DNA of 63,940 nucleotides, counting the filler, from Gemmatimonadota bacterium (GTDB taxonomy: Bacteria; 4572-55; J002), in assembly GCA_003697105.1 (NCBI GenBank). It is 4 parts of 4 records of this genome, joined end to end, with 100 filler letters (N's around TTAATTAATTAA, not from the genome) between each part and the next. Parts side by side here need not be neighbours in the genome. Positions count along the whole stretch, not along the records: positions 39,360 to 59,780 come from RFFQ01000147.1; 3 more parts are not named here. One strand, written 5' to 3'. This document shows positions 1 to 63,940 of this stretch, piece after piece (the stretch's first letter is position 1; the number at the start of each line of letters is the position of its first letter). A program made the position numbers and the translations under genes. The notes under the pieces were generated by a model that was not told where the DNA came from, searched no databases, and saw nothing but the letters and a program-made list of their open reading frames with translations.

Positions 1-109
1 TCTAAGCCGCGTTAAACGGTGGCGGTTTAATCCCATTCCGGCGGGGGTTGTCACGGTGGTTTATCCATTTGATTTTTATAGTTCCTAAATTTGGGGGAGA
101 GTAGCGACG

Positions 110-1237
110 ATGGCACTGGAAGGGAATCTAAACGATTTTGCACTTTCTGAAATTTTACAACTGATCTCCGTGCAACAAAAGAGCGGCTACTTGGAGTTGC
201 GTTCCGGCAATGATCGCGCCGAAATTTGGTTTGAAAAAGGGCGAATTGTGTTTGCGGATCAGCAGTTAAAACCGTTGACCAGTTTGATCAAAGAACATCT
301 TATCAACACTAAGGTTCTGACTCCAGATATTATTTCCCGCGTGGAAAATGCGGCTCAACAGTCCCGGATTAGTTTTGAAAAAGTGCTGGTTTCTGGAGGC
401 TATTTGGGGGCAGATGAGTTGGCGGCAGTCTCCGAATTTATTATCAGTGAGATGATTCACGGGCTGTTCAAATGGCAGGAGGGCACCTATAAATTTGATG
501 CCGATGTGACCCGCCCGAGCAGTCCCGCCGATGTATCGCTTAAAACCGAAGGGTTGCTGATGGAGGGGATGCGCCGGATCGATGAGTGGCCCGGCATTTT
601 AGAGCAATTACCCTCACCCAAAATGTGGGTACACCCGGGCACAGCTAACCCCGACGATTACTCCCTGACGGAAGAAGAACAAAAGATTATCGAACTGGCT
701 CAAAATGGCATTCGGTTAGCCGACTTGGTGAATCAAGCCGGAATTGGGCAATACCGTACTTACGAAACGGTCTGTAACTTAAAAGAAGTGGATTTGCTGA
801 CGGTCTCCGAACCCACAATTGATACAGAAGAAACCAAAAAACAGATAAAACGCCGCATCCATGTCGGCCGGTTTTTACGACCCTTGCTGGCATTTGTCGT
901 GGTGGTGCTACTGATTGCTGTTGCTCTTACTGCCATTTTGGGTGCGCGGTGGGGTTTGAAACAGATCGGTTTTTCCAAAATCTCCAATGCTGCAGCGAAA
1001 CGGGCCAATATGCAACAAGAGATGGAATCAATTCGATTGGCATTGGATGTCTATTTGATTCAATATCATTACTATCCGGCTGAATTAGAGGATTTGGTTG
1101 CCGTCAATCTGCTCTCTCCGGATCAAATTCGGGATGATTTTCGGGAACAAATCTATGGTTATCGCTTAACCAATGGTAATCGCTCCTATGAAATTGATTC
1201 CCGCTATTTGGACCCTCAATTTTACTACCCACAATGA
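110..1237 (+). CDS. DUF4388 (PatA-N-like) protein with a TM helix and C-terminal T2SS-G/pseudopilin-like segment
   Basis: N-terminus MALEGNLNDFALSEILQLI...GLLMEGMRRIDEW is typical of DUF4388; hydrophobic helix LLAFVVVVLLIAVALTAIL; C-terminal IRLALDVYLIQYHYYPAELEDLV resembles the GspG body; RBS GGAGAG upstream. Confidence 0.8.
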   Translation: MALEGNLNDFALSEILQLISVQQKSGYLELRSGNDRAEIWFEKGRIVFADQQLKPLTSLIKEHLINTKVLTPDIISRVENAAQQSRISFEKVLVSGGYLGADELAAVSEFIISEMIHGLFKWQEGTYKFDADVTRPSSPADVSLKTEGLLMEGMRRIDEWPGILEQLPSPKMWVHPGTANPDDYSLTEEEQKIIELAQNGIRLADLVNQAGIGQYRTYETVCNLKEVDLLTVSEPTIDTEETKKQIKRRIHVGRFLRPLLAFVVVVLLIAVALTAILGARWGLKQIGFSKISNAAAKRANMQQEMESIRLALDVYLIQYHYYPAELEDLVAVNLLSPDQIRDDFREQIYGYRLTNGNRSYEIDSRYLDPQFYYPQ

Positions 1238-1986
1238 TTGAACTGCAGCACGTTACGAAACGGTTTGGTGACCTGACCGCCGTTGATAATCTGAATTTAA
1301 GCATTCCCAAAGGTGAATTTTTCGGCTTTTTGGGCCAAAATGGCGCGGGTAAGACCACGACCATCAAAATGATGACCGGTTTATTACGCCCGACAGAAGG
1401 TACGATTTTGATCGATGGAATTAATATTCAGCAAGAGCCGGAAAAAGCCAAATTCCGCATTGGTTATGTCCCGGATAGTCCTTATGTGTATGAAAAGCTC
1501 ACCGGACGGGAGTTTCTTTACTTTACCGGTAATTTGTACCGGTTGGACCAAGAAACGATCCGCCGCCGGACAGATTACTTCCTCGATCTGTTTGAACTCC
1601 AAGACGCCGCCGACAAACGCACGGAAGAATATTCACACGGGATGCGGCAGAAGATCGTCATGTCTTCTGCGTTTATTCATTTGCCCCGCGTGATGATTGT
1701 GGATGAACCGATGGTCGGGCTTGACCCCCAAAGCGCTAAGATGATTAAGAGTATTCTCCGCAAACTCTGTGATGATCAGGGTAGTACGGTCTTTATGTCC
1801 AGCCATAGTTTGCCGGTGGTGGAGGAACTTTGTGATCGGATTGGGATTATTGTAAAAGGGCGACTCATTGCTTTGGGCACCTTGGATGAGCTAAAAGCAC
1901 AAGCTCGCCTCGAAAGAGGCATGACCCTAGAACATCTGTTTTTAGAACTCACCGGCGGTGTTAAAGAGGCGAATTTAATTGATTAA
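1234..1986 (+). CDS. ABC transporter ATP-binding protein
   Basis: Walker A GQNGAGKTT, signature-like YSHGMRQK, Walker B MIVDEP, H-loop SSH; ATGA overlap with the upstream gene. Confidence 0.95.
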   Translation: MIELQHVTKRFGDLTAVDNLNLSIPKGEFFGFLGQNGAGKTTTIKMMTGLLRPTEGTILIDGINIQQEPEKAKFRIGYVPDSPYVYEKLTGREFLYFTGNLYRLDQETIRRRTDYFLDLFELQDAADKRTEEYSHGMRQKIVMSSAFIHLPRVMIVDEPMVGLDPQSAKMIKSILRKLCDDQGSTVFMSSHSLPVVEELCDRIGIIVKGRLIALGTLDELKAQARLERGMTLEHLFLELTGGVKEANLID

Positions 1987-2010
1987 TAAACGGGTACAGC
2001 AAACCTAACG

Positions 2011-2898
2011 ATGTCCATATTATTCCTATTTTTTGATGGCGTCGGCATTGGGGTGAACGACCCGCGGGTCAATCCTCTTGCCCGGACGCCATCTCGTTTT
2101 TTAAGCCATTTTTTAGATGATACCCTGAGGTCACCGTACGGGGGACGGGTTGTCCCGACAAATGCGACCCTGGGGGTAGCAGGTGTTCCGCAGAGTGCGA
2201 CCGGCCAGACGACCCTGTTCACCGGTGTGAATGCCTCACAGGTGGTTGGCAAGCATATTAGCGGTTTTCCGACACAACCCTTACGCGAACTTTTGAACGA
2301 GTATAACCTGCTGAAAGCATTGCATAACCGTGCCCAACGGGTCTGTTTTGCCAACTGCTACACGGAGGACTACTTTAAGCGCCGAAAAATCTGGTATTCC
2401 GCGACAACTTGGTGTATTTTATCGTCGGGGGCGCGGCATTTTATGCTTGATGACCTAAAACAGGATCGGGGTGTTTCCCATGATTTTACCAATGCCTTTC
2501 TGAATGAATTCGGGTATGATGTGCCGCTCCGGACACCGGAAAAAGCTGGGCAGATTTTAGGCAATTTACTGGCAGACCATGATTTGGTTTTATTTGAGCA
2601 TATTCTTACCGATAAAATCAGCCATCGTAAAAGTTTTGAGATGGCACAGGACCTCATCCAAACGATTGACCGGTTTTTCGATGGGGTATTTGAGACCGTC
2701 GATTTGAATCAGCATACCATTTTGTTCAGCAGTGACCACGGTGGCTTTGAAGATTTGAGTCATGGGAAACACACCACCAATCCGGTACTCACCCTTATTT
2801 GGGGGAAAGATCAAGACCGGCTGGCACGCCGGATCCATAGCATTCAAGATATAACGCCTGCCATTATCGACTTGTTTGAAGACTGTTACCATGAATGA
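2011..2898 (+). CDS. Alkaline phosphatase-superfamily metalloenzyme (iPGM/phosphopentomutase-like)
   Basis: FLFFDGVGIG, PQSATGQT (Ser nucleophile), D-x3-H (DKISH), SDHGG and H-TTNPV metal ligands. Confidence 0.8.
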   Translation: MSILFLFFDGVGIGVNDPRVNPLARTPSRFLSHFLDDTLRSPYGGRVVPTNATLGVAGVPQSATGQTTLFTGVNASQVVGKHISGFPTQPLRELLNEYNLLKALHNRAQRVCFANCYTEDYFKRRKIWYSATTWCILSSGARHFMLDDLKQDRGVSHDFTNAFLNEFGYDVPLRTPEKAGQILGNLLADHDLVLFEHILTDKISHRKSFEMAQDLIQTIDRFFDGVFETVDLNQHTILFSSDHGGFEDLSHGKHTTNPVLTLIWGKDQDRLARRIHSIQDITPAIIDLFEDCYHE

Positions 2899-4582
2899 GT
2901 TACGCCTCATTACCGGGATCAAAGCACGTAATTTTATCAATAGCATCACTGAACGGTCGGTAGATCGGATTGCTCGAAACGTGGCATATATCGTTATCGC
3001 GACATTATTTGTGGTGGGGATGTTTGCCATCTTTCTAGCAATGTTCAGCTATTTGCAAACCGATGCCGATGTATTGGGACCCATTCTCACTGCCCGGATT
3101 TTGCGGATTGCATTCTTAAGCTTTTTTTCCTTACTGGTCATCAGCAATATCATCACGTCGTTATCCACGTTGTACCGCTCCTCGGAAGTTGTTTATCTGT
3201 TTTCCACCCCGATGACCCATCTAAATGTGTTTATCACCAAATTTATCGAAAATGTCTTTTTCAGTTCATGGGCGATCCTCATGTTGGGGATTCCCATTGT
3301 TGCCGCTTATGGCCTCATTGTAAACGCACCGTTTTATTTTTACCCCTGGATTTTGCTTATTTTTATCCCGTTTGTTCTCATTTCTGCCAGTTGGGGGGTT
3401 TCTTTTACGATTATTCTGACCCGCTTATTTTCGCACCAACGGGCGCGCAAATGGTTGACCGGCGGTTTGTTCCTCAGTGGCATCTCGGTTGCCATTTATG
3501 CCTATTTAACCCGCCCGCGGCGATTGGTGATCGGGGATACCGATAGTTTGTTGGAAGTGGATCGCTTTTTAGCTCGCGCGCAGGTTGTCTCGTTGCCGGT
3601 TATGCCGCATTCATGGATGGTGGAAACCTTTTTATCGATTGTGGATGGCGTTCTAAATGATGCGTATTTTTACACGGCATTGCTGATCAGCACGGCGATT
3701 GTCTCTTTACAAATGGTGCTTTGGATTGCTTACAAATGGTATTACCCCAGTTGGACGCGCTCATTAGAATCTGGTGGTACAGAACGTCGCCGTTCGGGAA
3801 CATACCGGGATGTAACCTTCAATCCACTTTTCAAACTTTTTCCGCAAGATGTGCGGAGCCTGATCGTCAAGGACATACGTTTGTTCCTCCGCGATCCGAA
3901 TCAGTGGGGGCAATTGCTGATCATTGCCACGTTGCTGGTGGTCTATATTTTTAATTTGGCAAATCTGCCGCCGTACTTTGACAACGATTTTTGGAAGGTG
4001 ATTATCTCTTTCCTGAATTTTGCGTTCACGGGTTATGTGTTCGCGACGATTTCCGTACGGTTTGTGTTTCCGTCGGTCAGTCTGGAAGGTCATAGTTTTT
4101 GGTCGGTGGGGACGGCACCAATTAAAATTGAAACGCTTTTTTGGGAGAAATATATGTTAGCGTTTTTGCTATCGCTTGCCGGAGCAGAAACGTTGGTGAC
4201 AGTCTCCAACTTGATGCTCAAAGCTGATCGGGTGAGCCTGATCGTGGCATGGGTGGGTACTTTTTTTGTAATCGCAGCGCTGACAGCGATCAATGTGGGC
4301 TTAGGGGCGGTTTATCCTTATTTTCATGAAAAAAACCCGTCCCGCATCGCCTCGACCGCCGGGGCGATGGTTTCCGTAATCATTTGTGTGGTTTATGTGC
4401 TAACGGTTTCGGCATTAGTCGGGTTTTTAACGTGGGCATATTACGGTACCCGCTGGACCGCTTTTCATGCGACACCGGAAATGGTAAGGGATGCGGTGTT
4501 AGCATTCGTATTAATTCACTTGATAGCAATCGGGTTACCGGTTCGCTACGGTATTCGTTCCCTAAAATATCGGGATTTATAA
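2891..4582 (+). CDS. Putative ABC exporter permease
   Basis: Many TM helices in two halves; KDIRLFLRDP and SLEG motifs; ATG 2891 overlaps the end of the upstream gene; partner of the 1234-1986 ATPase. Confidence 0.85.
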   Translation: MNELRLITGIKARNFINSITERSVDRIARNVAYIVIATLFVVGMFAIFLAMFSYLQTDADVLGPILTARILRIAFLSFFSLLVISNIITSLSTLYRSSEVVYLFSTPMTHLNVFITKFIENVFFSSWAILMLGIPIVAAYGLIVNAPFYFYPWILLIFIPFVLISASWGVSFTIILTRLFSHQRARKWLTGGLFLSGISVAIYAYLTRPRRLVIGDTDSLLEVDRFLARAQVVSLPVMPHSWMVETFLSIVDGVLNDAYFYTALLISTAIVSLQMVLWIAYKWYYPSWTRSLESGGTERRRSGTYRDVTFNPLFKLFPQDVRSLIVKDIRLFLRDPNQWGQLLIIATLLVVYIFNLANLPPYFDNDFWKVIISFLNFAFTGYVFATISVRFVFPSVSLEGHSFWSVGTAPIKIETLFWEKYMLAFLLSLAGAETLVTVSNLMLKADRVSLIVAWVGTFFVIAALTAINVGLGAVYPYFHEKNPSRIASTAGAMVSVIICVVYVLTVSALVGFLTWAYYGTRWTAFHATPEMVRDAVLAFVLIHLIAIGLPVRYGIRSLKYRDL

Positions 4583-4596
4583 TGGAGGTTTCATCA

Positions 4597-5181
4597 ATGA
4601 AAAAGCTTATATGTACGCTGTTTCTCTGTGTGATTCTGGCGGCGCCGGGGCTTGCGCGTGAACGATCTATTTTTGGCGCTAGCCGGACGGTTATCGGGGG
4701 TTTTGGGGGTCCTGTTCTTAAAATTACGGATATTAATGGTGACATCGGCGCGCTCGTGGGTGGGCGCGGTGGCTGGATTTTGAACCACTCCCTGACACTG
4801 GGTGCGGGAGGGTATCTATTAGCCAGTGATCTGGACTTGACCCCGAAAGTGGCACCACTAGATGAAGTGCCTATCCCGGAACAATTGAAATTCGGTTACG
4901 GCGGTTTTGAGATGGGCTATGTTATCCGCCCAAAAGAACTGGTACATTTTTCATTTAATACGCTCTTGGGCGCCGGGAACGTCCGTTTAGAGAATTTTGA
5001 AGATAACTTTTTTGTGGTTGAACCGGCATTGAATATGGAGATCAATGTTACTCCCAATATGCGGCTGGGCATGGGTCTCAGTTACCGGTTGGTGAATGGT
5101 GTCGATGATAATGTGTGGGTGAATGATGCGGATCTTACCAACACGGTGGGGGTTATCACCCTTAAATTTGGTAAATTTTAA
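4597..5181 (+). CDS. Small outer-membrane beta-barrel protein
   Basis: RBS GGAGG at 4584 then ATG 4597; signal peptide MKKLICTLFLCVILAAPGLA; Gly/aromatic alternating strands; C-terminal Phe (LKFGKF). Confidence 0.7.
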   Translation: MKKLICTLFLCVILAAPGLARERSIFGASRTVIGGFGGPVLKITDINGDIGALVGGRGGWILNHSLTLGAGGYLLASDLDLTPKVAPLDEVPIPEQLKFGYGGFEMGYVIRPKELVHFSFNTLLGAGNVRLENFEDNFFVVEPALNMEINVTPNMRLGMGLSYRLVNGVDDNVWVNDADLTNTVGVITLKFGKF

Positions 5182-5215
5182 ACCCTTGTAAACGAGACGA
5201 AATCCTGCTATATTT

Positions 5216-5247
5216 AGGCGTGTCGGTTTTATAGGCACGCCTTTTTT
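5216..5247 (+). terminator. Intrinsic terminator
   Basis: AGGCGTGTC-loop-GGCACGCCT stem followed by a T run, just after the first gene run. Confidence 0.7.
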
Positions 5248-5291
5248 ATCCTGAAGTCTTCAGCCTATTGCCATAACCTGCCTTGCACCCG

Positions 5292-5323
5292 CTGCTGCCT
5301 GAGCTTGTCGAAGGTTGCCCTGT
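5292..5323 (+). repeat. Dispersed REP-like repeat, copy 1
   Basis: CTGCTGCCTGAGCTTGTCGAAGGTTGCCCTGT matches the reverse complement of 46921-46952 at 28/32; inverted partner CTTCGAC at 5343-5349. Confidence 0.65.
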
Positions 5324-5436
5324 CGAAAGCAGTGGCCGGGGGCTTCGACTACCGGGTCTCGATGCTCAACCGGTGTGCTATTTTTGATAATGATAATAGG
5401 TTACGCAAAACAGACATTTGTTTAAGGATAGGAAAA

Positions 5437-7920
5437 ATGAGATTCAGACTGTGTTTCTGGTTGATCCTGATCCTCCCTTTGACGGGGCAAAGTCAAGTTG
5501 TAATCAACGAAATCATGTACCACACAGAGCACTCCTCGCAGGAATGGGTTGAGCTTTATAATGCCGCTGAAGATACAATCAACCTGCAAAATTGGTCTAT
5601 TGCGGATGCCAATTTTTCCCCCAAACGGATTATTTCCACGGCATTTTTTGTTCCGCCGGGTAGCTACCTTACGCTCGTGCGAGACCAAGCTGCTTTTGAA
5701 ACGCAATTTCCCCAATCCGATAGTTTGTGGGTCTTGGAGCCCGAAGATGCCTTACCGGCGCTCAATAATAGCGGTGATGTGATTGTGCTGTATGACGCAG
5801 AATTGACCCCGGTCGATTCGGTTGAATTTAGTGCCAGTTGGGGCGGTGACCGGGGTATCTCTCTGGAACGAATCGCGCCTCAAAATCCTTCGATTGACCC
5901 CCAAAATTGGGGCAGTTGCCTTGACCCGAATGGTGGAACTCCCACCCGAAAAAATAGCATTTCCATACAATCCATTGATCTCGCTGTTTTTGACGAGAAT
6001 ATCCGGTTTGAGCCGGCGATTCCCCGCGAGTCAACCTCCTATGTCACCATTTACGCCCTCGTGTATAATGTCGGTTTGATGGATGCCTCTGGTTTTCGGG
6101 TGATTGTTCGGGATTCGACCCAACAAACTCTCCTCCACGAATTTGTGCAAGAAACGCCGTTAGCCCCCGGTGACTTTATCGAAGTGATGACCGTTTATGC
6201 CGATTTTCGTCGTGGGGATCAAGTGATTGAGGTCATCATCGATTTTGACACCGATCAGAATCCGCAAAACAATCGTGCTCAGCAACTATTGCACGTCAGC
6301 CCAGATGCCGGCGCGGTGGTCATCAATGAAATTATGTACGCCCCCCATCCGGATGAACCCGAATGGGTTGAATTGTTTAACCGGACACTCCAACCGGTAA
6401 ACCTGCGTTACTGGTATATAGCGGATGCACAACGTGAGGTGGTACTCACGGATGTTTCGCGGGTTATTCCTGCACAAGGCTATGTTGTCCTCGTGGATGA
6501 TTTACCTACTTTTTCTGCCGTTTATCCTCAACTGGATACTGCCTTTGTCTGGCAACCTCCGGAAGGGTTGCCCACACTCAACAACAGCGGTGATCGCCTC
6601 GTTCTTTCAGACCGGCGTGTTGTACGTATGGATTCGGTGCAATTTACTGCGAATTGGGGCGGGCAGGATGGTATTTCATTGGAGCGCATCAATCCCGACG
6701 CCGCCGCGACGGATAGTACCAATTGGGGCGATTGCCTGTATCCCGAGGGCGCAACTCCGTTGGCACCCAACAGTATCCTTGCGAAACCGGTTGATTTAGC
6801 AGTGCTCACCTTGACCATTGACCCCGATGAACCGCAAGCCGGTGATGACTTGACACTCACCGCCACCTTGCAAAATCTGGGACGAACGGAAGTCCTGAAT
6901 TTTGGCGTTCGCTTTGAAGAACTTACTACGGGGGAGGTCATTGCCGACATTACGGTAACGACACCTGTGCCCCCCAACGGGGCTATTCAGGACATCTCAA
7001 CGACATATCCAAACGCACCTGCCGGAGATTACCAGTTTCAAGCTCGTATCGATTTGGGTAGTGATGAAAATCCGGCAAATGATGCTGCCACCGCAACGGT
7101 TCGTGTCGGTAATCCGCCAATCGACCTAAAGTTGAATGAAATTTACTATGAGGATGACCCCGAGTGGATCGAACTTTACAATGCCGGGGAGGCGGCAATT
7201 AACCTCAGTCACTGGATGTTGGCAGATGCGGATAGCACCTTGTATGCCATTCCGGAAGATGTGCCATTGGTTGAGGCAATGGGATTTTTGATTGTCACCG
7301 AAAACCGGGATCAGTTCCTCACCCGTTTCCCAGCGGCGAGTTGCCCCATTATCCAGATGGAGCGCTTTCCAACACTGAACAAAACGGAAGATGAAGTCCG
7401 CCTCCTTGACCCGTATTTAATGGAAGTCGATCGGGCGGTATATCGGGTGGACGACCCGGCTCACTCCGGCAACTCCCTTGAGCGACGCAGTCCAACCGCC
7501 GATCCCTCCAATCCGGCGAATTGGGTCACGTCTGTTGCTCTCGATGGTGCAACGCCGTGCGCGGAAAACAGCGTTTTTACAGAAGTCATTCCCGAAAAAG
7601 CCGTGCTCTCTGTTTCACCCAATCCGTTTTCACCGGATGGGGACGGACAAGATGATGTGACATTTCTCACTCTTTCACTGCCGGTTAACCTCGTGGATTT
7701 AACCATTGACATCTATGATGTGCAGGGGCGGTTAGTCCGGCAGTTGGTTAATGAGAAACGGGTTCAAGCCAATAAATATCCCCAACAATGGGATGGGCGG
7801 GATGACCAAGGCGACCCGCTGAGTATTGGCATTTACATTATCTTTTTTGAAGCAATCAATTGGCAGGAAGGGATTCATCTGAAAGGGAAAGCAACCGTTG
7901 TTTTAGCCAAAAATTTATGA
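5437..7920 (+). CDS. Secreted lamin-tail-domain protein (3 LTD, 2 CARDB-like, C-terminal FlgD/T9SS type-B-like domain)
   Basis: Three repeats of (V/L)(I/L)NEI.Y...EW(V/I)EL(Y/F)N...G.SLER...NW...G.TP; CARDB-like N..NN/ND ends; C-terminal SPNPFSPDGDGQDD...IYDVQGRLVR...WDGRD...GIYI; signal peptide from ATG 5437. Confidence 0.85.
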   Translation: MRFRLCFWLILILPLTGQSQVVINEIMYHTEHSSQEWVELYNAAEDTINLQNWSIADANFSPKRIISTAFFVPPGSYLTLVRDQAAFETQFPQSDSLWVLEPEDALPALNNSGDVIVLYDAELTPVDSVEFSASWGGDRGISLERIAPQNPSIDPQNWGSCLDPNGGTPTRKNSISIQSIDLAVFDENIRFEPAIPRESTSYVTIYALVYNVGLMDASGFRVIVRDSTQQTLLHEFVQETPLAPGDFIEVMTVYADFRRGDQVIEVIIDFDTDQNPQNNRAQQLLHVSPDAGAVVINEIMYAPHPDEPEWVELFNRTLQPVNLRYWYIADAQREVVLTDVSRVIPAQGYVVLVDDLPTFSAVYPQLDTAFVWQPPEGLPTLNNSGDRLVLSDRRVVRMDSVQFTANWGGQDGISLERINPDAAATDSTNWGDCLYPEGATPLAPNSILAKPVDLAVLTLTIDPDEPQAGDDLTLTATLQNLGRTEVLNFGVRFEELTTGEVIADITVTTPVPPNGAIQDISTTYPNAPAGDYQFQARIDLGSDENPANDAATATVRVGNPPIDLKLNEIYYEDDPEWIELYNAGEAAINLSHWMLADADSTLYAIPEDVPLVEAMGFLIVTENRDQFLTRFPAASCPIIQMERFPTLNKTEDEVRLLDPYLMEVDRAVYRVDDPAHSGNSLERRSPTADPSNPANWVTSVALDGATPCAENSVFTEVIPEKAVLSVSPNPFSPDGDGQDDVTFLTLSLPVNLVDLTIDIYDVQGRLVRQLVNEKRVQANKYPQQWDGRDDQGDPLSIGIYIIFFEAINWQEGIHLKGKATVVLAKNL

Positions 7921-7934
7921 CGGAAAGGGAGACC

Positions 7935-8777
7935 ATGAAACGATATTGGCTAGATTCACGGGGGACATGGTGGCGACTCTTTATATTGCTTGTGTTGAAC
8001 GTCAACCCGGGTTGGCCGGCGTTCTCCGACGCTCCGCTTTCCACGGCGCCGTTGGGGATGGGTTATGCCACCACAGCCGTTACGGAAAATATTCATGCCA
8101 TCTATACCAATCCGGCGGCACTGGCACAAATGTACGGGATGGCGGCATCTATGGATTACACCCAGCGCTACGGATTGTCTGAATTGGCACATACCCAAAT
8201 TATGGGTGCGGTTTCAACCAATCTAGGTGCTATCGGTCTGAGTTATAACCAACTTGGTGAGGATTTGTATCAGGAACGACTGGTCGTGGGTACTTATGCT
8301 TACGAAGTCCGGCATGACTTGAGTTTAGGACTCAGTTTGCGCGGCTATCAATTGGATGTGGCGCAATATGGCGAAAGTACGACGTTTGGGGTTGATGCTG
8401 GCATTCTGCTTCGTCCTCGTCCCGAGGTACGCCTTGGGTTCAAGGCGCACAACCTGAATCGACCGGAAATCGGGGTAACCCATGACCCGTTACCGCATTC
8501 ATTGACCTTAGGGGTCGCGTATGTTCCCCGCTCAAACGTCGTGGTGGGAATCGATGCATTTAAAGACCTCGATTTCCCCATCTCTTATCGTGCTGGAGTG
8601 GAATATAAGCCTGTGCCAGCATTGGCGTTACGGGCGGGTGTGCAGACGGAACCGGGTCAATTTAGCGTTGGGGCGGGCTTTTACCACCGTTTTTTACAGA
8701 TTGATTATGCTCGTGTCTCCCATCCCAAGTTGGGAGAAACCAACTACTGGGGTCTGATGATTCATTGGGCGGAGTAA
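7935..8777 (+). CDS. PorV/PorP-like (UPF0164-type) outer-membrane barrel protein
   Basis: Signal peptide then LGMGYATTAVTENIHAIYTNPAAL, the FadL/PorV-type N-terminal motif; beta-strand pattern; ends QIDYA...HPKLG; start could also be 7917. Confidence 0.7.
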   Translation: MKRYWLDSRGTWWRLFILLVLNVNPGWPAFSDAPLSTAPLGMGYATTAVTENIHAIYTNPAALAQMYGMAASMDYTQRYGLSELAHTQIMGAVSTNLGAIGLSYNQLGEDLYQERLVVGTYAYEVRHDLSLGLSLRGYQLDVAQYGESTTFGVDAGILLRPRPEVRLGFKAHNLNRPEIGVTHDPLPHSLTLGVAYVPRSNVVVGIDAFKDLDFPISYRAGVEYKPVPALALRAGVQTEPGQFSVGAGFYHRFLQIDYARVSHPKLGETNYWGLMIHWAE

Positions 8778-8781
8778 ACGA

Positions 8782-9156
8782 ATGGCATCCAATCGCCGTC
8801 GATTTGGCGCGCAAAACGAAGAGCGTGCCGCCGTATTTTTACAGCAAAAAGGGTACACCATCTTGGAACGGAATTTCCGTACACCCTATGCTGAAATCGA
8901 TCTCATTGCCAAAGATGGGGATACGCTTGTCTTTGTGGAAGTTAAAGCCCGGCGGTCTATGCGATTTGGGCATCCGGCAGCGGCAGTCACTCCACATAAA
9001 CAACAACGAATCATTCATGCCGCGGCAATCTATCTGCAACAGCAGGACATCAGCGATTGTGCCTGCCGTTTTGATGTCATTGCAATTCATGTTCGGCCGG
9101 ATGAGGTGCGGATCGAGCATTTCCCCCACGCTTTTATCGACGAGCAGGCATATTGA
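8782..9156 (+). CDS. yraN: YraN/UPF0102 family protein
   Basis: G...EERAAVFLQQKGYTILERNFR...EIDLIA...LVFVEVKAR...RFDVI. Confidence 0.92.
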   Translation: MASNRRRFGAQNEERAAVFLQQKGYTILERNFRTPYAEIDLIAKDGDTLVFVEVKARRSMRFGHPAAAVTPHKQQRIIHAAAIYLQQQDISDCACRFDVIAIHVRPDEVRIEHFPHAFIDEQAY

Positions 9157-9240
9157 TGACCCCAAATGAGTAAAAAAAGCTTGATCTACAACTTATTTAA
9201 TGATATAACTATAAACCCTTACCTCAAGAGAGTACCTTTC

Positions 9241-9852
9241 ATGATATTTTCCCGATATTTATGGTTCGGGCTGGTGCTGATCCTCATTCTGGGCAGTGCT
9301 TGCTCACATGCTGAGGAAAATTCTTCCCCCCCTCCACCGGAGAAGGACATGCCATCTATTTATGATTTTACGGTGCAACGTATCACAGGTGAAGACGTTA
9401 AACTAGCTACTTACAAAGGTAACGTCATGTTGATCGTTAATGTTGCCAGCAAATGTGGTTTTACCCCCCAATACAAGGGACTGCAAAAATTACACGAAAC
9501 CTATGCGGATCAGGGTTTAGTTGTGATGGGTTTCCCGGCGAATGATTTTGGGAATCAGGAACCGGGGAGCAATGAGCAAATTCTCTCCTTTTGTACCACG
9601 ACCTATCACGTGGAATTCCCCATGTTTGCCAAAATTTCGGTGACGGGCAAGGATAAACACCCGCTGTACCGGTTTTTAACTGAAAAAGAGACTAACCCCG
9701 AATTTGCCGGAGAAATTTCATGGAATTTCAATAAATTCCTAATTGATCGTACCGGCAAGATAGTTGCTCGTTTTGACTCCCGTGATAAACCAGAAGATGA
9801 CACCGTTATTCAAGCCATTGAAACGGCTTTAAAACAGACACCATCCCATTAA
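9241..9852 (+). CDS. Glutathione peroxidase family protein (Cys-type, probable lipoprotein)
   Basis: NVASKCGFT (Cys codon TGT), FPANDFGNQEP, WNFNKFL; lipobox-like LILILGSAC after ATG 9241 (start uncertain). Confidence 0.9.
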   Translation: MIFSRYLWFGLVLILILGSACSHAEENSSPPPPEKDMPSIYDFTVQRITGEDVKLATYKGNVMLIVNVASKCGFTPQYKGLQKLHETYADQGLVVMGFPANDFGNQEPGSNEQILSFCTTTYHVEFPMFAKISVTGKDKHPLYRFLTEKETNPEFAGEISWNFNKFLIDRTGKIVARFDSRDKPEDDTVIQAIETALKQTPSH

Positions 9853-9967
9853 CGTATGATCGATAACCATCATGAAAAAAGAGATTGAGAAGACGTTCCA
9901 AAGGTCCTCAATCTCTTTTTATATGTTCCGCGGCGCGTTTCTGATGGGGGGAAGGAGAACTTGAACC

Positions 9968-10408
9968 ATGAGACTTTTGCTGGTGGAAGATGAACCCCGT
10001 ATCCAACGGTTGTTGGAAACCATTTTTCGGTCCCAACAGCATGATGTTACCGTCTGCGGTGATGCTGAATCTGCACTCATCGCGTATCAACAGACGTTTT
10101 ACCCCCTGATTGTTACGGATGTGGGTCTGCCCCACATGGATGGTCTGGAATTTTGCCGCCGTATTCGCCAAGAAGATCGGGGTGCCGAATCCTATGTATT
10201 GGTGATCACCGGCAACCGTACGCCGCAGGATTTTGAGAAAGTACTTGCCGTGGATGCCGATGATTACATGACCAAACCGGTCAACCTGATCCAATTGAAA
10301 GTTCGCTTGAAATTAGCCGAACGGATCATCCATCGTCGGCAAGCGCAGTTTCAGGAACTTCAGACATTACGAGAGCGAATTCGAGAATTGGAAGCCTCTG
10401 AACCCTAA
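9968..10408 (+). CDS. Single-domain response regulator with short coiled tail
   Basis: LLVEDE, DVGLPHMDG, ADDYMTKP; RBS AAGGAG. Confidence 0.9.
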   Translation: MRLLLVEDEPRIQRLLETIFRSQQHDVTVCGDAESALIAYQQTFYPLIVTDVGLPHMDGLEFCRRIRQEDRGAESYVLVITGNRTPQDFEKVLAVDADDYMTKPVNLIQLKVRLKLAERIIHRRQAQFQELQTLRERIRELEASEP

Positions 10409-10669
10409 ATAAATGAGATCATGAGCGAGCTTCTTATTACCTCACTTGCCGTTTTGTAGCATGGGTCACATACTCAAAAGGTGGATCGATGCCCTACTCG
10501 CGGTGAATCGGGAGGCTCGTTTCTAGGTTGCCACGGTAAGGGATTGAATCTTACCTTCCTTAAAAACACACAAACAAGGTATTCGTATTGCCGTATATGG
10601 TACTGGTGGCGGACACAACGCCCATCGCTTTGATTCTTTAATTCTATTTTATGCCTGCTAGAAGACCTG

Positions 10670-13603
10670 ATGAATGTTTTAATTTTAGAAGATGATCATA
10701 GCTCACAATATTTCCTGCAGGAAATATTTGAACATCGCGGGGATAAAACCTGCGTGTTTGAAAAAGCAGAAAGGGCGCTGGAACATTATCAACAGGAGTT
10801 TTACGAACTATTGATGGTTGATGTTCAATTACCCGGTATGGACGGGTTGGAATTTTGTCGCCGGATCCGGGCCCTTCCCCAAGGGGAACAGAGCGTTATT
10901 TTAGTCCTGACAGCGGTCATCCCTCCCCAAAATCTAAAATTAGTCCTCGATGCCGGTGCCGATGATTATCTTACCAAGCCCATCGATTTTGATCTACTCA
11001 ATGTACGCATTGATATTGCGGAGCGATTAATTCAGCAACGTTTAACTAAAGCTCAGATGGATACTGCCCTGCGCCATGAAAAAGAGCGTTATCAAGCTGT
11101 CATTAATCAAAGTGCCGATTGCATCTTTTTGGTGGAAGTTGAAACCGGCAAGATTCTGGAAGCGAATCAGGCTTTCCGGCGGCTGTTGGGATATACCGTT
11201 GAGGATATTGCCGGTCTGACACTTTATGATTTTGTGGCTCATCCACCTGCCGATATTCAGCAGAAAATCGATTACCTCTTACAACATGGTTCACTCTTTT
11301 TGGGCGAACGGCAATATCGTAAAAAAGATGAAACCTTGATTTCCTTGGAGGTGAACGCTAGCCGGATTACCTATATGGGAAAACAGGTATTAAGTGTCAT
11401 TTCTCGGGATATTACGGCGCGCAAGCAATCCGAAGAGCAACTACGGAAACTCTCCAGTGCTTTGCAACACGCGGCGGATTTAATTATGATTACAGATAGA
11501 GAGGGGCGCATTGAATATGTCAATCCCGCCTTCTCTGCCCATACGGGTTATACGTTGGAAGACGTACAAGGTCAGACCGGTGATTTCTTAAAGTCCAACC
11601 TTCATGATGAGGCGTTTTTCCAACGCTTGTGGGAGACCATTCTGCAGGGTAAACCCTTTTTTGATACGTTTATTAATCGCAAAAAAAATGGCGAACTCTA
11701 CTATGAGGAGCGGTCTATCAACCCGATCTTCAATGAAGAGGGCGTGATCACACACTTTGTCGCCACCGGTCGAGATGTGACAAAACAACGAGAAGCTGAG
11801 GAAGAACTGCGACGCTCAGAGGCTCGATTTCGGGCAATTTTGGATAACAACCTGCAATCGATTGTGCTAGTGGATATTGATCGCCGGATTCAGGCTTTCA
11901 ATAAAATGGCAAATGATCGCTCCATCTTGTTGTTTGGTAAGCGGTTGGAAAAAGGGGTATCTATTTACGACTATATTCCGCCGAAAAGCCACAAAGCGTT
12001 TACCATCTATTTTAAGCGGGCTTTGCGGGGTGAGACCGTTATCGTGGAGGGTACCGTTGATTCGCCCCACGGCAAATCACCGCTTTGGTTCGAGTTCAAT
12101 TATGTGCCCGCCCTGACGGACGAAGAGAAACTAACGGGTGTCTGTTTTTTCGCGTTGGAGATCACAGAACGAAAACAGATGGAAATAGAACTCCAACATG
12201 CTAAAGAACAAGCCGAAATGGCGAATCTGGCGAAGAGTGAATTTTTGGCAAATATGAGCCACGAACTACGCACCCCTCTCAATGCTATTTTGGGCTATAC
12301 CCAGATTTTGAATCGGGATCGCTCCTTGGGGGGCAAACAGCAGAATTCGATTCAGGTGATACATCGCAGTGCGGAGCACCTGTTGATGATCATTGAGGAT
12401 ATGCTTGACTTGTCCAAAATTGAGTCCCGTAAAATGGAATTGAATCCATCAGACTTTAATCTACCCCATTTCTTAAAAAACATTGTTGAAATTGAACGGG
12501 TGCGAGCAACCCATCGGGATATTCAGTTGATCTACCGGGTGACCTCACCGTTACCCCAAATGGTTTATGCCGACGAAAAACGACTCCGGCAAATTTTATT
12601 GAATTTATTGACGAATGCGATTAAATTCACGATTGAAGGCAAAGTGGTGTTTACGGTGGGTTATGTGTCGCCGCAACGTATCCGGTTTGAAGTGGAAGAT
12701 ACCGGAATTGGGATTCCCATGGAGCATCTGAATGATATTTTCTTACCCTTCCATCAATTGCGCCAAAATCAAATCCGGTCTGATGGTACCGGTCTGGGTT
12801 TAGCGATCTGCCAGCGATTGGTGCGGCTTATGGGCGGCAAGTTGTATGTTAGCAGTCGGGTCAATCAGGGGAGTAAATTTTGGTTTGAGATCCATTTGCC
12901 GGAAAGTGCCCACTCAAACGTGCTAACCACCCCGAAAGACCCGCAAATTATCGGTTACCGTGGCAAACCGTGTCCGGTACTCATCGTGGATGATCAGGAA
13001 GAAAGCCGTGCCTTGCTTCGGGATATGCTTCTACCGTTGAAATTTGAAATCACGGAGGCAAAACACGGGCAAGATGCCTTAGATTTGCTCAAAACTTATC
13101 ATCCCCAACTCATTTTACTGGATTTGATGATGCCGGTATTGGATGGGTTCAAAACGGCACAAGCCATCCGGCAACAGGATGAATTTAAGGATGTCACGAT
13201 TATTGCCGTTTCTGCCGGTGCTTTTCCGCATATCCGGGAACGCAGTCTTGCCGCCGGCTGTGATGCCTTCCTTAGTATGCCGGTCCAAATGGACCAACTG
13301 TTAGACCAACTCCGGCGACATCTCCAGTTGGACTGGATTTACGAGTCGGATGTGGCGATGGCACTTCCACCAGAACCAGAAACCCCCATGCATATGCCAC
13401 CGGCTGAGATATTGCGCCGGCTATACGAACAGGTACTCATTGGTGATGTCGATAGTATAGAGAGGCATCTGATGACCCTTTCCACGGAAGACCCGGCATT
13501 ACAACCCTTTGTGGATAAAATGATTCAATGGTTGGAAGATTTTTGCCTCGATGAAATTCAAGATTTTTTAGAAACTTTGTTGGAGACCCATCGTGACACG
13601 TGA
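10670..13603 (+). CDS. Hybrid histidine kinase REC-PAS-PAS-PAS-HisKA-HATPase-REC
   Basis: N-terminal REC; three PAS/PAC units ending DITARK, DVTKQR, EITERK; H-box FLANMSHELRTPLN; N/G boxes; C-terminal REC DLMMPVLDG; no TM. Confidence 0.95.
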   Translation: MNVLILEDDHSSQYFLQEIFEHRGDKTCVFEKAERALEHYQQEFYELLMVDVQLPGMDGLEFCRRIRALPQGEQSVILVLTAVIPPQNLKLVLDAGADDYLTKPIDFDLLNVRIDIAERLIQQRLTKAQMDTALRHEKERYQAVINQSADCIFLVEVETGKILEANQAFRRLLGYTVEDIAGLTLYDFVAHPPADIQQKIDYLLQHGSLFLGERQYRKKDETLISLEVNASRITYMGKQVLSVISRDITARKQSEEQLRKLSSALQHAADLIMITDREGRIEYVNPAFSAHTGYTLEDVQGQTGDFLKSNLHDEAFFQRLWETILQGKPFFDTFINRKKNGELYYEERSINPIFNEEGVITHFVATGRDVTKQREAEEELRRSEARFRAILDNNLQSIVLVDIDRRIQAFNKMANDRSILLFGKRLEKGVSIYDYIPPKSHKAFTIYFKRALRGETVIVEGTVDSPHGKSPLWFEFNYVPALTDEEKLTGVCFFALEITERKQMEIELQHAKEQAEMANLAKSEFLANMSHELRTPLNAILGYTQILNRDRSLGGKQQNSIQVIHRSAEHLLMIIEDMLDLSKIESRKMELNPSDFNLPHFLKNIVEIERVRATHRDIQLIYRVTSPLPQMVYADEKRLRQILLNLLTNAIKFTIEGKVVFTVGYVSPQRIRFEVEDTGIGIPMEHLNDIFLPFHQLRQNQIRSDGTGLGLAICQRLVRLMGGKLYVSSRVNQGSKFWFEIHLPESAHSNVLTTPKDPQIIGYRGKPCPVLIVDDQEESRALLRDMLLPLKFEITEAKHGQDALDLLKTYHPQLILLDLMMPVLDGFKTAQAIRQQDEFKDVTIIAVSAGAFPHIRERSLAAGCDAFLSMPVQMDQLLDQLRRHLQLDWIYESDVAMALPPEPETPMHMPPAEILRRLYEQVLIGDVDSIERHLMTLSTEDPALQPFVDKMIQWLEDFCLDEIQDFLETLLETHRDT

Positions 13604-14726
13604 TGAACATGAAAAGCAGACCATCTTAGTGGTCGATGATAATCCGATGAACCTGCGAGTACTCTTTGATTACTTGAAAGCGTCCGGGTTTAAAACATTG
13701 ATTGCAACTAGCGGAGAGCGCGCTATTCAGCAGGTGGAACGGCTCCAACCCGACTTGATTTTGTTGGATATTATGATGCCCGGTATTGATGGTTTTGAAA
13801 CCTGCCGGCGCTTGAAATCAAACCTAACCACACAGGATATACCGGTGATCTTTATGACCGCTCTCTCCGATACGGAAGATAAGCTTCGAGGCTTCCGGGT
13901 GGGTGCTGTAGATTACATCACCAAGCCCTTCCATCAGGAAGAAGTACTTGCCCGAATCAATACCCATCTTACCTTGCGGAATCAAAAGACAGAATTATCA
14001 GAATTAAATGCGACCAAGGATAAATTCTTTTCCATTATTGCCCATGACTTGAAAAGTGCGTTTACCTCATTGCTCGGATTTTCCCAACTGATCACAGAAT
14101 CCATCGATCAATTTGAAAAAGACCAGATCAAAAATTATATTAGCATGATGCACAGCACTACGGAAAACACCTTTAAGTTGCTTGAAAATCTCTTGGCGTG
14201 GTCGCGCATTCAAAATGGGATGATGGAGTATGACCCAGAATACATCGATTTATACCAGTTGTCCTCTGATAATATTAACATTCTGAAAAAGATGGCAGAG
14301 CAAAAATCGATTCAACTGGAACATCACATTACGCAGGGGCAGTTTCAAGTGTTTGTGGACCCGAACATGATCAAAACCGTCTTTCGCAATTTGATTTCCA
14401 ATGCCTTAAAATTCACGGAACCCGGTGGACGAGTTGAAATTGGGGCACAACGCATGGAATCGCAGGTGAAAGTCCATATTTTGGATACTGGGGTGGGGAT
14501 TCGTGCAGATGCAATACCCAAATTGTTCAACATCGCCGAAAGCCATCGCACCAATGGTACTGCCGGAGAAAAAGGTACTGGCTTGGGGTTGATTTTGTGT
14601 AAGGAACTCGTTGAAACCAATCACGGAACTATTTGGGTGGAAAGTGAAGCCGGTCAGGGAAGCACATTCTACTTCACTTTACCATTGACCCACCACATCA
14701 CATCGGGGGAAATAGAGGATGAATGA
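13593..14726 (+). CDS. REC-histidine kinase
   Basis: DIMMPGIDG; FFSIIAHDLKS; NLISNALKF; GTGLGL. Confidence 0.93.
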   Translation: MTRDEHEKQTILVVDDNPMNLRVLFDYLKASGFKTLIATSGERAIQQVERLQPDLILLDIMMPGIDGFETCRRLKSNLTTQDIPVIFMTALSDTEDKLRGFRVGAVDYITKPFHQEEVLARINTHLTLRNQKTELSELNATKDKFFSIIAHDLKSAFTSLLGFSQLITESIDQFEKDQIKNYISMMHSTTENTFKLLENLLAWSRIQNGMMEYDPEYIDLYQLSSDNINILKKMAEQKSIQLEHHITQGQFQVFVDPNMIKTVFRNLISNALKFTEPGGRVEIGAQRMESQVKVHILDTGVGIRADAIPKLFNIAESHRTNGTAGEKGTGLGLILCKELVETNHGTIWVESEAGQGSTFYFTLPLTHHITSGEIEDE

Positions 14727-15897
14727 ACAACAGACTGAAGGTGTCATTTTAATTGTGGATGATAGTCCGATTACACTGGGGGGACTCATCTATTTCTTAA
14801 ATCGAAAACATTTTGAAACCGTGGTTGAGGTCAACGGATATGAAGCGCTGGAACGCATCCATGAGATTCAACCGGATATTATTTTGTTAGATGTGATGAT
14901 GCCGGATATGGATGGATTTGAAGCCTGTCGGCGGCTCAAAGCGCGAGAAGATACCAAAGATATTCCGATTATCTTTATCACTGCTATGTCGGATGTGAAA
15001 AGTAAAATCAAAGGATTCAAACAGGGTGGGGTAGATTACATCACCAAGCCATTTAATTTGGAAGAAGTATATGCCCGGGTGACCACTCATTTGACCCTCA
15101 AACGACTACGGCGACAACTTCTGGAGCAAAATCGCCTGCTTCAGGATAAAAATCAGCAAATGGAACGGCTCAATCAGGTATTGGAAGCGAAAAATAAAGA
15201 ACTTCAGGAGCTTAACGCCAGTAAAGATAAATTTTTTTCCATTATTGCCCATGACCTGCGCGGTCCCTTTTCGGCGTTTTTTACGGCGTTAGGCGCAATC
15301 AACAGTAGTGACGAATTTAAAACCGTCCACCATATTACTACATATTTGGAAGACTCTGCGGAAAACCTTTACAAGTTTATGGAAAATCTGCTCCAGTGGG
15401 CACGAGTGCATATGAACTCGGTTGAGTTCCATCCAGAAAAAGTGCAATGTGACGCCATCATTCAGGAGTGTATTGACCCACTTCATACGCTGTTTGAGCA
15501 AAAAGAGATCACCATCACCTACACCCCGAACCCCGATCTGTGGGTTTATGTGGATGTCGGCATGATAAGTACCGTTCTCCGAAATCTACTGATGAATGCC
15601 CTGAAATTTACCCCGCGAGGGGGAGCGGTACAGGTTTATACCCAAGACAACGGTGATATGGTGCAACTCGCCGTGCAGGATAATGGTATTGGTATTGCTG
15701 AAAATGCGTTAGCAAAATTATTCAAAATTGATGAAAAATATCGCTCGGAAGGAACGGAAGAGGAACTGGGATCGGGTCTGGGATTGATTCTCTCCAAAGA
15801 ATTTATCGAAAAACATGGGGGTCGCATTTGGGCTACCAGTGAAGTTAATCAAGGTAGTACCTTCTATACTACCTTACCAAAATATATGGAATCCTAG
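14719..15897 (+). CDS. REC-histidine kinase (paralog of 13593-14726)
   Basis: DVMMPDMDG; FFSIIAHDLRG; NLLMNALKF; GSGLGL. Confidence 0.93.
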   Translation: MNEQQTEGVILIVDDSPITLGGLIYFLNRKHFETVVEVNGYEALERIHEIQPDIILLDVMMPDMDGFEACRRLKAREDTKDIPIIFITAMSDVKSKIKGFKQGGVDYITKPFNLEEVYARVTTHLTLKRLRRQLLEQNRLLQDKNQQMERLNQVLEAKNKELQELNASKDKFFSIIAHDLRGPFSAFFTALGAINSSDEFKTVHHITTYLEDSAENLYKFMENLLQWARVHMNSVEFHPEKVQCDAIIQECIDPLHTLFEQKEITITYTPNPDLWVYVDVGMISTVLRNLLMNALKFTPRGGAVQVYTQDNGDMVQLAVQDNGIGIAENALAKLFKIDEKYRSEGTEEELGSGLGLILSKEFIEKHGGRIWATSEVNQGSTFYTTLPKYMES

Positions 15898-15936
15898 TAC
15901 CCACCGGAACATTTACAGAAAAGGGATGTAACCAAC

Positions 15937-16287
15937 ATGTCAGTACTGCTGGATATGGATGTTATCAATGATTTAATCGAATTGGGTGACGGCGATACAG
16001 AGTTTATCACCGATTTAATTCAAACCTTTCTAACCGATGCGGAAGAGACCATTCCCCAATTAAAAGCGGCAATTGAAGCAGGTGATGCCGAAAAAATCCG
16101 GCGGATTGCACATAGTCTGAAAGGAGCAAGTGCGAATATCGGGGGAATTGGTATAGCGGAAGTTGGAGAGCAAATCGAACAAAAGGGACGGGATGGCGAT
16201 CTGGCCGGTGTGGCAACCTTATTTGAAGAATTTATGCACCGCTATGAACAAACTCAAGCCGAACTCCGGCAACTGAACTTGATTTAG
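15937..16287 (+). CDS. Hpt phosphotransfer protein
   Basis: AHSLKGASANIG motif in a 116-aa helical protein. Confidence 0.92.
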   Translation: MSVLLDMDVINDLIELGDGDTEFITDLIQTFLTDAEETIPQLKAAIEAGDAEKIRRIAHSLKGASANIGGIGIAEVGEQIEQKGRDGDLAGVATLFEEFMHRYEQTQAELRQLNLI

Positions 16288-16341
16288 ACCCCCAACAGCG
16301 ACCATTTCGCCATCCTGAAAATGCCGGTGCAAAACCGGTAG

Positions 16342-16968
16342 CTAATTGACATGGTAATCCACTAAGCGCCAGGTGGATGAATTGGTAACCCCAGAACTGG
16401 AATAAATAAAATTAAATTGGTTGATCAACCCCACGTGTGGCGTCCAAAATGCGCTGGTCATGCTATCGTCATTGTAAAATTCGTACTTGAGACATTCAAA
16501 TGAACCGGCGGGGACGCCAATATCCTTGTGGGTAGCCCGGAGTTTTGCCGATTCTGCCTCCCAGGAGTCAAACCAACTATTGATGCGTGCCGGATACGAA
16601 ATCAGCAAATGAGGTGCTTCTAATTGATGGAACGTGCCGGAGGCATCGACGTAAGCATAAAGATAAAGCCCCGTAGCAGTGTTGCGCAAATAGCGCCGTT
16701 CTGCCAGCAATTGACCATTTTCGGTGTACCGCAGTTCAAACCAGACTTGACCCTCCGTTTCCATTGTCTCCGCAATTTCCCAGCGAACCGTCCGGGTGAT
16801 GCCAGTCTGCGGATTTTCTACCTCATAAACCCAAAAATTACCCACTTTCAGCGGTAAAATTCCATTCGATGAGGCTGGCGGGATGACCGGTACCGTACTC
16901 GGTGAATCTCCACTGCAACCCACCATCCCCAAACTGAGGACCATCAGAACGCATAAGATCTTTATCAT
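16342..16968 (-). CDS. Uncharacterised lipoprotein
   Basis: Lipobox LGMVGC; PLKVGNFWVY and VPAGSFEC...WTPHVGLI, a recurrent all-beta fold pattern; RBS GAGG. Confidence 0.7.
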   Translation of the reverse strand: MIKILCVLMVLSLGMVGCSGDSPSTVPVIPPASSNGILPLKVGNFWVYEVENPQTGITRTVRWEIAETMETEGQVWFELRYTENGQLLAERRYLRNTATGLYLYAYVDASGTFHQLEAPHLLISYPARINSWFDSWEAESAKLRATHKDIGVPAGSFECLKYEFYNDDSMTSAFWTPHVGLINQFNFIYSSSGVTNSSTWRLVDYHVN

Positions 16969-16991
16969 GTAAACCTCTTTTTTTATAGAAG

Positions 16992-17455
16992 TTAATTGAG
17001 AGTTTGGACATAAGACCGGCGTTTGATCACTCCATATTTAATCAATACCACAATTGCCCGCACGGCGTCTTTCCAACCGATCTTTTTGCCTTCCTGATAG
17101 GTACGCCCATCATAACTAATCGGGACTTCATAAAAGCAAATACCTTTGATCAACGCCAATTTGACCGTCATTTCCGGTTCAATACCGAACCGGCGTTCTT
17201 CTAAATCAATCCGCTGGATAATATCACGTCGGAAGGCTTTGTAACCAGTTTCCATGTCGGTCAAATTGAGATCGGTAATTATATTGCTGAAAAGCGTCAG
17301 AACAAAATTGGCAACTGAATGCCAAAAATAGAGTACCCGGTGCACGCCGCCCAAAAACCGTGAACCATAAACGACATGTGCCCCCCGGTGGAGAATTGGC
17401 TCAATTAAAATGGGGTAATCCATCGGATCGTACTCCAAATCTGCATCTTGAATGA
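16992..17455 (-). CDS. GT2 (DPM-synthase-like) glycosyltransferase, 5'-truncated by gap
   Basis: IQDADLEYDP, VYGSRF, TDMETGYKAF, EVPISY.GR...EGKKIGWKD; frame runs into the N gap. Confidence 0.88.
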
Positions 17456-17555
17456 NNNNNNNNNNNNNNNNNNNNNNNNNNNNNNNNNNNNNNNNNNNNT
17501 TAATTAATTAANNNNNNNNNNNNNNNNNNNNNNNNNNNNNNNNNNNNNNNNNNNN
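17456..17555. other. Artificial contig linker
   Basis: 44 N + TTAATTAATTAA (stops in all six frames) + 44 N. Confidence 0.98.
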
Positions 17556-17767
17556 TCTTGACCGGTCATATCGGGTAGTTGGTAATCCACCAGCAACAAG
17601 CATTCTCCGGCACATTCCTGTACCACCTTCACAGCTTGTGTTCCATTTTCGGCAATATGCGCTGTCAGACCTATGTGTTGTAAATTCAGTTGTATCAGGC
17701 GTGCCAAGCCGGGGTCATCCTCGATTATCACAACCGGCACACCGTAGCAGGTATCAATTTCCGGCAT
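17556..17767 (-). CDS. Receiver-domain protein, 3'-truncated by gap
   Basis: IIEDD...LVDYQLPDMTG then N gap. Confidence 0.85.
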
Positions 17768-17770
17768 ATA

Positions 17771-18229
17771 TCATAACTCCTTGTCTCTTTCACTGTCCAA
17801 AACCGACACTTCTACGACTTTCAAATACAAGCCCAATTGCCGAATTGCCTGAATAAAACTATCATGCTGAATCGGTTTTTTGATGTAGCTGTTACAACCT
17901 AACTGATGGCAAAGGTCAATTTCATCGGGATTATCAGTTGTGGTAATAATGATCACCGGTAATTTACGTAATTCATCATCCTGTTTGATTTGGCGCAATA
18001 CCTCAATACCATCAACTTTGGGCATCCGAATATCAAGCAATAGCAGGTAAGGCTTCATTGGATCACGGAGTTGTTCGGGGTGGCGCCGGAATAGAAAATC
18101 CAGCACATCTTGTCCATCCGTAAAGTGAAGGATTGGGTTGGTAATTCCTGCCCGCTTTAAATTCCAGCGGATCAACGTGGCATGACCCTCGTCATCTTCT
18201 GCAATTAAAATGGTCACATCCTGATGCAT
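17771..18229 (-). CDS. Single-domain response regulator (Rcp1-like)
   Basis: IAEDD, LLLDIRMPKVDG, GCNSYIKKP; TGATG coupling to the kinase. Confidence 0.92.
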   Translation of the reverse strand: MHQDVTILIAEDDEGHATLIRWNLKRAGITNPILHFTDGQDVLDFLFRRHPEQLRDPMKPYLLLLDIRMPKVDGIEVLRQIKQDDELRKLPVIIITTTDNPDEIDLCHQLGCNSYIKKPIQHDSFIQAIRQLGLYLKVVEVSVLDSERDKEL

Positions 18230-19713
18230 CAAACCACTTCCTCATGGGGTACACATGGTAATTCAATGTAAACGGTTGTTCCCTGACCGGGTTGCGATTC
18301 TAACCAAACTCGTCCCTGATGCCGGCTCAAAATTTTACGAACAATAGATAATCCCAAACCTTCGCCCGCTGAATCTTTAGGATTTAACCGGTAAAAAATC
18401 TCAAATACTTTTGTTTGATGATTGGCGGCAATGCCAATGCCGTTATCCTGCACGGTATAGATGGCGGTATTACCCGCAACGGTTCCGGAAATATGAATTT
18501 TGCCCGGTCGGTGGGGGTCTAAGTATTTGATAGCATTACCGATAATATTGGCAAAGACTTGATTGATTTGGAGCCGGTCTCCCCAACAGGCCGGGAGATC
18601 ATCTAGTGTTAGGGTTATACCATGTTCTTTTAACTGAAACTCAAATTCATTGATGACATTCGCCACCAATTGATTCATATCCAAGGGTTCTGGGTGTAGC
18701 GCTGCCCGTCCGGTGCGGGAAAGGCGGAGTAAACCATTCAGTAAACTATCCATTTTCTCCCCACTAGTCAAAATAAAGTGCAATGCCTCCGGTATTTCTT
18801 GTTGAAATAAGAGGTCCAAGCGCCGGCGTGTAGCAACCGGCATCTCCACCGATTTGAGCAGGGATTCAATGGATTGGAGCAAAAACTCGAGTTCCTTGCT
18901 AAAGCCCTGAATATTGACCAACGGCGAGCGCAAATCGTGCGAGGTTACATAAATCACTTGCTCCAATTCCTTATTTTTTTCCTGAAGCCGCTGTTCGGCT
19001 TTGTCCCGTTCCAACTGGCGTAATTGAATTTGCGCTAGCATGGTGTTAAAACCGTCGTAAAGCATGCCGATTTCATCTTGCGATACCTTCTGTACGCGGA
19101 GGGTGTAATCCTCTTCAGTGGAGATTTTGCCCATAATCTGGGCAAGATTCAGAACGGGTCGGGAGATAAATTTTTGGAAGATCGACGCCAAACCATAAGA
19201 GATTACCAGCAATCCCCCCATGCTGAGGATCATAATCAGGATATGCTCCCGGATTTTAGCGGCTAAAAATGCTGTGGAGGCTTGTAAATAGATCGTGCCG
19301 TAAGTATTCCCTCGAAAGCGAATTGGTTGAAACACATGTAGCGCGTCATCCTGAAAGTAGCTAATACCTTCTACCGGCAGATGTTCCGGCACCGTGATAC
19401 CCTCTACCGGGTGATGTGCCGCGAAAAGATGCCCTTCTTCATCATACACATGAGCACTGCTTAGATACGGAATCGTTTCGATCTTCGCCAAGATATCGGC
19501 GACATCCGCCGCATAGGAAAACGTTAAGGGTGCAACACAATACTCACCGATCAACTTCGCAGTGATGCCAGTCTGATCCACCAAATCAGACCGAAAGGTC
19601 CGAATATCATTATAAATCACAAAGAGAAACCCTAGAACGACGGTCATAGACGTTACACTCAGGGTCATTAAAATCAACTTAGTCCGGATTGAGAGGCGAT
19701 AGACCAAATGCAT
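18229..19713 (-). CDS. Membrane sensor histidine kinase (YfiN-like periplasmic domain, HAMP)
   Basis: Two TM helices; HAMP DEIGMLYDGFNTML; H-box SHDLRSPL; NIIGNAIKY; GEGLGL. Confidence 0.92.
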   Translation of the reverse strand: MHLVYRLSIRTKLILMTLSVTSMTVVLGFLFVIYNDIRTFRSDLVDQTGITAKLIGEYCVAPLTFSYAADVADILAKIETIPYLSSAHVYDEEGHLFAAHHPVEGITVPEHLPVEGISYFQDDALHVFQPIRFRGNTYGTIYLQASTAFLAAKIREHILIMILSMGGLLVISYGLASIFQKFISRPVLNLAQIMGKISTEEDYTLRVQKVSQDEIGMLYDGFNTMLAQIQLRQLERDKAEQRLQEKNKELEQVIYVTSHDLRSPLVNIQGFSKELEFLLQSIESLLKSVEMPVATRRRLDLLFQQEIPEALHFILTSGEKMDSLLNGLLRLSRTGRAALHPEPLDMNQLVANVINEFEFQLKEHGITLTLDDLPACWGDRLQINQVFANIIGNAIKYLDPHRPGKIHISGTVAGNTAIYTVQDNGIGIAANHQTKVFEIFYRLNPKDSAGEGLGLSIVRKILSRHQGRVWLESQPGQGTTVYIELPCVPHEEVV

Positions 19714-20252
19714 CAGGGATCCTTTACCGGATTCACAATTTTAGCAGTTTGTAACAGGAGATAGCTTACGTCCAAACCGGACTTTCTGACAGCGGTTTCG
19801 TTAACTTCAAACCGGAGGTGATCCCCTTTCAAAAAAAAATTGATATGCACCCCCTGTTGAGCATATCCGGGGGTATCCCCTACGGTCAACACGGGCTTAT
19901 CCGCCACTTGCTGTAGATAATCCGGCAGGCGCTCTTTTTCGGAAGCCGCAATAAACAATACATGAATACCCGTGAGAGAATCTTCAGCGGAAAAATGACG
20001 AATTTCAACAGGCCGATGTTGAATGTGACGAGTAGCATACAGTTTTTTAAGCGTGGAATCCAAAGGAGTATTCCCTACCACGCCAATGACAAACGGCTGG
20101 GTGGTATCACTGGAAAGCGGGGGTGACCATTCAATAAAATGGGTAAATTTTTCCAGAAAGACGGTTTTTAGGGTGTACTCTTCGATCATGATTTGGGCGT
20201 GCCCCGTCACCGGTACGATCCAGAAAATTCCCAACAAAACCCATAAACGCAT
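19713..20252 (-). CDS. YfiR/DUF4154 family periplasmic protein
   Basis: EYTLKTVFLEKFTHFIEW, VLTVGD, INFF...LRFEVN...SGL.VS..LLQTA; signal peptide from ATG 20252. Confidence 0.88.
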   Translation of the reverse strand: MRLWVLLGIFWIVPVTGHAQIMIEEYTLKTVFLEKFTHFIEWSPPLSSDTTQPFVIGVVGNTPLDSTLKKLYATRHIQHRPVEIRHFSAEDSLTGIHVLFIAASEKERLPDYLQQVADKPVLTVGDTPGYAQQGVHINFFLKGDHLRFEVNETAVRKSGLDVSYLLLQTAKIVNPVKDP

Positions 20253-20271
20253 ATCCGTCACTCTCCCCTCC

Positions 20272-22521
20272 TCAAAATGTAAAGTCAAGCCCGACTAACC
20301 AGCGCAAAGGGTCTTGCGGTGTCAAAATTCCCGGATTTTGAAAATCCTCAGAAGGTTCGCCATCAGAAACATTATAATATCGTGCATCCAATAAGTTATT
20401 GATTTTGAGGAAGATTGACCCCGTTACCAACGGTAAATCGATGATATTCTGATACCGCAAATGTAGATTCACAAGGGTATAAGGGTCATTGGTATATTCC
20501 GGCTGTTTATGGTACGTTTTGGAACGATAAATACCCCGCACAGACCCCATCATCTGGCGCCACGTTAGATCAACCCCGCCTTTAAGGGTATGTTGAGCCG
20601 CATACGGCAAGGGGTTATTTGTTCCGGTGCGTTCCATGGTACCATCGATAAAACTGTAGGAGAGATAAATTTTGGGCTTGAGAGGTCGCCACGTCGCTAA
20701 AATATCGAGATCAATCGATCCCCCATAGATCGTCTGGGTTCCGACGTTCCCCGGGCGCTCAATCAGGTCAATCACTTTACCTTTGAAAATACCCGGTTCG
20801 AGGGTGGCATCACGGACAATGAAGTCGTAAACTTTAGTGAAGTACACATTTGTAGATACCGCCACATAGCGAGATAGTGCCCTCTCAATTCCCGCCTCAA
20901 CGGTACGCAAGTATTCCGGTTTTAAGTCAGGGTTTGGTAAGTGCATAAAGCCGCTCTTGACATCCACCACCTCCCCCTCATCATTCAATACCGGGAAAAA
21001 CGTTCCATAGTGGTAATACGCTTTATAGGGGGAGGGTTCTAAAAACGCCTCACCGTACATCAACTTGAAGGTTGTCTGCTTTTGTGGTTTCATGACAACC
21101 CCGAGGCGCGGATTCACACTGGCATCATAGCGCGTGCTATAATCATAACGCATCCCCAAGGTCAACTGAATAGTCGGATTTAGGATAAGTTGCAGTTGCC
21201 CATAGACACCATAATTTTGGTAATTCAGGTGGTAATAGTCCTGCATAATCTCCAGACTATTGCCCTGATAATCAACTAACCCTTCTGTTCCCAAGTAGGG
21301 AATTTCCTGACTATCCGTGGATTGATTGACATCAAATTTATAGGGTAAATCGTTGGTTTTGGGCAACGCCGTAATATCCTCGCACATCCCTCCCACAATC
21401 AGAGATAAATTGGCATGGGGACGGTAGGTCAGTTGTTCCTCCAGCTTGAAGGAACTACTGCGCCCGTATTCCCATCCCTCTTGATAATTGGTGTAAAGAT
21501 TGAGCCATTTGGTTTCGGGATGTAAGGTGAACGTACTGGTAGAAATTTCGGTGAGCAATTGCCAGGCGTCTGCTGGATCGAGACGGTACCGGGCATAGAT
21601 GTTCTGGACGGACATCGCATGGACGACATCCTTCCGGTAAATCGAAAATTCCGGCGGGTTGGAAATGGAAGTGTTGTGGGATTCATAATTGCGGGAAAAA
21701 CCAATTTCAAACGTATCGTAAGCTAGCCGTCCCTGCACAAAATAGGCGGAAGTGGGCATCTCAAAGGGATAAATATCCAGATAGACCGGACCCGTGAAGG
21801 ATGGCATTTCACCGGTTTGGGAATAGACCTCGTTATAATAACGGAACGCCTCGGGATAGAGCTGGGGGAAATCCGGCTCATCGGTATCATAAAAATTACC
21901 GGAAATACAGTATGACCCTCGTTGATTGGCAAAGGTTCGTCCGTAAATAAACCCGTGATCGGTGGTGTTATAGCGGCCAAAACTGCTACTGAGAACACCT
22001 CCTTGCCAATCAGACCCATTTTTGGTGATAATATTGATCACCCCGGCAAAGGCATCAACCCCATATAGGGCGGAAGCGGGTCCTAAAATGACTTCCACCC
22101 GTGCCGCGTTATCCAACGCATAATTGGCACCTATCGCGTGAGGGGTACCGGTGGAGCTATTGATCCGAAAACCATCGAGCAAAATGATAAATTTCTCATT
22201 GCCGTAAATCCCTCGTAGCGTGTAAACACTATTGAATTCTGATGCCGATTTTTTCTGGATTTCAATCCCCGGGATGTCTTCCAGCAGTTCTTCCAGATTC
22301 AAGTATCCGCGGGTCTGAATTTGGTCCGCCGTGACAACATAAATGGTTGCCGGTGCTTCGGAAGCCATTTGAACCAATTTAGATGCTGTAACGACCTTAA
22401 CATTAAGCAACTCAGAAATCGGTAGCTCAAACAGTTCATCTGGTTTTACCTCCGTCTGTCCATAGACCCATCCCGACCCAATAAGACAAATACAACAAAG
22501 GTAGCCGATGAAATTGCGCAT
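20272..22521 (-). CDS. TonB-dependent receptor
   Basis: ELLNVKVVTASK...APATIYVVT; plug ARVEVILGPASALYG...GVINIITK; NPDLKPE; INNLLD; C-terminal Phe. Confidence 0.93.
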   Translation of the reverse strand: MRNFIGYLCCICLIGSGWVYGQTEVKPDELFELPISELLNVKVVTASKLVQMASEAPATIYVVTADQIQTRGYLNLEELLEDIPGIEIQKKSASEFNSVYTLRGIYGNEKFIILLDGFRINSSTGTPHAIGANYALDNAARVEVILGPASALYGVDAFAGVINIITKNGSDWQGGVLSSSFGRYNTTDHGFIYGRTFANQRGSYCISGNFYDTDEPDFPQLYPEAFRYYNEVYSQTGEMPSFTGPVYLDIYPFEMPTSAYFVQGRLAYDTFEIGFSRNYESHNTSISNPPEFSIYRKDVVHAMSVQNIYARYRLDPADAWQLLTEISTSTFTLHPETKWLNLYTNYQEGWEYGRSSSFKLEEQLTYRPHANLSLIVGGMCEDITALPKTNDLPYKFDVNQSTDSQEIPYLGTEGLVDYQGNSLEIMQDYYHLNYQNYGVYGQLQLILNPTIQLTLGMRYDYSTRYDASVNPRLGVVMKPQKQTTFKLMYGEAFLEPSPYKAYYHYGTFFPVLNDEGEVVDVKSGFMHLPNPDLKPEYLRTVEAGIERALSRYVAVSTNVYFTKVYDFIVRDATLEPGIFKGKVIDLIERPGNVGTQTIYGGSIDLDILATWRPLKPKIYLSYSFIDGTMERTGTNNPLPYAAQHTLKGGVDLTWRQMMGSVRGIYRSKTYHKQPEYTNDPYTLVNLHLRYQNIIDLPLVTGSIFLKINNLLDARYYNVSDGEPSEDFQNPGILTPQDPLRWLVGLDFTF

Positions 22522-22640
22522 GGTTTCCCCCAATAAAAAAATAATAAAAAAAAGAACACCTGATACTTCAGATGTTCCTATTGTACACCAAACCGCGCAA
22601 TTAGAGCAAGCTTTTTCCGGAGACAGCCCGCCTTTCTACC

Positions 22641-23090
22641 TTAGCAAGCCCATTGTTTGCCAGCTACTGGAGATTTGAGGTCTTCGACCTCCACCAACGT
22701 CTCCAGATTTGACGTTAGCAGGTATTCACGGATATTTTGCCGAATATCGTTGTAATCCTGATGCAGAGGACAGGGCTCTTTTTCACTACACCGTCGATCC
22801 CCAATGGCGCACGTTTCAAAAAAGGTTTCAAGGTCTTCAAACACATTCATCACTTGAAATAAACTGACTTCTTTGGGGTCTTTTGCCAACGAAAACCCAC
22901 CATTGGGGCCTTTGGTGGATTTTAAAATTTTAGCTTGAACGAGCTGTTGAAGCAACTTGGAGAGAAAATGCTTCGGAATGCCTTCTTCTTTGGCAATGAT
23001 TTCCCCCCGGCAGGGAGCTTCATCCTGATGCTTAACCAAATACGAGAGCGCTCGCACAGCATACTGGGTAGATTTGGAAAAGATTAACAT
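22641..23090 (-). CDS. Rrf2 family transcriptional regulator, probably Fe-S binding
   Basis: SKSTQYAVRAL, IPKHFLSKLLQQL, STKGPNGGF, C-x6-C-x5-C-PLH. Confidence 0.92.
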   Translation of the reverse strand: MLIFSKSTQYAVRALSYLVKHQDEAPCRGEIIAKEEGIPKHFLSKLLQQLVQAKILKSTKGPNGGFSLAKDPKEVSLFQVMNVFEDLETFFETCAIGDRRCSEKEPCPLHQDYNDIRQNIREYLLTSNLETLVEVEDLKSPVAGKQWAC

Positions 23091-23159
23091 ACGCTTTCTT
23101 TCTATACTGGACTCAACGAAATAGGCACCACTTAATAAATAGATATACTAATCTAGTGA

Positions 23160-23188
23160 ATTATATACCCGTTTAATTGGAATGTCAA
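23160..23188 (-). promoter_or_regulatory. Consensus sigma70 promoter of the Rrf2 gene
   Basis: TTGACA-N17-TATAAT, perfect match on the minus strand. Confidence 0.85.
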
Positions 23189-23239
23189 GTTAAAATTAAC
23201 GATAACCACCTCTATTTCTTGAATTTGTTTTATCTTTCC

Positions 23240-23272
23240 AACAAAAACGGCGAGATTCATGCGAATCTCGCC
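23240..23272 (-). terminator. Intrinsic terminator after pilC
   Basis: 10-bp perfect stem GGCGAGATTC/GAATCTCGCC, 4-nt loop, followed by GTTTTTGTT on the minus strand. Confidence 0.8.
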
Positions 23273-23307
23273 TGTTTTAGCCCTTGAAAATAACAGTAGC
23301 GATGCGG

Positions 23308-24561
23308 TTATTGCACCCCGCGCCGGATCACCATCCCCAGATAAAAGACCGGTAAATACACCACAATGATGATCGAACCGACGACAATCCCGGTAAAAAT
23401 AATCAGAAGCGGTTCAATCAGCGTGGTCAAGCGGCTCACGGCGGAATCCACCAGTTTTTCGTAGAATTGCGCCGCTTTAAGAAGCAATGAGTTCATTTCG
23501 CCAGTTTCTTCGCCGGTGGAAACCAGTTGCAACAGGGTTGGTGGGAACACATTTGATTTTTCCAATGATTCGGCAATAGTGTACCCATTACGGACGAGGC
23601 TTTGGGCTTGTCCCACACCGAGTTCATAAACCCGATTCCCAACAACATTTCGGAGCAAGCCTAATCCTTCCACTACCGGGATCCCGGAACCGATCAAAAT
23701 CCCGAAGGTACGGGCGAACCGGCTAACCACGGCATTTTCGATGATCCCCCCGATGATCGGGAATCGTAGCTTGAACCGGTCAAATAACAGACTGCCAGTA
23801 TCCGAAAGGGAAAAGATAAACAGAATTAAAAAGGTCAGGAAGAGGAGCCCCATTGCCACCAAAAAGTTATCCGTAACGCCGTGGGACACCGCCAGCAGAA
23901 TTTGGGTGGGTAGCGGTAAATCGGCGCCAAAACGGATATAAATCCGCTCGAACATGGGCACAATTTTCCAGACCAAAATCGTCACCACAAAGATCAAAAA
24001 ACCGACCACAAACATCGGGTAAAAAAGTGCCGAAAGTACTTTGCGACGGGTATCTTCCGTACTTTCCAGATAATCTGCCAAATCCTCAAGAATGGTGTGC
24101 AAGGTCCCGCTCAACTCTCCGGATTTGACCAGAGCGCAGTAAAGGCTGGAAAATACACCCGGATGTTTTTGCATGGCTTCGGAGAGTGTCAAGCCGGTTT
24201 TAATATCTTTTTCCAACTCTCCCAGTACCCGCTTAAAGCGGCGATTGCGTTCATGCGTGGCTAAGTTGGAAAGTGCTTTTTCGAGGGTTAATCCCGCGGA
24301 AAACATAGTCGCCAACTGCCGGGTGAAGAAGACCAATCGATTTAAAGGGACAGATGTACGGAGCTTATAAACCGCCGCTCCAATCCGGTCTGTCAGGCTC
24401 TCGCGCGTTCGATAGGCGCTATCGCCGGCACTGGTGATAGAAATAACCGTGTGCCCCTTCTCATAGAGTTTATTGAGGGCGGCATCCAATGTGTCGGCAT
24501 TTAAAAGCCCTTCTTCACGAACACCGGATTTATTTTTGACGATATAAGAAAAAGTTGCCAT
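23308..24561 (-). CDS. pilC: Type IV pilus platform protein PilC (T2SS-F family)
   Basis: FTRQLATMFSAG, GELSGTL, ALFYP, GEETG, LIEP. Confidence 0.93.
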   Translation of the reverse strand: MATFSYIVKNKSGVREEGLLNADTLDAALNKLYEKGHTVISITSAGDSAYRTRESLTDRIGAAVYKLRTSVPLNRLVFFTRQLATMFSAGLTLEKALSNLATHERNRRFKRVLGELEKDIKTGLTLSEAMQKHPGVFSSLYCALVKSGELSGTLHTILEDLADYLESTEDTRRKVLSALFYPMFVVGFLIFVVTILVWKIVPMFERIYIRFGADLPLPTQILLAVSHGVTDNFLVAMGLLFLTFLILFIFSLSDTGSLLFDRFKLRFPIIGGIIENAVVSRFARTFGILIGSGIPVVEGLGLLRNVVGNRVYELGVGQAQSLVRNGYTIAESLEKSNVFPPTLLQLVSTGEETGEMNSLLLKAAQFYEKLVDSAVSRLTTLIEPLLIIFTGIVVGSIIIVVYLPVFYLGMVIRRGVQ

Positions 24562-24668
24562 GTCCGAATTTTATCGAGTTTAAATTTTGGAATTTAGAGT
24601 TATTTTCAATAGGGATTAGGTTTCTCACCGGTGGTACGGGTTTCAAGCCGGGGCAATTTCTAAACACA

Positions 24669-26387
24669 CTATTCGGCGATAGTCACACGGAGGACTTCTT
24701 TGACCGTTGTTTTGCCCTCGAACAACTTCCGTAGTGCATCTTGCCGCAGGGTTTCCATACCGAGTTTCAGGGCTTCTTCGCGCACAATTTCTGGGTTGGC
24801 ACTATCGAACACCAATTTCCGAATCGGGGAGAGCATCTCCAAAATCTCAAAAACAGCGGTACGTCCATAATAACCGGTGCCCCGGCAATGCGGACATCCC
24901 CGCCCCATGAAGACCGTTTTGCCTTCTAGGTCTTTTTCGGTCATTTCCAATCCGATTAATTCCTCCGGTGAGGGAGTATATGGCTCTTTGCATTGTTTGC
25001 AGATCGTCCGCACCAGACGTTGCGCCATCACCAAGTTGAGTGAAGACGCCACCAAATAAGGTGGAATCCCAATGTCAAGTAATCGTGTCACCGTGGAAGG
25101 GGCGTCGTTGGCGTGGAGCGAGCTAAACACCAAGTGACCCGTCAGGGAGAACTTCACCGCAATATCGGCGGTCTCCAAATCTCGAATTTCCCCGATAAGA
25201 ACAATATCCGGGTCTTGACGCAAGATGGAGCGCAAGGCACTACCAAAGGTTAAATCAATTTTGGTATTCACTTGCACTTGATGAATACCATCCAGTTGGT
25301 ACTCAACAGGGTCTTCCACCGTAACAATATTGGTTTCGACGGATTTGATCTCATTGAGTGAGGAATAGAGGGTGGTACTCTTCCCGGAACCGGTGGGACC
25401 GGATAGAATCACCATCCCGTAGGGACGCATAATCCAGCGGCGAAAAATCGACAATTTTTCCGGATCGAATCCCAAATTGGTCAAATTGAGATTAAAGGAG
25501 GTTTTATCCAGCAAGCGGAGCACCACTTTTTCACCCAACACCGTCGGTAAGACCGACACCCGGACATCGACCTCGCGATCCGGTAGTTTCAGAGTGAAAC
25601 GCCCATCCTGCGGCAACCGTCGTTCGGCTAAATTGAGCTTAGAAAGCACCTTAATCCGGGAAACAATGCCACTGCCGGAGGATTTCGGCGGCGTCATTAC
25701 CTCCTGCAAGACCCCATCGATCCGGTAACGAACCACCATGTTGTGTTCTGCTTGTTCAATATGAATGTCGGTGGCGCGGCTTTTGATCGCTTCCGAGAGA
25801 ATCAGATTAACCAGTTTTACAATTGGGGCATTATCGACTTCTTTTTGAAGATTTGCCAGATCGGTTTCATCGCCTTCTTCAGTCTCGGAAATAAACTCCA
25901 GACCGCCGAGCAATTCTTCCACTTCGCCGGATTTCCGCACCGCTTCGTAATGTTTATCAATCGCCATTTGGATATGCTTTTTGTGAGCCAATAGCGGATT
26001 GATGTTAAATTCCGTCAGCTTACGGATATTATCCACCACGACGATGTCATCGGGGTCGGTTAAAGCCACGGAAAGGACGTTATCCGAGCGGGCAAATGCC
26101 AAGACGGAATTTTCTTTAGCAAAGGGTTCCGGGATAACCCGGACAATTTCGGGGCGGGCATCCAACAGCGTATCCAAATCGACACTCTTCATACCCATTT
26201 GGAGGCCCAACGCATAATCTAAATCAGCTTTATCGAGGTATTCCATCTCAATCAAGGTTTCACCAAGCCGTTTACCCCGTGTTTTTTGCTCGTTTAGGGC
26301 TTCGTTTAGGCGGTCTTCCACCAACAGACCTTCCTGAACTAAAATCGTTCCAATCATTGAAAATTCAGGATTATACGTATCACTCAT
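24669..26387 (-). CDS. pilB: Type IV pilus extension ATPase PilB
   Basis: N-terminal MshEN-like IGTILVQEGL...RLGETL; GPTGSGKSTT; TVEDPVE; LRQDPD; TGHLVFSSLH; Cys4 motif CKQC/CPHC. Confidence 0.95.
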   Translation of the reverse strand: MSDTYNPEFSMIGTILVQEGLLVEDRLNEALNEQKTRGKRLGETLIEMEYLDKADLDYALGLQMGMKSVDLDTLLDARPEIVRVIPEPFAKENSVLAFARSDNVLSVALTDPDDIVVVDNIRKLTEFNINPLLAHKKHIQMAIDKHYEAVRKSGEVEELLGGLEFISETEEGDETDLANLQKEVDNAPIVKLVNLILSEAIKSRATDIHIEQAEHNMVVRYRIDGVLQEVMTPPKSSGSGIVSRIKVLSKLNLAERRLPQDGRFTLKLPDREVDVRVSVLPTVLGEKVVLRLLDKTSFNLNLTNLGFDPEKLSIFRRWIMRPYGMVILSGPTGSGKSTTLYSSLNEIKSVETNIVTVEDPVEYQLDGIHQVQVNTKIDLTFGSALRSILRQDPDIVLIGEIRDLETADIAVKFSLTGHLVFSSLHANDAPSTVTRLLDIGIPPYLVASSLNLVMAQRLVRTICKQCKEPYTPSPEELIGLEMTEKDLEGKTVFMGRGCPHCRGTGYYGRTAVFEILEMLSPIRKLVFDSANPEIVREEALKLGMETLRQDALRKLFEGKTTVKEVLRVTIAE

Positions 26388-26429
26388 AATGATTTTATAT
26401 CCTCATCACGTTTATAAGAAAATCAAGAG

Positions 26430-26472
26430 AAAGAAACCCGTTCTCCCTCTCCAACCGAAAACGGGTTTCTTT
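26430..26472 (-). terminator. Intercistronic hairpin / terminator after the Ig-repeat gene
   Basis: 13-bp stem AAAGAAACCCGTT/AACGGGTTTCTTT with a 17-nt loop and T-rich tail on the minus strand. Confidence 0.55.
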
Positions 26473-26491
26473 AATTCCGTCTGACGCTTTT

Positions 26492-29400
26492 TTAACGCGC
26501 TTCCAACACCCGCACTTGAATGGTCTCGCTATCATTGATTTCAGGGTGAAGCGGATCAAATTGGAAGGTTTGAATTTCGCACCCATAGGTACCGGGGGTA
26601 TCAAAATCATCATAACAGACCCGGAAGGTCGTTTGGAAGATACCGGTGGCATCGGTAATACCCGGCGATTCTAAGATGGTACCGCACTCTAGGGTATTCA
26701 CGGCGACCACAATACCGCCCTGCGGCAATCCAAATTCATCAGTAGCTCGTACAAAAACATCCACATCTTCACATTGACCCGGTTCAGATAGGGTCACAAA
26801 CTGCGACAGCAACTGGACTTCCAAATAGAGAAACTGCGGAATACTAATATCGAAGAACATCGGGGTCGTATTGACGACGGAGTCGCAGACCGCTGTTAGA
26901 AAGAGAGTTTCAAAAGCAGCATTACTGTTGGCATAGACATAGGTGTACGCAATACCGGGGTCGGGACCAGCACCCTGCCCGGATTCCCCGATGTCAATCG
27001 GCAGAACATTTGACGTCCAGGTGTACGCCGCAATGGTGGCAATGGGTGGGTCAACTGACCAGTACACGACGGTGCTATCATCCACCGGATTGGTATAGAC
27101 ATCGCGCACTAAAGCACTACAGACCACGCGGAACACCCCGCCATTTGCCTCCATGTTGATGAGGTCAAAACCAATGTCAATTCGATGGGGTGGGCCCGCG
27201 GCAATCGTCACATTACGGTACGTTTGCCAATTCTCCATGCCTTCGGCACGAACATCCAGCCGGATCGTACCCGGATTCGTGCCACTGAAGATGCTCACCC
27301 GGGCAATTCCGCCAATATCGGCAATCACAGACGTTTCATTACCGATGCCATCCAGATTTTCACCGCCATTGGGTCCAAACATGCGGAAATGAACAAGAGC
27401 ATAGGGGATGGGGTTATTTTCCTGATCCAGGACTAACACTTGCACCACACATTCTTCCTGCCCGCCGGTATTTACTACTTGAATTCGCGGAGTGCTAAAG
27501 TAAACTTCCAGCGCATTGGGCTCCGGCGTCCAAGGGAGGATAGTGATCGGCGCCGTGGTGGCTTGCAAACGCCCTTCGAGGAAGGATGCCGTAACCTGAA
27601 CCACAACCGCTTCTTCAATCGGTTCTTCAAACCCATCATGGAAGTTTACAATTGCCCGCCCTAAGGAATCCGTAACGGCAAAGGATCGGACAATGCCGAT
27701 ATTATCAGTCGTCGAGAAATAGATACGCTGTCCCGGCACCGGCTCATCTAACACGGTGGTCAAAGTAGCGGTAATTCGGCACGAGTCACCCACACCATCC
27801 GCATTTTGAACCGTGCGGTTGGTGGAAACAGTGAGTTGGAAGTAATCTTCCGGCGGCAAGATGGTAATTCGGACGGAATCTTGAAGACCCAACGAGTCGT
27901 TCCCTGCCAACACCCAGACTTCAGCCGGTTCGGTCGGCGGGATGTCAAAGCGTTCTTCAAAAATCCGGTTCAAAACCCCGTTGGAATTGGTGACCGAGGG
28001 GGCTGGACGAATCCCAATCAGACCCGGAAACTCCGCTAAGGAGCGTTCAGCAATGGAGACATTGACCGGCACTCCCGCGAGAATGTTCCCGTCGCGGAAC
28101 ATCCGAATCCGGATGATTGAGGAATCCCCAATGCCACCGGCAATTTCGCGCGGAATCGCTTGTATGGTCATTTCATGAACTGCCGGTGCTAGGGTCACAA
28201 AAACGGAGTCCCGCACACCTAAGGTATCATTCTTAGCAATCACAAGGGTTTGCAAGGGGTGCTGCGGTACTGGATTTAATTCTTCACCCAGAAAATATTC
28301 CACAATCCCGTTGAAGTTAGTAGTATTCGGATTCTCTTCTTGCTCAGTAAAGAGATTCACCTGACCGGCATAGGTATAATCGGTGGGACGTGCCGGAATG
28401 TATAAGTCCACCATGCGCCCGGACAGAGGGCTACCATCCCGGGTAAGATACGCCTGAATAAGCGCAGATTCTTCTACCCCCGCTTTGATCCGGGTCGGAA
28501 TGGCTGAAACATCAATGCTATAGGTTGCCGGTCGGACTTCGAGGGATGAGACCGCATAAGCGGCATTGCTAAAATTGGCAAAAATTTCGATAGAGAAGGG
28601 TTCGGTAATGGCGGACGCATTCAAGACGGGGCGGAAATACGTACGCGCCACACCTACCGGAATGGTTTCTTCCTCACCACCGGCACTGGTGCGCACATTA
28701 CCGGGGTATAAACTGCCATAATCGGGTGTATTCAGGCTAAAATTAATCCACTGATTGGGTACAGCCACCCCATTGGCATCAATTAACGTGGCATCAATGG
28801 CAACATTTCCCGCATGTCCCGAATAAATAAAACGCGGATGGCTGAGAACCAAGCGATAACCGGTCGGAGGAGGCAATAAGATAATCACCATAGAATCCGC
28901 CACCTGTGCATTACCGGCTCGAACTTGAACTGGTAGCGGTTCGGTGGGTGCATTTTGGCGAGTAAATCGATCCACAAGGTAAACGGAAACTTCACCATTG
29001 GAATCGGTTACATAAACCCCTTCATCGGGTCCGGGTCGAAGGGTAACATTGGAGGTATCCACACCGGACAGCCCAAAATCGATTTCGACGCCCGGGACGG
29101 CTCTGTGGTCAATATTGGTTAAAAGGGCTTCGATCCGGATGGAATCTCCAATACCGGTGTACATGGAATATACTTGTTCATTGGCGGCATTATAGGCTTT
29201 CAAATCCGCATAAATCGGCGTGGGCGCATCCTTAGAAAAAATAACATTAAAAAACTGTTGGACGTTATTATCCGTCTGGATGGTCACCGCAATGTTTCCA
29301 AAGATAGGGGTTTGGGTGCTTGGGTCCCGGTTTAGGATAGTTGCTTTGGCAATCCCCTCGCTATCGGTGATGGGTTGGGTGACAGCAATATCGCCTCGTT

Positions 29401-29686
29401 CGGCAGAAAAATAGACTTTAACACTATCTAACAAGCTAAGGTCTTGTGCTTTGACCTGTACTTGCAGTTCAACACTGGTAACACCTTGCGTTTGAACCCG
29501 ATAATTGGTACTGTCCGGACTCAGCAAGGAAATAAAGTACGGAATACGCGGTGTCGGCTCAACAATCGGGTTTGAAGAGACTTGTTTTTCCGGTTCGCGG
29601 GTATCGCAACCCATTAGACCAACGGTCAGGGTCGCCATCACCAGCATCAGGACAATCAATAAAAAAGGTCGTTCAAACATATTCAT
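26492..29686 (-). CDS. Large lipoprotein with tandem invasin/Big_1-like Ig domains
   Basis: Lipobox GLMGC; recurring units such as ITATLTTVLDEPVPGQRIYFST...VTDSLGRA and IDATLIDANGVAVPNQWINFS; RBS GAGGGTG. Confidence 0.75.
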   Translation of the reverse strand: MNMFERPFLLIVLMLVMATLTVGLMGCDTREPEKQVSSNPIVEPTPRIPYFISLLSPDSTNYRVQTQGVTSVELQVQVKAQDLSLLDSVKVYFSAERGDIAVTQPITDSEGIAKATILNRDPSTQTPIFGNIAVTIQTDNNVQQFFNVIFSKDAPTPIYADLKAYNAANEQVYSMYTGIGDSIRIEALLTNIDHRAVPGVEIDFGLSGVDTSNVTLRPGPDEGVYVTDSNGEVSVYLVDRFTRQNAPTEPLPVQVRAGNAQVADSMVIILLPPPTGYRLVLSHPRFIYSGHAGNVAIDATLIDANGVAVPNQWINFSLNTPDYGSLYPGNVRTSAGGEEETIPVGVARTYFRPVLNASAITEPFSIEIFANFSNAAYAVSSLEVRPATYSIDVSAIPTRIKAGVEESALIQAYLTRDGSPLSGRMVDLYIPARPTDYTYAGQVNLFTEQEENPNTTNFNGIVEYFLGEELNPVPQHPLQTLVIAKNDTLGVRDSVFVTLAPAVHEMTIQAIPREIAGGIGDSSIIRIRMFRDGNILAGVPVNVSIAERSLAEFPGLIGIRPAPSVTNSNGVLNRIFEERFDIPPTEPAEVWVLAGNDSLGLQDSVRITILPPEDYFQLTVSTNRTVQNADGVGDSCRITATLTTVLDEPVPGQRIYFSTTDNIGIVRSFAVTDSLGRAIVNFHDGFEEPIEEAVVVQVTASFLEGRLQATTAPITILPWTPEPNALEVYFSTPRIQVVNTGGQEECVVQVLVLDQENNPIPYALVHFRMFGPNGGENLDGIGNETSVIADIGGIARVSIFSGTNPGTIRLDVRAEGMENWQTYRNVTIAAGPPHRIDIGFDLINMEANGGVFRVVCSALVRDVYTNPVDDSTVVYWSVDPPIATIAAYTWTSNVLPIDIGESGQGAGPDPGIAYTYVYANSNAAFETLFLTAVCDSVVNTTPMFFDISIPQFLYLEVQLLSQFVTLSEPGQCEDVDVFVRATDEFGLPQGGIVVAVNTLECGTILESPGITDATGIFQTTFRVCYDDFDTPGTYGCEIQTFQFDPLHPEINDSETIQVRVLEAR

Positions 29687-29762
29687 AATAGGTCACCCTC
29701 CTAACGGTATGGGATGGATGTAGGAAATCTCATTTATGCTCATGATGAAGCATCAATGGGGA

Positions 29763-31244
29763 TTATTCACCGGTAGATGCGTCTTGCTCCAGCATGATAT
29801 TTTTTTTCTCTTGCAGATAGTCCATGTGCTGTTGAGTCGCTTTTTCGCGCATCTCATCTCGCATATCAATCATCGGGAAGTCCTCATGGACATCACCGTT
29901 GACCAGTTTACCATTTTTCAGGATATGGGGGGTGATTTCAATCAGCAGTTCGGTGCGTTTGGTTTCCATGCTGTTATACCGGAACCAATTACCGATCAAG
30001 GGCAAGTTACTGAAAAATGGGAGGCGATATTCCGTATTCACGTCTTCAGAACCGAGGAAACCGCCGAGCACGACACGTTCACCATCTTTAACGATGACCG
30101 TAGTGGAGGCTTTACGCACTTTTGTACGAGGCAATTCGCCGTTGATAAGTTCCACCACAGAGCTTACTTCGGGGGTGACTTCCAAGGTGATGAAGCCATC
30201 GGCATTGACAATGGGCTTGATTTCAAGTTTCGTACCCACGTTTTCCCGTTCAATAGAAAAGCCGGTACCTCCACCGACCACAACGTTGGAGACGGTATAT
30301 GGAATCGTTTCCCCAATGTGCAAGTTTGCTTGGCGGTTGTTCATGGTGGTCAAACGGGTATCCGCCACGATTTCCGCCACGTTGTTTTTGAGCATAAAAT
30401 CGAGGGTGACATCAAAGGCGGTCAATTGCCGGCTGAAATGGCCGATATTGCTCAAGCCATCCAGAGGTTGGTAGCCTTGTTGGTCTGGCAGGATTTCAAA
30501 GTCACCCAATTCTTCAAACCGGCTTTCGCCAGCTTGGCCCAGCGTATAAATCCCTTCAGCCTCGGAATAACCGTTTTCAACCAAGATCGTGGTTAATTTG
30601 GTCAATTTTGACCAATCAATACCCATTTCGCGGGCATAGTTGGTCTCAACTTCAATAATACGGGTTTCCAACATAATTTGGAAGGAGGGTTTATCGATCT
30701 GATCGATAATATGGCGAATTTCTTCAATGGTTTTGGGATTGGTATTGATCAGCAACGCATTCCCCATCGGCAGGGTTTGCACATTATCGGTCAGGTCTGC
30801 CAGCAGGTCTTTGACTTCTTCCACATTGGCGTGCTGCAGTTCGATCAAATAGGGTTTTAAGCCGACTTCATCATCTTTGGTCAGGGTCTCGGTGGAGGCA
30901 ATCAGAAAGGAATTTCCGACAATTTCATAGGATAGACCGGAGGCGCGCACCACCAGATTGATGGCTTGTTCAATCGGGACATCTTGCAGGCGGATGGATA
31001 ATTTTTGAGCTTTATCGACTCCGGGACCCGTGACGATATTAAAACCGCTCTGTTCTGCCAGAATGGCTAAGACGCTGGGCAGGTAGGCTTCATCGGCATC
31101 CAGAGAGACCGGTGTATTTAAGTTAGCGGCAGAAGCGCCGGCGCCGCCCTGTGCAAAACCCACGAGCGGATAGCAAAGCATGAAAGAAACCAATAGAAAC
31201 GGAAGAGGTTTTATCAACAGACGAAAATTAGCAATTGGGTTCAT
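29763..31244 (-). CDS. pilQ: Secretin PilQ
   Basis: N0/N domains, QIMLETRIIEV, NVGTKLEIKP, VKDGERVVLGG, LPFFSNLPLIGNWF, ELLIEITPHI. Confidence 0.92.
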   Translation of the reverse strand: MNPIANFRLLIKPLPFLLVSFMLCYPLVGFAQGGAGASAANLNTPVSLDADEAYLPSVLAILAEQSGFNIVTGPGVDKAQKLSIRLQDVPIEQAINLVVRASGLSYEIVGNSFLIASTETLTKDDEVGLKPYLIELQHANVEEVKDLLADLTDNVQTLPMGNALLINTNPKTIEEIRHIIDQIDKPSFQIMLETRIIEVETNYAREMGIDWSKLTKLTTILVENGYSEAEGIYTLGQAGESRFEELGDFEILPDQQGYQPLDGLSNIGHFSRQLTAFDVTLDFMLKNNVAEIVADTRLTTMNNRQANLHIGETIPYTVSNVVVGGGTGFSIERENVGTKLEIKPIVNADGFITLEVTPEVSSVVELINGELPRTKVRKASTTVIVKDGERVVLGGFLGSEDVNTEYRLPFFSNLPLIGNWFRYNSMETKRTELLIEITPHILKNGKLVNGDVHEDFPMIDMRDEMREKATQQHMDYLQEKKNIMLEQDASTGE

Positions 31245-31250
31245 TATGGC

Positions 31251-31808
31251 TTACCTTTCTTCGGTACGGGATTGTTGAACGGCACGTCGGGAAAGTAGCA
31301 CAAGTTCTCGACCGTTGGGTTGTTGCAGGATTACCCGCTCCCGCTCGATCCGGAGAACTTTGCGACCTTCGATCTCGTCACCTTCTTTGACAATATAACT
31401 ATTACCTTTATAGCGAATCACAGCCGTGCGCTCCGAGGAGGCAACAACCGTCGCATTGAGGGAGAACCCCTCCACCGCATTCAGTTGTTCTAAGCGCTTG
31501 CGTTCCTCTTCTCGCCGCCGTTCTTCTTCTTTTTTTGCCAGCGCCGGCGGGATGAACGTAATTACACGGGTCATCTGCAACGGATTGACTTGGGTCTTAA
31601 ACTCTAAGGAATAGCGCTCGACCAAATCCGCTTCCAACTGCGAGACGATCCGTTCCAAGTCACTATCCAACCGTTGTGTTGCGGTGTCGGGTTCAATATG
31701 GCGAATTTGTTGGGCATTGCGGTGCAAATGGTACACGGAATACAACGCCAGCATTAGCAATAATATCGCAAACAACGTAAAAATGTCTTTGGCTAGGTCT
31801 GACTTCAT
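31251..31808 (-). CDS. PilP/GspC-like alignment protein
   Basis: Position between pilO and pilQ; N-terminal anchor; C-terminal AVI...YIVKEGDEIEG.KVLRIERERVIL. Confidence 0.65.
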   Translation of the reverse strand: MKSDLAKDIFTLFAILLLMLALYSVYHLHRNAQQIRHIEPDTATQRLDSDLERIVSQLEADLVERYSLEFKTQVNPLQMTRVITFIPPALAKKEEERRREEERKRLEQLNAVEGFSLNATVVASSERTAVIRYKGNSYIVKEGDEIEGRKVLRIERERVILQQPNGRELVLLSRRAVQQSRTEER

Positions 31809-32389
31809 AAGCTCTGATCTTCTTTCACAAGGGTCAAAGTACTGATGGTCAATTTCATTTCGTAGGTATCCAATTCGCGGTCTTTGCGGGGGGAGATAAA
31901 ATCATAAGGGCTGTTTAACACATCAAATTTCTGGATGTTTGTCAGCCGTTCGGAACGTTCTAGCTCCGCCACAAAGTTTCCGAATTGCTTGTAATTACAG
32001 AGAATGTGAAGATCATGGGTGGTGCGGTAAAAGCGGTCGCTGGCAGTTTGTCGGGTGGATTGGTTTGGTTCTACCGCAATCAAGGTAATGTTGTACTTAT
32101 CCAGTACCGGCGTGAGGTATTTGAGGAAGTCTAGCGAGCGTTCCTTTACCAGCGAATCGCTCTGAGACATTGCCAAATTTCCTTCAATTAGCCGCGCCAC
32201 TTCTTTCACTTCACGATTCAAAATCCGGGCACCGATCAGTTGTTCCTCTTGTTTTTGGATTTCGTAATCCACATTACGAATTTCCCGTAGTTTGGCGTTG
32301 TACAGAACAAACGTGTAATAGAGAATCGCGGCGCCAATCAACACAAAAATCAAGGTAAAAACGGTGTATTTAGACATAAGCTTACTCAA
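31805..32389 (-). CDS. pilO: PilO
   Basis: TM plus coiled coil; NYKQFGNFVAELERSERL motif; position in pilMNOPQ; start may be ATG 32377. Confidence 0.8.
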   Translation of the reverse strand: MSKLMSKYTVFTLIFVLIGAAILYYTFVLYNAKLREIRNVDYEIQKQEEQLIGARILNREVKEVARLIEGNLAMSQSDSLVKERSLDFLKYLTPVLDKYNITLIAVEPNQSTRQTASDRFYRTTHDLHILCNYKQFGNFVAELERSERLTNIQKFDVLNSPYDFISPRKDRELDTYEMKLTISTLTLVKEDQSL

Positions 32390-33029
32390 CTACCATCATT
32401 TGAGGCTCGGAAGAAGAGGCACTTGCCTCCGGTGAACGTACTTTACACACCAATCCAAATTCGAGCACACGCTGTTCGCCGACATTGATGTGCTTGGAGA
32501 AATCAAAATCCACATCCAGAAAATCCGCCGACAAGGTGGAATCGGCCCGGATCGAGTCAATCAATGCCAAGACAAAATCCAACTCCTTTTGGTCTTTGCG
32601 GACTTCAGTCAAGCCTTCCAATTGGAAGAGGTTGCGGTCTTGATCGTAAGACATTTTGGTATAAACCGCTTTCGCCGGAATCACCTCTGCGAGTGCCGCC
32701 AATTTTGGCGTCCAGAGCAATCGATTTTGCTCGAGTGCGGCGAGGACGCGGACATCTTCTTCAGATACATAGCGCGGACTTTTTTGTAACTGGCTCAGTT
32801 CCGCGTTGATATCCGCCAGTCGTTGCCGGCGTTCTGCCAATTTAGCGTTGATGTCCTCGTGATAGCGGTAGCCCCAGGCGAGAATCGCGCCCAACACCAT
32901 AAAATACAGTAGCATCCAGACCCAGAAGAATCGCTTCCGGCGAGCTTCTTCCCGGCTTTCTAGTGCGACTTTGTTGAGATTGATTCTAAAACCAATCGTG
33001 GTTGAAAGTTCCGTCATGGTTGCATCCAC
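32382..33029 (-). CDS. pilN: PilN
   Basis: INL motif before the TM helix, coiled coil, W...L..L...IP; follows pilM; start may be ATG 33017. Confidence 0.8.
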   Translation of the reverse strand: MDATMTELSTTIGFRINLNKVALESREEARRKRFFWVWMLLYFMVLGAILAWGYRYHEDINAKLAERRQRLADINAELSQLQKSPRYVSEEDVRVLAALEQNRLLWTPKLAALAEVIPAKAVYTKMSYDQDRNLFQLEGLTEVRKDQKELDFVLALIDSIRADSTLSADFLDVDFDFSKHINVGEQRVLEFGLVCKVRSPEASASSSEPQMMVVE

Positions 33030-33119
33030 ATTAAAAGTTCAAAAAATGAGGTTCCCCGGTGGTATGCGAAGACACACACCTCCGACAGGTTTCGCACCCA
33101 CTGAGGAACCAAAACAGAC

Positions 33120-34211
33120 TTATTCGCCGAATCGCAGTGCTAACCCAACCGCTTGCGCGATTTGTGGTTCTTCACTGACACCCATGTTCCCCGGTAAGTT
33201 CATATATTCCAATGGGTTATAAACTGATACAGGTAAATGGAGTTGCCCCGAGAGAAACGCATCCATGCTGTGAATTTTCGCCGAACCGCCGGTCAGCAGC
33301 ACCCGGGAAAAATCATTGCGACCCGATTCCTTGAAGTAGTAGCGCAAGGAGCGCCGGACTTCGTCCACCAACATCTCTTGGGTCTGCTTTTCCGCCAAAC
33401 TAATTGACGGACGGCTCATTTTGACCGAGGTCACCGGGTCATTATCATCAATATCGGCTTGCGGGAAAATCCCTTTGTCATATTTGATCTGCTCACCGAC
33501 GCCAAAATCCACATCATACTCACGCATCAGATCATGGGTAAAGTGATTTCCACCGTAGGGAATATCGCGGGTAAAAAATAAGCCTTTACGGTGGTAAATC
33601 GCTAAGACAGACCGGGTCGCTCCGATATTTAGGATGACCACAATTTCATCATCATTGACGGCATTGAGCAGGACATAGGAATTGACCAGCGCCAAGCTAT
33701 CCACATCGATTACCGGAGCGGTCTCTTTGATACCGATTTGTTGCAATAACGCGGCATGTTTGGTGTATGCTTTGCGGGTCGTCACCACCAACAAGACATC
33801 AATTTTGCCTTGGTCTTTATCTTCACCTAAAATTTGGTAATCAAGGATGATTTCACTACTACCAACGGGCAGGTGTTTGCGGGCTTCAAAACGCAGGGAG
33901 GATTCAAGTTCGTCTTCCGTGAGTGAAACCGTTTTAATTTGCTTGACACTAACGGCTTCACCCCCAATGGAGGTGTAAATTTGTTTCAAGCGTTTGGGAT
34001 CAATTTTGAGTCGCTTGAACACATCGGAGAGCGCCGAAACGTATTCGACGGTATTATCTTTTTCGGCATCATACTCTTTGCCTTCGGGGAAAATTTCTTG
34101 GATAGCATAATTGACCAACTTAACTTGATCATGTTTGCGTTCCAACTGTACGAGTTTGATACTGTGGGTTCCAATATCCAAACCAACGGCAGTTTTTTTA
34201 TTTCCAAGCAT
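33120..34211 (-). CDS. pilM: PilM (actin-like)
   Basis: VGLDIGTHSIKLVQL, LNIGA, GGNHFT, LLTGGSA, YNPL, AVGLALR. Confidence 0.93.
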   Translation of the reverse strand: MLGNKKTAVGLDIGTHSIKLVQLERKHDQVKLVNYAIQEIFPEGKEYDAEKDNTVEYVSALSDVFKRLKIDPKRLKQIYTSIGGEAVSVKQIKTVSLTEDELESSLRFEARKHLPVGSSEIILDYQILGEDKDQGKIDVLLVVTTRKAYTKHAALLQQIGIKETAPVIDVDSLALVNSYVLLNAVNDDEIVVILNIGATRSVLAIYHRKGLFFTRDIPYGGNHFTHDLMREYDVDFGVGEQIKYDKGIFPQADIDDNDPVTSVKMSRPSISLAEKQTQEMLVDEVRRSLRYYFKESGRNDFSRVLLTGGSAKIHSMDAFLSGQLHLPVSVYNPLEYMNLPGNMGVSEEPQIAQAVGLALRFGE

Positions 34212-34305
34212 TCGACTATTGTTGTGCCTTTCTTTCGTAAGCTCAAAGGGTTAGGTGAGAGAAAACCGGAACCACCGGACGGGCAGTTCCGGTCAATCGA
34301 TACGA

Positions 34306-35925
34306 TTAATCATTCACACCGGTCATTTCCCGCCAATTATAGCGAACATAAGATTTACCACCATTTGCGTATTCAACTTCGATATAATCCGGTGGGGATT
34401 GGGTATAAAAGCGTTCATCATAGTGATAATCTTTATCGTGAAACCCGCCATGATTGCCGAAATTATTACAACCGGCATCCGAATAGGTACGGTGGACATA
34501 CCCGCGATACCGTTGCGCAATGGCACCCCAAAATGTTAAGACGGTCCCCTCATGGGGTAGCTCATGCATCCACGGTTCATTAGATGACAACCGGGCGGCG
34601 TCCGTTTCTAACCCACACATATGTTGTACCGTAAACGCACCCCGGTCTTCTGGGTAAACACCATCACCCAGTGCCGCAATGGCGGCATTCAGTACCAAGC
34701 CCCACTCCTGACCCCGAAACCGAAACTGACGATTTGCCGCACTATTGGCAATGATCACCCGCTTTTCAGAGATAATCCCCAGATAATTTTTACTATTTTC
34801 CGGGGGTTTACCCAACATCCCACGTATAAAATTGAGGGTATCGGAATCAGCATAGTAAAGATGATCGCTGATGTAAATATTACCACTGGCACCCACACTT
34901 AAATTGCCTTTAAATACCCCTTTTAGTTCGACCACGCCATCAATAAACCAAGACCCTCCTTCGGGCCACTGGGGAATGCTAACACCGGTAAATAACGTAT
35001 CGACAATCCGGTCAGCATGAGGACCGCCCGGTTGTCCCGCCCAGTCCACATGGTAGGAGAGAGGATTCCCCGGTTGGCGAAAGCGGTGGCGAGTCACTTT
35101 TGCTCGCCCGCTCCGTTTAAACTCAATGCGTACGGCAACTTCTTCTTCTTCTTGTGTTTCAGGGTTCCACCAGTGGGTTGAGAAGCGACGAATCGCATTG
35201 TTTCGCACATTTTCCGCATTGTGGGGATACACAATTGGTGGGACACCAAGTTCATACCCGCCCAGAAAGACTTCTTCGGGGTCTTCAGGACCTCCGCCCA
35301 GCGGATGCGTCCATGTGATATCTTCACTGGCACTTTGCACAAAATCCCGGAAAATCGGTGTTCGGGGTTGGGGCGAACTGCGAGTTGCCAGTGCCAGTTG
35401 GTCGTTGGTATATACTTTACCGGTAATATCATCACCATACCGGAAAGTGACCAGATCAAAATTATCCGGCTCGCGTTCGCTATCCGTAAAGTAAAAGTAT
35501 TGAGCCAATGTCTCTTGGAGGTAATTGGCAATAGCGGTACGCGAGGTATTATCCGGTAATTTACGACCGCGATCATCTGCTAAAACGGCATAGGAGGAAA
35601 AGCTGGGCATGCCATTTTCATACGTGGGGGTCATTCCGATAAACCCAATCACTTCTTCACGCCGCCCATGCAAACTTTTGCGTGTCATTTTGTGTTCGGG
35701 GACTTTCCGGTGGGATAGATTACCGGAAGTTTCATTCATGACATCCTGAATGTTATTTGCCTGCTCCAACATGACTAACTGTTGCACCCGGTCGATCTCG
35801 ATATCGACAACGTGCATGTGATACGCCGCCATTGCCAGATATCCGGCACTAATAAGCCCACCAACCAGCAACAATGCCATAACCAACACAATGCTAAAAC
35901 CATGTTCCGATGGGACATTCCGCAT
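34306..35925 (-). CDS. Large PilX/GspK-like minor pilin
   Basis: G|FSIVLVM prepilin site lacking Glu5; strong SD AAGGAGGTGA before ATG 35925; C-terminal KDYHYDERF...PP. Confidence 0.75.
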   Translation of the reverse strand: MRNVPSEHGFSIVLVMALLLVGGLISAGYLAMAAYHMHVVDIEIDRVQQLVMLEQANNIQDVMNETSGNLSHRKVPEHKMTRKSLHGRREEVIGFIGMTPTYENGMPSFSSYAVLADDRGRKLPDNTSRTAIANYLQETLAQYFYFTDSEREPDNFDLVTFRYGDDITGKVYTNDQLALATRSSPQPRTPIFRDFVQSASEDITWTHPLGGGPEDPEEVFLGGYELGVPPIVYPHNAENVRNNAIRRFSTHWWNPETQEEEEVAVRIEFKRSGRAKVTRHRFRQPGNPLSYHVDWAGQPGGPHADRIVDTLFTGVSIPQWPEGGSWFIDGVVELKGVFKGNLSVGASGNIYISDHLYYADSDTLNFIRGMLGKPPENSKNYLGIISEKRVIIANSAANRQFRFRGQEWGLVLNAAIAALGDGVYPEDRGAFTVQHMCGLETDAARLSSNEPWMHELPHEGTVLTFWGAIAQRYRGYVHRTYSDAGCNNFGNHGGFHDKDYHYDERFYTQSPPDYIEVEYANGGKSYVRYNWREMTGVND

Positions 35926-35941
35926 GAAGCGGATCACCTCC

Positions 35942-36730
35942 TTAAAATGAGTTACCGTGTTCCGCGATAACTTGATGTGTCGTGTTTTGTAGATGAACTA
36001 ACTGCTCAAACTCTTGGATATCCAAAACGTCACCATTGCGGTCAGTCACTTGGATAGCATAGCGCATCAGCAGATAATTTCGGGGACTTTCACCGTGTTT
36101 TCTCTTAAAATCAAAGCCATTGGGGAGTTTTTCGAGCTGATTTCCGGGGATAAACTCACAGTTGATGACGGAAATATTGGAAGGTAATGCTTGCGGGATT
36201 AACCGGCGGGCTTGGTGTCGTTTTTCATCCTGAGCTAACTCTCGCCCTAAATCATCCTTCCAACCGGGATAGGTGATGTAAATCGCCCGTTGGGCTTTAT
36301 CGTTTCGCGAATCCCGGTCTCGATTGCTAATTTTACCCCATTTGATCTCCACTTGCCATTCCGAACCGGCTTTAATACGCCGGTCACGGGTGATTTCTGA
36401 GCCGTATAGGGTCAGTTTTGCGTTTTTCTTACCTTGATAACTTTCAATTTTATAGTCTTGCGCCGTATTGATCCCCTTGCGATAGGCTTCGTAGCCGCCT
36501 CGCCGGCTCGTGGAGGCAATACCATCCGCAATCCAGTTCATCATCAAGGAAAGATTCATCTGAAGATCAATGATGCCGGAGGTTTCGTCATAATCTGCTT
36601 CGGCAAAGTTGACCGTCTGCAACAAACTCCAAGAAACAACAGACATAATACTGATGATTGTTAAGACGGTTCCCACCTCATAAAGGGTCAACCCGCGTTG
36701 ATGTTTCAACCGCATAAAAGACATGGACAT
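35942..36730 (-). CDS. PilW-like minor pilin
   Basis: QRG|LTLYEV prepilin motif; SD AGGAGG before ATG 36730. Confidence 0.75.
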   Translation of the reverse strand: MSMSFMRLKHQRGLTLYEVGTVLTIISIMSVVSWSLLQTVNFAEADYDETSGIIDLQMNLSLMMNWIADGIASTSRRGGYEAYRKGINTAQDYKIESYQGKKNAKLTLYGSEITRDRRIKAGSEWQVEIKWGKISNRDRDSRNDKAQRAIYITYPGWKDDLGRELAQDEKRHQARRLIPQALPSNISVINCEFIPGNQLEKLPNGFDFKRKHGESPRNYLLMRYAIQVTDRNGDVLDIQEFEQLVHLQNTTHQVIAEHGNSF

Positions 36731-36740
36731 AAACCTCCTG

Positions 36741-37202
36741 CTAGTTTGCCCGAAACCAAACATCATTGGATAATCGAACCGCGTTATCTTCCGTTTTGCG
36801 GATACGACCATCACCGTTACTATCCCACCAAACGATCACATCGAGTTCCCGGCGGGCAACACTGGGACCGTATGTCGTTTCACTTTTCATATCCCCGACA
36901 ACCCACTCAACTTCAGCCGTAACTCGGGTGGAACCGTCACTGAAGACATCCAAGGGGTATTCATAGGAACGCCAATTTCGGACATTGTTCGGATTGGCTT
37001 TGACATATTCCGAGAGCATAATCAAGTCAGACCGTGCTTTCCGGAGCGCTTTTAGCCGTAATTCTTGTTGCTGGACGATCTCTTGCCCATACACAAACGC
37101 CAGATAAAAGGCAACCACACCAATCGTCATAATTAAAATCGCTGTTACCAACTCAATGAGGGTAAAGCCGCAAGATTGGCGCTGAAACAGACGAGATCGC
37201 AT
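36741..37202 (-). CDS. PilV-like minor pilin
   Basis: CG|FTLIELV prepilin motif; SD GGGAG before ATG 37202. Confidence 0.8.
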   Translation of the reverse strand: MRSRLFQRQSCGFTLIELVTAILIMTIGVVAFYLAFVYGQEIVQQQELRLKALRKARSDLIMLSEYVKANPNNVRNWRSYEYPLDVFSDGSTRVTAEVEWVVGDMKSETTYGPSVARRELDVIVWWDSNGDGRIRKTEDNAVRLSNDVWFRAN

Positions 37203-37227
37203 CGTAAAGTCTCCCGGAGTCCTCGGA

Positions 37228-38274
37228 TTAGCGCATGAACCATTCTGGGTCATCCGCTACTTTTGCCGCATCGGCTTTGTTAATCTTACCTTCCACAACC
37301 AAGCGACGCAGATCGTCATCCAGAGTCTGCATACCAACATGGCTACTGGATTGAATCACCGACGGAATTTCATAAATTTTATTTTCCCGGATTAGGTTCC
37401 GCACGGCCGGCGTGGCGATCATCACCTCTGCACCGACAACCCGCCCTTTACCATCTTTGGTGGGCAGCAATTTCTGGTTGATCACACCTTCCAGTGATTC
37501 CGACAACATGGATCGAATTTGCGGTTGTTGCTCACTGGGAAAGATATCGATAATCCGGTTGATCGTTTTAGGAGCACCACTGGTATGTACCGTGGAAAGC
37601 ACCAAGTGACCGGTTTCGGAGGCGGTCAAGGCCAATTGCACCGTTTCCCGGTCTCGCATTTCCCCTACGAGAATCACATCGGGGTCTTCACGCAACGCCG
37701 CCCGTAACGCATTGGCAAAGGAATGCGTTGTTGCCCCTAATTCCCGCTGATTGATTAGTGAATTTTTACTGCTGTGGAAAAACTCTACCGGGTCTTCGAT
37801 GGTGATGATATGGCATTGCCGGTTCTCATTGATATGATTGATCATTGTTGCGAGGGTGGTTGTTTTCCCACTTCCGGTGGGTCCGGTCAACAAGACTAAC
37901 CCGCGGTCTTTTAGAGCTAAGTCTCGCAAGACAAGCGGAATGCCGAGTTCTTCAAACCCTTTAATTTCCTCTGGGATCGTACGAAAAACCGCGCCAATCC
38001 CCAAAATCTGGTGAAACACATTGACCCGAAACCGGGCGACATTGGGCAAGGCATAGGAAAAGTCAATCTCAAAATCCCGTTCCAGTTTCTCCTTTTGATC
38101 CCCTTTCAGGATTTCGTAGATCATATCTTTTAATTTACCATTTTCCAAATTCACCGGCAGATTGAGCTTGCGCATGGTACCATTGATCCGCACCATTGGT
38201 GTGGATCCCGTACTCAAGTGCAAATCGGAGGCACCAGATTCTTTGGAAAAGGCTAAAAGCTCATCAATATGCAT
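37228..38274 (-). CDS. pilT: Retraction ATPase PilT
   Basis: ASDLHL, GPTGSGKTTT, LREDPD, TGHLVLSTVH, AVRNLIRE (AIRNLIRE motif), GMQTL. Confidence 0.96.
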   Translation of the reverse strand: MHIDELLAFSKESGASDLHLSTGSTPMVRINGTMRKLNLPVNLENGKLKDMIYEILKGDQKEKLERDFEIDFSYALPNVARFRVNVFHQILGIGAVFRTIPEEIKGFEELGIPLVLRDLALKDRGLVLLTGPTGSGKTTTLATMINHINENRQCHIITIEDPVEFFHSSKNSLINQRELGATTHSFANALRAALREDPDVILVGEMRDRETVQLALTASETGHLVLSTVHTSGAPKTINRIIDIFPSEQQPQIRSMLSESLEGVINQKLLPTKDGKGRVVGAEVMIATPAVRNLIRENKIYEIPSVIQSSSHVGMQTLDDDLRRLVVEGKINKADAAKVADDPEWFMR

Positions 38275-38298
38275 AATAACTACCCTTCAATCAAAGAG

Positions 38299-38733
38299 TT
38301 ACTGCTGTGTGTCATCGCCATGCCCATAACCGGAGAACTTCGCCGTTTCCACATCAAACCGGACGGTGCGACCCGCGCCACCGGGCATATTAGCGGTACT
38401 GGTAGCTTGAATCGACGTTAGATTATCCCCACCGCCGACGATGCTAAACTGCCAATTATCCAAAGTCGCTTGTTCGAGGGTTAACCCCGCATTCCGCAAA
38501 TCATTCAGGCTAGCCGTATAGGAGCCATAACGCTGATAATAAACTTGATTTGCCCGCCAAATTGCCGAAATAGCAGTTTCAGCTTCAGCCGCCCGCGCAC
38601 CTTCAACATATTGCAGATACAGGGGCACCGCAATCGCCGCCAAAATGGCTACAATAATCACCACAATCAAAATTTCGACCAGCGTAAAACCAGACCGCTG
38701 TTGCCGATTAAAGCTATTACAAATGTTGCTCAT
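38299..38733 (-). CDS. pilA: Type IVa major pilin candidate
   Basis: SG|FTLVEILIVVIIVAILAAIAVP; SD AAGGAG before ATG 38733; first gene of the cluster. Confidence 0.85.
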   Translation of the reverse strand: MSNICNSFNRQQRSGFTLVEILIVVIIVAILAAIAVPLYLQYVEGARAAEAETAISAIWRANQVYYQRYGSYTASLNDLRNAGLTLEQATLDNWQFSIVGGGDNLTSIQATSTANMPGGAGRTVRFDVETAKFSGYGHGDDTQQ

Positions 38734-38901
38734 GTGAGAATACTCCTTCAACAAAAATAGATTGGAATTGAAACGTTGGAAAAAAGATATAAAAAAAACC
38801 CACATCTCCTAAATAAAACCGGTTTATTTAGACGTTGGGTTTTCGGGAAATGGATTGCAGCAGTTGGGAAAAAGCAGTAGGGGAATCGCTAATGTGGAAA
38901 G

Positions 38902-38930
38902 AAGATAGCATAAATCCGAAAAGGTGTCAA
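38902..38930 (-). promoter_or_regulatory. sigma70-type promoter upstream of pilA
   Basis: TTGACA-N17-TATCTT with extended -10 TG. Confidence 0.65.
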
Positions 38931-39259
38931 GAAAAAAATCAGAAGGGGATCCAATAGCACCTGTTTTAATTTCAGCAAATTACGTTCGCTATAAAATATA
39001 TCGTGTTCTAAAACCCAACACCCTTCTAACTAATGTGTTGAAAAATAGTTAGTAAGAATTCAGGTGCCAAAGCGGAAGGCAAACCTCCCCCGGCATTAAT
39101 GTGCATTAAATTATCGTGTTTTAAATCCCTAAGATGTGTCTTATCACCTAAGTACACGTCAAAAGTGTAATAACTCTTTTGAATTCAATGGGTTTCAGAT
39201 GTATATAGGCAATGATTGATTGTAATTCATCAAGCCCGTATCGAAACAAACTGATTTCA

Positions 39260-39359
39260 NNNNNNNNNNNNNNNNNNNNNNNNNNNNNNNNNNNNNNNNN
39301 NNNTTAATTAATTAANNNNNNNNNNNNNNNNNNNNNNNNNNNNNNNNNNNNNNNNNNNN
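39260..39359. other. Artificial contig linker
   Basis: 44 N + TTAATTAATTAA + 44 N. Confidence 0.98.
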
Positions 39360-39486
39360 GCGCTATTCATACAGCCTAAAAGGTCACTTTTGGCGAAGGT
39401 ATTGATAATACTCTTGTGAAATTCGATAAAAGCCGGTATAATCACGCTCGTTATTCACATTTTAGTCATGGAAAAAGGAGAACAAA

Positions 39487-40368
39487 ATGCCCCTGGAGCC
39501 GGCATCCCCGGAACATCCACAACTCCCCCGCCTCGAAAATCCCATTTTTCGGGTTATTTTATATTTTATCGGGCTGGTTGGGGTGATCATTTTTACTGAT
39601 GTCTTCGCCTACCAGCTCCTGATCTGGGGAGGCGTCTTATCTGAAACTACCCTGACCGGAAATCCCCATTTGGAATTCAGTCCCGTTGCGATGCTGGTGC
39701 TGGTCAGTTGCCGCACTGTGGGTGTGGTTCTGTTTACCCGGTGGTTTTGCCATCGGGTAGAAGGACGGGCATGGCGCACGTTAGGAGTCGATCTACGGCT
39801 CGGTCATCTGGTACAAGGCTTGGTTTGGGGCGCGGGATTGATTTTGGTTTGTGCCGGCTTGCTGCAAACGCTGGGGAATGTGACCTTCCGCTCGGGCACG
39901 TCCTCCGCGGGCGTTCTGATGCTCTATTTGCTGATTTTTGTGTTCGCCGGTGTGATGGAGGAACTGGTCTTTCGGGGCTACATTCTGGGTACCTTGATGG
40001 AACGGATGGATAAATATATTGCGCTGGGGGTTAGTGCCTTTTTGTTTATGATGCTCCACATCTTTAATCCGAACATCTCGCAACTCGGCACCATTAACCT
40101 GACATTAGCTGGTTTTTTGTTGGGTATTTACTATCTGCACCAGCGAAATATCTGGTTTTCGGTAGGGATGCACGTTACATGGAACTTCGTCCAAGGTCCG
40201 TTACTCGGGTTTGAAGTCAGCGGGTTAGAGTTACATGCCCTTTATAACCCGACCCTTCACGGTAGTGATCTCTTAACGGGCGGTAAATTTGGCTTGGAAG
40301 GCTCTATCCTCTTGACCGTACTGATGATCCTTGCCGCCGTGTACATTCATTTTCAATTTAAGGAATGA
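39487..40368 (+). CDS. CPBP (CAAX/Abi) intramembrane metalloprotease
   Basis: EELVFRG, F...H, H..WN motifs; multiple TM helices; SD AAGGAG. Confidence 0.92.
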   Translation: MPLEPASPEHPQLPRLENPIFRVILYFIGLVGVIIFTDVFAYQLLIWGGVLSETTLTGNPHLEFSPVAMLVLVSCRTVGVVLFTRWFCHRVEGRAWRTLGVDLRLGHLVQGLVWGAGLILVCAGLLQTLGNVTFRSGTSSAGVLMLYLLIFVFAGVMEELVFRGYILGTLMERMDKYIALGVSAFLFMMLHIFNPNISQLGTINLTLAGFLLGIYYLHQRNIWFSVGMHVTWNFVQGPLLGFEVSGLELHALYNPTLHGSDLLTGGKFGLEGSILLTVLMILAAVYIHFQFKE

Positions 40369-40684
40369 GGCTGGCTTACCCTCCGCGAAAAACGCCCCCG
40401 AAGAGATATAACCCTACGGATTCTGACAGCTCTGAAGAATGAGTACATGTATAAAGTTACAGTGCCGATTTGAGGCTAGCCAAAAAAATATTTTTTCGCA
40501 GACTGTTGTAATACTTTCTATGATGCACCGTAGATTATTACAGATATACATTCGTTAGGGCTGGGATTCTGATTTATTGCTTGCCCAAACTGAAAAACTT
40601 GGGTATCCTTGGGGGATTGGATCACGGGTTTTCCAGTGCGGTTACATTACGCTTACAATGTTGTGAAAAAACGGAGAAATCCGC

Positions 40685-42694
40685 ATGCGCAGACCATTTC
40701 AACTTGTTTCAGAGTATTCACCGGCCGGGGATCAACCCCAAGCGATTGAAAAATTAACCGCGGACATCCTTAGCGGGAAAAAGTTCCACACGCTGTTGGG
40801 AGCGACCGGTACGGGCAAAACCTTTACGATGGCGAATGTCATCCAGAATGTGGGTAAACCCACTCTGATTTTGTCCCACAACAAAACCCTTGCGGCGCAA
40901 TTGTACGGCGAATTTCTCGCCTATTTTCCGCATAATGCGGTTGAATATTTTATCAGTTATTATGATTATTACCAGCCGGAGGCATATATTCCCCGTTCCG
41001 ATACGTACATCGAAAAGGATGCCAGTATCAATGAGGAAATTGATAAACTGCGCCTTAAAGCGACTTCCCGGCTTTTTGAGCGCGATGATGTGATCATCGT
41101 GGCGTCGGTTTCCTGTATTTACGGCTTGGGTTCACCTAAAGATTATTATGAGATGCTGGTGTATCTGGAAGTAGGGGATCAGGTGGAGCGTGACGCCGTA
41201 TTGCACAAGCTGGTGGATATTCAATACAATCGCAATGATTATGATTTTGGGCGGGGGACATTCCGCGTGCGCGGTGATGTGGTGGAAGTGCATCCGGCAT
41301 ACGAGGATAACGGTGTGCGGATCGAGTTTTGGGGGGACACGGTGGAACGCATCACCTTATTTGATGCCCTTAAAGGAGACGTACTCCAAGAGATGGATCG
41401 CTGCGCGGTCTATCCGGCAAAGCACTTTGTTACTACGGAACGCCAGTTGGAAAGCGCGATTGTGGAGATCGAAAAAGAACTTACCGAGCGTATCTGGTAC
41501 TTCAAAGAGCATGACCGGTTTATTGAGGCACAACGGATTCAGGAGCGTACCACCTACGACATCGAAATGATGCGGGAAGTGGGTTACTGTTCCGGCATTG
41601 AAAATTACTCTCGCCACCTTGCCGGACGCAAAGCGGGAGAACGCCCGTATTGTCTGCTGGACTACTTCCCCAAAGATTTTTTGATGATTATCGACGAATC
41701 CCACGTCACTATCCCGCAATTGCATGCCATGTACGGCGGTGACCGCTCCCGCAAATCGGTGTTGATCGAGCATGGCTTTCGCCTCCCTTCTGCGGCGGAT
41801 AATCGACCCTTGAAATTTGAGGAATTTGAAGCCTTACTCAATCAATGTGTGTTTGTTAGCGCCACTCCCGGTGCATACGAATTGGAAAAAAGTGAGAACG
41901 TGGTAGTGGAGCAGATCATCCGTCCCACCGGTTTGGTCGATCCAGAGGTTGAAGTGCGACCCGTTACCGGTCAAATTGATGACCTATTGGAAGAAATTCG
42001 GTTGCGCGAAGATAAAGATGAACGGGTACTGGTAACGACCCTCACCAAACGCATGGCAGAACAACTAACCGACTACCTCGAACAGATGCAAGTGCGGGTG
42101 CGCTATATGCACAGCGACATCCACACCATTGAACGTGTCGAAATTTTGCGCGGCTTACGTTTGGGTGAGTTTGATGTCTTGGTGGGGATCAATCTGTTGC
42201 GGGAAGGGTTAGACTTACCGGAAGTCTCTCTAGTGGCGATTTTAGATGCCGATAAGGAAGGGTTTTTGCGTTCGGAACGCAGTCTGATTCAAACCATCGG
42301 ACGGGCGGCGCGGAACGTGAAAGGTAAGGTTATCATGTATGCGGACAGCATAACCGATTCCATGAAACGAGCGATTGATGAGACCAACCGCCGGCGTCAA
42401 GTGCAGTTAACATTCAATGAGACGCATGGTATCACCCCGCGCACTATCACCAAATCAATTGACCAAATTCGGGGGACAACGGTCGTAGCGGATGCTAAGG
42501 AATTACTGGGCGAGCTACCTGAAGAAGGTCTGCCCAAAGCGGAAATGGACTTGCTCAAAGGAATGCCCCTCGATCAGCAAATCCGTATTTTGGAAGACGA
42601 AATGGAAGCCGCCGCCCAACAATTGGAATTTGAAAAAGCGGCGATGCTACGCGATAAGGTCAAAGCGTTGCTGAAAGAAAAGCAAAAAAAATAA
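40685..42694 (+). CDS. uvrB: Excinuclease ABC subunit B
   Basis: [48 protein letters not shown]-terminal UVR domain. Confidence 0.98.
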
Positions 42695-42714
42695 ACCGTT
42701 ACTTTTGTCGTTTA

Positions 42715-43221
42715 ATGACACCAATGGGGATTTACATGATGGGATTACCGCTTCGATTGCACCTTCAACGCGGCTTTACCTTGATCGAAGTGGCGATGGC
42801 GGTGGTGATCATCGGGGTATTGCTCATCCCGCTGTTGACCCTGCTCGGTACAGATATTATCAATGATAGCAACGTCCGAGATGCTGGTGTGGCGTACGAA
42901 CTGGCGCAAGAAGAACTAGAATGGTTGCTGTATTCTAAAGTGCCGGCCAGTGTTTTGATGAAGTATTATATCCAGCAAAGCCAACGGGGAGACCCCAATG
43001 TTCAAGCAGAGGTGCGCAAACGTAAAACCCCCGATGGGACCAAACAAGACGTTCTGGACGTAAACGTTAAATATGAGATTGAATTTGCCGGTAAATCGTG
43101 GCAGATCCGACGGCATTTGATTATGGATCAGACGTATCTGACGGAAATCCACATCGCAGTATATGGACCATTGAACCAAGATAAACCGTTGGCACAATTG
43201 AGCACTTTAAAATATCAATAA
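42715..43221 (+). CDS. Prepilin-type N-terminal cleavage protein
   Basis: QRG|FTLIEV plus hydrophobic helix; start may be 42736/42739. Confidence 0.8.
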   Translation: MTPMGIYMMGLPLRLHLQRGFTLIEVAMAVVIIGVLLIPLLTLLGTDIINDSNVRDAGVAYELAQEELEWLLYSKVPASVLMKYYIQQSQRGDPNVQAEVRKRKTPDGTKQDVLDVNVKYEIEFAGKSWQIRRHLIMDQTYLTEIHIAVYGPLNQDKPLAQLSTLKYQ

Positions 43222-43225
43222 ATAC

Positions 43226-43843
43226 ATGACCCAATCGACCCGCACGGCCTTTTCACTGGTGGAAATGGTGGTGGTAATGGTTATTTTTAGTCTGGTATTG
43301 GGTGTGGTTTATACGGCGCTTCATTTTACCAGCGATACCACCCGCAAGAGAGGAATTCAAGGAGAGCTTGAGGATGCCGGGCACCACTTATTGGCAGAAT
43401 TGATCAATGAGATTGGCGGTGCTCTGGAGTTAATCAACCCGGATAAAACCCAAATACGTATTTTGGGAGCACATCACCAAGTGCTAGACTTCCGGTTTCA
43501 GGAGGGTAACGTTACCAAAAATGGAATTCCGCTCCACCCGCATGATGTTAAAATTACCCATTTTGAACTGACTTATTTCAGCTATGACGGACTGGATCGG
43601 AATCAGAATGGACAGGTCGATGTGTTTGATTTTATGGATGTTGGTAATGTTCAGGAACGGTTTTTGATGGTGCCGGATATTCGCTTATCGGAGGCAAGGC
43701 AACTGGAAGTTACCCCCGGTGATATTCGCCCGTCCGGCGCCCCTCCGGTTGCCATTCATTTTGTCCAAATTACGGTTACCCTCTCTAAGGATGGCATTGA
43801 GCGGGAATTGCGCTCTTCAACCGCCCTACGAAATCCTCATTAA
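43226..43843 (+). CDS. Prepilin-type protein (PilW/GspJ-like)
   Basis: RTA|FSLVEM (Ala at -1); C-terminal LRSSTALRN. Confidence 0.78.
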   Translation: MTQSTRTAFSLVEMVVVMVIFSLVLGVVYTALHFTSDTTRKRGIQGELEDAGHHLLAELINEIGGALELINPDKTQIRILGAHHQVLDFRFQEGNVTKNGIPLHPHDVKITHFELTYFSYDGLDRNQNGQVDVFDFMDVGNVQERFLMVPDIRLSEARQLEVTPGDIRPSGAPPVAIHFVQITVTLSKDGIERELRSSTALRNPH

Positions 43844-43848
43844 AATGG

Positions 43849-43877
43849 TTGACAAACAGAATGTTTTCTGGTAAAAT
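43849..43877 (+). promoter_or_regulatory. sigma70 promoter of the STAS-like gene
   Basis: TTGACA-N17-TAAAAT with extended -10 TG. Confidence 0.75.
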
Positions 43878-43924
43878 GCGCCCGATACACCGTTGAACTC
43901 GTTCTCTTAAAAAAGGATAGCACC

Positions 43925-44335
43925 ATGCATATCTTAGAGGAAATTCAGGAACGCGATATAAAACTTATTATCGCGAATGAAGACGAAAGTAAAAAAGTAC
44001 TGATTCTCTCGTTCGTGGGGACGTTTGATGTGCTAACAACGGAAGCGGTCTTCCTGAAACACCGCCAATTGTTAAAAGATTATCTGGAAGATGCCACTTT
44101 TACCGAACGGGTAATTTTTGATCTGTATGACTTGACACAGATTAACTCCTTTGCTATCGGGCATTTTACCCGCTTTTTGCTGACCCTTTATAAGCAGAAA
44201 ATACCGGTAACGGTGGTCGTCAATCCGGAGAGTTTAACCTTCCAGACCCTTGAATATTGCGGTTTTTTTGAATTGCATGGGTTGCACGTCCAAAAAACAT
44301 CGCTCAGCAAAGGATTGGAAGATCACCAAAACTAA
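43925..44335 (+). CDS. STAS/anti-sigma antagonist-like protein
   Basis: ILSFVGTFD...VIFDLYDLTQINSFAIG pattern (D-L..(I/V)-x-S); has its own promoter and terminator. Confidence 0.65.
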   Translation: MHILEEIQERDIKLIIANEDESKKVLILSFVGTFDVLTTEAVFLKHRQLLKDYLEDATFTERVIFDLYDLTQINSFAIGHFTRFLLTLYKQKIPVTVVVNPESLTFQTLEYCGFFELHGLHVQKTSLSKGLEDHQN

Positions 44336-44358
44336 GCTGGGTTTTCATTGCCTAACGG

Positions 44359-44395
44359 AAAAAACGCCTGATCCCGCACGGATCGGGCGTTTTTT
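44359..44395. terminator. Bidirectional intrinsic terminator
   Basis: AAAAAACGCCTGATCC-loop-GGATCGGGCGTTTTTT between convergent genes. Confidence 0.85.
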
Positions 44396-44435
44396 GTGAA
44401 ACCGGGTGAAGCGTAACGCTTTGGTGCCGGTGTGA

Positions 44436-45527
44436 TTATCGTCCGGTGAAGGAATCCACGGGACGGTCCCGGTAATCCAACAGCATGTTGCCCACATGTT
44501 GTGAATCTTGTTCGATGTAGCGTTTCATCAGGTTTTCCTTCCAGAGAACCTGCTTGTGTGTTTCGGAATCAAACCCTTTCAATGCCGCTTCGTAGTGCCC
44601 GTGCGGGATGCCGTGATACTTTCCTCCGGAAATCTGGGCGATTTTAATCCCCAACTGCGTACCCCACCACAACTCACCGCCTTTATGTTCGCTAAATCGC
44701 CCATGTGCCGGATTGATCACAATAATGGGGATTTTGTTTTTGCGGAACAATTTTGCCTGCTGGATCGCCTTCTGATAAGCGGGTTCCTCAAATAAATTTT
44801 TGTATGTTGCGGTGAGCGGCTCCGGGTGACAATCACTGAGGAGAATCGCCACCGGATTGTAAAACGGTTGGCGTTGTCGCACCTGTTTGAAGACCTCCAA
44901 CGCTTTTTCCAATGCCTCTGCTAAAGGGGTATTTCCAGAGGGTGAGAGACGGGTTAAATTACCTAAAACCCTCTTTAAATTGCGAGAAGGATGGTTGATC
45001 ACATGGACGCTATTTTTTTGGATGGCAATGAGTCCCAGTGTATCCCGGTTCCGGTAGGCGTCGCGGTATAAAATGGAGATGATCCGTGCTGCCGGTTCCA
45101 GAAAATGATAGGTGGAGGCGCTCACATCTGCAATTAGGAGCATGGTTAGCGGAGCTTTGCCCAAACGTACCCACATTTGAAGATCGGAACGGATCAATTT
45201 AAGTGGCATCTGTCCCTGCTGGCGGATGAGTGCTGTGCGAACCGTCGGTAATACTGCAAAATTCTGGGCGGAAACGACCGTTGCCGGACGAAACCGGATC
45301 GGGCGACCCCGGCTCTCGCTGGTAAAGGTGGCGGCTCGTTTGCCCACTTTCGGTTGGGTGTGGGGCTTGTGAGAAGACGTTAATTTTAATTTCCAATCAT
45401 CAAATGCGCCTTTTAGCGCCTTGAAAATTTCCTGCGGTGAGATGAGTGGTACACTGAGTTCACGCTGTTTTTGCCGGCCAGATGCCGCGCGTGAATCCGA
45501 AAGCTTAAAATCCGGGGATGGTTCTAC
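44436..45527 (-). CDS. VWA-domain half of a ChlD-like chelatase subunit (-1 frame continuation)
   Basis: MIDAS DVSAS, DAYRNRD.L.LI, SGNTPLA, LLSD; frame stays open 60 codons upstream of GTG 45347 up to the A10 run; no RBS before that GTG. Confidence 0.8.
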   Translation of the reverse strand, partial: VEPSPDFKLSDSRAASGRQKQRELSVPLISPQEIFKALKGAFDDWKLKLTSSHKPHTQPKVGKRAATFTSESRGRPIRFRPATVVSAQNFAVLPTVRTALIRQQGQMPLKLIRSDLQMWVRLGKAPLTMLLIADVSASTYHFLEPAARIISILYRDAYRNRDTLGLIAIQKNSVHVINHPSRNLKRVLGNLTRLSPSGNTPLAEALEKALEVFKQVRQRQPFYNPVAILLSDCHPEPLTATYKNLFEEPAYQKAIQQAKLFRKNKIPIIVINPAHGRFSEHKGGELWWGTQLGIKIAQISGGKYHGIPHGHYEAALKGFDSETHKQVLWKENLMKRYIEQDSQHVGNMLLDYRDRPVDSFTGR

Positions 45528-45538
45528 TTTTTTTTTTC
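45524..45538 (-). promoter_or_regulatory. Candidate -1 ribosomal frameshift / transcriptional slippage site
   Basis: GAA AAA AAA AAG TAG: ten A's containing in-frame A_AAA_AAG directly before the stop. Confidence 0.7.
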
Positions 45539-46681
45539 GCCACCGGCAGTTGGTGACGCAAGATGATGTTTTGTTCCGGTTTTGCCGGTAGTTTGGTACG
45601 GTGGCAATGAGAACCGCTCCCCTTGTTTTTTGTGGGGAGCATGTTTCGCCAGTGCATTTTCAAGGGTCTTTTTAATCTCGGTGGGGGTTGCCGGGGCGTC
45701 AAAGCCACCATCACGGGTGCGATGCCCCAGAGCGAATTGGCAGGCAGTGAGCAGATCGGATTCCGTAACAAGGGGGTGGTCGTGATATGCGGCAAGGGTC
45801 AATGCCGTGCGGGTGATGATGATTTCCGGACGGTGTCCATCCACTTTAAGTTGAATGCACGTTGTGGCAATGGCTCGCAATTGATACTCTTCAATTTCAC
45901 ATTGGTGTAAGCAATGTTGTGCCTGAAGAATCCGGTCTCCTAATGCCTTTTCTTCGGCGTGGTAGTGATCGTGTAATTGCTGGGGATTCTGCCCCGAAAT
46001 CAGATTGCGCCGGATGATTTCCACCCGAGCAGACTCATCGGTAAGGGTTTTGAGGGTGACGGAAAGGGGTAGCCGGTCTAGCAACTGGGGACGGAGTTCA
46101 CCTTCTTCCGGATTCATGGTGCCCACTAAAATGAATCGGGCGGGATGGCTGATCGAAAATCCTTCCCGTTCAACGGTATTCCATCCCAAAGAGGCGGCGT
46201 CGAGAATATCGTCCGTGATATGGTCAGGTAACAGATTGATCTCATCAACGTATAAAAAATTGTGATTTGCTGTTGCCAATAAGCCGGGTTGGAATGCTTT
46301 TTGACCTTCGGAGAGCATTTTTTCCATATCTATCGCACCGATCAGGCGGTCTTCACTGATACTGAGGGGTAGCGGGATAACTTGCATTTTACGCGAGACG
46401 GTGGGTAATGGCTCGCCGGCAGATAGACGAGCTTGGCAATCCGCACACAAATATTCTTCTTGCGTTGCTAAACAGTTGTAGCGGCAACCGGAAACAATTT
46501 CCCGTTCGGGGAGAAGATGCGCAAGGGCATAAACTGCCGTACTTTTGCCGGTACCTTTGGGACCCCGAACCAGTAGCCCGCCAATCCGAGGGTTGATTGT
46601 GTTCAGAATGAGTGCCAGTTTAAGTTCATCCTGTCCGACAATCGCTGAAAATGGGATGGTATATTGTCTGCGGTATGCCAT
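45524..46681 (-). CDS. ChlI/BchI-like AAA+ chelatase subunit (0-frame product)
   Basis: PFSAIVGQ, GPKGTGKS, YVDEINLL, EREG.S..HPARF.LVGTMNPEEGELRPQLLDR; ATG 46681 lies downstream of the promoter. Confidence 0.92.
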   Translation of the reverse strand: MAYRRQYTIPFSAIVGQDELKLALILNTINPRIGGLLVRGPKGTGKSTAVYALAHLLPEREIVSGCRYNCLATQEEYLCADCQARLSAGEPLPTVSRKMQVIPLPLSISEDRLIGAIDMEKMLSEGQKAFQPGLLATANHNFLYVDEINLLPDHITDDILDAASLGWNTVEREGFSISHPARFILVGTMNPEEGELRPQLLDRLPLSVTLKTLTDESARVEIIRRNLISGQNPQQLHDHYHAEEKALGDRILQAQHCLHQCEIEEYQLRAIATTCIQLKVDGHRPEIIITRTALTLAAYHDHPLVTESDLLTACQFALGHRTRDGGFDAPATPTEIKKTLENALAKHAPHKKQGERFSLPPYQTTGKTGTKHHLASPTAGGEKKK

Positions 46682-46721
46682 AGATATTCTGCTTAATATG
46701 TAACCTAAACACTTGAAAATG

Positions 46722-46750
46722 AGTGTACCGGATATGGGTAAAACTGTCAA
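46722..46750 (-). promoter_or_regulatory. sigma70-type promoter of the chlI/D-like gene
   Basis: TTGACA-N17-TACACT; the ORF-track TTG start falls on the -35 box. Confidence 0.65.
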
Positions 46751-46920
46751 GTTTTAAAATGTAAGTAAAATTGAGGTTGGTTTGTCGATTTAAAACCCCT
46801 GAAATCTCCGAACAACCCTGTAACTCGCTGATAAATAATGGGGTTATTGAAAAGTGTTAAATTGCAGGTTATAACTTCACAAGCGTAAAGACTCTGAAAT
46901 CTAGCCACAAACTACATCCT

Positions 46921-46952
46921 ACAGGGTAGCCTTCGACAGGCTCAGGCAGCGG
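46921..46952 (-). repeat. Dispersed REP-like repeat, copy 2
   Basis: ACAGGGTAGCCTTCGACAGGCTCAGGCAGCGG; reverse complement matches 5292-5323 at 28/32. Confidence 0.65.
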
Positions 46953-47148
46953 CAGGTTTGCTAATCCCTTAGGGTTTATATAGCGTCCGAGACACTATAC
47001 GGATTCGTTGAAAAACCTTTTTTGACCCGACTTGGATTAACTCTTGACAGTTTATGAGATTATCGGCTATCATGCTAGCGCATGTTATTTACCTGTTCCA
47101 AATGGGGGGGGGATATTTTTCTGTCTCTATTCTCCGGAGGTGTTTCTT

Positions 47149-47337
47149 ATGTCCCGTTCTGAAACCGAAATCATGTCTCCGAGCCATCGCCGCCGGTGCC
47201 CGGAGTGTAACCGCCCTTTGGAACGGATTCACCGGAAATGGTGGATGCGACTGGTACCTTGTTCCCGACTCTATTCCTGCGGGGTGTGTTCTAAAAAATA
47301 TTTGTTTATCGGAAAAAAACGGTGGTTGAAATTATAG
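47149..47337 (+). CDS. Small basic zinc-ribbon protein (62 aa)
   Basis: SD GGAGGTG before ATG 47149; CPEC...CGVC; possible promoter TTGACA-N18-TATCAT at 47044-47073. Confidence 0.55.
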   Translation: MSRSETEIMSPSHRRRCPECNRPLERIHRKWWMRLVPCSRLYSCGVCSKKYLFIGKKRWLKL

Positions 47338-47472
47338 CCGAATGACCCGGCATAAGCCACCTGCCAGTCATGCTCATCCACATCTTACAGGAGTTTCGCT
47401 TCTGAAGGAACTGGAATGTATATGAAATGATAAGAACTTATTAGACAAGATAAAACCCTAGGAGTTTTACGA

Positions 47473-50400
47473 ATGCACATCACACCTTATAAATCCAAAC
47501 ATCAAATTCGATTTGTCACGGCGGCGGCATTATTTGATGGGCATGATGCCAGTATCAATATTATGCGCCGAATTTTACAATCATCTGGAGCCGAAGTCAT
47601 CCATTTAGGACATAATCAAGCCGCAGAAGTGGTGGTGGATGCCGCTATTCAGGAGGATGCGCAAGGGATTGCCGTTTCATCCTATCAAGGCGGGCACATG
47701 GAATTTTTTAAGTACATGTACGATCTGCTGCAAAAAAAAGGGGCGGGTCACATCCGTATTTACGGCGGCGGTGGCGGGGTGATCGTCCCCCGCGAGATTA
47801 AAGAACTACATGCGTACGGCATTGCTCGTATTTTTTCTCCTGAAGATGGGCGACGCATGGGCTTACAAGGTATGATCAATCTGATGCTAGAAGAATGTGA
47901 TTGGGTGATGAATCCGTGGGGGGATAAAAACCTACCGGGTTTAGAAAATGGGCAGAAAGCCGGCATATTAGCACAAGAACTCAAACAGCTCAATCCCACG
48001 GATGTGGTCAAAATTGCTCAATTTATCACCTTTGCTGAAAATGATACCGAAGAGACCTTTCATCGAGCATTGGGCTTGATCAACGGTGAGATGAAGACGA
48101 TACCCGTGCTCGGGATTACCGGTACCGGGGGTGCCGGAAAGTCCAGTTTAACCGATGAGTTAGTCCGCCGATTTCTCAATGATTTTGAAGATAAAACGGT
48201 TGCGGTATTGTCCGTAGATCCCTCCAAACGGAAGACGGGGGGTGCGCTCTTGGGTGATCGCATCCGTATGAACGCGATTCGCAATCCGCGCTGTTACATG
48301 CGTAGCCTTGCTACTCGCGATTCTAAGTCGGAACTCAGTCACGCCATTCGGGAAGCCATCGCGGTGACCAAAATGGCAGGATTTGATCTGATCATTGTCG
48401 AAACGAGCGGTATCGGGCAGGGAGATGCGGAAATCATCGATATTGCGGATATTTCGGTTTATGCTATGACCCCTGAGTACGGCGCGGCGTCCCAACTGGA
48501 AAAGATCGACATGATCGATTTTGCCGATTTTATCGCCCTCAACAAATTTGACCGCCGCGGTGCCGAAGATGCCTTGCGCGATGTGCGGAAACAGTACCAA
48601 CGCAGCCGGCAATTGTTTGATAAAAATGTGGAGGAGATGCCGGTCTATGGCACAATTTCGAGCCATTTTAATGACCCCGGGGTCAATCAATTGTATCTCC
48701 GGTTGATCGATCACCTCAATGGAAAATTTGACCTTCAGTGGCAGAGCCAGATCACGCCGGAAATGTGCCGCCGCACGGAAAAAGACGTGATTATCCCCCC
48801 AGACCGTACCCGCTACCTCTCCGAAATTGCCCATACCGTGCGAAATTACAAAAAATGGGCACAGGCTCAAGCTGAAATTGCCTCAGGTCTGTACCAATTG
48901 TATGGCGCGTTGGTGATGTTAGGTGATGAACCGCCCTGCCGTCTCGGTTCGTATCCAAAAGATGCCACCAGCGATGACCCGGTGATTCAGGCATTACGGG
49001 ACAAATGGCAGGAAAATTTGGATCAATTGGATAAACATTGCCACAAATTATTAGCCGGATTACCCGAATTTTACCAACAGTATCAAGGTGATGAATTTGT
49101 GTATCAAGTACGGGGTAAAGAATTTCGGGTAGCGCTGGTGACAGAATCGCTCTCGCATCTAAAAATCCCCAAAGTTTGTTTACCCCAGTACCGGGATTGG
49201 GGCGATGTTCTAGCATGGCGGTTGTTGGAAAATGTGCCGGGAGAATTTCCGTACACGGCGGGTGTGTTTCCCTTAAAGCGAACCGGAGAAGACCCGACCC
49301 GCATGTTTGCCGGTGAAGGTCCACCAGAACGTACCAACAAACGGTTTCACTACGTCAGTCGCGATTATACCGCTAAACGACTCTCCACCGCATTTGATTC
49401 CGTCACACTCTACGGTGAAGACCCGCACGAACGCCCCGATATTTACGGTAAGATTGGCGAAGGGGGGGTTTCCATCGCCACATTAGACGATATGAAAAAA
49501 TTATATGCCGGATTTGATCTCGTCTCGCCGCATAATTCTGTCTCAATGACGATCAACGGTCCCGCTCCCACGATCCTCGCCTTTTTTATGAACACGGCAA
49601 TTGACCAGTTGTGTACAAAATGGTTGGTCGATAATGCCAAATTACCGGCAGATGCTCTCTGGTTGGAATCCTCCATTAATGTCGATACCGGTGAGCCGTT
49701 CCGGGTACTGGCGGATGCGTGGAAGTATGTGCCGGATGAGGTCTATCAGGAGTTGAAAGCATGTGCCTTGCAAAATGTCCGGGGTACGGTGCAAGCGGAT
49801 ATTTTGAAGGAAGACCAAGCGCAAAATACCTGCATTTTTTCGACAGAATTTGCCTTAAAGGCGATGGGGGATGTGCAACAGTATTTTATCGATCAAAAAG
49901 TGCGGAACTTTTACAGCGTGAGTATTTCCGGGTATCATATTGCAGAGGCAGGCGCCAACCCGATCTCGCAGTTGGCATTTACGCTTGCAAATGGCTTCAC
50001 CTACGTGGAGTATTACCTCTCCCGCGGGATGGATATTGATGATTTTGCCCCGAATTTGTCCTACTTTTTTAGTAATGGACTTGACCCCGAATATTCTGTG
50101 ATTGGACGGGTTGCCCGGCGCATTTGGGCGACTGCCATCAAGAACAAATACGGGGGGAATGAACGCAGTCAAAAGTTGAAATATCACATCCAAACCTCCG
50201 GACGCAGTCTCCACGCGATGGAGATCGATTTTAATGATATTCGCACAACGTTACAAGCATTGATCGCGATCTATGACAATTGTAACTCGCTCCATACCAA
50301 CGCTTATGATGAGGCAATTACTACTCCAACGGAAGAGTCGGTGCGGCGTGCATTGGCAATTCAGATGATCATTAATCGGGAGTTTGGCTTAGCCAAAAAT

Positions 50401-50886
50401 GAAAACCCCAATCAGGGGGCATTTATCATTGAAGAATTGACCGAACTCGTGGAAGAGGCGGTTTTAAGTGAGTTTGAACGCATCTCGGACCGGGGAGGTG
50501 TCCTTGGTGCCATGGAAACCCAATATCAACGGGGTAAAATTCAGGAAGAATCGCTTTATTATGAACATCTTAAACACAGTGGAGCATTACCGATTGTCGG
50601 TGTCAATATGTTTTTGAACCCAACAGCGGATGATGTGGAAAAGGCAGATTCCATCGCACTTGCCCGTTCCTCCCAAGCAGAAAAGGATGCTCAAATCCGT
50701 AACTTGCGGGCATTTCAGGAACGGCACAAACAAGAAGCCCCTGCCGCTCTCCGGCGATTACAACAAGTGGCTCTCTCTCATGGCAATATTTTTGAAGAAC
50801 TGATGGAGACCGTTAAATACGCCAGTTTGGGACAGATAACCCACGCCCTGTATCAGGTCGGCGGTGAATATCGCCGGAATATGTAA
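47473..50886 (+). CDS. icmF: Fused isobutyryl-CoA mutase / GTPase IcmF
   Basis: B12-binding DGHDAS; MeaB GTPase [12 protein letters not shown] and NKFD; mutase RMFAGEG (Phe specificity residue), [20 protein letters not shown]; ends GGEYRRNM. Confidence 0.96.
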
Positions 50887-51060
50887 AGTACCCCCAGATT
50901 GGGGGGGGGTTCTAACGGTTGTTCTATGGATGAATCACTTTATAAGTGAATTGGTAATAACGTCTATTGACTTTGATGCTTTTGTTTCATATCTATGGCA
51001 GGCAATGACAATGCTTTGATTGCTGTATCTTTCCGATCCAATCCCGGGATTACCACTGGT

Positions 51061-51158
51061 GGAGGCGGGTGGGTTCTGGTGAACCCCGCGGGCTTCAAAC
51101 CCGTACGCGCGGTGCTAGTACCACCGTGGCTGTGTTCGATTCGCAGACGCCTCCGCCA
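51061..51158 (+). tRNA. selC: tRNA-Sec (anticodon UCA)
   Basis: Acceptor GGAGGCG/CGCCTCC-G-CCA; 6-bp D stem GGGTTC-TGGT-GAACCC; anticodon loop CT-TCA-AA (51095-51097); long variable arm; T arm CTGTG-TTCGATT-CGCAG. Confidence 0.95.
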
Positions 51159-51324
51159 TTCAGTATAACTCTCCTTCGATTAGAATTTCCGGTGGGTATT
51201 TGACTGCCACTCCGCCAAAGGCGTAAATTGGGTTGAAGTACCATCCGGGTAGCCCGCAAATCTGCATTATGGGGGGGGGTTCGCATTCACGAATGGCTCA
51301 ACGAACTTAATTTACGAGGAACTT

Positions 51325-52752
51325 ATGAACCCCGATGTGATCATTATTGGCGCCGGTCCTGCCGGATTAACTGCCGCCTACGAACTAATTCAACACAACC
51401 GGCAACCGTTGGTGCTGGAAAAACGGGATAAAGTCGGTGGTATTGCACGCACCGAAGAACATCAAGGTTACCGCTTTGATATGGGTGGTCACCGGTTTTA
51501 TACCAAAGTTAAGGAGATCGACCAACTTTGGCACGATATGCTGGGGGAAAATTTCATTAAGGTGCCGCGTTTATCGCGGATTTTTTATCACGGTAAATTT
51601 TACAATTATCCCCTGCAAATTAGCAATACCCTCAAAAATTTGGGTATTATCGAAAGTGGCTTAATTTTACTAAGTTATGTCAAAAGTAAGATTTTACCCC
51701 ACCCGAAGGAAGATACTTTTGAAGAGTGGGTCTCCAACCGGTTTGGGCGGCGGCTATTCCATACCTTTTTCCAAACATACACCGAAAAAGTGTGGGGGAT
51801 ACCCTGTAATCAAATTCGGGCAGATTGGGCGGCACAGCGAATCAAAAATTTATCCTTGCGGGTGGCAGTGCAAAATGCACTCTTTGGCGGCAATGGGGTT
51901 ACCTCCCTCATTGATGAATTTGATTACCCTGTGCTGGGTCCGGGTATGATGTGGGAACGGTTTCAACAGGTGATTGACCAACGGGGTGGGACAGTCCAAC
52001 TGAATGCGAATATCACCCGTATATGTCGCGAACAATTTCGCATTACCGGCGTCCAATTGGATTCGCATCCCGAACCCTTGACGGCACCCCATTACATCTC
52101 TTCCATGCCCCTGACTCAGTTGATCTTACGGTTGGACCCGCCTGCGCCCCAACAGGTGCGAAACGCGGCACAATCTCTTAGTTACCGGGCATTTATTTTG
52201 ATCGGTTTGGTTGTGGATCACCCCGATCTGTTTCCGGATAACTGGATTTATATCCATAGTCCAGAAGTCAAGGTGGGACGGATACAAAATTTCAAAAATT
52301 GGAGCCTTCAAATGGTGCCAGACCTGCAGAAAACGTCCATCGGAATGGAATATTTTTGTGATGAAAACGATGAACTGTGGCGCATGGCAGATGAGGCTCT
52401 CATCGACCTTGCCGGGCGGGAATTAGCTGAACTAGGCTTGGCAAAAGGTGCTCCTGTCCACGACGGGGTCGTATTCCGGCAACCCAAAGCCTATCCGGTG
52501 TATGACGACCAATACCGGCAACACGTGGAAACCATCCGCCGGTATCTTTCATCTTTTGAAAATCTACAAACCATTGGGCGTAACGGAATGCACCGCTACA
52601 ACAATCAAGATCATTCCATGCTAACCGGTCTGCTTGCCGTGCAAAATCTGGTCTTGGGTACAGACCACGATTTATGGGAGGTCAACACCGAGCGGTCGTA
52701 CTATGAAGAGTTTCAAGTAGGCACTAAAAATACCATGAATCCTGCCGGTTAG
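51325..52752 (+). CDS. FAD-dependent oxidoreductase (UDP-galactopyranose mutase/PPO-like)
   Basis: IIGAGPAGL, VGGIART, DMGGHRF, YTEKVWG, GRNGMHRYNNQDHSM. Confidence 0.88.
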   Translation: MNPDVIIIGAGPAGLTAAYELIQHNRQPLVLEKRDKVGGIARTEEHQGYRFDMGGHRFYTKVKEIDQLWHDMLGENFIKVPRLSRIFYHGKFYNYPLQISNTLKNLGIIESGLILLSYVKSKILPHPKEDTFEEWVSNRFGRRLFHTFFQTYTEKVWGIPCNQIRADWAAQRIKNLSLRVAVQNALFGGNGVTSLIDEFDYPVLGPGMMWERFQQVIDQRGGTVQLNANITRICREQFRITGVQLDSHPEPLTAPHYISSMPLTQLILRLDPPAPQQVRNAAQSLSYRAFILIGLVVDHPDLFPDNWIYIHSPEVKVGRIQNFKNWSLQMVPDLQKTSIGMEYFCDENDELWRMADEALIDLAGRELAELGLAKGAPVHDGVVFRQPKAYPVYDDQYRQHVETIRRYLSSFENLQTIGRNGMHRYNNQDHSMLTGLLAVQNLVLGTDHDLWEVNTERSYYEEFQVGTKNTMNPAG

Positions 52753-53906
52753 TTACGACGAGTTCGCCGGTGATAATCACGCCAATTTACGGTCTCTTTC
52801 CACGAAAATTTCCCCCATATCCCCAACACGCCCATACTCACTACGTACGGTATGTGCAAAATAAACCAGACCGGAAAGATCAGGAGTGTTTTCCGTTGTT
52901 TAAAGTGGAATGCTCCTAACGTGCAAAGAAGCGCATCCACCGCCAATTTGACTGCCCCCAACCGGAGATAATCGAACCAGTAACCAGCCAACCAAAACGA
53001 CACCACCGGATACCAAAACAGCAGGTTGCTCACCAAGGCAACTAAAGCTAAGAACGTGAAAAATAAGGGATTTAATTGTATTTGAGGCGTGCTATTGGAT
53101 GCCCAGCGGATGCGTTGACTAAGTAAGCGCTTCAGCGTGGGTTCGGCGTATGTTTGATTGAAACTAGCCGGATCGTCTGCAAACCGAATTTTCCAACGGG
53201 TGCGTTGCCGGATCAGTTGTAATAACAACACATCATCTCCCGAAAGCCGGTGCATCACTGCCGTAAATCCCCCCACCTCCTCGAACGCTTGCTTCCGGTA
53301 TGCTAAATTTCGACCCGATGCCCCGAAGGCATTACCTAACTGGCAAACTCCCCGTGCCGAGGTGACCATCGCTAAATAATCCATCATCTGCAAACGGTTG
53401 ATAAAATTAGGCTTGGTTTGACCTAGAGGAGGGATAACCGCCGTAAATCCCAGCACCATTCCCACACTGGGGTGGAAGGATTTGATTAGCCCGGCAACCC
53501 AACCCCGGCCGACACGACAGTCGGCATCCGTCGTGCAGATAATCTCGCCAGAGGCAACAGCAATTGCTTGAGTAAGAGCGTATTTTTTGGGGGAAATGCC
53601 TGCCGGAACAGCCTCAATGGAAAGAAACCGGAGGCGTGGAAACTGGGTTGAAACCGCCTCAAGGATCGCCAACGTGCCATCGGTGGAACGGTCATTGACC
53701 ACGATGACTTCAAAATTTGGATAGGTTTGGTGCTGTAAATCGGCTAATAAATGGGGAAGATGGCGTTCCTCGTTGCGTGCGGCAATCACCACAGAAACCG
53801 CGGGTTGCCCGGTGTAATCCGCTGGAGATTTCCGCAAAAAACCGGTGATAAATAAGAGAACCGTAACCGCGTAAGCCACGGTCAACATGAAGAATAACAG
53901 ACTCAA
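52749..53906 (-). CDS. Membrane GT2 glycosyltransferase
   Basis: VSVVIAARNEE, DRSTD, TDADC, SGDD, QRIRW; flanking TM helices. Confidence 0.9.
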   Translation of the reverse strand: MSLLFFMLTVAYAVTVLLFITGFLRKSPADYTGQPAVSVVIAARNEERHLPHLLADLQHQTYPNFEVIVVNDRSTDGTLAILEAVSTQFPRLRFLSIEAVPAGISPKKYALTQAIAVASGEIICTTDADCRVGRGWVAGLIKSFHPSVGMVLGFTAVIPPLGQTKPNFINRLQMMDYLAMVTSARGVCQLGNAFGASGRNLAYRKQAFEEVGGFTAVMHRLSGDDVLLLQLIRQRTRWKIRFADDPASFNQTYAEPTLKRLLSQRIRWASNSTPQIQLNPLFFTFLALVALVSNLLFWYPVVSFWLAGYWFDYLRLGAVKLAVDALLCTLGAFHFKQRKTLLIFPVWFILHIPYVVSMGVLGIWGKFSWKETVNWRDYHRRTRRN

Positions 53907-53963
53907 CGGCGGGATTCCTGTTTTTCCAGTTGGTACAAGCCATCGTCAATAACGGTCATGGTC

Positions 53964-55850
53964 TTACCGTTTTTGAAGATTGTATTTACGTTTGGGGGGT
54001 TCCTCCGGGGAGGTGTTGGGGGGGTTTGGCTTCGTCTGTTCGGCGGCTTCATGGAAATATTGCCAGATTGCCAGTGCCGCCGGCTTGGTCATTCCGTCCA
54101 CTTGCAACAGTTGTTCGACCGTAGCCCCTTTAACCCGGTTTACCGAACCGAAATGGCGCAGTAGTGCCGTTTTCCGTTTTTCACCGACCCCTTTGATGGC
54201 ATCTAATTCAGATGTTTTGTACCGTTTTTCCCGTAATTTCCGGTGATATTCAACACTGTACCGGTGGACTTCATCGCGCACTCGTTGGAGGAGATAGAGC
54301 GCGGGACTGGTGCGCGAAATCATAATAGGAAACGGTTTTCCCGGTAAAAAAACTTCTTCTCGCCGTTTTGCCAACCCGATGATATCCTGCGTTTCCACGT
54401 CAATACCGAGGGCTTGAAGTGCCTCGCACGCATGGGAAAGTTGTCCTTTGCCACCATCAATCAGGATTAAATCGGGCATCTCTTTTTTTTCTTCTAACAG
54501 CCGTTTGTAGCGCCGGGAGACCGCTTCTTTTATCATTTCAAAATCATCGGGACCCGTGGTAGTCATTTTGAAGCGACGGTATTCCCCTTTACGGGGTTGT
54601 CCATTCTCAAAATAAACCATTCCAGCCACGGCATCTGTACCTTGCAAGTTGGAAATATCAAAAGCTTCGATCACGCGGGGTAACTTCTTTAACTTTAATG
54701 CTTTTTGCAGTTCATGCACGGATTTTGGCACGCGTTTTTTGCGCTTATCTTTTTGAATTTTATGACCTTCCAAGATGATGCGGGCGTTTTCTTCTGCCAT
54801 CAATACCAAATTTAATTTTTTGCCCCGTTGGGGGTAGAACACGGTCACTTTTTTTCCGCGTCGTTCGGAAAGCCACGCCAAGAATGCCGCTTCTTCCACG
54901 AGGGGATATTGCAAAATCACCTCATCTGGGACGAGTTGCGCCCGAAGATAGTACTGCTGGGCAAAGGCCGCGAAAATTTCGGTGCGGGGGGTATCCATCG
55001 CACCGGTTAAAAAGTAGTGAACTTTGCCCAGTAACCGTCCTTCGCGCACTTGCAACACCACCCCGCAAATATCATCCCCGTCAACGGCAATTGCCAGTAC
55101 ATCCCGGTCGGCAATATCGGCGGAGACAATCTTCTGTTTCTGTTTAATATCCTCAATGGCGCGGATTTGATCCCGGAAGCGTGCCGCTTTTTCATATTCT
55201 TTATTATCAGCCGCCGCCCACATCCGTTTTTTCAGGCTTTCCAACAGGTCGGTTGTTTTGCCGGACAAAAACGTGCAGATTTCCTCAACCATGTGGGCAT
55301 AATCCGCCGGATCACACAGATGTTCGCACGGTGCGATACAGCGATTGATATGGTACATCAAGCATGATTTTTTCGGCATGGGATTATCGCACGTTCGGAT
55401 CGGAAACACCTTTTGGATGGTATCCACCAACTGCCGCATTGCCGTGCTGTATGTAAAGGGGCCAAAATAGCGGGCACCATCTTTGTTATCCACCCGGCGG
55501 ACGATCACAATTCGGGGATAGGTTTCGTTCGTGGTCACTTTGATGTATGGTTGTCGCTTATCATCCTTCAACATGATGTTGTAACGGGGGCTATGCCGCT
55601 TGATCAGTTGGGCTTCCAGCACGAGGGCTTCTTTTTCGGAGCCGGTGACGATGTACTCAAACGTGGCGATATTCTTCCGCAAGGCATCCAATTTCGGGTC
55701 GCCTTTGCGGGACTGCTGGAAGTAGGAGCGCACCCGATTCTTGAGGACTTTTGCTTTACCGATGTAAATGATCGTCCCTTCGCGGTCCCGGAACAGATAG
55801 CATCCGGGATAATCCGGTAGTGCCGCCAGTTTATCTGCTAAAGTTGACAT
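53964..55850 (-). CDS. uvrC: Excinuclease ABC subunit C
   Basis: GIY-YIG GCYLF...IYIGKAK.LKNRV, UVR domain, FDISN, PDLILIDGGKGQL, HhH IKGVGEKR. Confidence 0.97.
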   Translation of the reverse strand: MSTLADKLAALPDYPGCYLFRDREGTIIYIGKAKVLKNRVRSYFQQSRKGDPKLDALRKNIATFEYIVTGSEKEALVLEAQLIKRHSPRYNIMLKDDKRQPYIKVTTNETYPRIVIVRRVDNKDGARYFGPFTYSTAMRQLVDTIQKVFPIRTCDNPMPKKSCLMYHINRCIAPCEHLCDPADYAHMVEEICTFLSGKTTDLLESLKKRMWAAADNKEYEKAARFRDQIRAIEDIKQKQKIVSADIADRDVLAIAVDGDDICGVVLQVREGRLLGKVHYFLTGAMDTPRTEIFAAFAQQYYLRAQLVPDEVILQYPLVEEAAFLAWLSERRGKKVTVFYPQRGKKLNLVLMAEENARIILEGHKIQKDKRKKRVPKSVHELQKALKLKKLPRVIEAFDISNLQGTDAVAGMVYFENGQPRKGEYRRFKMTTTGPDDFEMIKEAVSRRYKRLLEEKKEMPDLILIDGGKGQLSHACEALQALGIDVETQDIIGLAKRREEVFLPGKPFPIMISRTSPALYLLQRVRDEVHRYSVEYHRKLREKRYKTSELDAIKGVGEKRKTALLRHFGSVNRVKGATVEQLLQVDGMTKPAALAIWQYFHEAAEQTKPNPPNTSPEEPPKRKYNLQKR

Positions 55851-55895
55851 GAGCCTCGATGTATAAAAGATGTAAAGGATGAAAACCTGCCCCTG

Positions 55896-55923
55896 ATTAT
55901 AACATTTCGTCTCTATTCGTCAA
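55896..55923 (-). promoter_or_regulatory. uvrC promoter
   Basis: TTGACG-N16-TATAAT with extended -10 TG. Confidence 0.65.
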
Positions 55924-55931
55924 TATCAAAC

Positions 55932-55959
55932 TTGACATTCTCAATCAGATGTGTATAAT
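55932..55959 (+). promoter_or_regulatory. Promoter of the kinase-STAND-TPR gene
   Basis: TTGACA-N16-TATAAT. Confidence 0.72.
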
Positions 55960-55997
55960 CGGGGCACTTCTTGCCGAAACCTCAATTCATACACAAA

Positions 55998-58900
55998 ATG
56001 ATGATGATCGACTATCGATACCAGATTATAAAACCGCTCGGGCGTGGCGGGATGGGCAGTGTCTATTTAGCAGAGGATCACCTCCTACATCGCCGGGTCG
56101 CGCTGAAGATGCTTCACTCTAAGTATTTGCGTACCAATGAGGTCGATCAATTTCGGAGTGAATTTCAGGTGATGACACGCCTCAAGCATCCCAATTTAGC
56201 CCGGGTCTATGACTTTGGCTATGATGAGGTGGGGCACGAATATTTTCTGACGATGGAATATTGCCCGGGTCAGACCCTCAAAAACCACTTTACCGCTCCG
56301 GGCACCATCACATCTCAAACCATTCTTGATATTTTTGTACCGCTTCTCCGAGCGATTGAATTTATCCACAGCCGGAATATCCTTCACCGCGATCTAAAAC
56401 CCTCCAATATCATGATCCATCAGGGACATATCAAAGTGATGGATTTTGGGCTATCGGAGTTGAGATCAGCGGAAAAACATACCAGTCGAGGTACGTTGAT
56501 GTACTTGGCACCGGAAATTGTGCATAGTAAACCCGCGGATGCCTCCGCCGATATTTTTGCTCTGGGTCTGACCCTATTTGAGCTCCTGACCGGAGAAACC
56601 TTCTACCACCGCTATGCCATACATGACCGCGACACCGGTCTTCCGATGCCCATGTGGATGGCATTACCCTTACTTGCCGACGCCGAAAAATTCACCGCCT
56701 ACCAAAACCAGACCTTACAACTGGTCGAATCCCAAATCTGGCGAGATATTCTCCGCCGGATGACCGCTTACCATCCAACAGATCGATATTCCCAGTGTAC
56801 AGACATCTTGATGGACTTAAACCAGACCTTACAGTTAAACATTGAACTGGAGACGAAAACTACCCGTGAAGCCTACGTTCTGGGAGCAGAGTTTATCGGG
56901 CGAGAAAGGGAATTTCAGCAGGTGGTTGGATGGCTCGACCATCCCGACAGTGGGAAAAAAGCGTTGCTCGTCCACGGTGACGCCGGAATTGGTAAAAGCC
57001 GGCTATTTGAAGAATTCCGCTATCACTGCCAGCTTCAAAATCTGATTTTTATGCAAAGTGATAGCGTGGAGCAGGGACAGCACAACTTCGGAGCATTTTT
57101 GCCGTTGATTAGTGAGGTGCTTCTCCAAGCGACACCTTCCCAAATTGAGAAATACGGTGCCGATCTCAAAAAAATTCTCCCCCTACATCGCCAACTGAAA
57201 CATATCAGAGTCAGCCCCTCCAGCGATCCGCAGACGGAGCGCCAGATTTTGATCTACGTGATCGTGGACGTGTTGTTGGATTATGCCCGGCACCAAAACC
57301 GCCGCATCATTCTCTATCTGAATGACGGTCAGTGGTTTGATGAGACGAGCTTGCAAACGTTACAGGAACTTCTTTGCCAGCTCGAGTCGGTGGAGGAAGA
57401 CCTACCCCTGCGGGTATATGTAAGCAGTCGTGAAAGTGGTATGGCGTTGTTTACTCCCCTAATAAAAAAGGGGCAAATGCAGGATTTGGCATTGAGTTCC
57501 TTCACACCGGAGCATGTACAGCGCTACTTGGCGGCGATTTTTGGTAAAGGGAATATCGCTAAACATCTGAAGGACGCCATCCCAGACATTCAAAACCGGG
57601 TGGGGGGAAATCCCTTTTTCTTGCAAGAGCTGATCAAATCGTTGGTTGAGCGGGAGTTCATCTGCCGCACAACCCGGCAGTGGGAATTGGTTCAGCCCAT
57701 CGATCAAGTAGAAGTACCTGCGAAGCTAACCGACCTGTTGGCAAGCCGGTTGCACCATCTGAATCTACCCCCCCATCAAAATGATGCGTTACACATATTA
57801 AGTGTGTTGCACCATGCCCCGGATTTGATGGAATTCCAAACGCTGGTAGCCGTCTCCCCAGCAGACCTTTTCCAATTAGAACGATTGGAATTGGTGCGCC
57901 TCGAAAAAACGGAAGACAGCATCCGGTATCATCTTGCCCATGATCTAATTCGAGAGACAATTACAGCCCAGATTGAAGACGTGACGGCATTACATCTCCA
58001 TGTGGCAACCTGTCTCGAAACCTTTCACCACGATAATTTAGCACCATTTTATGCTGAATTGGCGCATCATTATGTTCAGGCGGAAGCGCGAGAAAAAGCC
58101 ATTGAATACCTAGAAAAAGCCGGGGATCAGGCAAAAGCAAACTACCAGAACAAAGAAGCGCTTCAATTTTATGATCAATTGCTCCAGTTCTACAAATCAG
58201 CCCCCAATGATGAAAACCACGCCATTGAAGTCATGCTCCGTAAAGGCAATATTTTAAATCTGATTGGCGAATGGGACACCGCAGAAGCCATTTATCGAGA
58301 GGGTATTACCCGTTCGGGACGTATCGGAGCAGAACGCCTGAAGAGCAATTTTTTGGGAGCGTTGGGAGCACTGTTAAAGAATCGCAGCCAATTTGAAGAA
58401 GCGTTGGAATGCCACCGTCAGGCGTTAACCATCCGCGAACAGCTCCATGATACGCCGGCAATGGCGCGTTCGATGCTGGAAATCATCACAATCTATCAGG
58501 CTCAAGCCAACTACGAGGAAGCACTTCGTCTTGCCGAAAAACAGCAACGCTTGAGTCAGGAAGCCAACGACCGTATTGCTTGTTTCAAAGTGTTAAAGGT
58601 TCTTGGAATCATCCATTACAGTATCGGCAACTATAGCCAAGCACTGGACTTTTTCCAGCAACAGCTCGCCATGATGCAACAATATGAATCCATGTTAGCA
58701 ACCCCGAACCATTATGCAAACGTCTATGGACATCTAGGAGCCTGTTACGTTGAACTGGATCAGCTCGAAGAAGCATTAAAATACGTTACGTTGGAACTTC
58801 GATATTTTGAAAAAATGAATGACCGGTTAGGGATTTCCTATGCGTTAGAAACCCTTGCCATGATCCACCACCGCCAAGGACATTTGGCAGAGGCGCTTCG

Positions 58901-59741
58901 CATCTACCGCGACCAACGTCAAGTGAGCATAGAACTGGGGGATGTTGAGGGCAACCTGATTGCGGAACTGAATATCGGCTCCTTACTCTATGAACAAGGG
59001 GCGTATGAAGCGAGTTTAACGCATTCGTTTAAAGCACTGGAGTTGGCGGAACAGATCCATCACCGCCGGGTACTGCCCACCATTAATGGAAATATCGGTG
59101 AAATCTATCGCTTAATGGGGAAAATTGATTCCGCCAAACATTACATCGAGCGCCAAATTCAATGGGAACGAGAATTGGGGCAAAAAACCGGACTTTCCAT
59201 CGGATTGGATAATCGGGCAAAGATATATTATCAGGATGGACAATATGAGCGTGCTCTAGATGATTTTACGAAAGCTATTGACCTTGGACGGGAAACCCAG
59301 ATACCCTATTACTTGTGCAGTTACCTTATTCATAAAGCCACCGTGCTTTATCACCTAAAAAATTACCCCCAAGCGACGGTCCTGAACCAAGAAGGGCTCC
59401 AACTCGCTGAGAGGGTCAAACGCACCGAGTACAGCTTCAAAGGCAAACGGCTCCAATTAAAAATTGATTATGCCTGCCAAAAACTCACCAAAGAGGACGT
59501 AATTACTTACTACCAACTGATGCGGAAAGAATACCCGCAGCCACAGGAACAAGCGGATATCTACTATGAGTTGTATTGCCTTACCCAAGAGCCAACCTAC
59601 GCCATTACCGCCCTTAATTTGTATCAAGACCTTTACCAGCAGACCCCCAAAATTGCTTACCAGCAACGTGCCGAAAACCTTCGCACAGCGCTTGCCGCTC
59701 CTTCCGAAAATATAATTGACAATCCTCTTGAATTCTACTAA
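55998..59741 (+). CDS. Ser/Thr kinase - AAA/STAND ATPase - TPR protein
   Basis: LGRGGMGSVY, VALK, HRDLKPSN, DFG, APE; FIGRERE, Walker A GDAGIGKS, GGNPFFLQE, HDLIRE; long TPR array. Confidence 0.92.
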   Translation: MMMIDYRYQIIKPLGRGGMGSVYLAEDHLLHRRVALKMLHSKYLRTNEVDQFRSEFQVMTRLKHPNLARVYDFGYDEVGHEYFLTMEYCPGQTLKNHFTAPGTITSQTILDIFVPLLRAIEFIHSRNILHRDLKPSNIMIHQGHIKVMDFGLSELRSAEKHTSRGTLMYLAPEIVHSKPADASADIFALGLTLFELLTGETFYHRYAIHDRDTGLPMPMWMALPLLADAEKFTAYQNQTLQLVESQIWRDILRRMTAYHPTDRYSQCTDILMDLNQTLQLNIELETKTTREAYVLGAEFIGREREFQQVVGWLDHPDSGKKALLVHGDAGIGKSRLFEEFRYHCQLQNLIFMQSDSVEQGQHNFGAFLPLISEVLLQATPSQIEKYGADLKKILPLHRQLKHIRVSPSSDPQTERQILIYVIVDVLLDYARHQNRRIILYLNDGQWFDETSLQTLQELLCQLESVEEDLPLRVYVSSRESGMALFTPLIKKGQMQDLALSSFTPEHVQRYLAAIFGKGNIAKHLKDAIPDIQNRVGGNPFFLQELIKSLVEREFICRTTRQWELVQPIDQVEVPAKLTDLLASRLHHLNLPPHQNDALHILSVLHHAPDLMEFQTLVAVSPADLFQLERLELVRLEKTEDSIRYHLAHDLIRETITAQIEDVTALHLHVATCLETFHHDNLAPFYAELAHHYVQAEAREKAIEYLEKAGDQAKANYQNKEALQFYDQLLQFYKSAPNDENHAIEVMLRKGNILNLIGEWDTAEAIYREGITRSGRIGAERLKSNFLGALGALLKNRSQFEEALECHRQALTIREQLHDTPAMARSMLEIITIYQAQANYEEALRLAEKQQRLSQEANDRIACFKVLKVLGIIHYSIGNYSQALDFFQQQLAMMQQYESMLATPNHYANVYGHLGACYVELDQLEEALKYVTLELRYFEKMNDRLGISYALETLAMIHHRQGHLAEALRIYRDQRQVSIELGDVEGNLIAELNIGSLLYEQGAYEASLTHSFKALELAEQIHHRRVLPTINGNIGEIYRLMGKIDSAKHYIERQIQWERELGQKTGLSIGLDNRAKIYYQDGQYERALDDFTKAIDLGRETQIPYYLCSYLIHKATVLYHLKNYPQATVLNQEGLQLAERVKRTEYSFKGKRLQLKIDYACQKLTKEDVITYYQLMRKEYPQPQEQADIYYELYCLTQEPTYAITALNLYQDLYQQTPKIAYQQRAENLRTALAAPSENIIDNPLEFY

Positions 59742-59780
59742 CATAAACGATTCCCACAGGCGATGAAACCCCCTGTTTCC

Positions 59781-59880
59781 NNNNNNNNNNNNNNNNNNNN
59801 NNNNNNNNNNNNNNNNNNNNNNNNTTAATTAATTAANNNNNNNNNNNNNNNNNNNNNNNNNNNNNNNNNNNNNNNNNNNN
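59781..59880. other. Artificial contig linker
   Basis: 44 N + TTAATTAATTAA + 44 N. Confidence 0.98.
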
Positions 59881-59931
59881 CTATAAATTAACTCATTTTT
59901 GTCTTAAATATTTTTTGGAAGGAGCATTACG

Positions 59932-60837
59932 ATGCACCAACTCACTTCAACTTCTAAAATTGGCTGGATTGGCACCGGTGTAATGGGGCGTTCCATGTGC
60001 GAGCACATTTTGGATGCAGGTTATCCGGTCACCGTATTTACCCGCACCCCGGCAAAAGCCCAATCACTGCTGGAAAAAGGCGCTATCTGGGCGGATTCTC
60101 CCCAACAGGTGGCAGAAACTTCCGAGATTATTTTTAGTATGGTGGGGTATCCTGTGGATGTACGGGCGGTTTATTTGGGGGAAACGGGGATTCTTCGCGG
60201 GGCAACACCCGGCACAATTGCCATTGATATGACCACTACCCAGCCGAGTTTAGCCCAAGAGATTTACCAACATGCCCGGCAAAAAGACATCTATACCTTG
60301 GACGCGCCCGTCTCCGGTGGGGATGTGGGCGCCAAGAATGGCACGCTTTCGATCATGATTGGTGGGGATAAAATGGCAGTGGACACCGTGATGCCGCTCT
60401 TCCAATTGCTGGGCAAAACGATGGTTTATCAGGGCGAAGCTGGTGCGGGGCAACATGCAAAAATGTGCAACCAAATTGCCATCGCCGGCACAATGATTGG
60501 TGTTTGCGAGAGCTTGCTCTACGGCTACAAAGCCGGCTTGGATTTAGAAACCATGTTGCAATCCATCCGCGGGGGTGCTGCCGCTTGCTGGACGCTGGAT
60601 AACCTGGCACCGCGCATCCTACAACGGAATTTTGACCCCGGTTTTTTTGTGGATCATTTTGTCAAGGATATGGCAATTGCGTTAGATGAAGCCCGCCGGA
60701 TGAATCTCTCGTTGCCCGGCTTAGCCCTAGTACACCAGTTGTATGTGGCGGTACAGGCGCAGGGGCACGGCTTGAAAGGCACACATGCCCTCACCCGTGC
60801 CTTGGAACACATCAATGGCATCACGCCAACGACTTGA
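59932..60837 (+). CDS. Beta-hydroxyacid dehydrogenase (3-hydroxyisobutyrate dehydrogenase family)
   Basis: [18 protein letters not shown]-x2-NQ, F...HFVKD. Confidence 0.92.
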
Positions 60838-60899
60838 AACATAAGCTAGTTCCCCTGTAGTGCGTTCAAAGGTGTCTAATTTTTCCGGCGATAACGCCG

Positions 60900-60929
60900 G
60901 TACCCGATCCACCGGCGTGGATCGGGTAC
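60900..60929. terminator. Hairpin between convergent genes
   Basis: 13-bp perfect stem GTACCCGATCCAC/GTGGATCGGGTAC, 4-nt loop; no clear U tract. Confidence 0.6.
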
Positions 60930-60940
60930 AACCGGAATAT

Positions 60941-61969
60941 TTAGCGATCCGAAAATCGGCTTAACAGGGTTTCACCGCGCTGGGCAGGTGGGATCCAATG
61001 TGGGTACTGCGGCGGAACGGCACTAACCTCATCCAATTTCGCCATTTCGTCTGCTGATAATTCAATTTCCACGGATTTGAGATTATCAACTAGCTGGGAT
61101 TCTTTCCGGGCACCAACGATCACACTGGTTACCCCGGGTTTGTGAAGGAGCCATGCCAATGCAATTTGCGCCACCGATGCCTCATGCGCTGTGGCAATCT
61201 CGTTCAATACATCGATGATGTTGTATCCTTGTTCGAGGTTCACTGGCGGAAATTGGAAGTTTGCCCGACGACCTTCTCCGGCGTGATCCCGGGTATATTT
61301 TCCGGTCAGGAATCCACCGGCAAGCGGGCTCCAAATCAACGTTCCCAGACCTAAATCCATGGCGGCTGGGATGATTTCCTGCTCCAGATCGCGTCCCACT
61401 AGCGAATAGTAGGCTTGGACGGAGCAAAAGCGCTCCGTACCCAGTAATCGCGCCAAGCCGTCTGCTTTGGCAATTTGCCACGCCGCAAAATTGGAAAGCC
61501 CAATATACCGCACTTTGCCTTGCCGCACCAAGTCATCCAATGCCCGCAACGTTTCTTCTAATGGTGTGGTCACATCAAAATTATGAACTTGATACAAGTC
61601 AATCCAATCGGTGTTGAGTCGTTTTAAGCTCGCTTCTACTTCGCGCATAATGGCTAGGCGGCTGGTGCCCAGATCGTTCATGCCAGTGCCAAAGGTGTTG
61701 TAAACTTTGGTAGCAATCAGGACATCTTTGCGGCGGTTACCCAATGCCTTGCCGACCATCACTTCAGAAACACCCGCACTATACACATTGGCAGTGTCAA
61801 TCATGTTGACACCGGCATCCAGTGCGAGATCGACCATACGGTTGGCTAATTCTTGTCCTGTGCCACCGATCATTTGAGCAAATGCGCCATCCGGCTCATC
61901 AAAAGTCATTGCGCCCAGTGTGAGTTGCGAAACGTATAAACCGGTATTACCGAGGGGGAAGTACTTCAT
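60941..61969 (-). CDS. Aldo/keto reductase
   Basis: LGAMTF, DTANVY, IATK, IDLYQVH, GKVRYIGLSN, WSPLAGG. Confidence 0.94.
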   Translation of the reverse strand: MKYFPLGNTGLYVSQLTLGAMTFDEPDGAFAQMIGGTGQELANRMVDLALDAGVNMIDTANVYSAGVSEVMVGKALGNRRKDVLIATKVYNTFGTGMNDLGTSRLAIMREVEASLKRLNTDWIDLYQVHNFDVTTPLEETLRALDDLVRQGKVRYIGLSNFAAWQIAKADGLARLLGTERFCSVQAYYSLVGRDLEQEIIPAAMDLGLGTLIWSPLAGGFLTGKYTRDHAGEGRRANFQFPPVNLEQGYNIIDVLNEIATAHEASVAQIALAWLLHKPGVTSVIVGARKESQLVDNLKSVEIELSADEMAKLDEVSAVPPQYPHWIPPAQRGETLLSRFSDR

Positions 61970-62029
61970 GAGAATCTCCTTATGAATTTGAGATGAATTG
62001 TGAAAGAGGCTACCGTCGTGGTAGCAGAT

Positions 62030-62932
62030 TTATTGAATGGGTTCGTAATGGACACCCGTTAATTCCTCTGAAATTGCCCACAGTCGCGCGGCAATTTCTT
62101 TGTTTTGAGACCGTGTGTTGGAACTGACTTGTTTGGGATAACCTTTGATTTCCATAAAGCCGCTAGGACCATAGTATTCGCCGCCAATCGCGGTATCATC
62201 GACTGCCGCCCGGAGTGTTGGCAGTGCGCCTTGCGGCGGCGTTTGGGCAAAAAAGCCATTCAAAAAGTGGAATACACCTGAATGGCGTTGTAAATCGGTT
62301 GCCGTCCAGCCGGGATGGGCGGCAGTGGCAATCGTAGGCGCTCCGTGTTGGTGGAGTTTCCGTTGTAATTCGTAAGTGAAGTACAGATTCGCTATTTTGC
62401 TGTCACTATAGGCTTGCCAAGCGTTGTATGGGCGTTTCTCCCAATGGAGGTCATTAAAGTTGATATTGCCGGTTTTGTGCGCCATACTGCTGACCGTGAC
62501 CACCCGTGACCCCGCTGTTTGGAGCAAGCGATCCAGGAGTAAACCGGTCAAGGCAAAGTGCCCCAAGTGATTGGTGCCGAATTGCAACTCAAACCCATCT
62601 TCTGTTTTTGTATAAGGAGGTACCATCACGCCGGCATTGTTGATTAGGAGATCGAGCCGGTCATATCTCTGCTGGAATTGGCGGGCAAATTCTCGTACTG
62701 CCTGTTGCCGCGAGAGATCAAGCTTCATGAGCTGAACCACTGCCTGTGGGTATTTCTGCTGAATGCGGTCAATCGCCTGTTGTCCTTTTGTCTCATTCCG
62801 GCAGGCGAGGATAACCATCGCCTGTTTTTCAGCTAAGGCGCGGGCGGTCTCAAAACCAATGCCGGTGTTAGCACCGGTGACAATAACAATTCGTCCGGTT
62901 TGATCGGGTATATTTTGTTCCGTCCATTTCAT
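62030..62932 (-). CDS. Short-chain dehydrogenase (retinol-DH-like)
   Basis: TGANTGIG, NNAG, NHLGHF, YSDSK, HPG. Confidence 0.94.
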   Translation of the reverse strand: MKWTEQNIPDQTGRIVIVTGANTGIGFETARALAEKQAMVILACRNETKGQQAIDRIQQKYPQAVVQLMKLDLSRQQAVREFARQFQQRYDRLDLLINNAGVMVPPYTKTEDGFELQFGTNHLGHFALTGLLLDRLLQTAGSRVVTVSSMAHKTGNINFNDLHWEKRPYNAWQAYSDSKIANLYFTYELQRKLHQHGAPTIATAAHPGWTATDLQRHSGVFHFLNGFFAQTPPQGALPTLRAAVDDTAIGGEYYGPSGFMEIKGYPKQVSSNTRSQNKEIAARLWAISEELTGVHYEPIQ

Positions 62933-62955
62933 GATGTTCCTCCGGTATGGTAATT

Positions 62956-62975
62956 ATAAACGAATGTTCATTTAT
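62956..62975. promoter_or_regulatory. Putative TetR operator, copy 1
   Basis: ATAAACGAATGTTCATTTAT near-palindrome upstream of the SDR gene. Confidence 0.7.
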
Positions 62976-63032
62976 AAAAATACGTAAAAAAAGGCGCTGC
63001 CGCATGATACCCGGCATCGCTAGCTTACTTCA

Positions 63033-63605
63033 TCACAGTTTAATGGCATCCCAAGCAAGGGAAAAGGATATATCAATATTTTCTTCTGTTGGGGTAAACG
63101 AGCGGCACAGCCGTGAATTCGCCAGGGTCAAAATCGGAAAAAACATAAAGGCGCTCAGCAAATCAAAATTGACATTTTTGATGATTTTTTGGTCGATGCC
63201 TCGTTGTATTACTGCAAAGACCGGTGCGAAATAGCGATCAATTTCGGTGCTATCCACCTGATCCACGTAAGGCGAATTGGCGAATTGCTCGGTAAACTGA
63301 AATTTATCACGGTGTTGCGTGACATAGACGAACGTTTGCCGCCAAATTTGCTGGAAGATGTCCCGGACGGGTGCTTGGAGATCGATTCCAGCCAGCATGG
63401 CTTCGCTCATCTCTTTTTTGATGGTGGTATAGGTGGAAACGAGCAAATCATCTTTATTATCAAAATAGATGTAGATCGTTGCCGGAGAGACGCCTGCCCG
63501 TTTGGCAATTTTGGCAACCGATGCCGCTGCAAAACCAATTTCATTCACCAGCGAGATCGTGGCGTCGCAAATCGCTCTGAATTTTGTGTCGTCTTTTACT
63601 CTCAT
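63033..63605 (-). CDS. TetR/AcrR family regulator
   Basis: GFAAASVAKIAKRAGVSPATIYIYFDNKDDLL. Confidence 0.94.
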   Translation of the reverse strand: MRVKDDTKFRAICDATISLVNEIGFAAASVAKIAKRAGVSPATIYIYFDNKDDLLVSTYTTIKKEMSEAMLAGIDLQAPVRDIFQQIWRQTFVYVTQHRDKFQFTEQFANSPYVDQVDSTEIDRYFAPVFAVIQRGIDQKIIKNVNFDLLSAFMFFPILTLANSRLCRSFTPTEENIDISFSLAWDAIKL

Positions 63606-63614
63606 GCCTCTAAA

Positions 63615-63634
63615 ATAAACGATTATTCATTTAT
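63615..63634. promoter_or_regulatory. Putative TetR operator, copy 2, overlapping the tetR promoter
   Basis: ATAAACGATTATTCATTTAT, 18/20 identical to copy 1; abuts minus-strand TTGACA. Confidence 0.7.
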
Positions 63635-63682
63635 GTCAAGGTTTTTTTTCGTTCGATTTGTGACCAACTTCAAAATTTTGAA

Positions 63683-63940
63683 TTATACCGCAAAAGCGAC
63701 GAGACCAGCCTCGGGGGCGTATGGCGTTGTTGCAGGGGCGTATGGCGTTGTTGTTGGGGCGTATGGCGATACGCCCCAACATGTTGCATCGCCGCCATTG
63801 TCAACAATCACCAAAATACCGTGCAAATGATTGGGCATGACGATGTATTCATCAACAATAACATTGGGACGTATTTGTGATGTTCGTACCCATTCATTTT
63901 TTACCAATAAACCAAAATCATTCAATACCATTTCCCCATC
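63683..63940 (-). pseudogene. REP-associated tyrosine transposase (RAYT) fragment
   Basis: DGEMVLNDFG...EW...DEYIVMPNHLHGI (HUH motif); 5' end outside the window; stops before the Tyr-bearing C-terminal half. Confidence 0.75.
63714..63781. repeat. REP-like palindrome with 21-bp tandem half-copies
   Basis: GGGGCGTATGGCG three times at 21-bp period; 13-bp stem TGTTGGGGCGTAT-GGCG-ATACGCCCCAACA at 63752-63781. Confidence 0.85.

Follow-up and report, generated by a model that had tools for sequence, protein, structure and literature searches.

Does this locus hold two genes, one encoding a ChlI-like AAA+ ATPase and the next a protein with a VWA domain, or does it hold a single gene whose two halves lie in different reading frames and are joined by a shift from one frame to the other? 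The locus was found in a window of 63,940 nucleotides (the whole stretch of DNA that was analysed), for which an earlier note had proposed a recoding locus that joins the ChlI-like AAA+ half to the VWA half at a run of ten adenines (A10). That claim is supported by three lines of evidence, because the two halves match one and the same NCBIfam model (TIGR02442), a continuous relative (P0138) aligns across the junction, and an A-run is conserved at the frame break. We consider it highly probable that the locus is a single monocistronic gene of the published frameshifted chlD (fs-chlD) family, making a short and a long product by a -1 shift at the A10.

Locus anatomy and support for the A10 run

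The gene is read from the minus strand of the window, and the coordinates of its features are collected in Table 1. The 0-frame ORF begins at an ATG that agrees with the consensus N-terminus in the alignment of its homologues, and its translation ends in GEKKK. The minus strand reads ...GGT GGC GAA AAA AAA AAG TAG at this end, just as the earlier note had given it, with the reported A10 and its in-frame A_AAA_AAG heptamer both in place and with the 0-frame stop TAG (45526-45524) directly abutting the heptamer. Frame translation shows the -1 frame to be open from 44 codons ahead of the slip site, and the claim that it continues without stops also holds, as it reads VEPSPDFKLSDSRAASGRQK... and then meets no stop until the TAA at 44438-44436. 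Counted from the GTA at 45527, the -1 part adds 363 codons to the 385 of the 0 frame, which gives the product lengths of 385 and 748 aa that had been predicted (385 + 363 = 748). The terminator-like hairpin 3' of the TAA is common to this gene and a convergent STAS gene, the two genes standing tail-to-tail.

Table 1. Coordinates of the features of the locus, counted along the window.
Feature	Position	Strand	Basis or remark
Promoter-like site TTGACA, 17 nt, TACACT	46722..46750	-	10/12 matches, a consensus match only, the region having 5 such sites against 3.9 expected from shuffles; about 40 nt 5' of the ATG
0-frame ORF, ChlI/BchI-like AAA+ ATPase (I-like product)	45524..46681	-	385 aa plus TAG; starts at ATG 46681
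Four-cysteine insertion (C66, C70, C79, C82) in the AAA+ module	46436..46486	-	Coordinates computed from ATG 46681
A10 run (mRNA sense), slippery site	45528..45537	-	Sequence; run count in the window; two contigs
In-phase A_AAA_AAG heptamer (X_XXY_YYZ)	45527..45533	-	Equals the A_AAA_AAR site given in excerpts of PMC5009743
Frame overlap, -1 frame already open	45527..45659	-	Frame translation
-1 extension, linker and BchD-like VWA domain	44436..45527	-	363 codons plus TAA
VWA_2 domain, residues 129-232 of the -1 part	44832..45143	-	Pfam PF13519, 5.4e-8
GTG used by the ORF track as VWA start	45345..45347	-	ORF listing
Terminator-like hairpin and T-run 3' of the TAA	44365..44384	-	Consensus match only

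The A10 is the one A/T run of at least 10 in all 63,940 bases, for which an iid expectation would be 0.14; A/T runs of at least 9 number 2 in the window and those of at least 8 number 10. Logan contigs of two sequencing runs of one study cover the full 2,246 nt with 0 gaps, so that both read A10. The contig from run X1 is 22,456 nt long with a depth of 24.7, and that from run X2 is 7,123 nt long with a depth of 17.8 and has a single C>T at 44604. The match in a third run, X3, spans just 153 nt and falls short of the A10 site. What the first two runs supply is assembled contigs rather than raw reads, and the window may itself come from both samples; the A10 therefore stands without independent confirmation.

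Homology of the two halves

The two halves cover consecutive stretches of a single NCBIfam model, TIGR02442 ('putative cobaltochelatase'). The N half matches positions 2-343 of its 641 positions (7e-127, 424.5 bits), and positions 367-616 are covered by the -1 half (5.2e-29, 101.2 bits); either half, when scored singly, lies below the model's curated cut-off of 779.45 bits. The N half further matches the NCBIfam model TIGR02030 BchI-ChlI (6.8e-113), the Pfam domains AAA_lid_2, AAA_5 and Mg_chelatase, and the PDB entries of ChlI (6l8d, 5.4e-96) and BchI (1g8p, 1.3e-81). Its translation contains the stretches GPKGTGKST and YVDEINLL, which we take to be the Walker A and Walker B motifs, respectively, and the four cysteines of its insertion are invariant in 35/35 sequences of alignment A1. 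The -1 half matches the NCBIfam model TIGR02031 BchD-ChlD (6.6e-20), and its VWA part matches the integrin-I domain of BchD (2x31_A, 1.1e-8) in an alignment that includes the query stretch 'advsas'. Residues 134-138 of the -1 part form a D-x-S-x-S metal-site motif, presumably the MIDAS.

Conservation of the A-run and the frame break

A conserved poly-A and frame break among orthologues had been proposed as a check on the recoding claim, and both are found among the homologues and the related loci. At the protein level, the KK[KNRT] motif occurs within the last 10 residues of 81 of the 120 nearest homologues, a set that counts the window's own protein, and of 76 of the 84 whose length is 360-430 aa; among control windows the figure is 34 of 4,299 (0.8%). 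The stop follows at most 3 residues after the motif in 78 of those 81 homologues, and the site is conserved although the linker around it varies. The closest protein relatives (P0002-P0012) have 59-70% identity, the metagenome loci examined as DNA have at most 54% identity among the matches listed, and of the named relatives the nearest are MAGs of Latescibacterota and Zixibacteria, the host itself being an uncultured hot-spring bacterium.

Among the 158 related loci listed, the VWA half lies in the -1 frame in 16, and 49 are continuous. An A7-A11 run stands inside the frame overlap in 15 of the 16 listed loci with the -1 arrangement, G+C-rich contexts included. In one further locus, L079, the run is an A9 and the VWA half is in the +1 frame; in another, L010, whose assembly is of megabase scale, a comparable place is taken by an in-frame A11. 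Where a relative has its A8-A11 run in frame, a stop is reached soon after the run in either of the other two frames (at most 21 codons on), and a reverse logic may apply there, with slippage yielding the short I-like product.

The range of states among these relatives also bears on a different explanation, namely that the split arose by a recent frameshift mutation and the gene is decaying, or that replication slippage toggles the DNA itself between a split (A10) and a fused (A11 or A8) form. A/T runs also slip in replication, according to excerpts of Antonov et al. 2013 (PMC3711429); the related genes span A7 to A11, with both split and in-frame states; and the +1 position of the VWA half behind the A9 of L079 is consistent with a switch of this kind. 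However, both halves of the gene remain whole, their 385 and 363 codons being free of any further stop, and what the relatives commonly show is a split whose stop comes 0-3 codons behind the run, a pattern that random decay fits poorly. As for switching, neither of the two contigs carries a length variant, although contigs hide minority variants of run length. We regard decay or switching at the DNA level as very unlikely.

Continuity across the junction

The continuous relative P0138 (744 aa) aligns on both sides of the frame break, having 64% identity to the N half over 359 residues and 51% to the -1 half over 362 residues, with the latter alignment starting at residue 1 (VEPS vs IEPS). L010 aligns to the -1 half from residue 8 and L079 from residue 20, and 42 of 101 tblastn matches begin at or before residue 61 of the -1 half, which is the position of the GTG at 45347. 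P0138, the closest continuous relative, has no A-run at its junction, and a near relative thus manages with a plainly fused gene.

Two separate genes would be present if the VWA protein were begun at GTG 45347, or were made by re-initiation or coupling after the TAG. The ORF track does show a 303-aa ORF from this GTG, many public annotations split the halves, with lengths near 380 aa, and excerpts of Antonov et al. 2013 (PMC3711429) describe evidence of downstream initiation beside frameshifting in some of the clusters tested. The earlier note had likewise given GTG 45347 as the start of the VWA ORF while pointing out that it had no RBS; the GTG is indeed the first ATG, GTG or TTG of the -1 frame, and the 20 nt preceding it hold no GGAGG-like stretch. 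Nevertheless, the GTG lies 177 nt past the TAG, the -1 frame between the A-run and the GTG offers no ATG, GTG or TTG, the GTG is preceded by no Shine-Dalgarno-like stretch, and the 60 codons 5' of the GTG align to continuous relatives. Within these relatives the GTG itself pairs with a valine, the V of VGKRA, and we read it as more likely an internal valine codon than the VWA start. Coupling, moreover, needs no conserved A-run exactly at the frame break. We give the two-gene explanation even less credence than decay or switching.

Least likely of all is a homopolymer miscall that conceals a true A11 (or A8), and with it a plain continuous chlD-type ORF of 748 aa. In its favour are the proneness of an A10 to error, the continuous relatives (49 of the 158 loci listed, plus P0138) and the in-frame A11 of L010. 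Against it, the two separately assembled contigs are both gap-free at their depths of 24.7 and 17.8, with one differing by its SNP, and the same A-run break recurs in 15 loci listed and in most of the 120 homologues, from many sources. L010 itself invites caution here: the proteins of the P0011 cluster, which are near-identical to the L010 product upstream of its A11, are fragmentary (101-393 aa) and come from megabase-scale contigs, a pattern that leads us to distrust assemblies of the L010 type more than that of the window.

Proposed expression and mechanism of slippage

If the locus is a single fs-chlD gene, standard decoding would halt at the TAG right after GAA AAA AAA AAG and give the 385-aa ChlI-like AAA+ ATPase, and a fraction of expression events would move into the -1 frame at the A10. 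The shift could come about by tandem ribosomal slippage on A_AAA_AAG, or by RNA polymerase slippage that produces A11 (or A8) transcripts, and either route would lead to a 748-aa ChlD-like protein made of the same AAA+ module, a linker and the VWA domain. If ChlI/ChlD and CobS/CobT are a guide, the two proteins so made would bind one another in a two-tiered ATPase motor, whose I:D ratio would be fixed by the slippage rate. Ribosomal -1 slippage and an A11 transcript would both yield the junction ...GEKKK-VEPSPDFK, and an A8 transcript alone would lack one of its lysines.

The weak 3' hairpin that had been noticed is real and has only 5 base pairs, and no significant RNA structure was found downstream when stretches of 67, 161 and 75 nt were compared with shuffles (z -0.15, -0.80 and -0.45, respectively). 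Because of this lack of significant 3' structure, the mechanism had rightly been left open, and for an A10 without a 3' stimulator we judge ribosomal frameshifting and transcriptional slippage to be about evenly probable. Excerpts from the literature describe a downstream stimulatory RNA structure as usual, though not universal, in the fs-chlD family.

When the sites of 19 relatives were folded alike, long hairpins 7 nt after the run were seen only in L067 (A8, z -3.5) and L070 (A7, z -1.7), such that 3' structure is absent at runs of A9 or longer and strong hairpins stand at two of the three A7/A8 sites. All three of these sites (L070, L067 and L153), when parsed by eye, are in phase, for which the chance is about 15%. 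The phase of the A-run was considered as a discriminator between ribosomal and transcriptional slippage and was rejected, as any run of at least 9 holds an in-phase heptamer. The upstream GGTGG was rejected as a Shine-Dalgarno-like stimulator, as it is too close (3 nt) and is unconserved in the contexts of the relatives shown.

The large subunit, the gene neighbourhood and the possible client

No ChlH/BchH/CobN large subunit (Pfam PF02514) was found among the 47 ORFs of the 64-kb window, and none was found in 10 genomes of relatives (0/10), whose completeness is unstated and for which a control search was positive in 5 of 14 known genomes. With no CobN/ChlH nearby or in the relatives' genomes, a cobalt- or magnesium-chelatase role is therefore unsupported for this lineage. 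The locus looks like the published orphan type of fs-chlD, which lacks CobN/ChlH and is of unknown function.

A Pfam search of 56 flanking ORFs at 16 related loci found no partner that recurs beyond pairs of close loci. TPR proteins adjoin L010 and L019. Neither of the window's own neighbours, an IcmF-like mutase and the STAS protein, is matched by tblastn in any of the 158 related loci listed.

A more specific reading, which we offer tentatively and think rather improbable as a whole, is that the locus encodes an orphan AAA+/VWA machine, bearing the four-cysteine insertion, that is not a tetrapyrrole chelatase and acts on an unknown client, with slippage of RNA polymerase on the A10 as the main determinant of the ratio of its products. 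The absence of CobN/ChlH from the 10 genomes and the pattern of hairpins, with none at A9 or longer, may speak for it, and orphan status has been raised earlier in print (excerpts of PMC9227772). If RNA polymerase slippage does set the ratio, the I:D ratio would depend on the length of the run, and possibly on temperature.

For annotation, the single-gene explanation favoured here would mean one recoded gene with two products, rather than a 'ChlI' and a start-less 'VWA protein'. The locus would also make a clean test case, both for the role of an I/D motor without a ChlH/CobN partner and for the behaviour of long A-runs at transcription versus translation, because the run is long, no RNA structure accompanies it, and no large subunit is found in the 64 kb or in the genomes of the 10 relatives.

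Comparison with known systems

The AAA+ half is near ChlI/BchI and the VWA half is like that of BchD, which places the locus beside BchI/BchD and ChlI/ChlD. A two-tiered ring architecture is described for the motors of Mg-chelatase and of the CobS/CobT cobaltochelatase in excerpts of a preprint (bioRxiv 10.64898/2026.10.09.757910). In contrast to the present locus, BchI/BchD, ChlI/ChlD and CobS/CobT each take two genes to encode and have a ChlH/BchH/CobN subunit as partner, and the AAA+ module of the window differs from theirs in having the four-cysteine insertion.

In E. coli dnaX, a 3' hairpin and, upstream, a Shine-Dalgarno-like element promote the shift, which gives the shorter product, whereas here it is the longer product that would arise from the shift, and no stimulator was seen. 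The likeness lies in the A_AAA_AAG heptamer, correctly identified beforehand as the dnaX slippery site, and in two products with a common AAA+ N-terminal part (tau and gamma in E. coli; excerpts of PMC3711429). The dnaX gene of Thermus thermophilus makes its two products from an A9 run via RNA polymerase slippage (excerpts of PMC3711429). It belongs to a different gene family, and the window locus is known from DNA alone; both, however, have a long A-run in a thermophile's gene, and an A10 without RNA structure fits the Thermus mode.

The closest likeness in design is to the fs-chlD family, earlier reports of which the note had rightly mentioned (PMC3711429, PMC5009743 and PMC9227772, each in excerpts). 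Shared features are a ChlI-like AAA+ ORF, a VWA half in the -1 frame, an A_AAA_AAR or poly-A site in the overlap and, as predicted here, an AAA+ module common to the short and long products. In E. coli reporters, the Mg-chelatase cluster of frameshifted genes gave 63, 40 and 10% frameshifting for A11, A9 and A7 cassettes, respectively (excerpts of PMC3711429), and the A_AAA_AAR site of the chlD family is described as being under purifying selection (excerpts of Atkins et al. 2016, PMC5009743). Excerpts of Kuznetsov et al. 2022 (PMC9227772) report fs-chlD in genomes without a large subunit, its function there unknown, and the window locus resembles the published 'stage 1' type in having neither a large subunit gene nor a known function. 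It differs from the family in that it has no significant 3' RNA structure, its 0-frame stop abuts the heptamer and its host, from a hot spring, is an uncultured bacterium. The main experimental paper on the family is reportedly Antonov 2020 (Mol Biol Evol). The frameshift itself is no news, as the phenomenon is already known; what the locus adds is a hot-spring member, and a solid new example, to a published and experimentally tested recoding family.

Anatomy of the gene and identity of its two halves

The gene studied is a member of the published family of frameshifted chlD genes (fs-chlD), with its ChlI-like and VWA halves meeting at an A10 run. In mRNA sense the ChlI-like ORF ends ...GGT GGC GAA AAA AAA AAG TAG, the 0-frame TAG abuts the A_AAA_AAG heptamer, and the phase of the heptamer suits tandem -1 slippage. 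The -1 frame is already open at 45659, 44 codons 5' of the slip site, and its first ATG, GTG or TTG in the ORF listing is GTG 45347, 5' of which a search for a Shine-Dalgarno-like stretch found none. Reading the minus strand directly thus bears out the earlier note, which had described an A10 with in-frame A_AAA_AAG before TAG, a -1 frame free of stops into a VWA ORF whose GTG lacks a ribosome-binding site, and products of 385 and 748 aa (the 385-aa ORF plus the -1 codons). The A10 is the sole A/T homopolymer of at least 10 bases across the 63,940-base window, for which an iid composition expects 0.14. The second-longest A/T run (9 bases, 19831-19839) lies within a minus-strand YfiR/HmsC-like (DUF4154) ORF.

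Features of the chlD-type gene and its surroundings (window positions)
Feature	Position	Strand	Description	Basis
ChlI-like 0-frame ORF	ATG 46681 to TAG 45526-45524	minus	385 aa, C-terminus GEKKK	
A10 run	45537-45528	minus, mRNA sense		sequence reading
In-phase A_AAA_AAG heptamer	45533-45527	minus		sequence reading
-1 half	GTA 45527 to TAA 44438-44436	minus	363 codons, begins VEPSPDFKLSDSRAASGRQK...	frame reading
Promoter-like site	46750-46722		upstream of chlD-type gene	consensus match only
Terminator-like hairpin and T-run	44384-44370 plus T-run		downstream of chlD-type gene	consensus match only
IcmF-like mutase, divergent neighbour	47473-50886	plus	1,137-aa fused B12-binding / MeaB GTPase / methylmalonyl-CoA-mutase	

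The assignment of the halves as ChlI-like AAA+ and VWA was upheld by profile and structure matches. The N half matches Pfam AAA_lid_2, AAA_5 and Mg_chelatase, TIGR02030 BchI-ChlI (6.8e-113) and the solved ChlI/BchI structures 6l8d, 8osf and 1g8p (5e-96 to 1e-81). The -1 half matches Pfam VWA_2 and, at 1.1e-8, the integrin-I domain of BchD (2x31_A); its residues 134-138 read D-x-S-x-S. Both fall consecutively on TIGR02442 "putative cobaltochelatase" (641 positions; N half at 2-343, -1 half at 367-616), and their separate scores of 424.5 and 101.2 bits are each below the curated cut-off of 779.45. Within the AAA+ module, C66, C70, C79 and C82 (C-x3-C...C-x2-C; 46436-46486, minus strand) are invariant in 35/35 sequences of an alignment of homologues.

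Conservation of the site among relatives

Among the 120 proteins most similar to the N half (49-70% identity; the window's own is counted, and most are about 380 aa), 81 carry KK[KNRT] in the last 10 residues, and in 78 of these 81 the stop follows within three residues. The motif lies near the C-terminus in 76/84 homologues of 360-430 aa and in 5/34 of those shorter than 360 aa, plain ChlI-like proteins in which the linker is missing; as a control, just 34 of 4,299 10-residue windows taken elsewhere in these proteins contain it.

At the DNA level, 158 related loci were compared among the matches listed, 78 in species-representative genomes and 80 on metagenome contigs. The ORF is continuous in 49, the VWA half lies in the -1 frame in 16, in the +1 frame in seven and in the same frame behind a stop in four, and 82 have no adjacent VWA match at E <= 1e-5. 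An A7-A11 run lies within the frame overlap of 15 of the 16 -1 loci listed, several in G+C-rich surroundings; the other, L136, has its VWA match 855 nt distant and resembles a pair of separate chlI and chlD genes. Inspection by eye added five loci of the same -1 kind, L067, L069, L107, L113 and L153, which the E-value filter had left among those with no adjacent match. The A-run at the frame break is conserved among relatives. Decay of the gene, or length switching at replication, would be in keeping with run lengths that vary among relatives, and assembled contigs could not reveal switching; neither half is damaged, however, and being split is the common state, so we consider it very unlikely.

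In continuous relatives the linker retains an A8-A11 run in frame (L010:7081-7091, L076:7060-7067, L109:4321-4329, L129:1533-1541), with both alternative frames stopping within a few codons, at most 21. Slippage there would yield a truncated I-like product, a dnaX-like logic that reverses that of the window's site. The homologue P0011 is near-identical to the product of L010 upstream of its A11 run, and the 35-member 90% cluster of P0011 (101-393 aa in those listed, many from megabase-scale contigs) has the look of a gene broken up by homopolymer errors, which calls for caution over the in-frame A11 of L010. At L079 (Zixibacteria-like, 5100-5160), an A9 run precedes a +1-frame VWA half 46% identical to the window's -1 half; decoding would require loss of one A or gain of two, and the arrangement fits transcriptional slippage or is a length error.

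Homology across the junction and the reality of the A10

Judged by homology, coding runs across the junction. The continuous 744-aa relative P0138 is 64% identical to the N half over 359 residues and 51% identical to the -1 half over 362, aligning from residue 1 of the latter; for L010 (a Latescibacterota MAG) the alignment starts at residue 8, and for L079 at residue 20. By tblastn with the -1 half, 42 of the 101 matches listed begin at or before residue 61, the GTG position, and GTG 45347 falls opposite the valine that continuous proteins carry in an internal VGKRA stretch. Since these sixty conserved codons upstream of the GTG hold no start codon, independent initiation of the VWA half is highly improbable.

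Logan contigs from two hot-spring metagenome runs cover all 2,246 bases with zero gaps: one of 22,456 nt (depth 24.7) and one of 7,123 nt (depth 17.8), the latter with a single difference (C>T at 44604). These are contigs rather than raw reads, from one study, in which both samples may be the window's source and minority length variants are invisible, and they speak against a one-off assembly slip. With A10 in both and the break recurring family-wide, a homopolymer miscall is scarcely credible.

Transcription unit and neighbourhood

The promoter-like site and terminator-like hairpin flanking the gene suggest a monocistronic unit that meets a STAS gene tail to tail and points away from the IcmF-like mutase. 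A G+C-rich hairpin at 44360-44395, bordered by A-runs to one side and T-runs to the other, sits between the two convergent genes and looks like a bidirectional terminator. A B12-dependent enzyme adjoining a "cobaltochelatase-like" gene is suggestive, and the pairing recurs in 0/158 related loci listed, where none of the window's neighbour genes recurs; the flanks of 16 related loci show no recurrent partner. The window also carries a large cluster of type IV pilus / type II secretion-like genes (23308-38805, minus, and 42715-43843, plus) with T2SSF, T2SSE, secretin, PilM, pilin-like N_methyl proteins and a 1,064-aa Big_1 protein, and two further prepilin-like genes directly upstream of the STAS gene.

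Known family and predicted function

Homology across the junction, the conserved A-run and the consecutive matches to TIGR02442 support the recoding locus proposed in the earlier note, and its statement that such genes had been reported is correct: Kuznetsov et al. [quoted passage not shown] In its working the locus would resemble the I/D motor that class I chelatases use. No CobN/ChlH homologue (the large subunit) was found among 47 window ORFs, and a PF02514 search of genomes (completeness not stated) behind 10 related loci, nine split at an A-run and one continuous, gave no match, the same search being positive in 5/14 control genomes. As far as the window and these genomes go, the locus thus lacks the large subunit that defines a chelatase. 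It fits the published orphan type: in the same paper, "stage 1" organisms have fs-chlD but lack chlH/cobN as well as both pathways, with function stated to be unknown, and the window's ORFs likewise hold no large subunit.

Candidate mechanisms of slippage

Folding downstream of the A10 found no stimulatory structure (z -0.15 over 67 nt, -0.80 over 161 nt, -0.45 over 75 nt). When 20 sites, the window's included, were folded identically, just two had a long hairpin starting 7 nt after the run, and both runs are short: the A8 of L067 (-31.9 kcal/mol, z -3.5) and the A7 of L070 (-31.5 kcal/mol, z -1.7). L107 and L028 reach z <= -1.6 with weaker folds, the remaining sites range from -1.2 to +1.9, and A9-A11 sites, the window's among them, are mostly without structure. 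These 20 sites hint at a possible trade-off between run length and RNA stimulator, short runs relying on a hairpin and long runs on their own length, which would fit RNA polymerase slippage. Ribosomal frameshifting and transcriptional slippage are about equally probable at the A10, and both yield an identical junction peptide. Atkins et al. 2016 (PMC5009743) describe an A_AAA_AAR site on which purifying selection acts. In the E. coli reporters of Antonov et al. (PMC3711429), cassettes with A11, A9 and A7 shifted at 63, 40 and 10%; the same paper describes RNA polymerase slippage at an A9 run in Thermus dnaX, and slippage that relies on run length in fs-chlD relatives would be of that kind.
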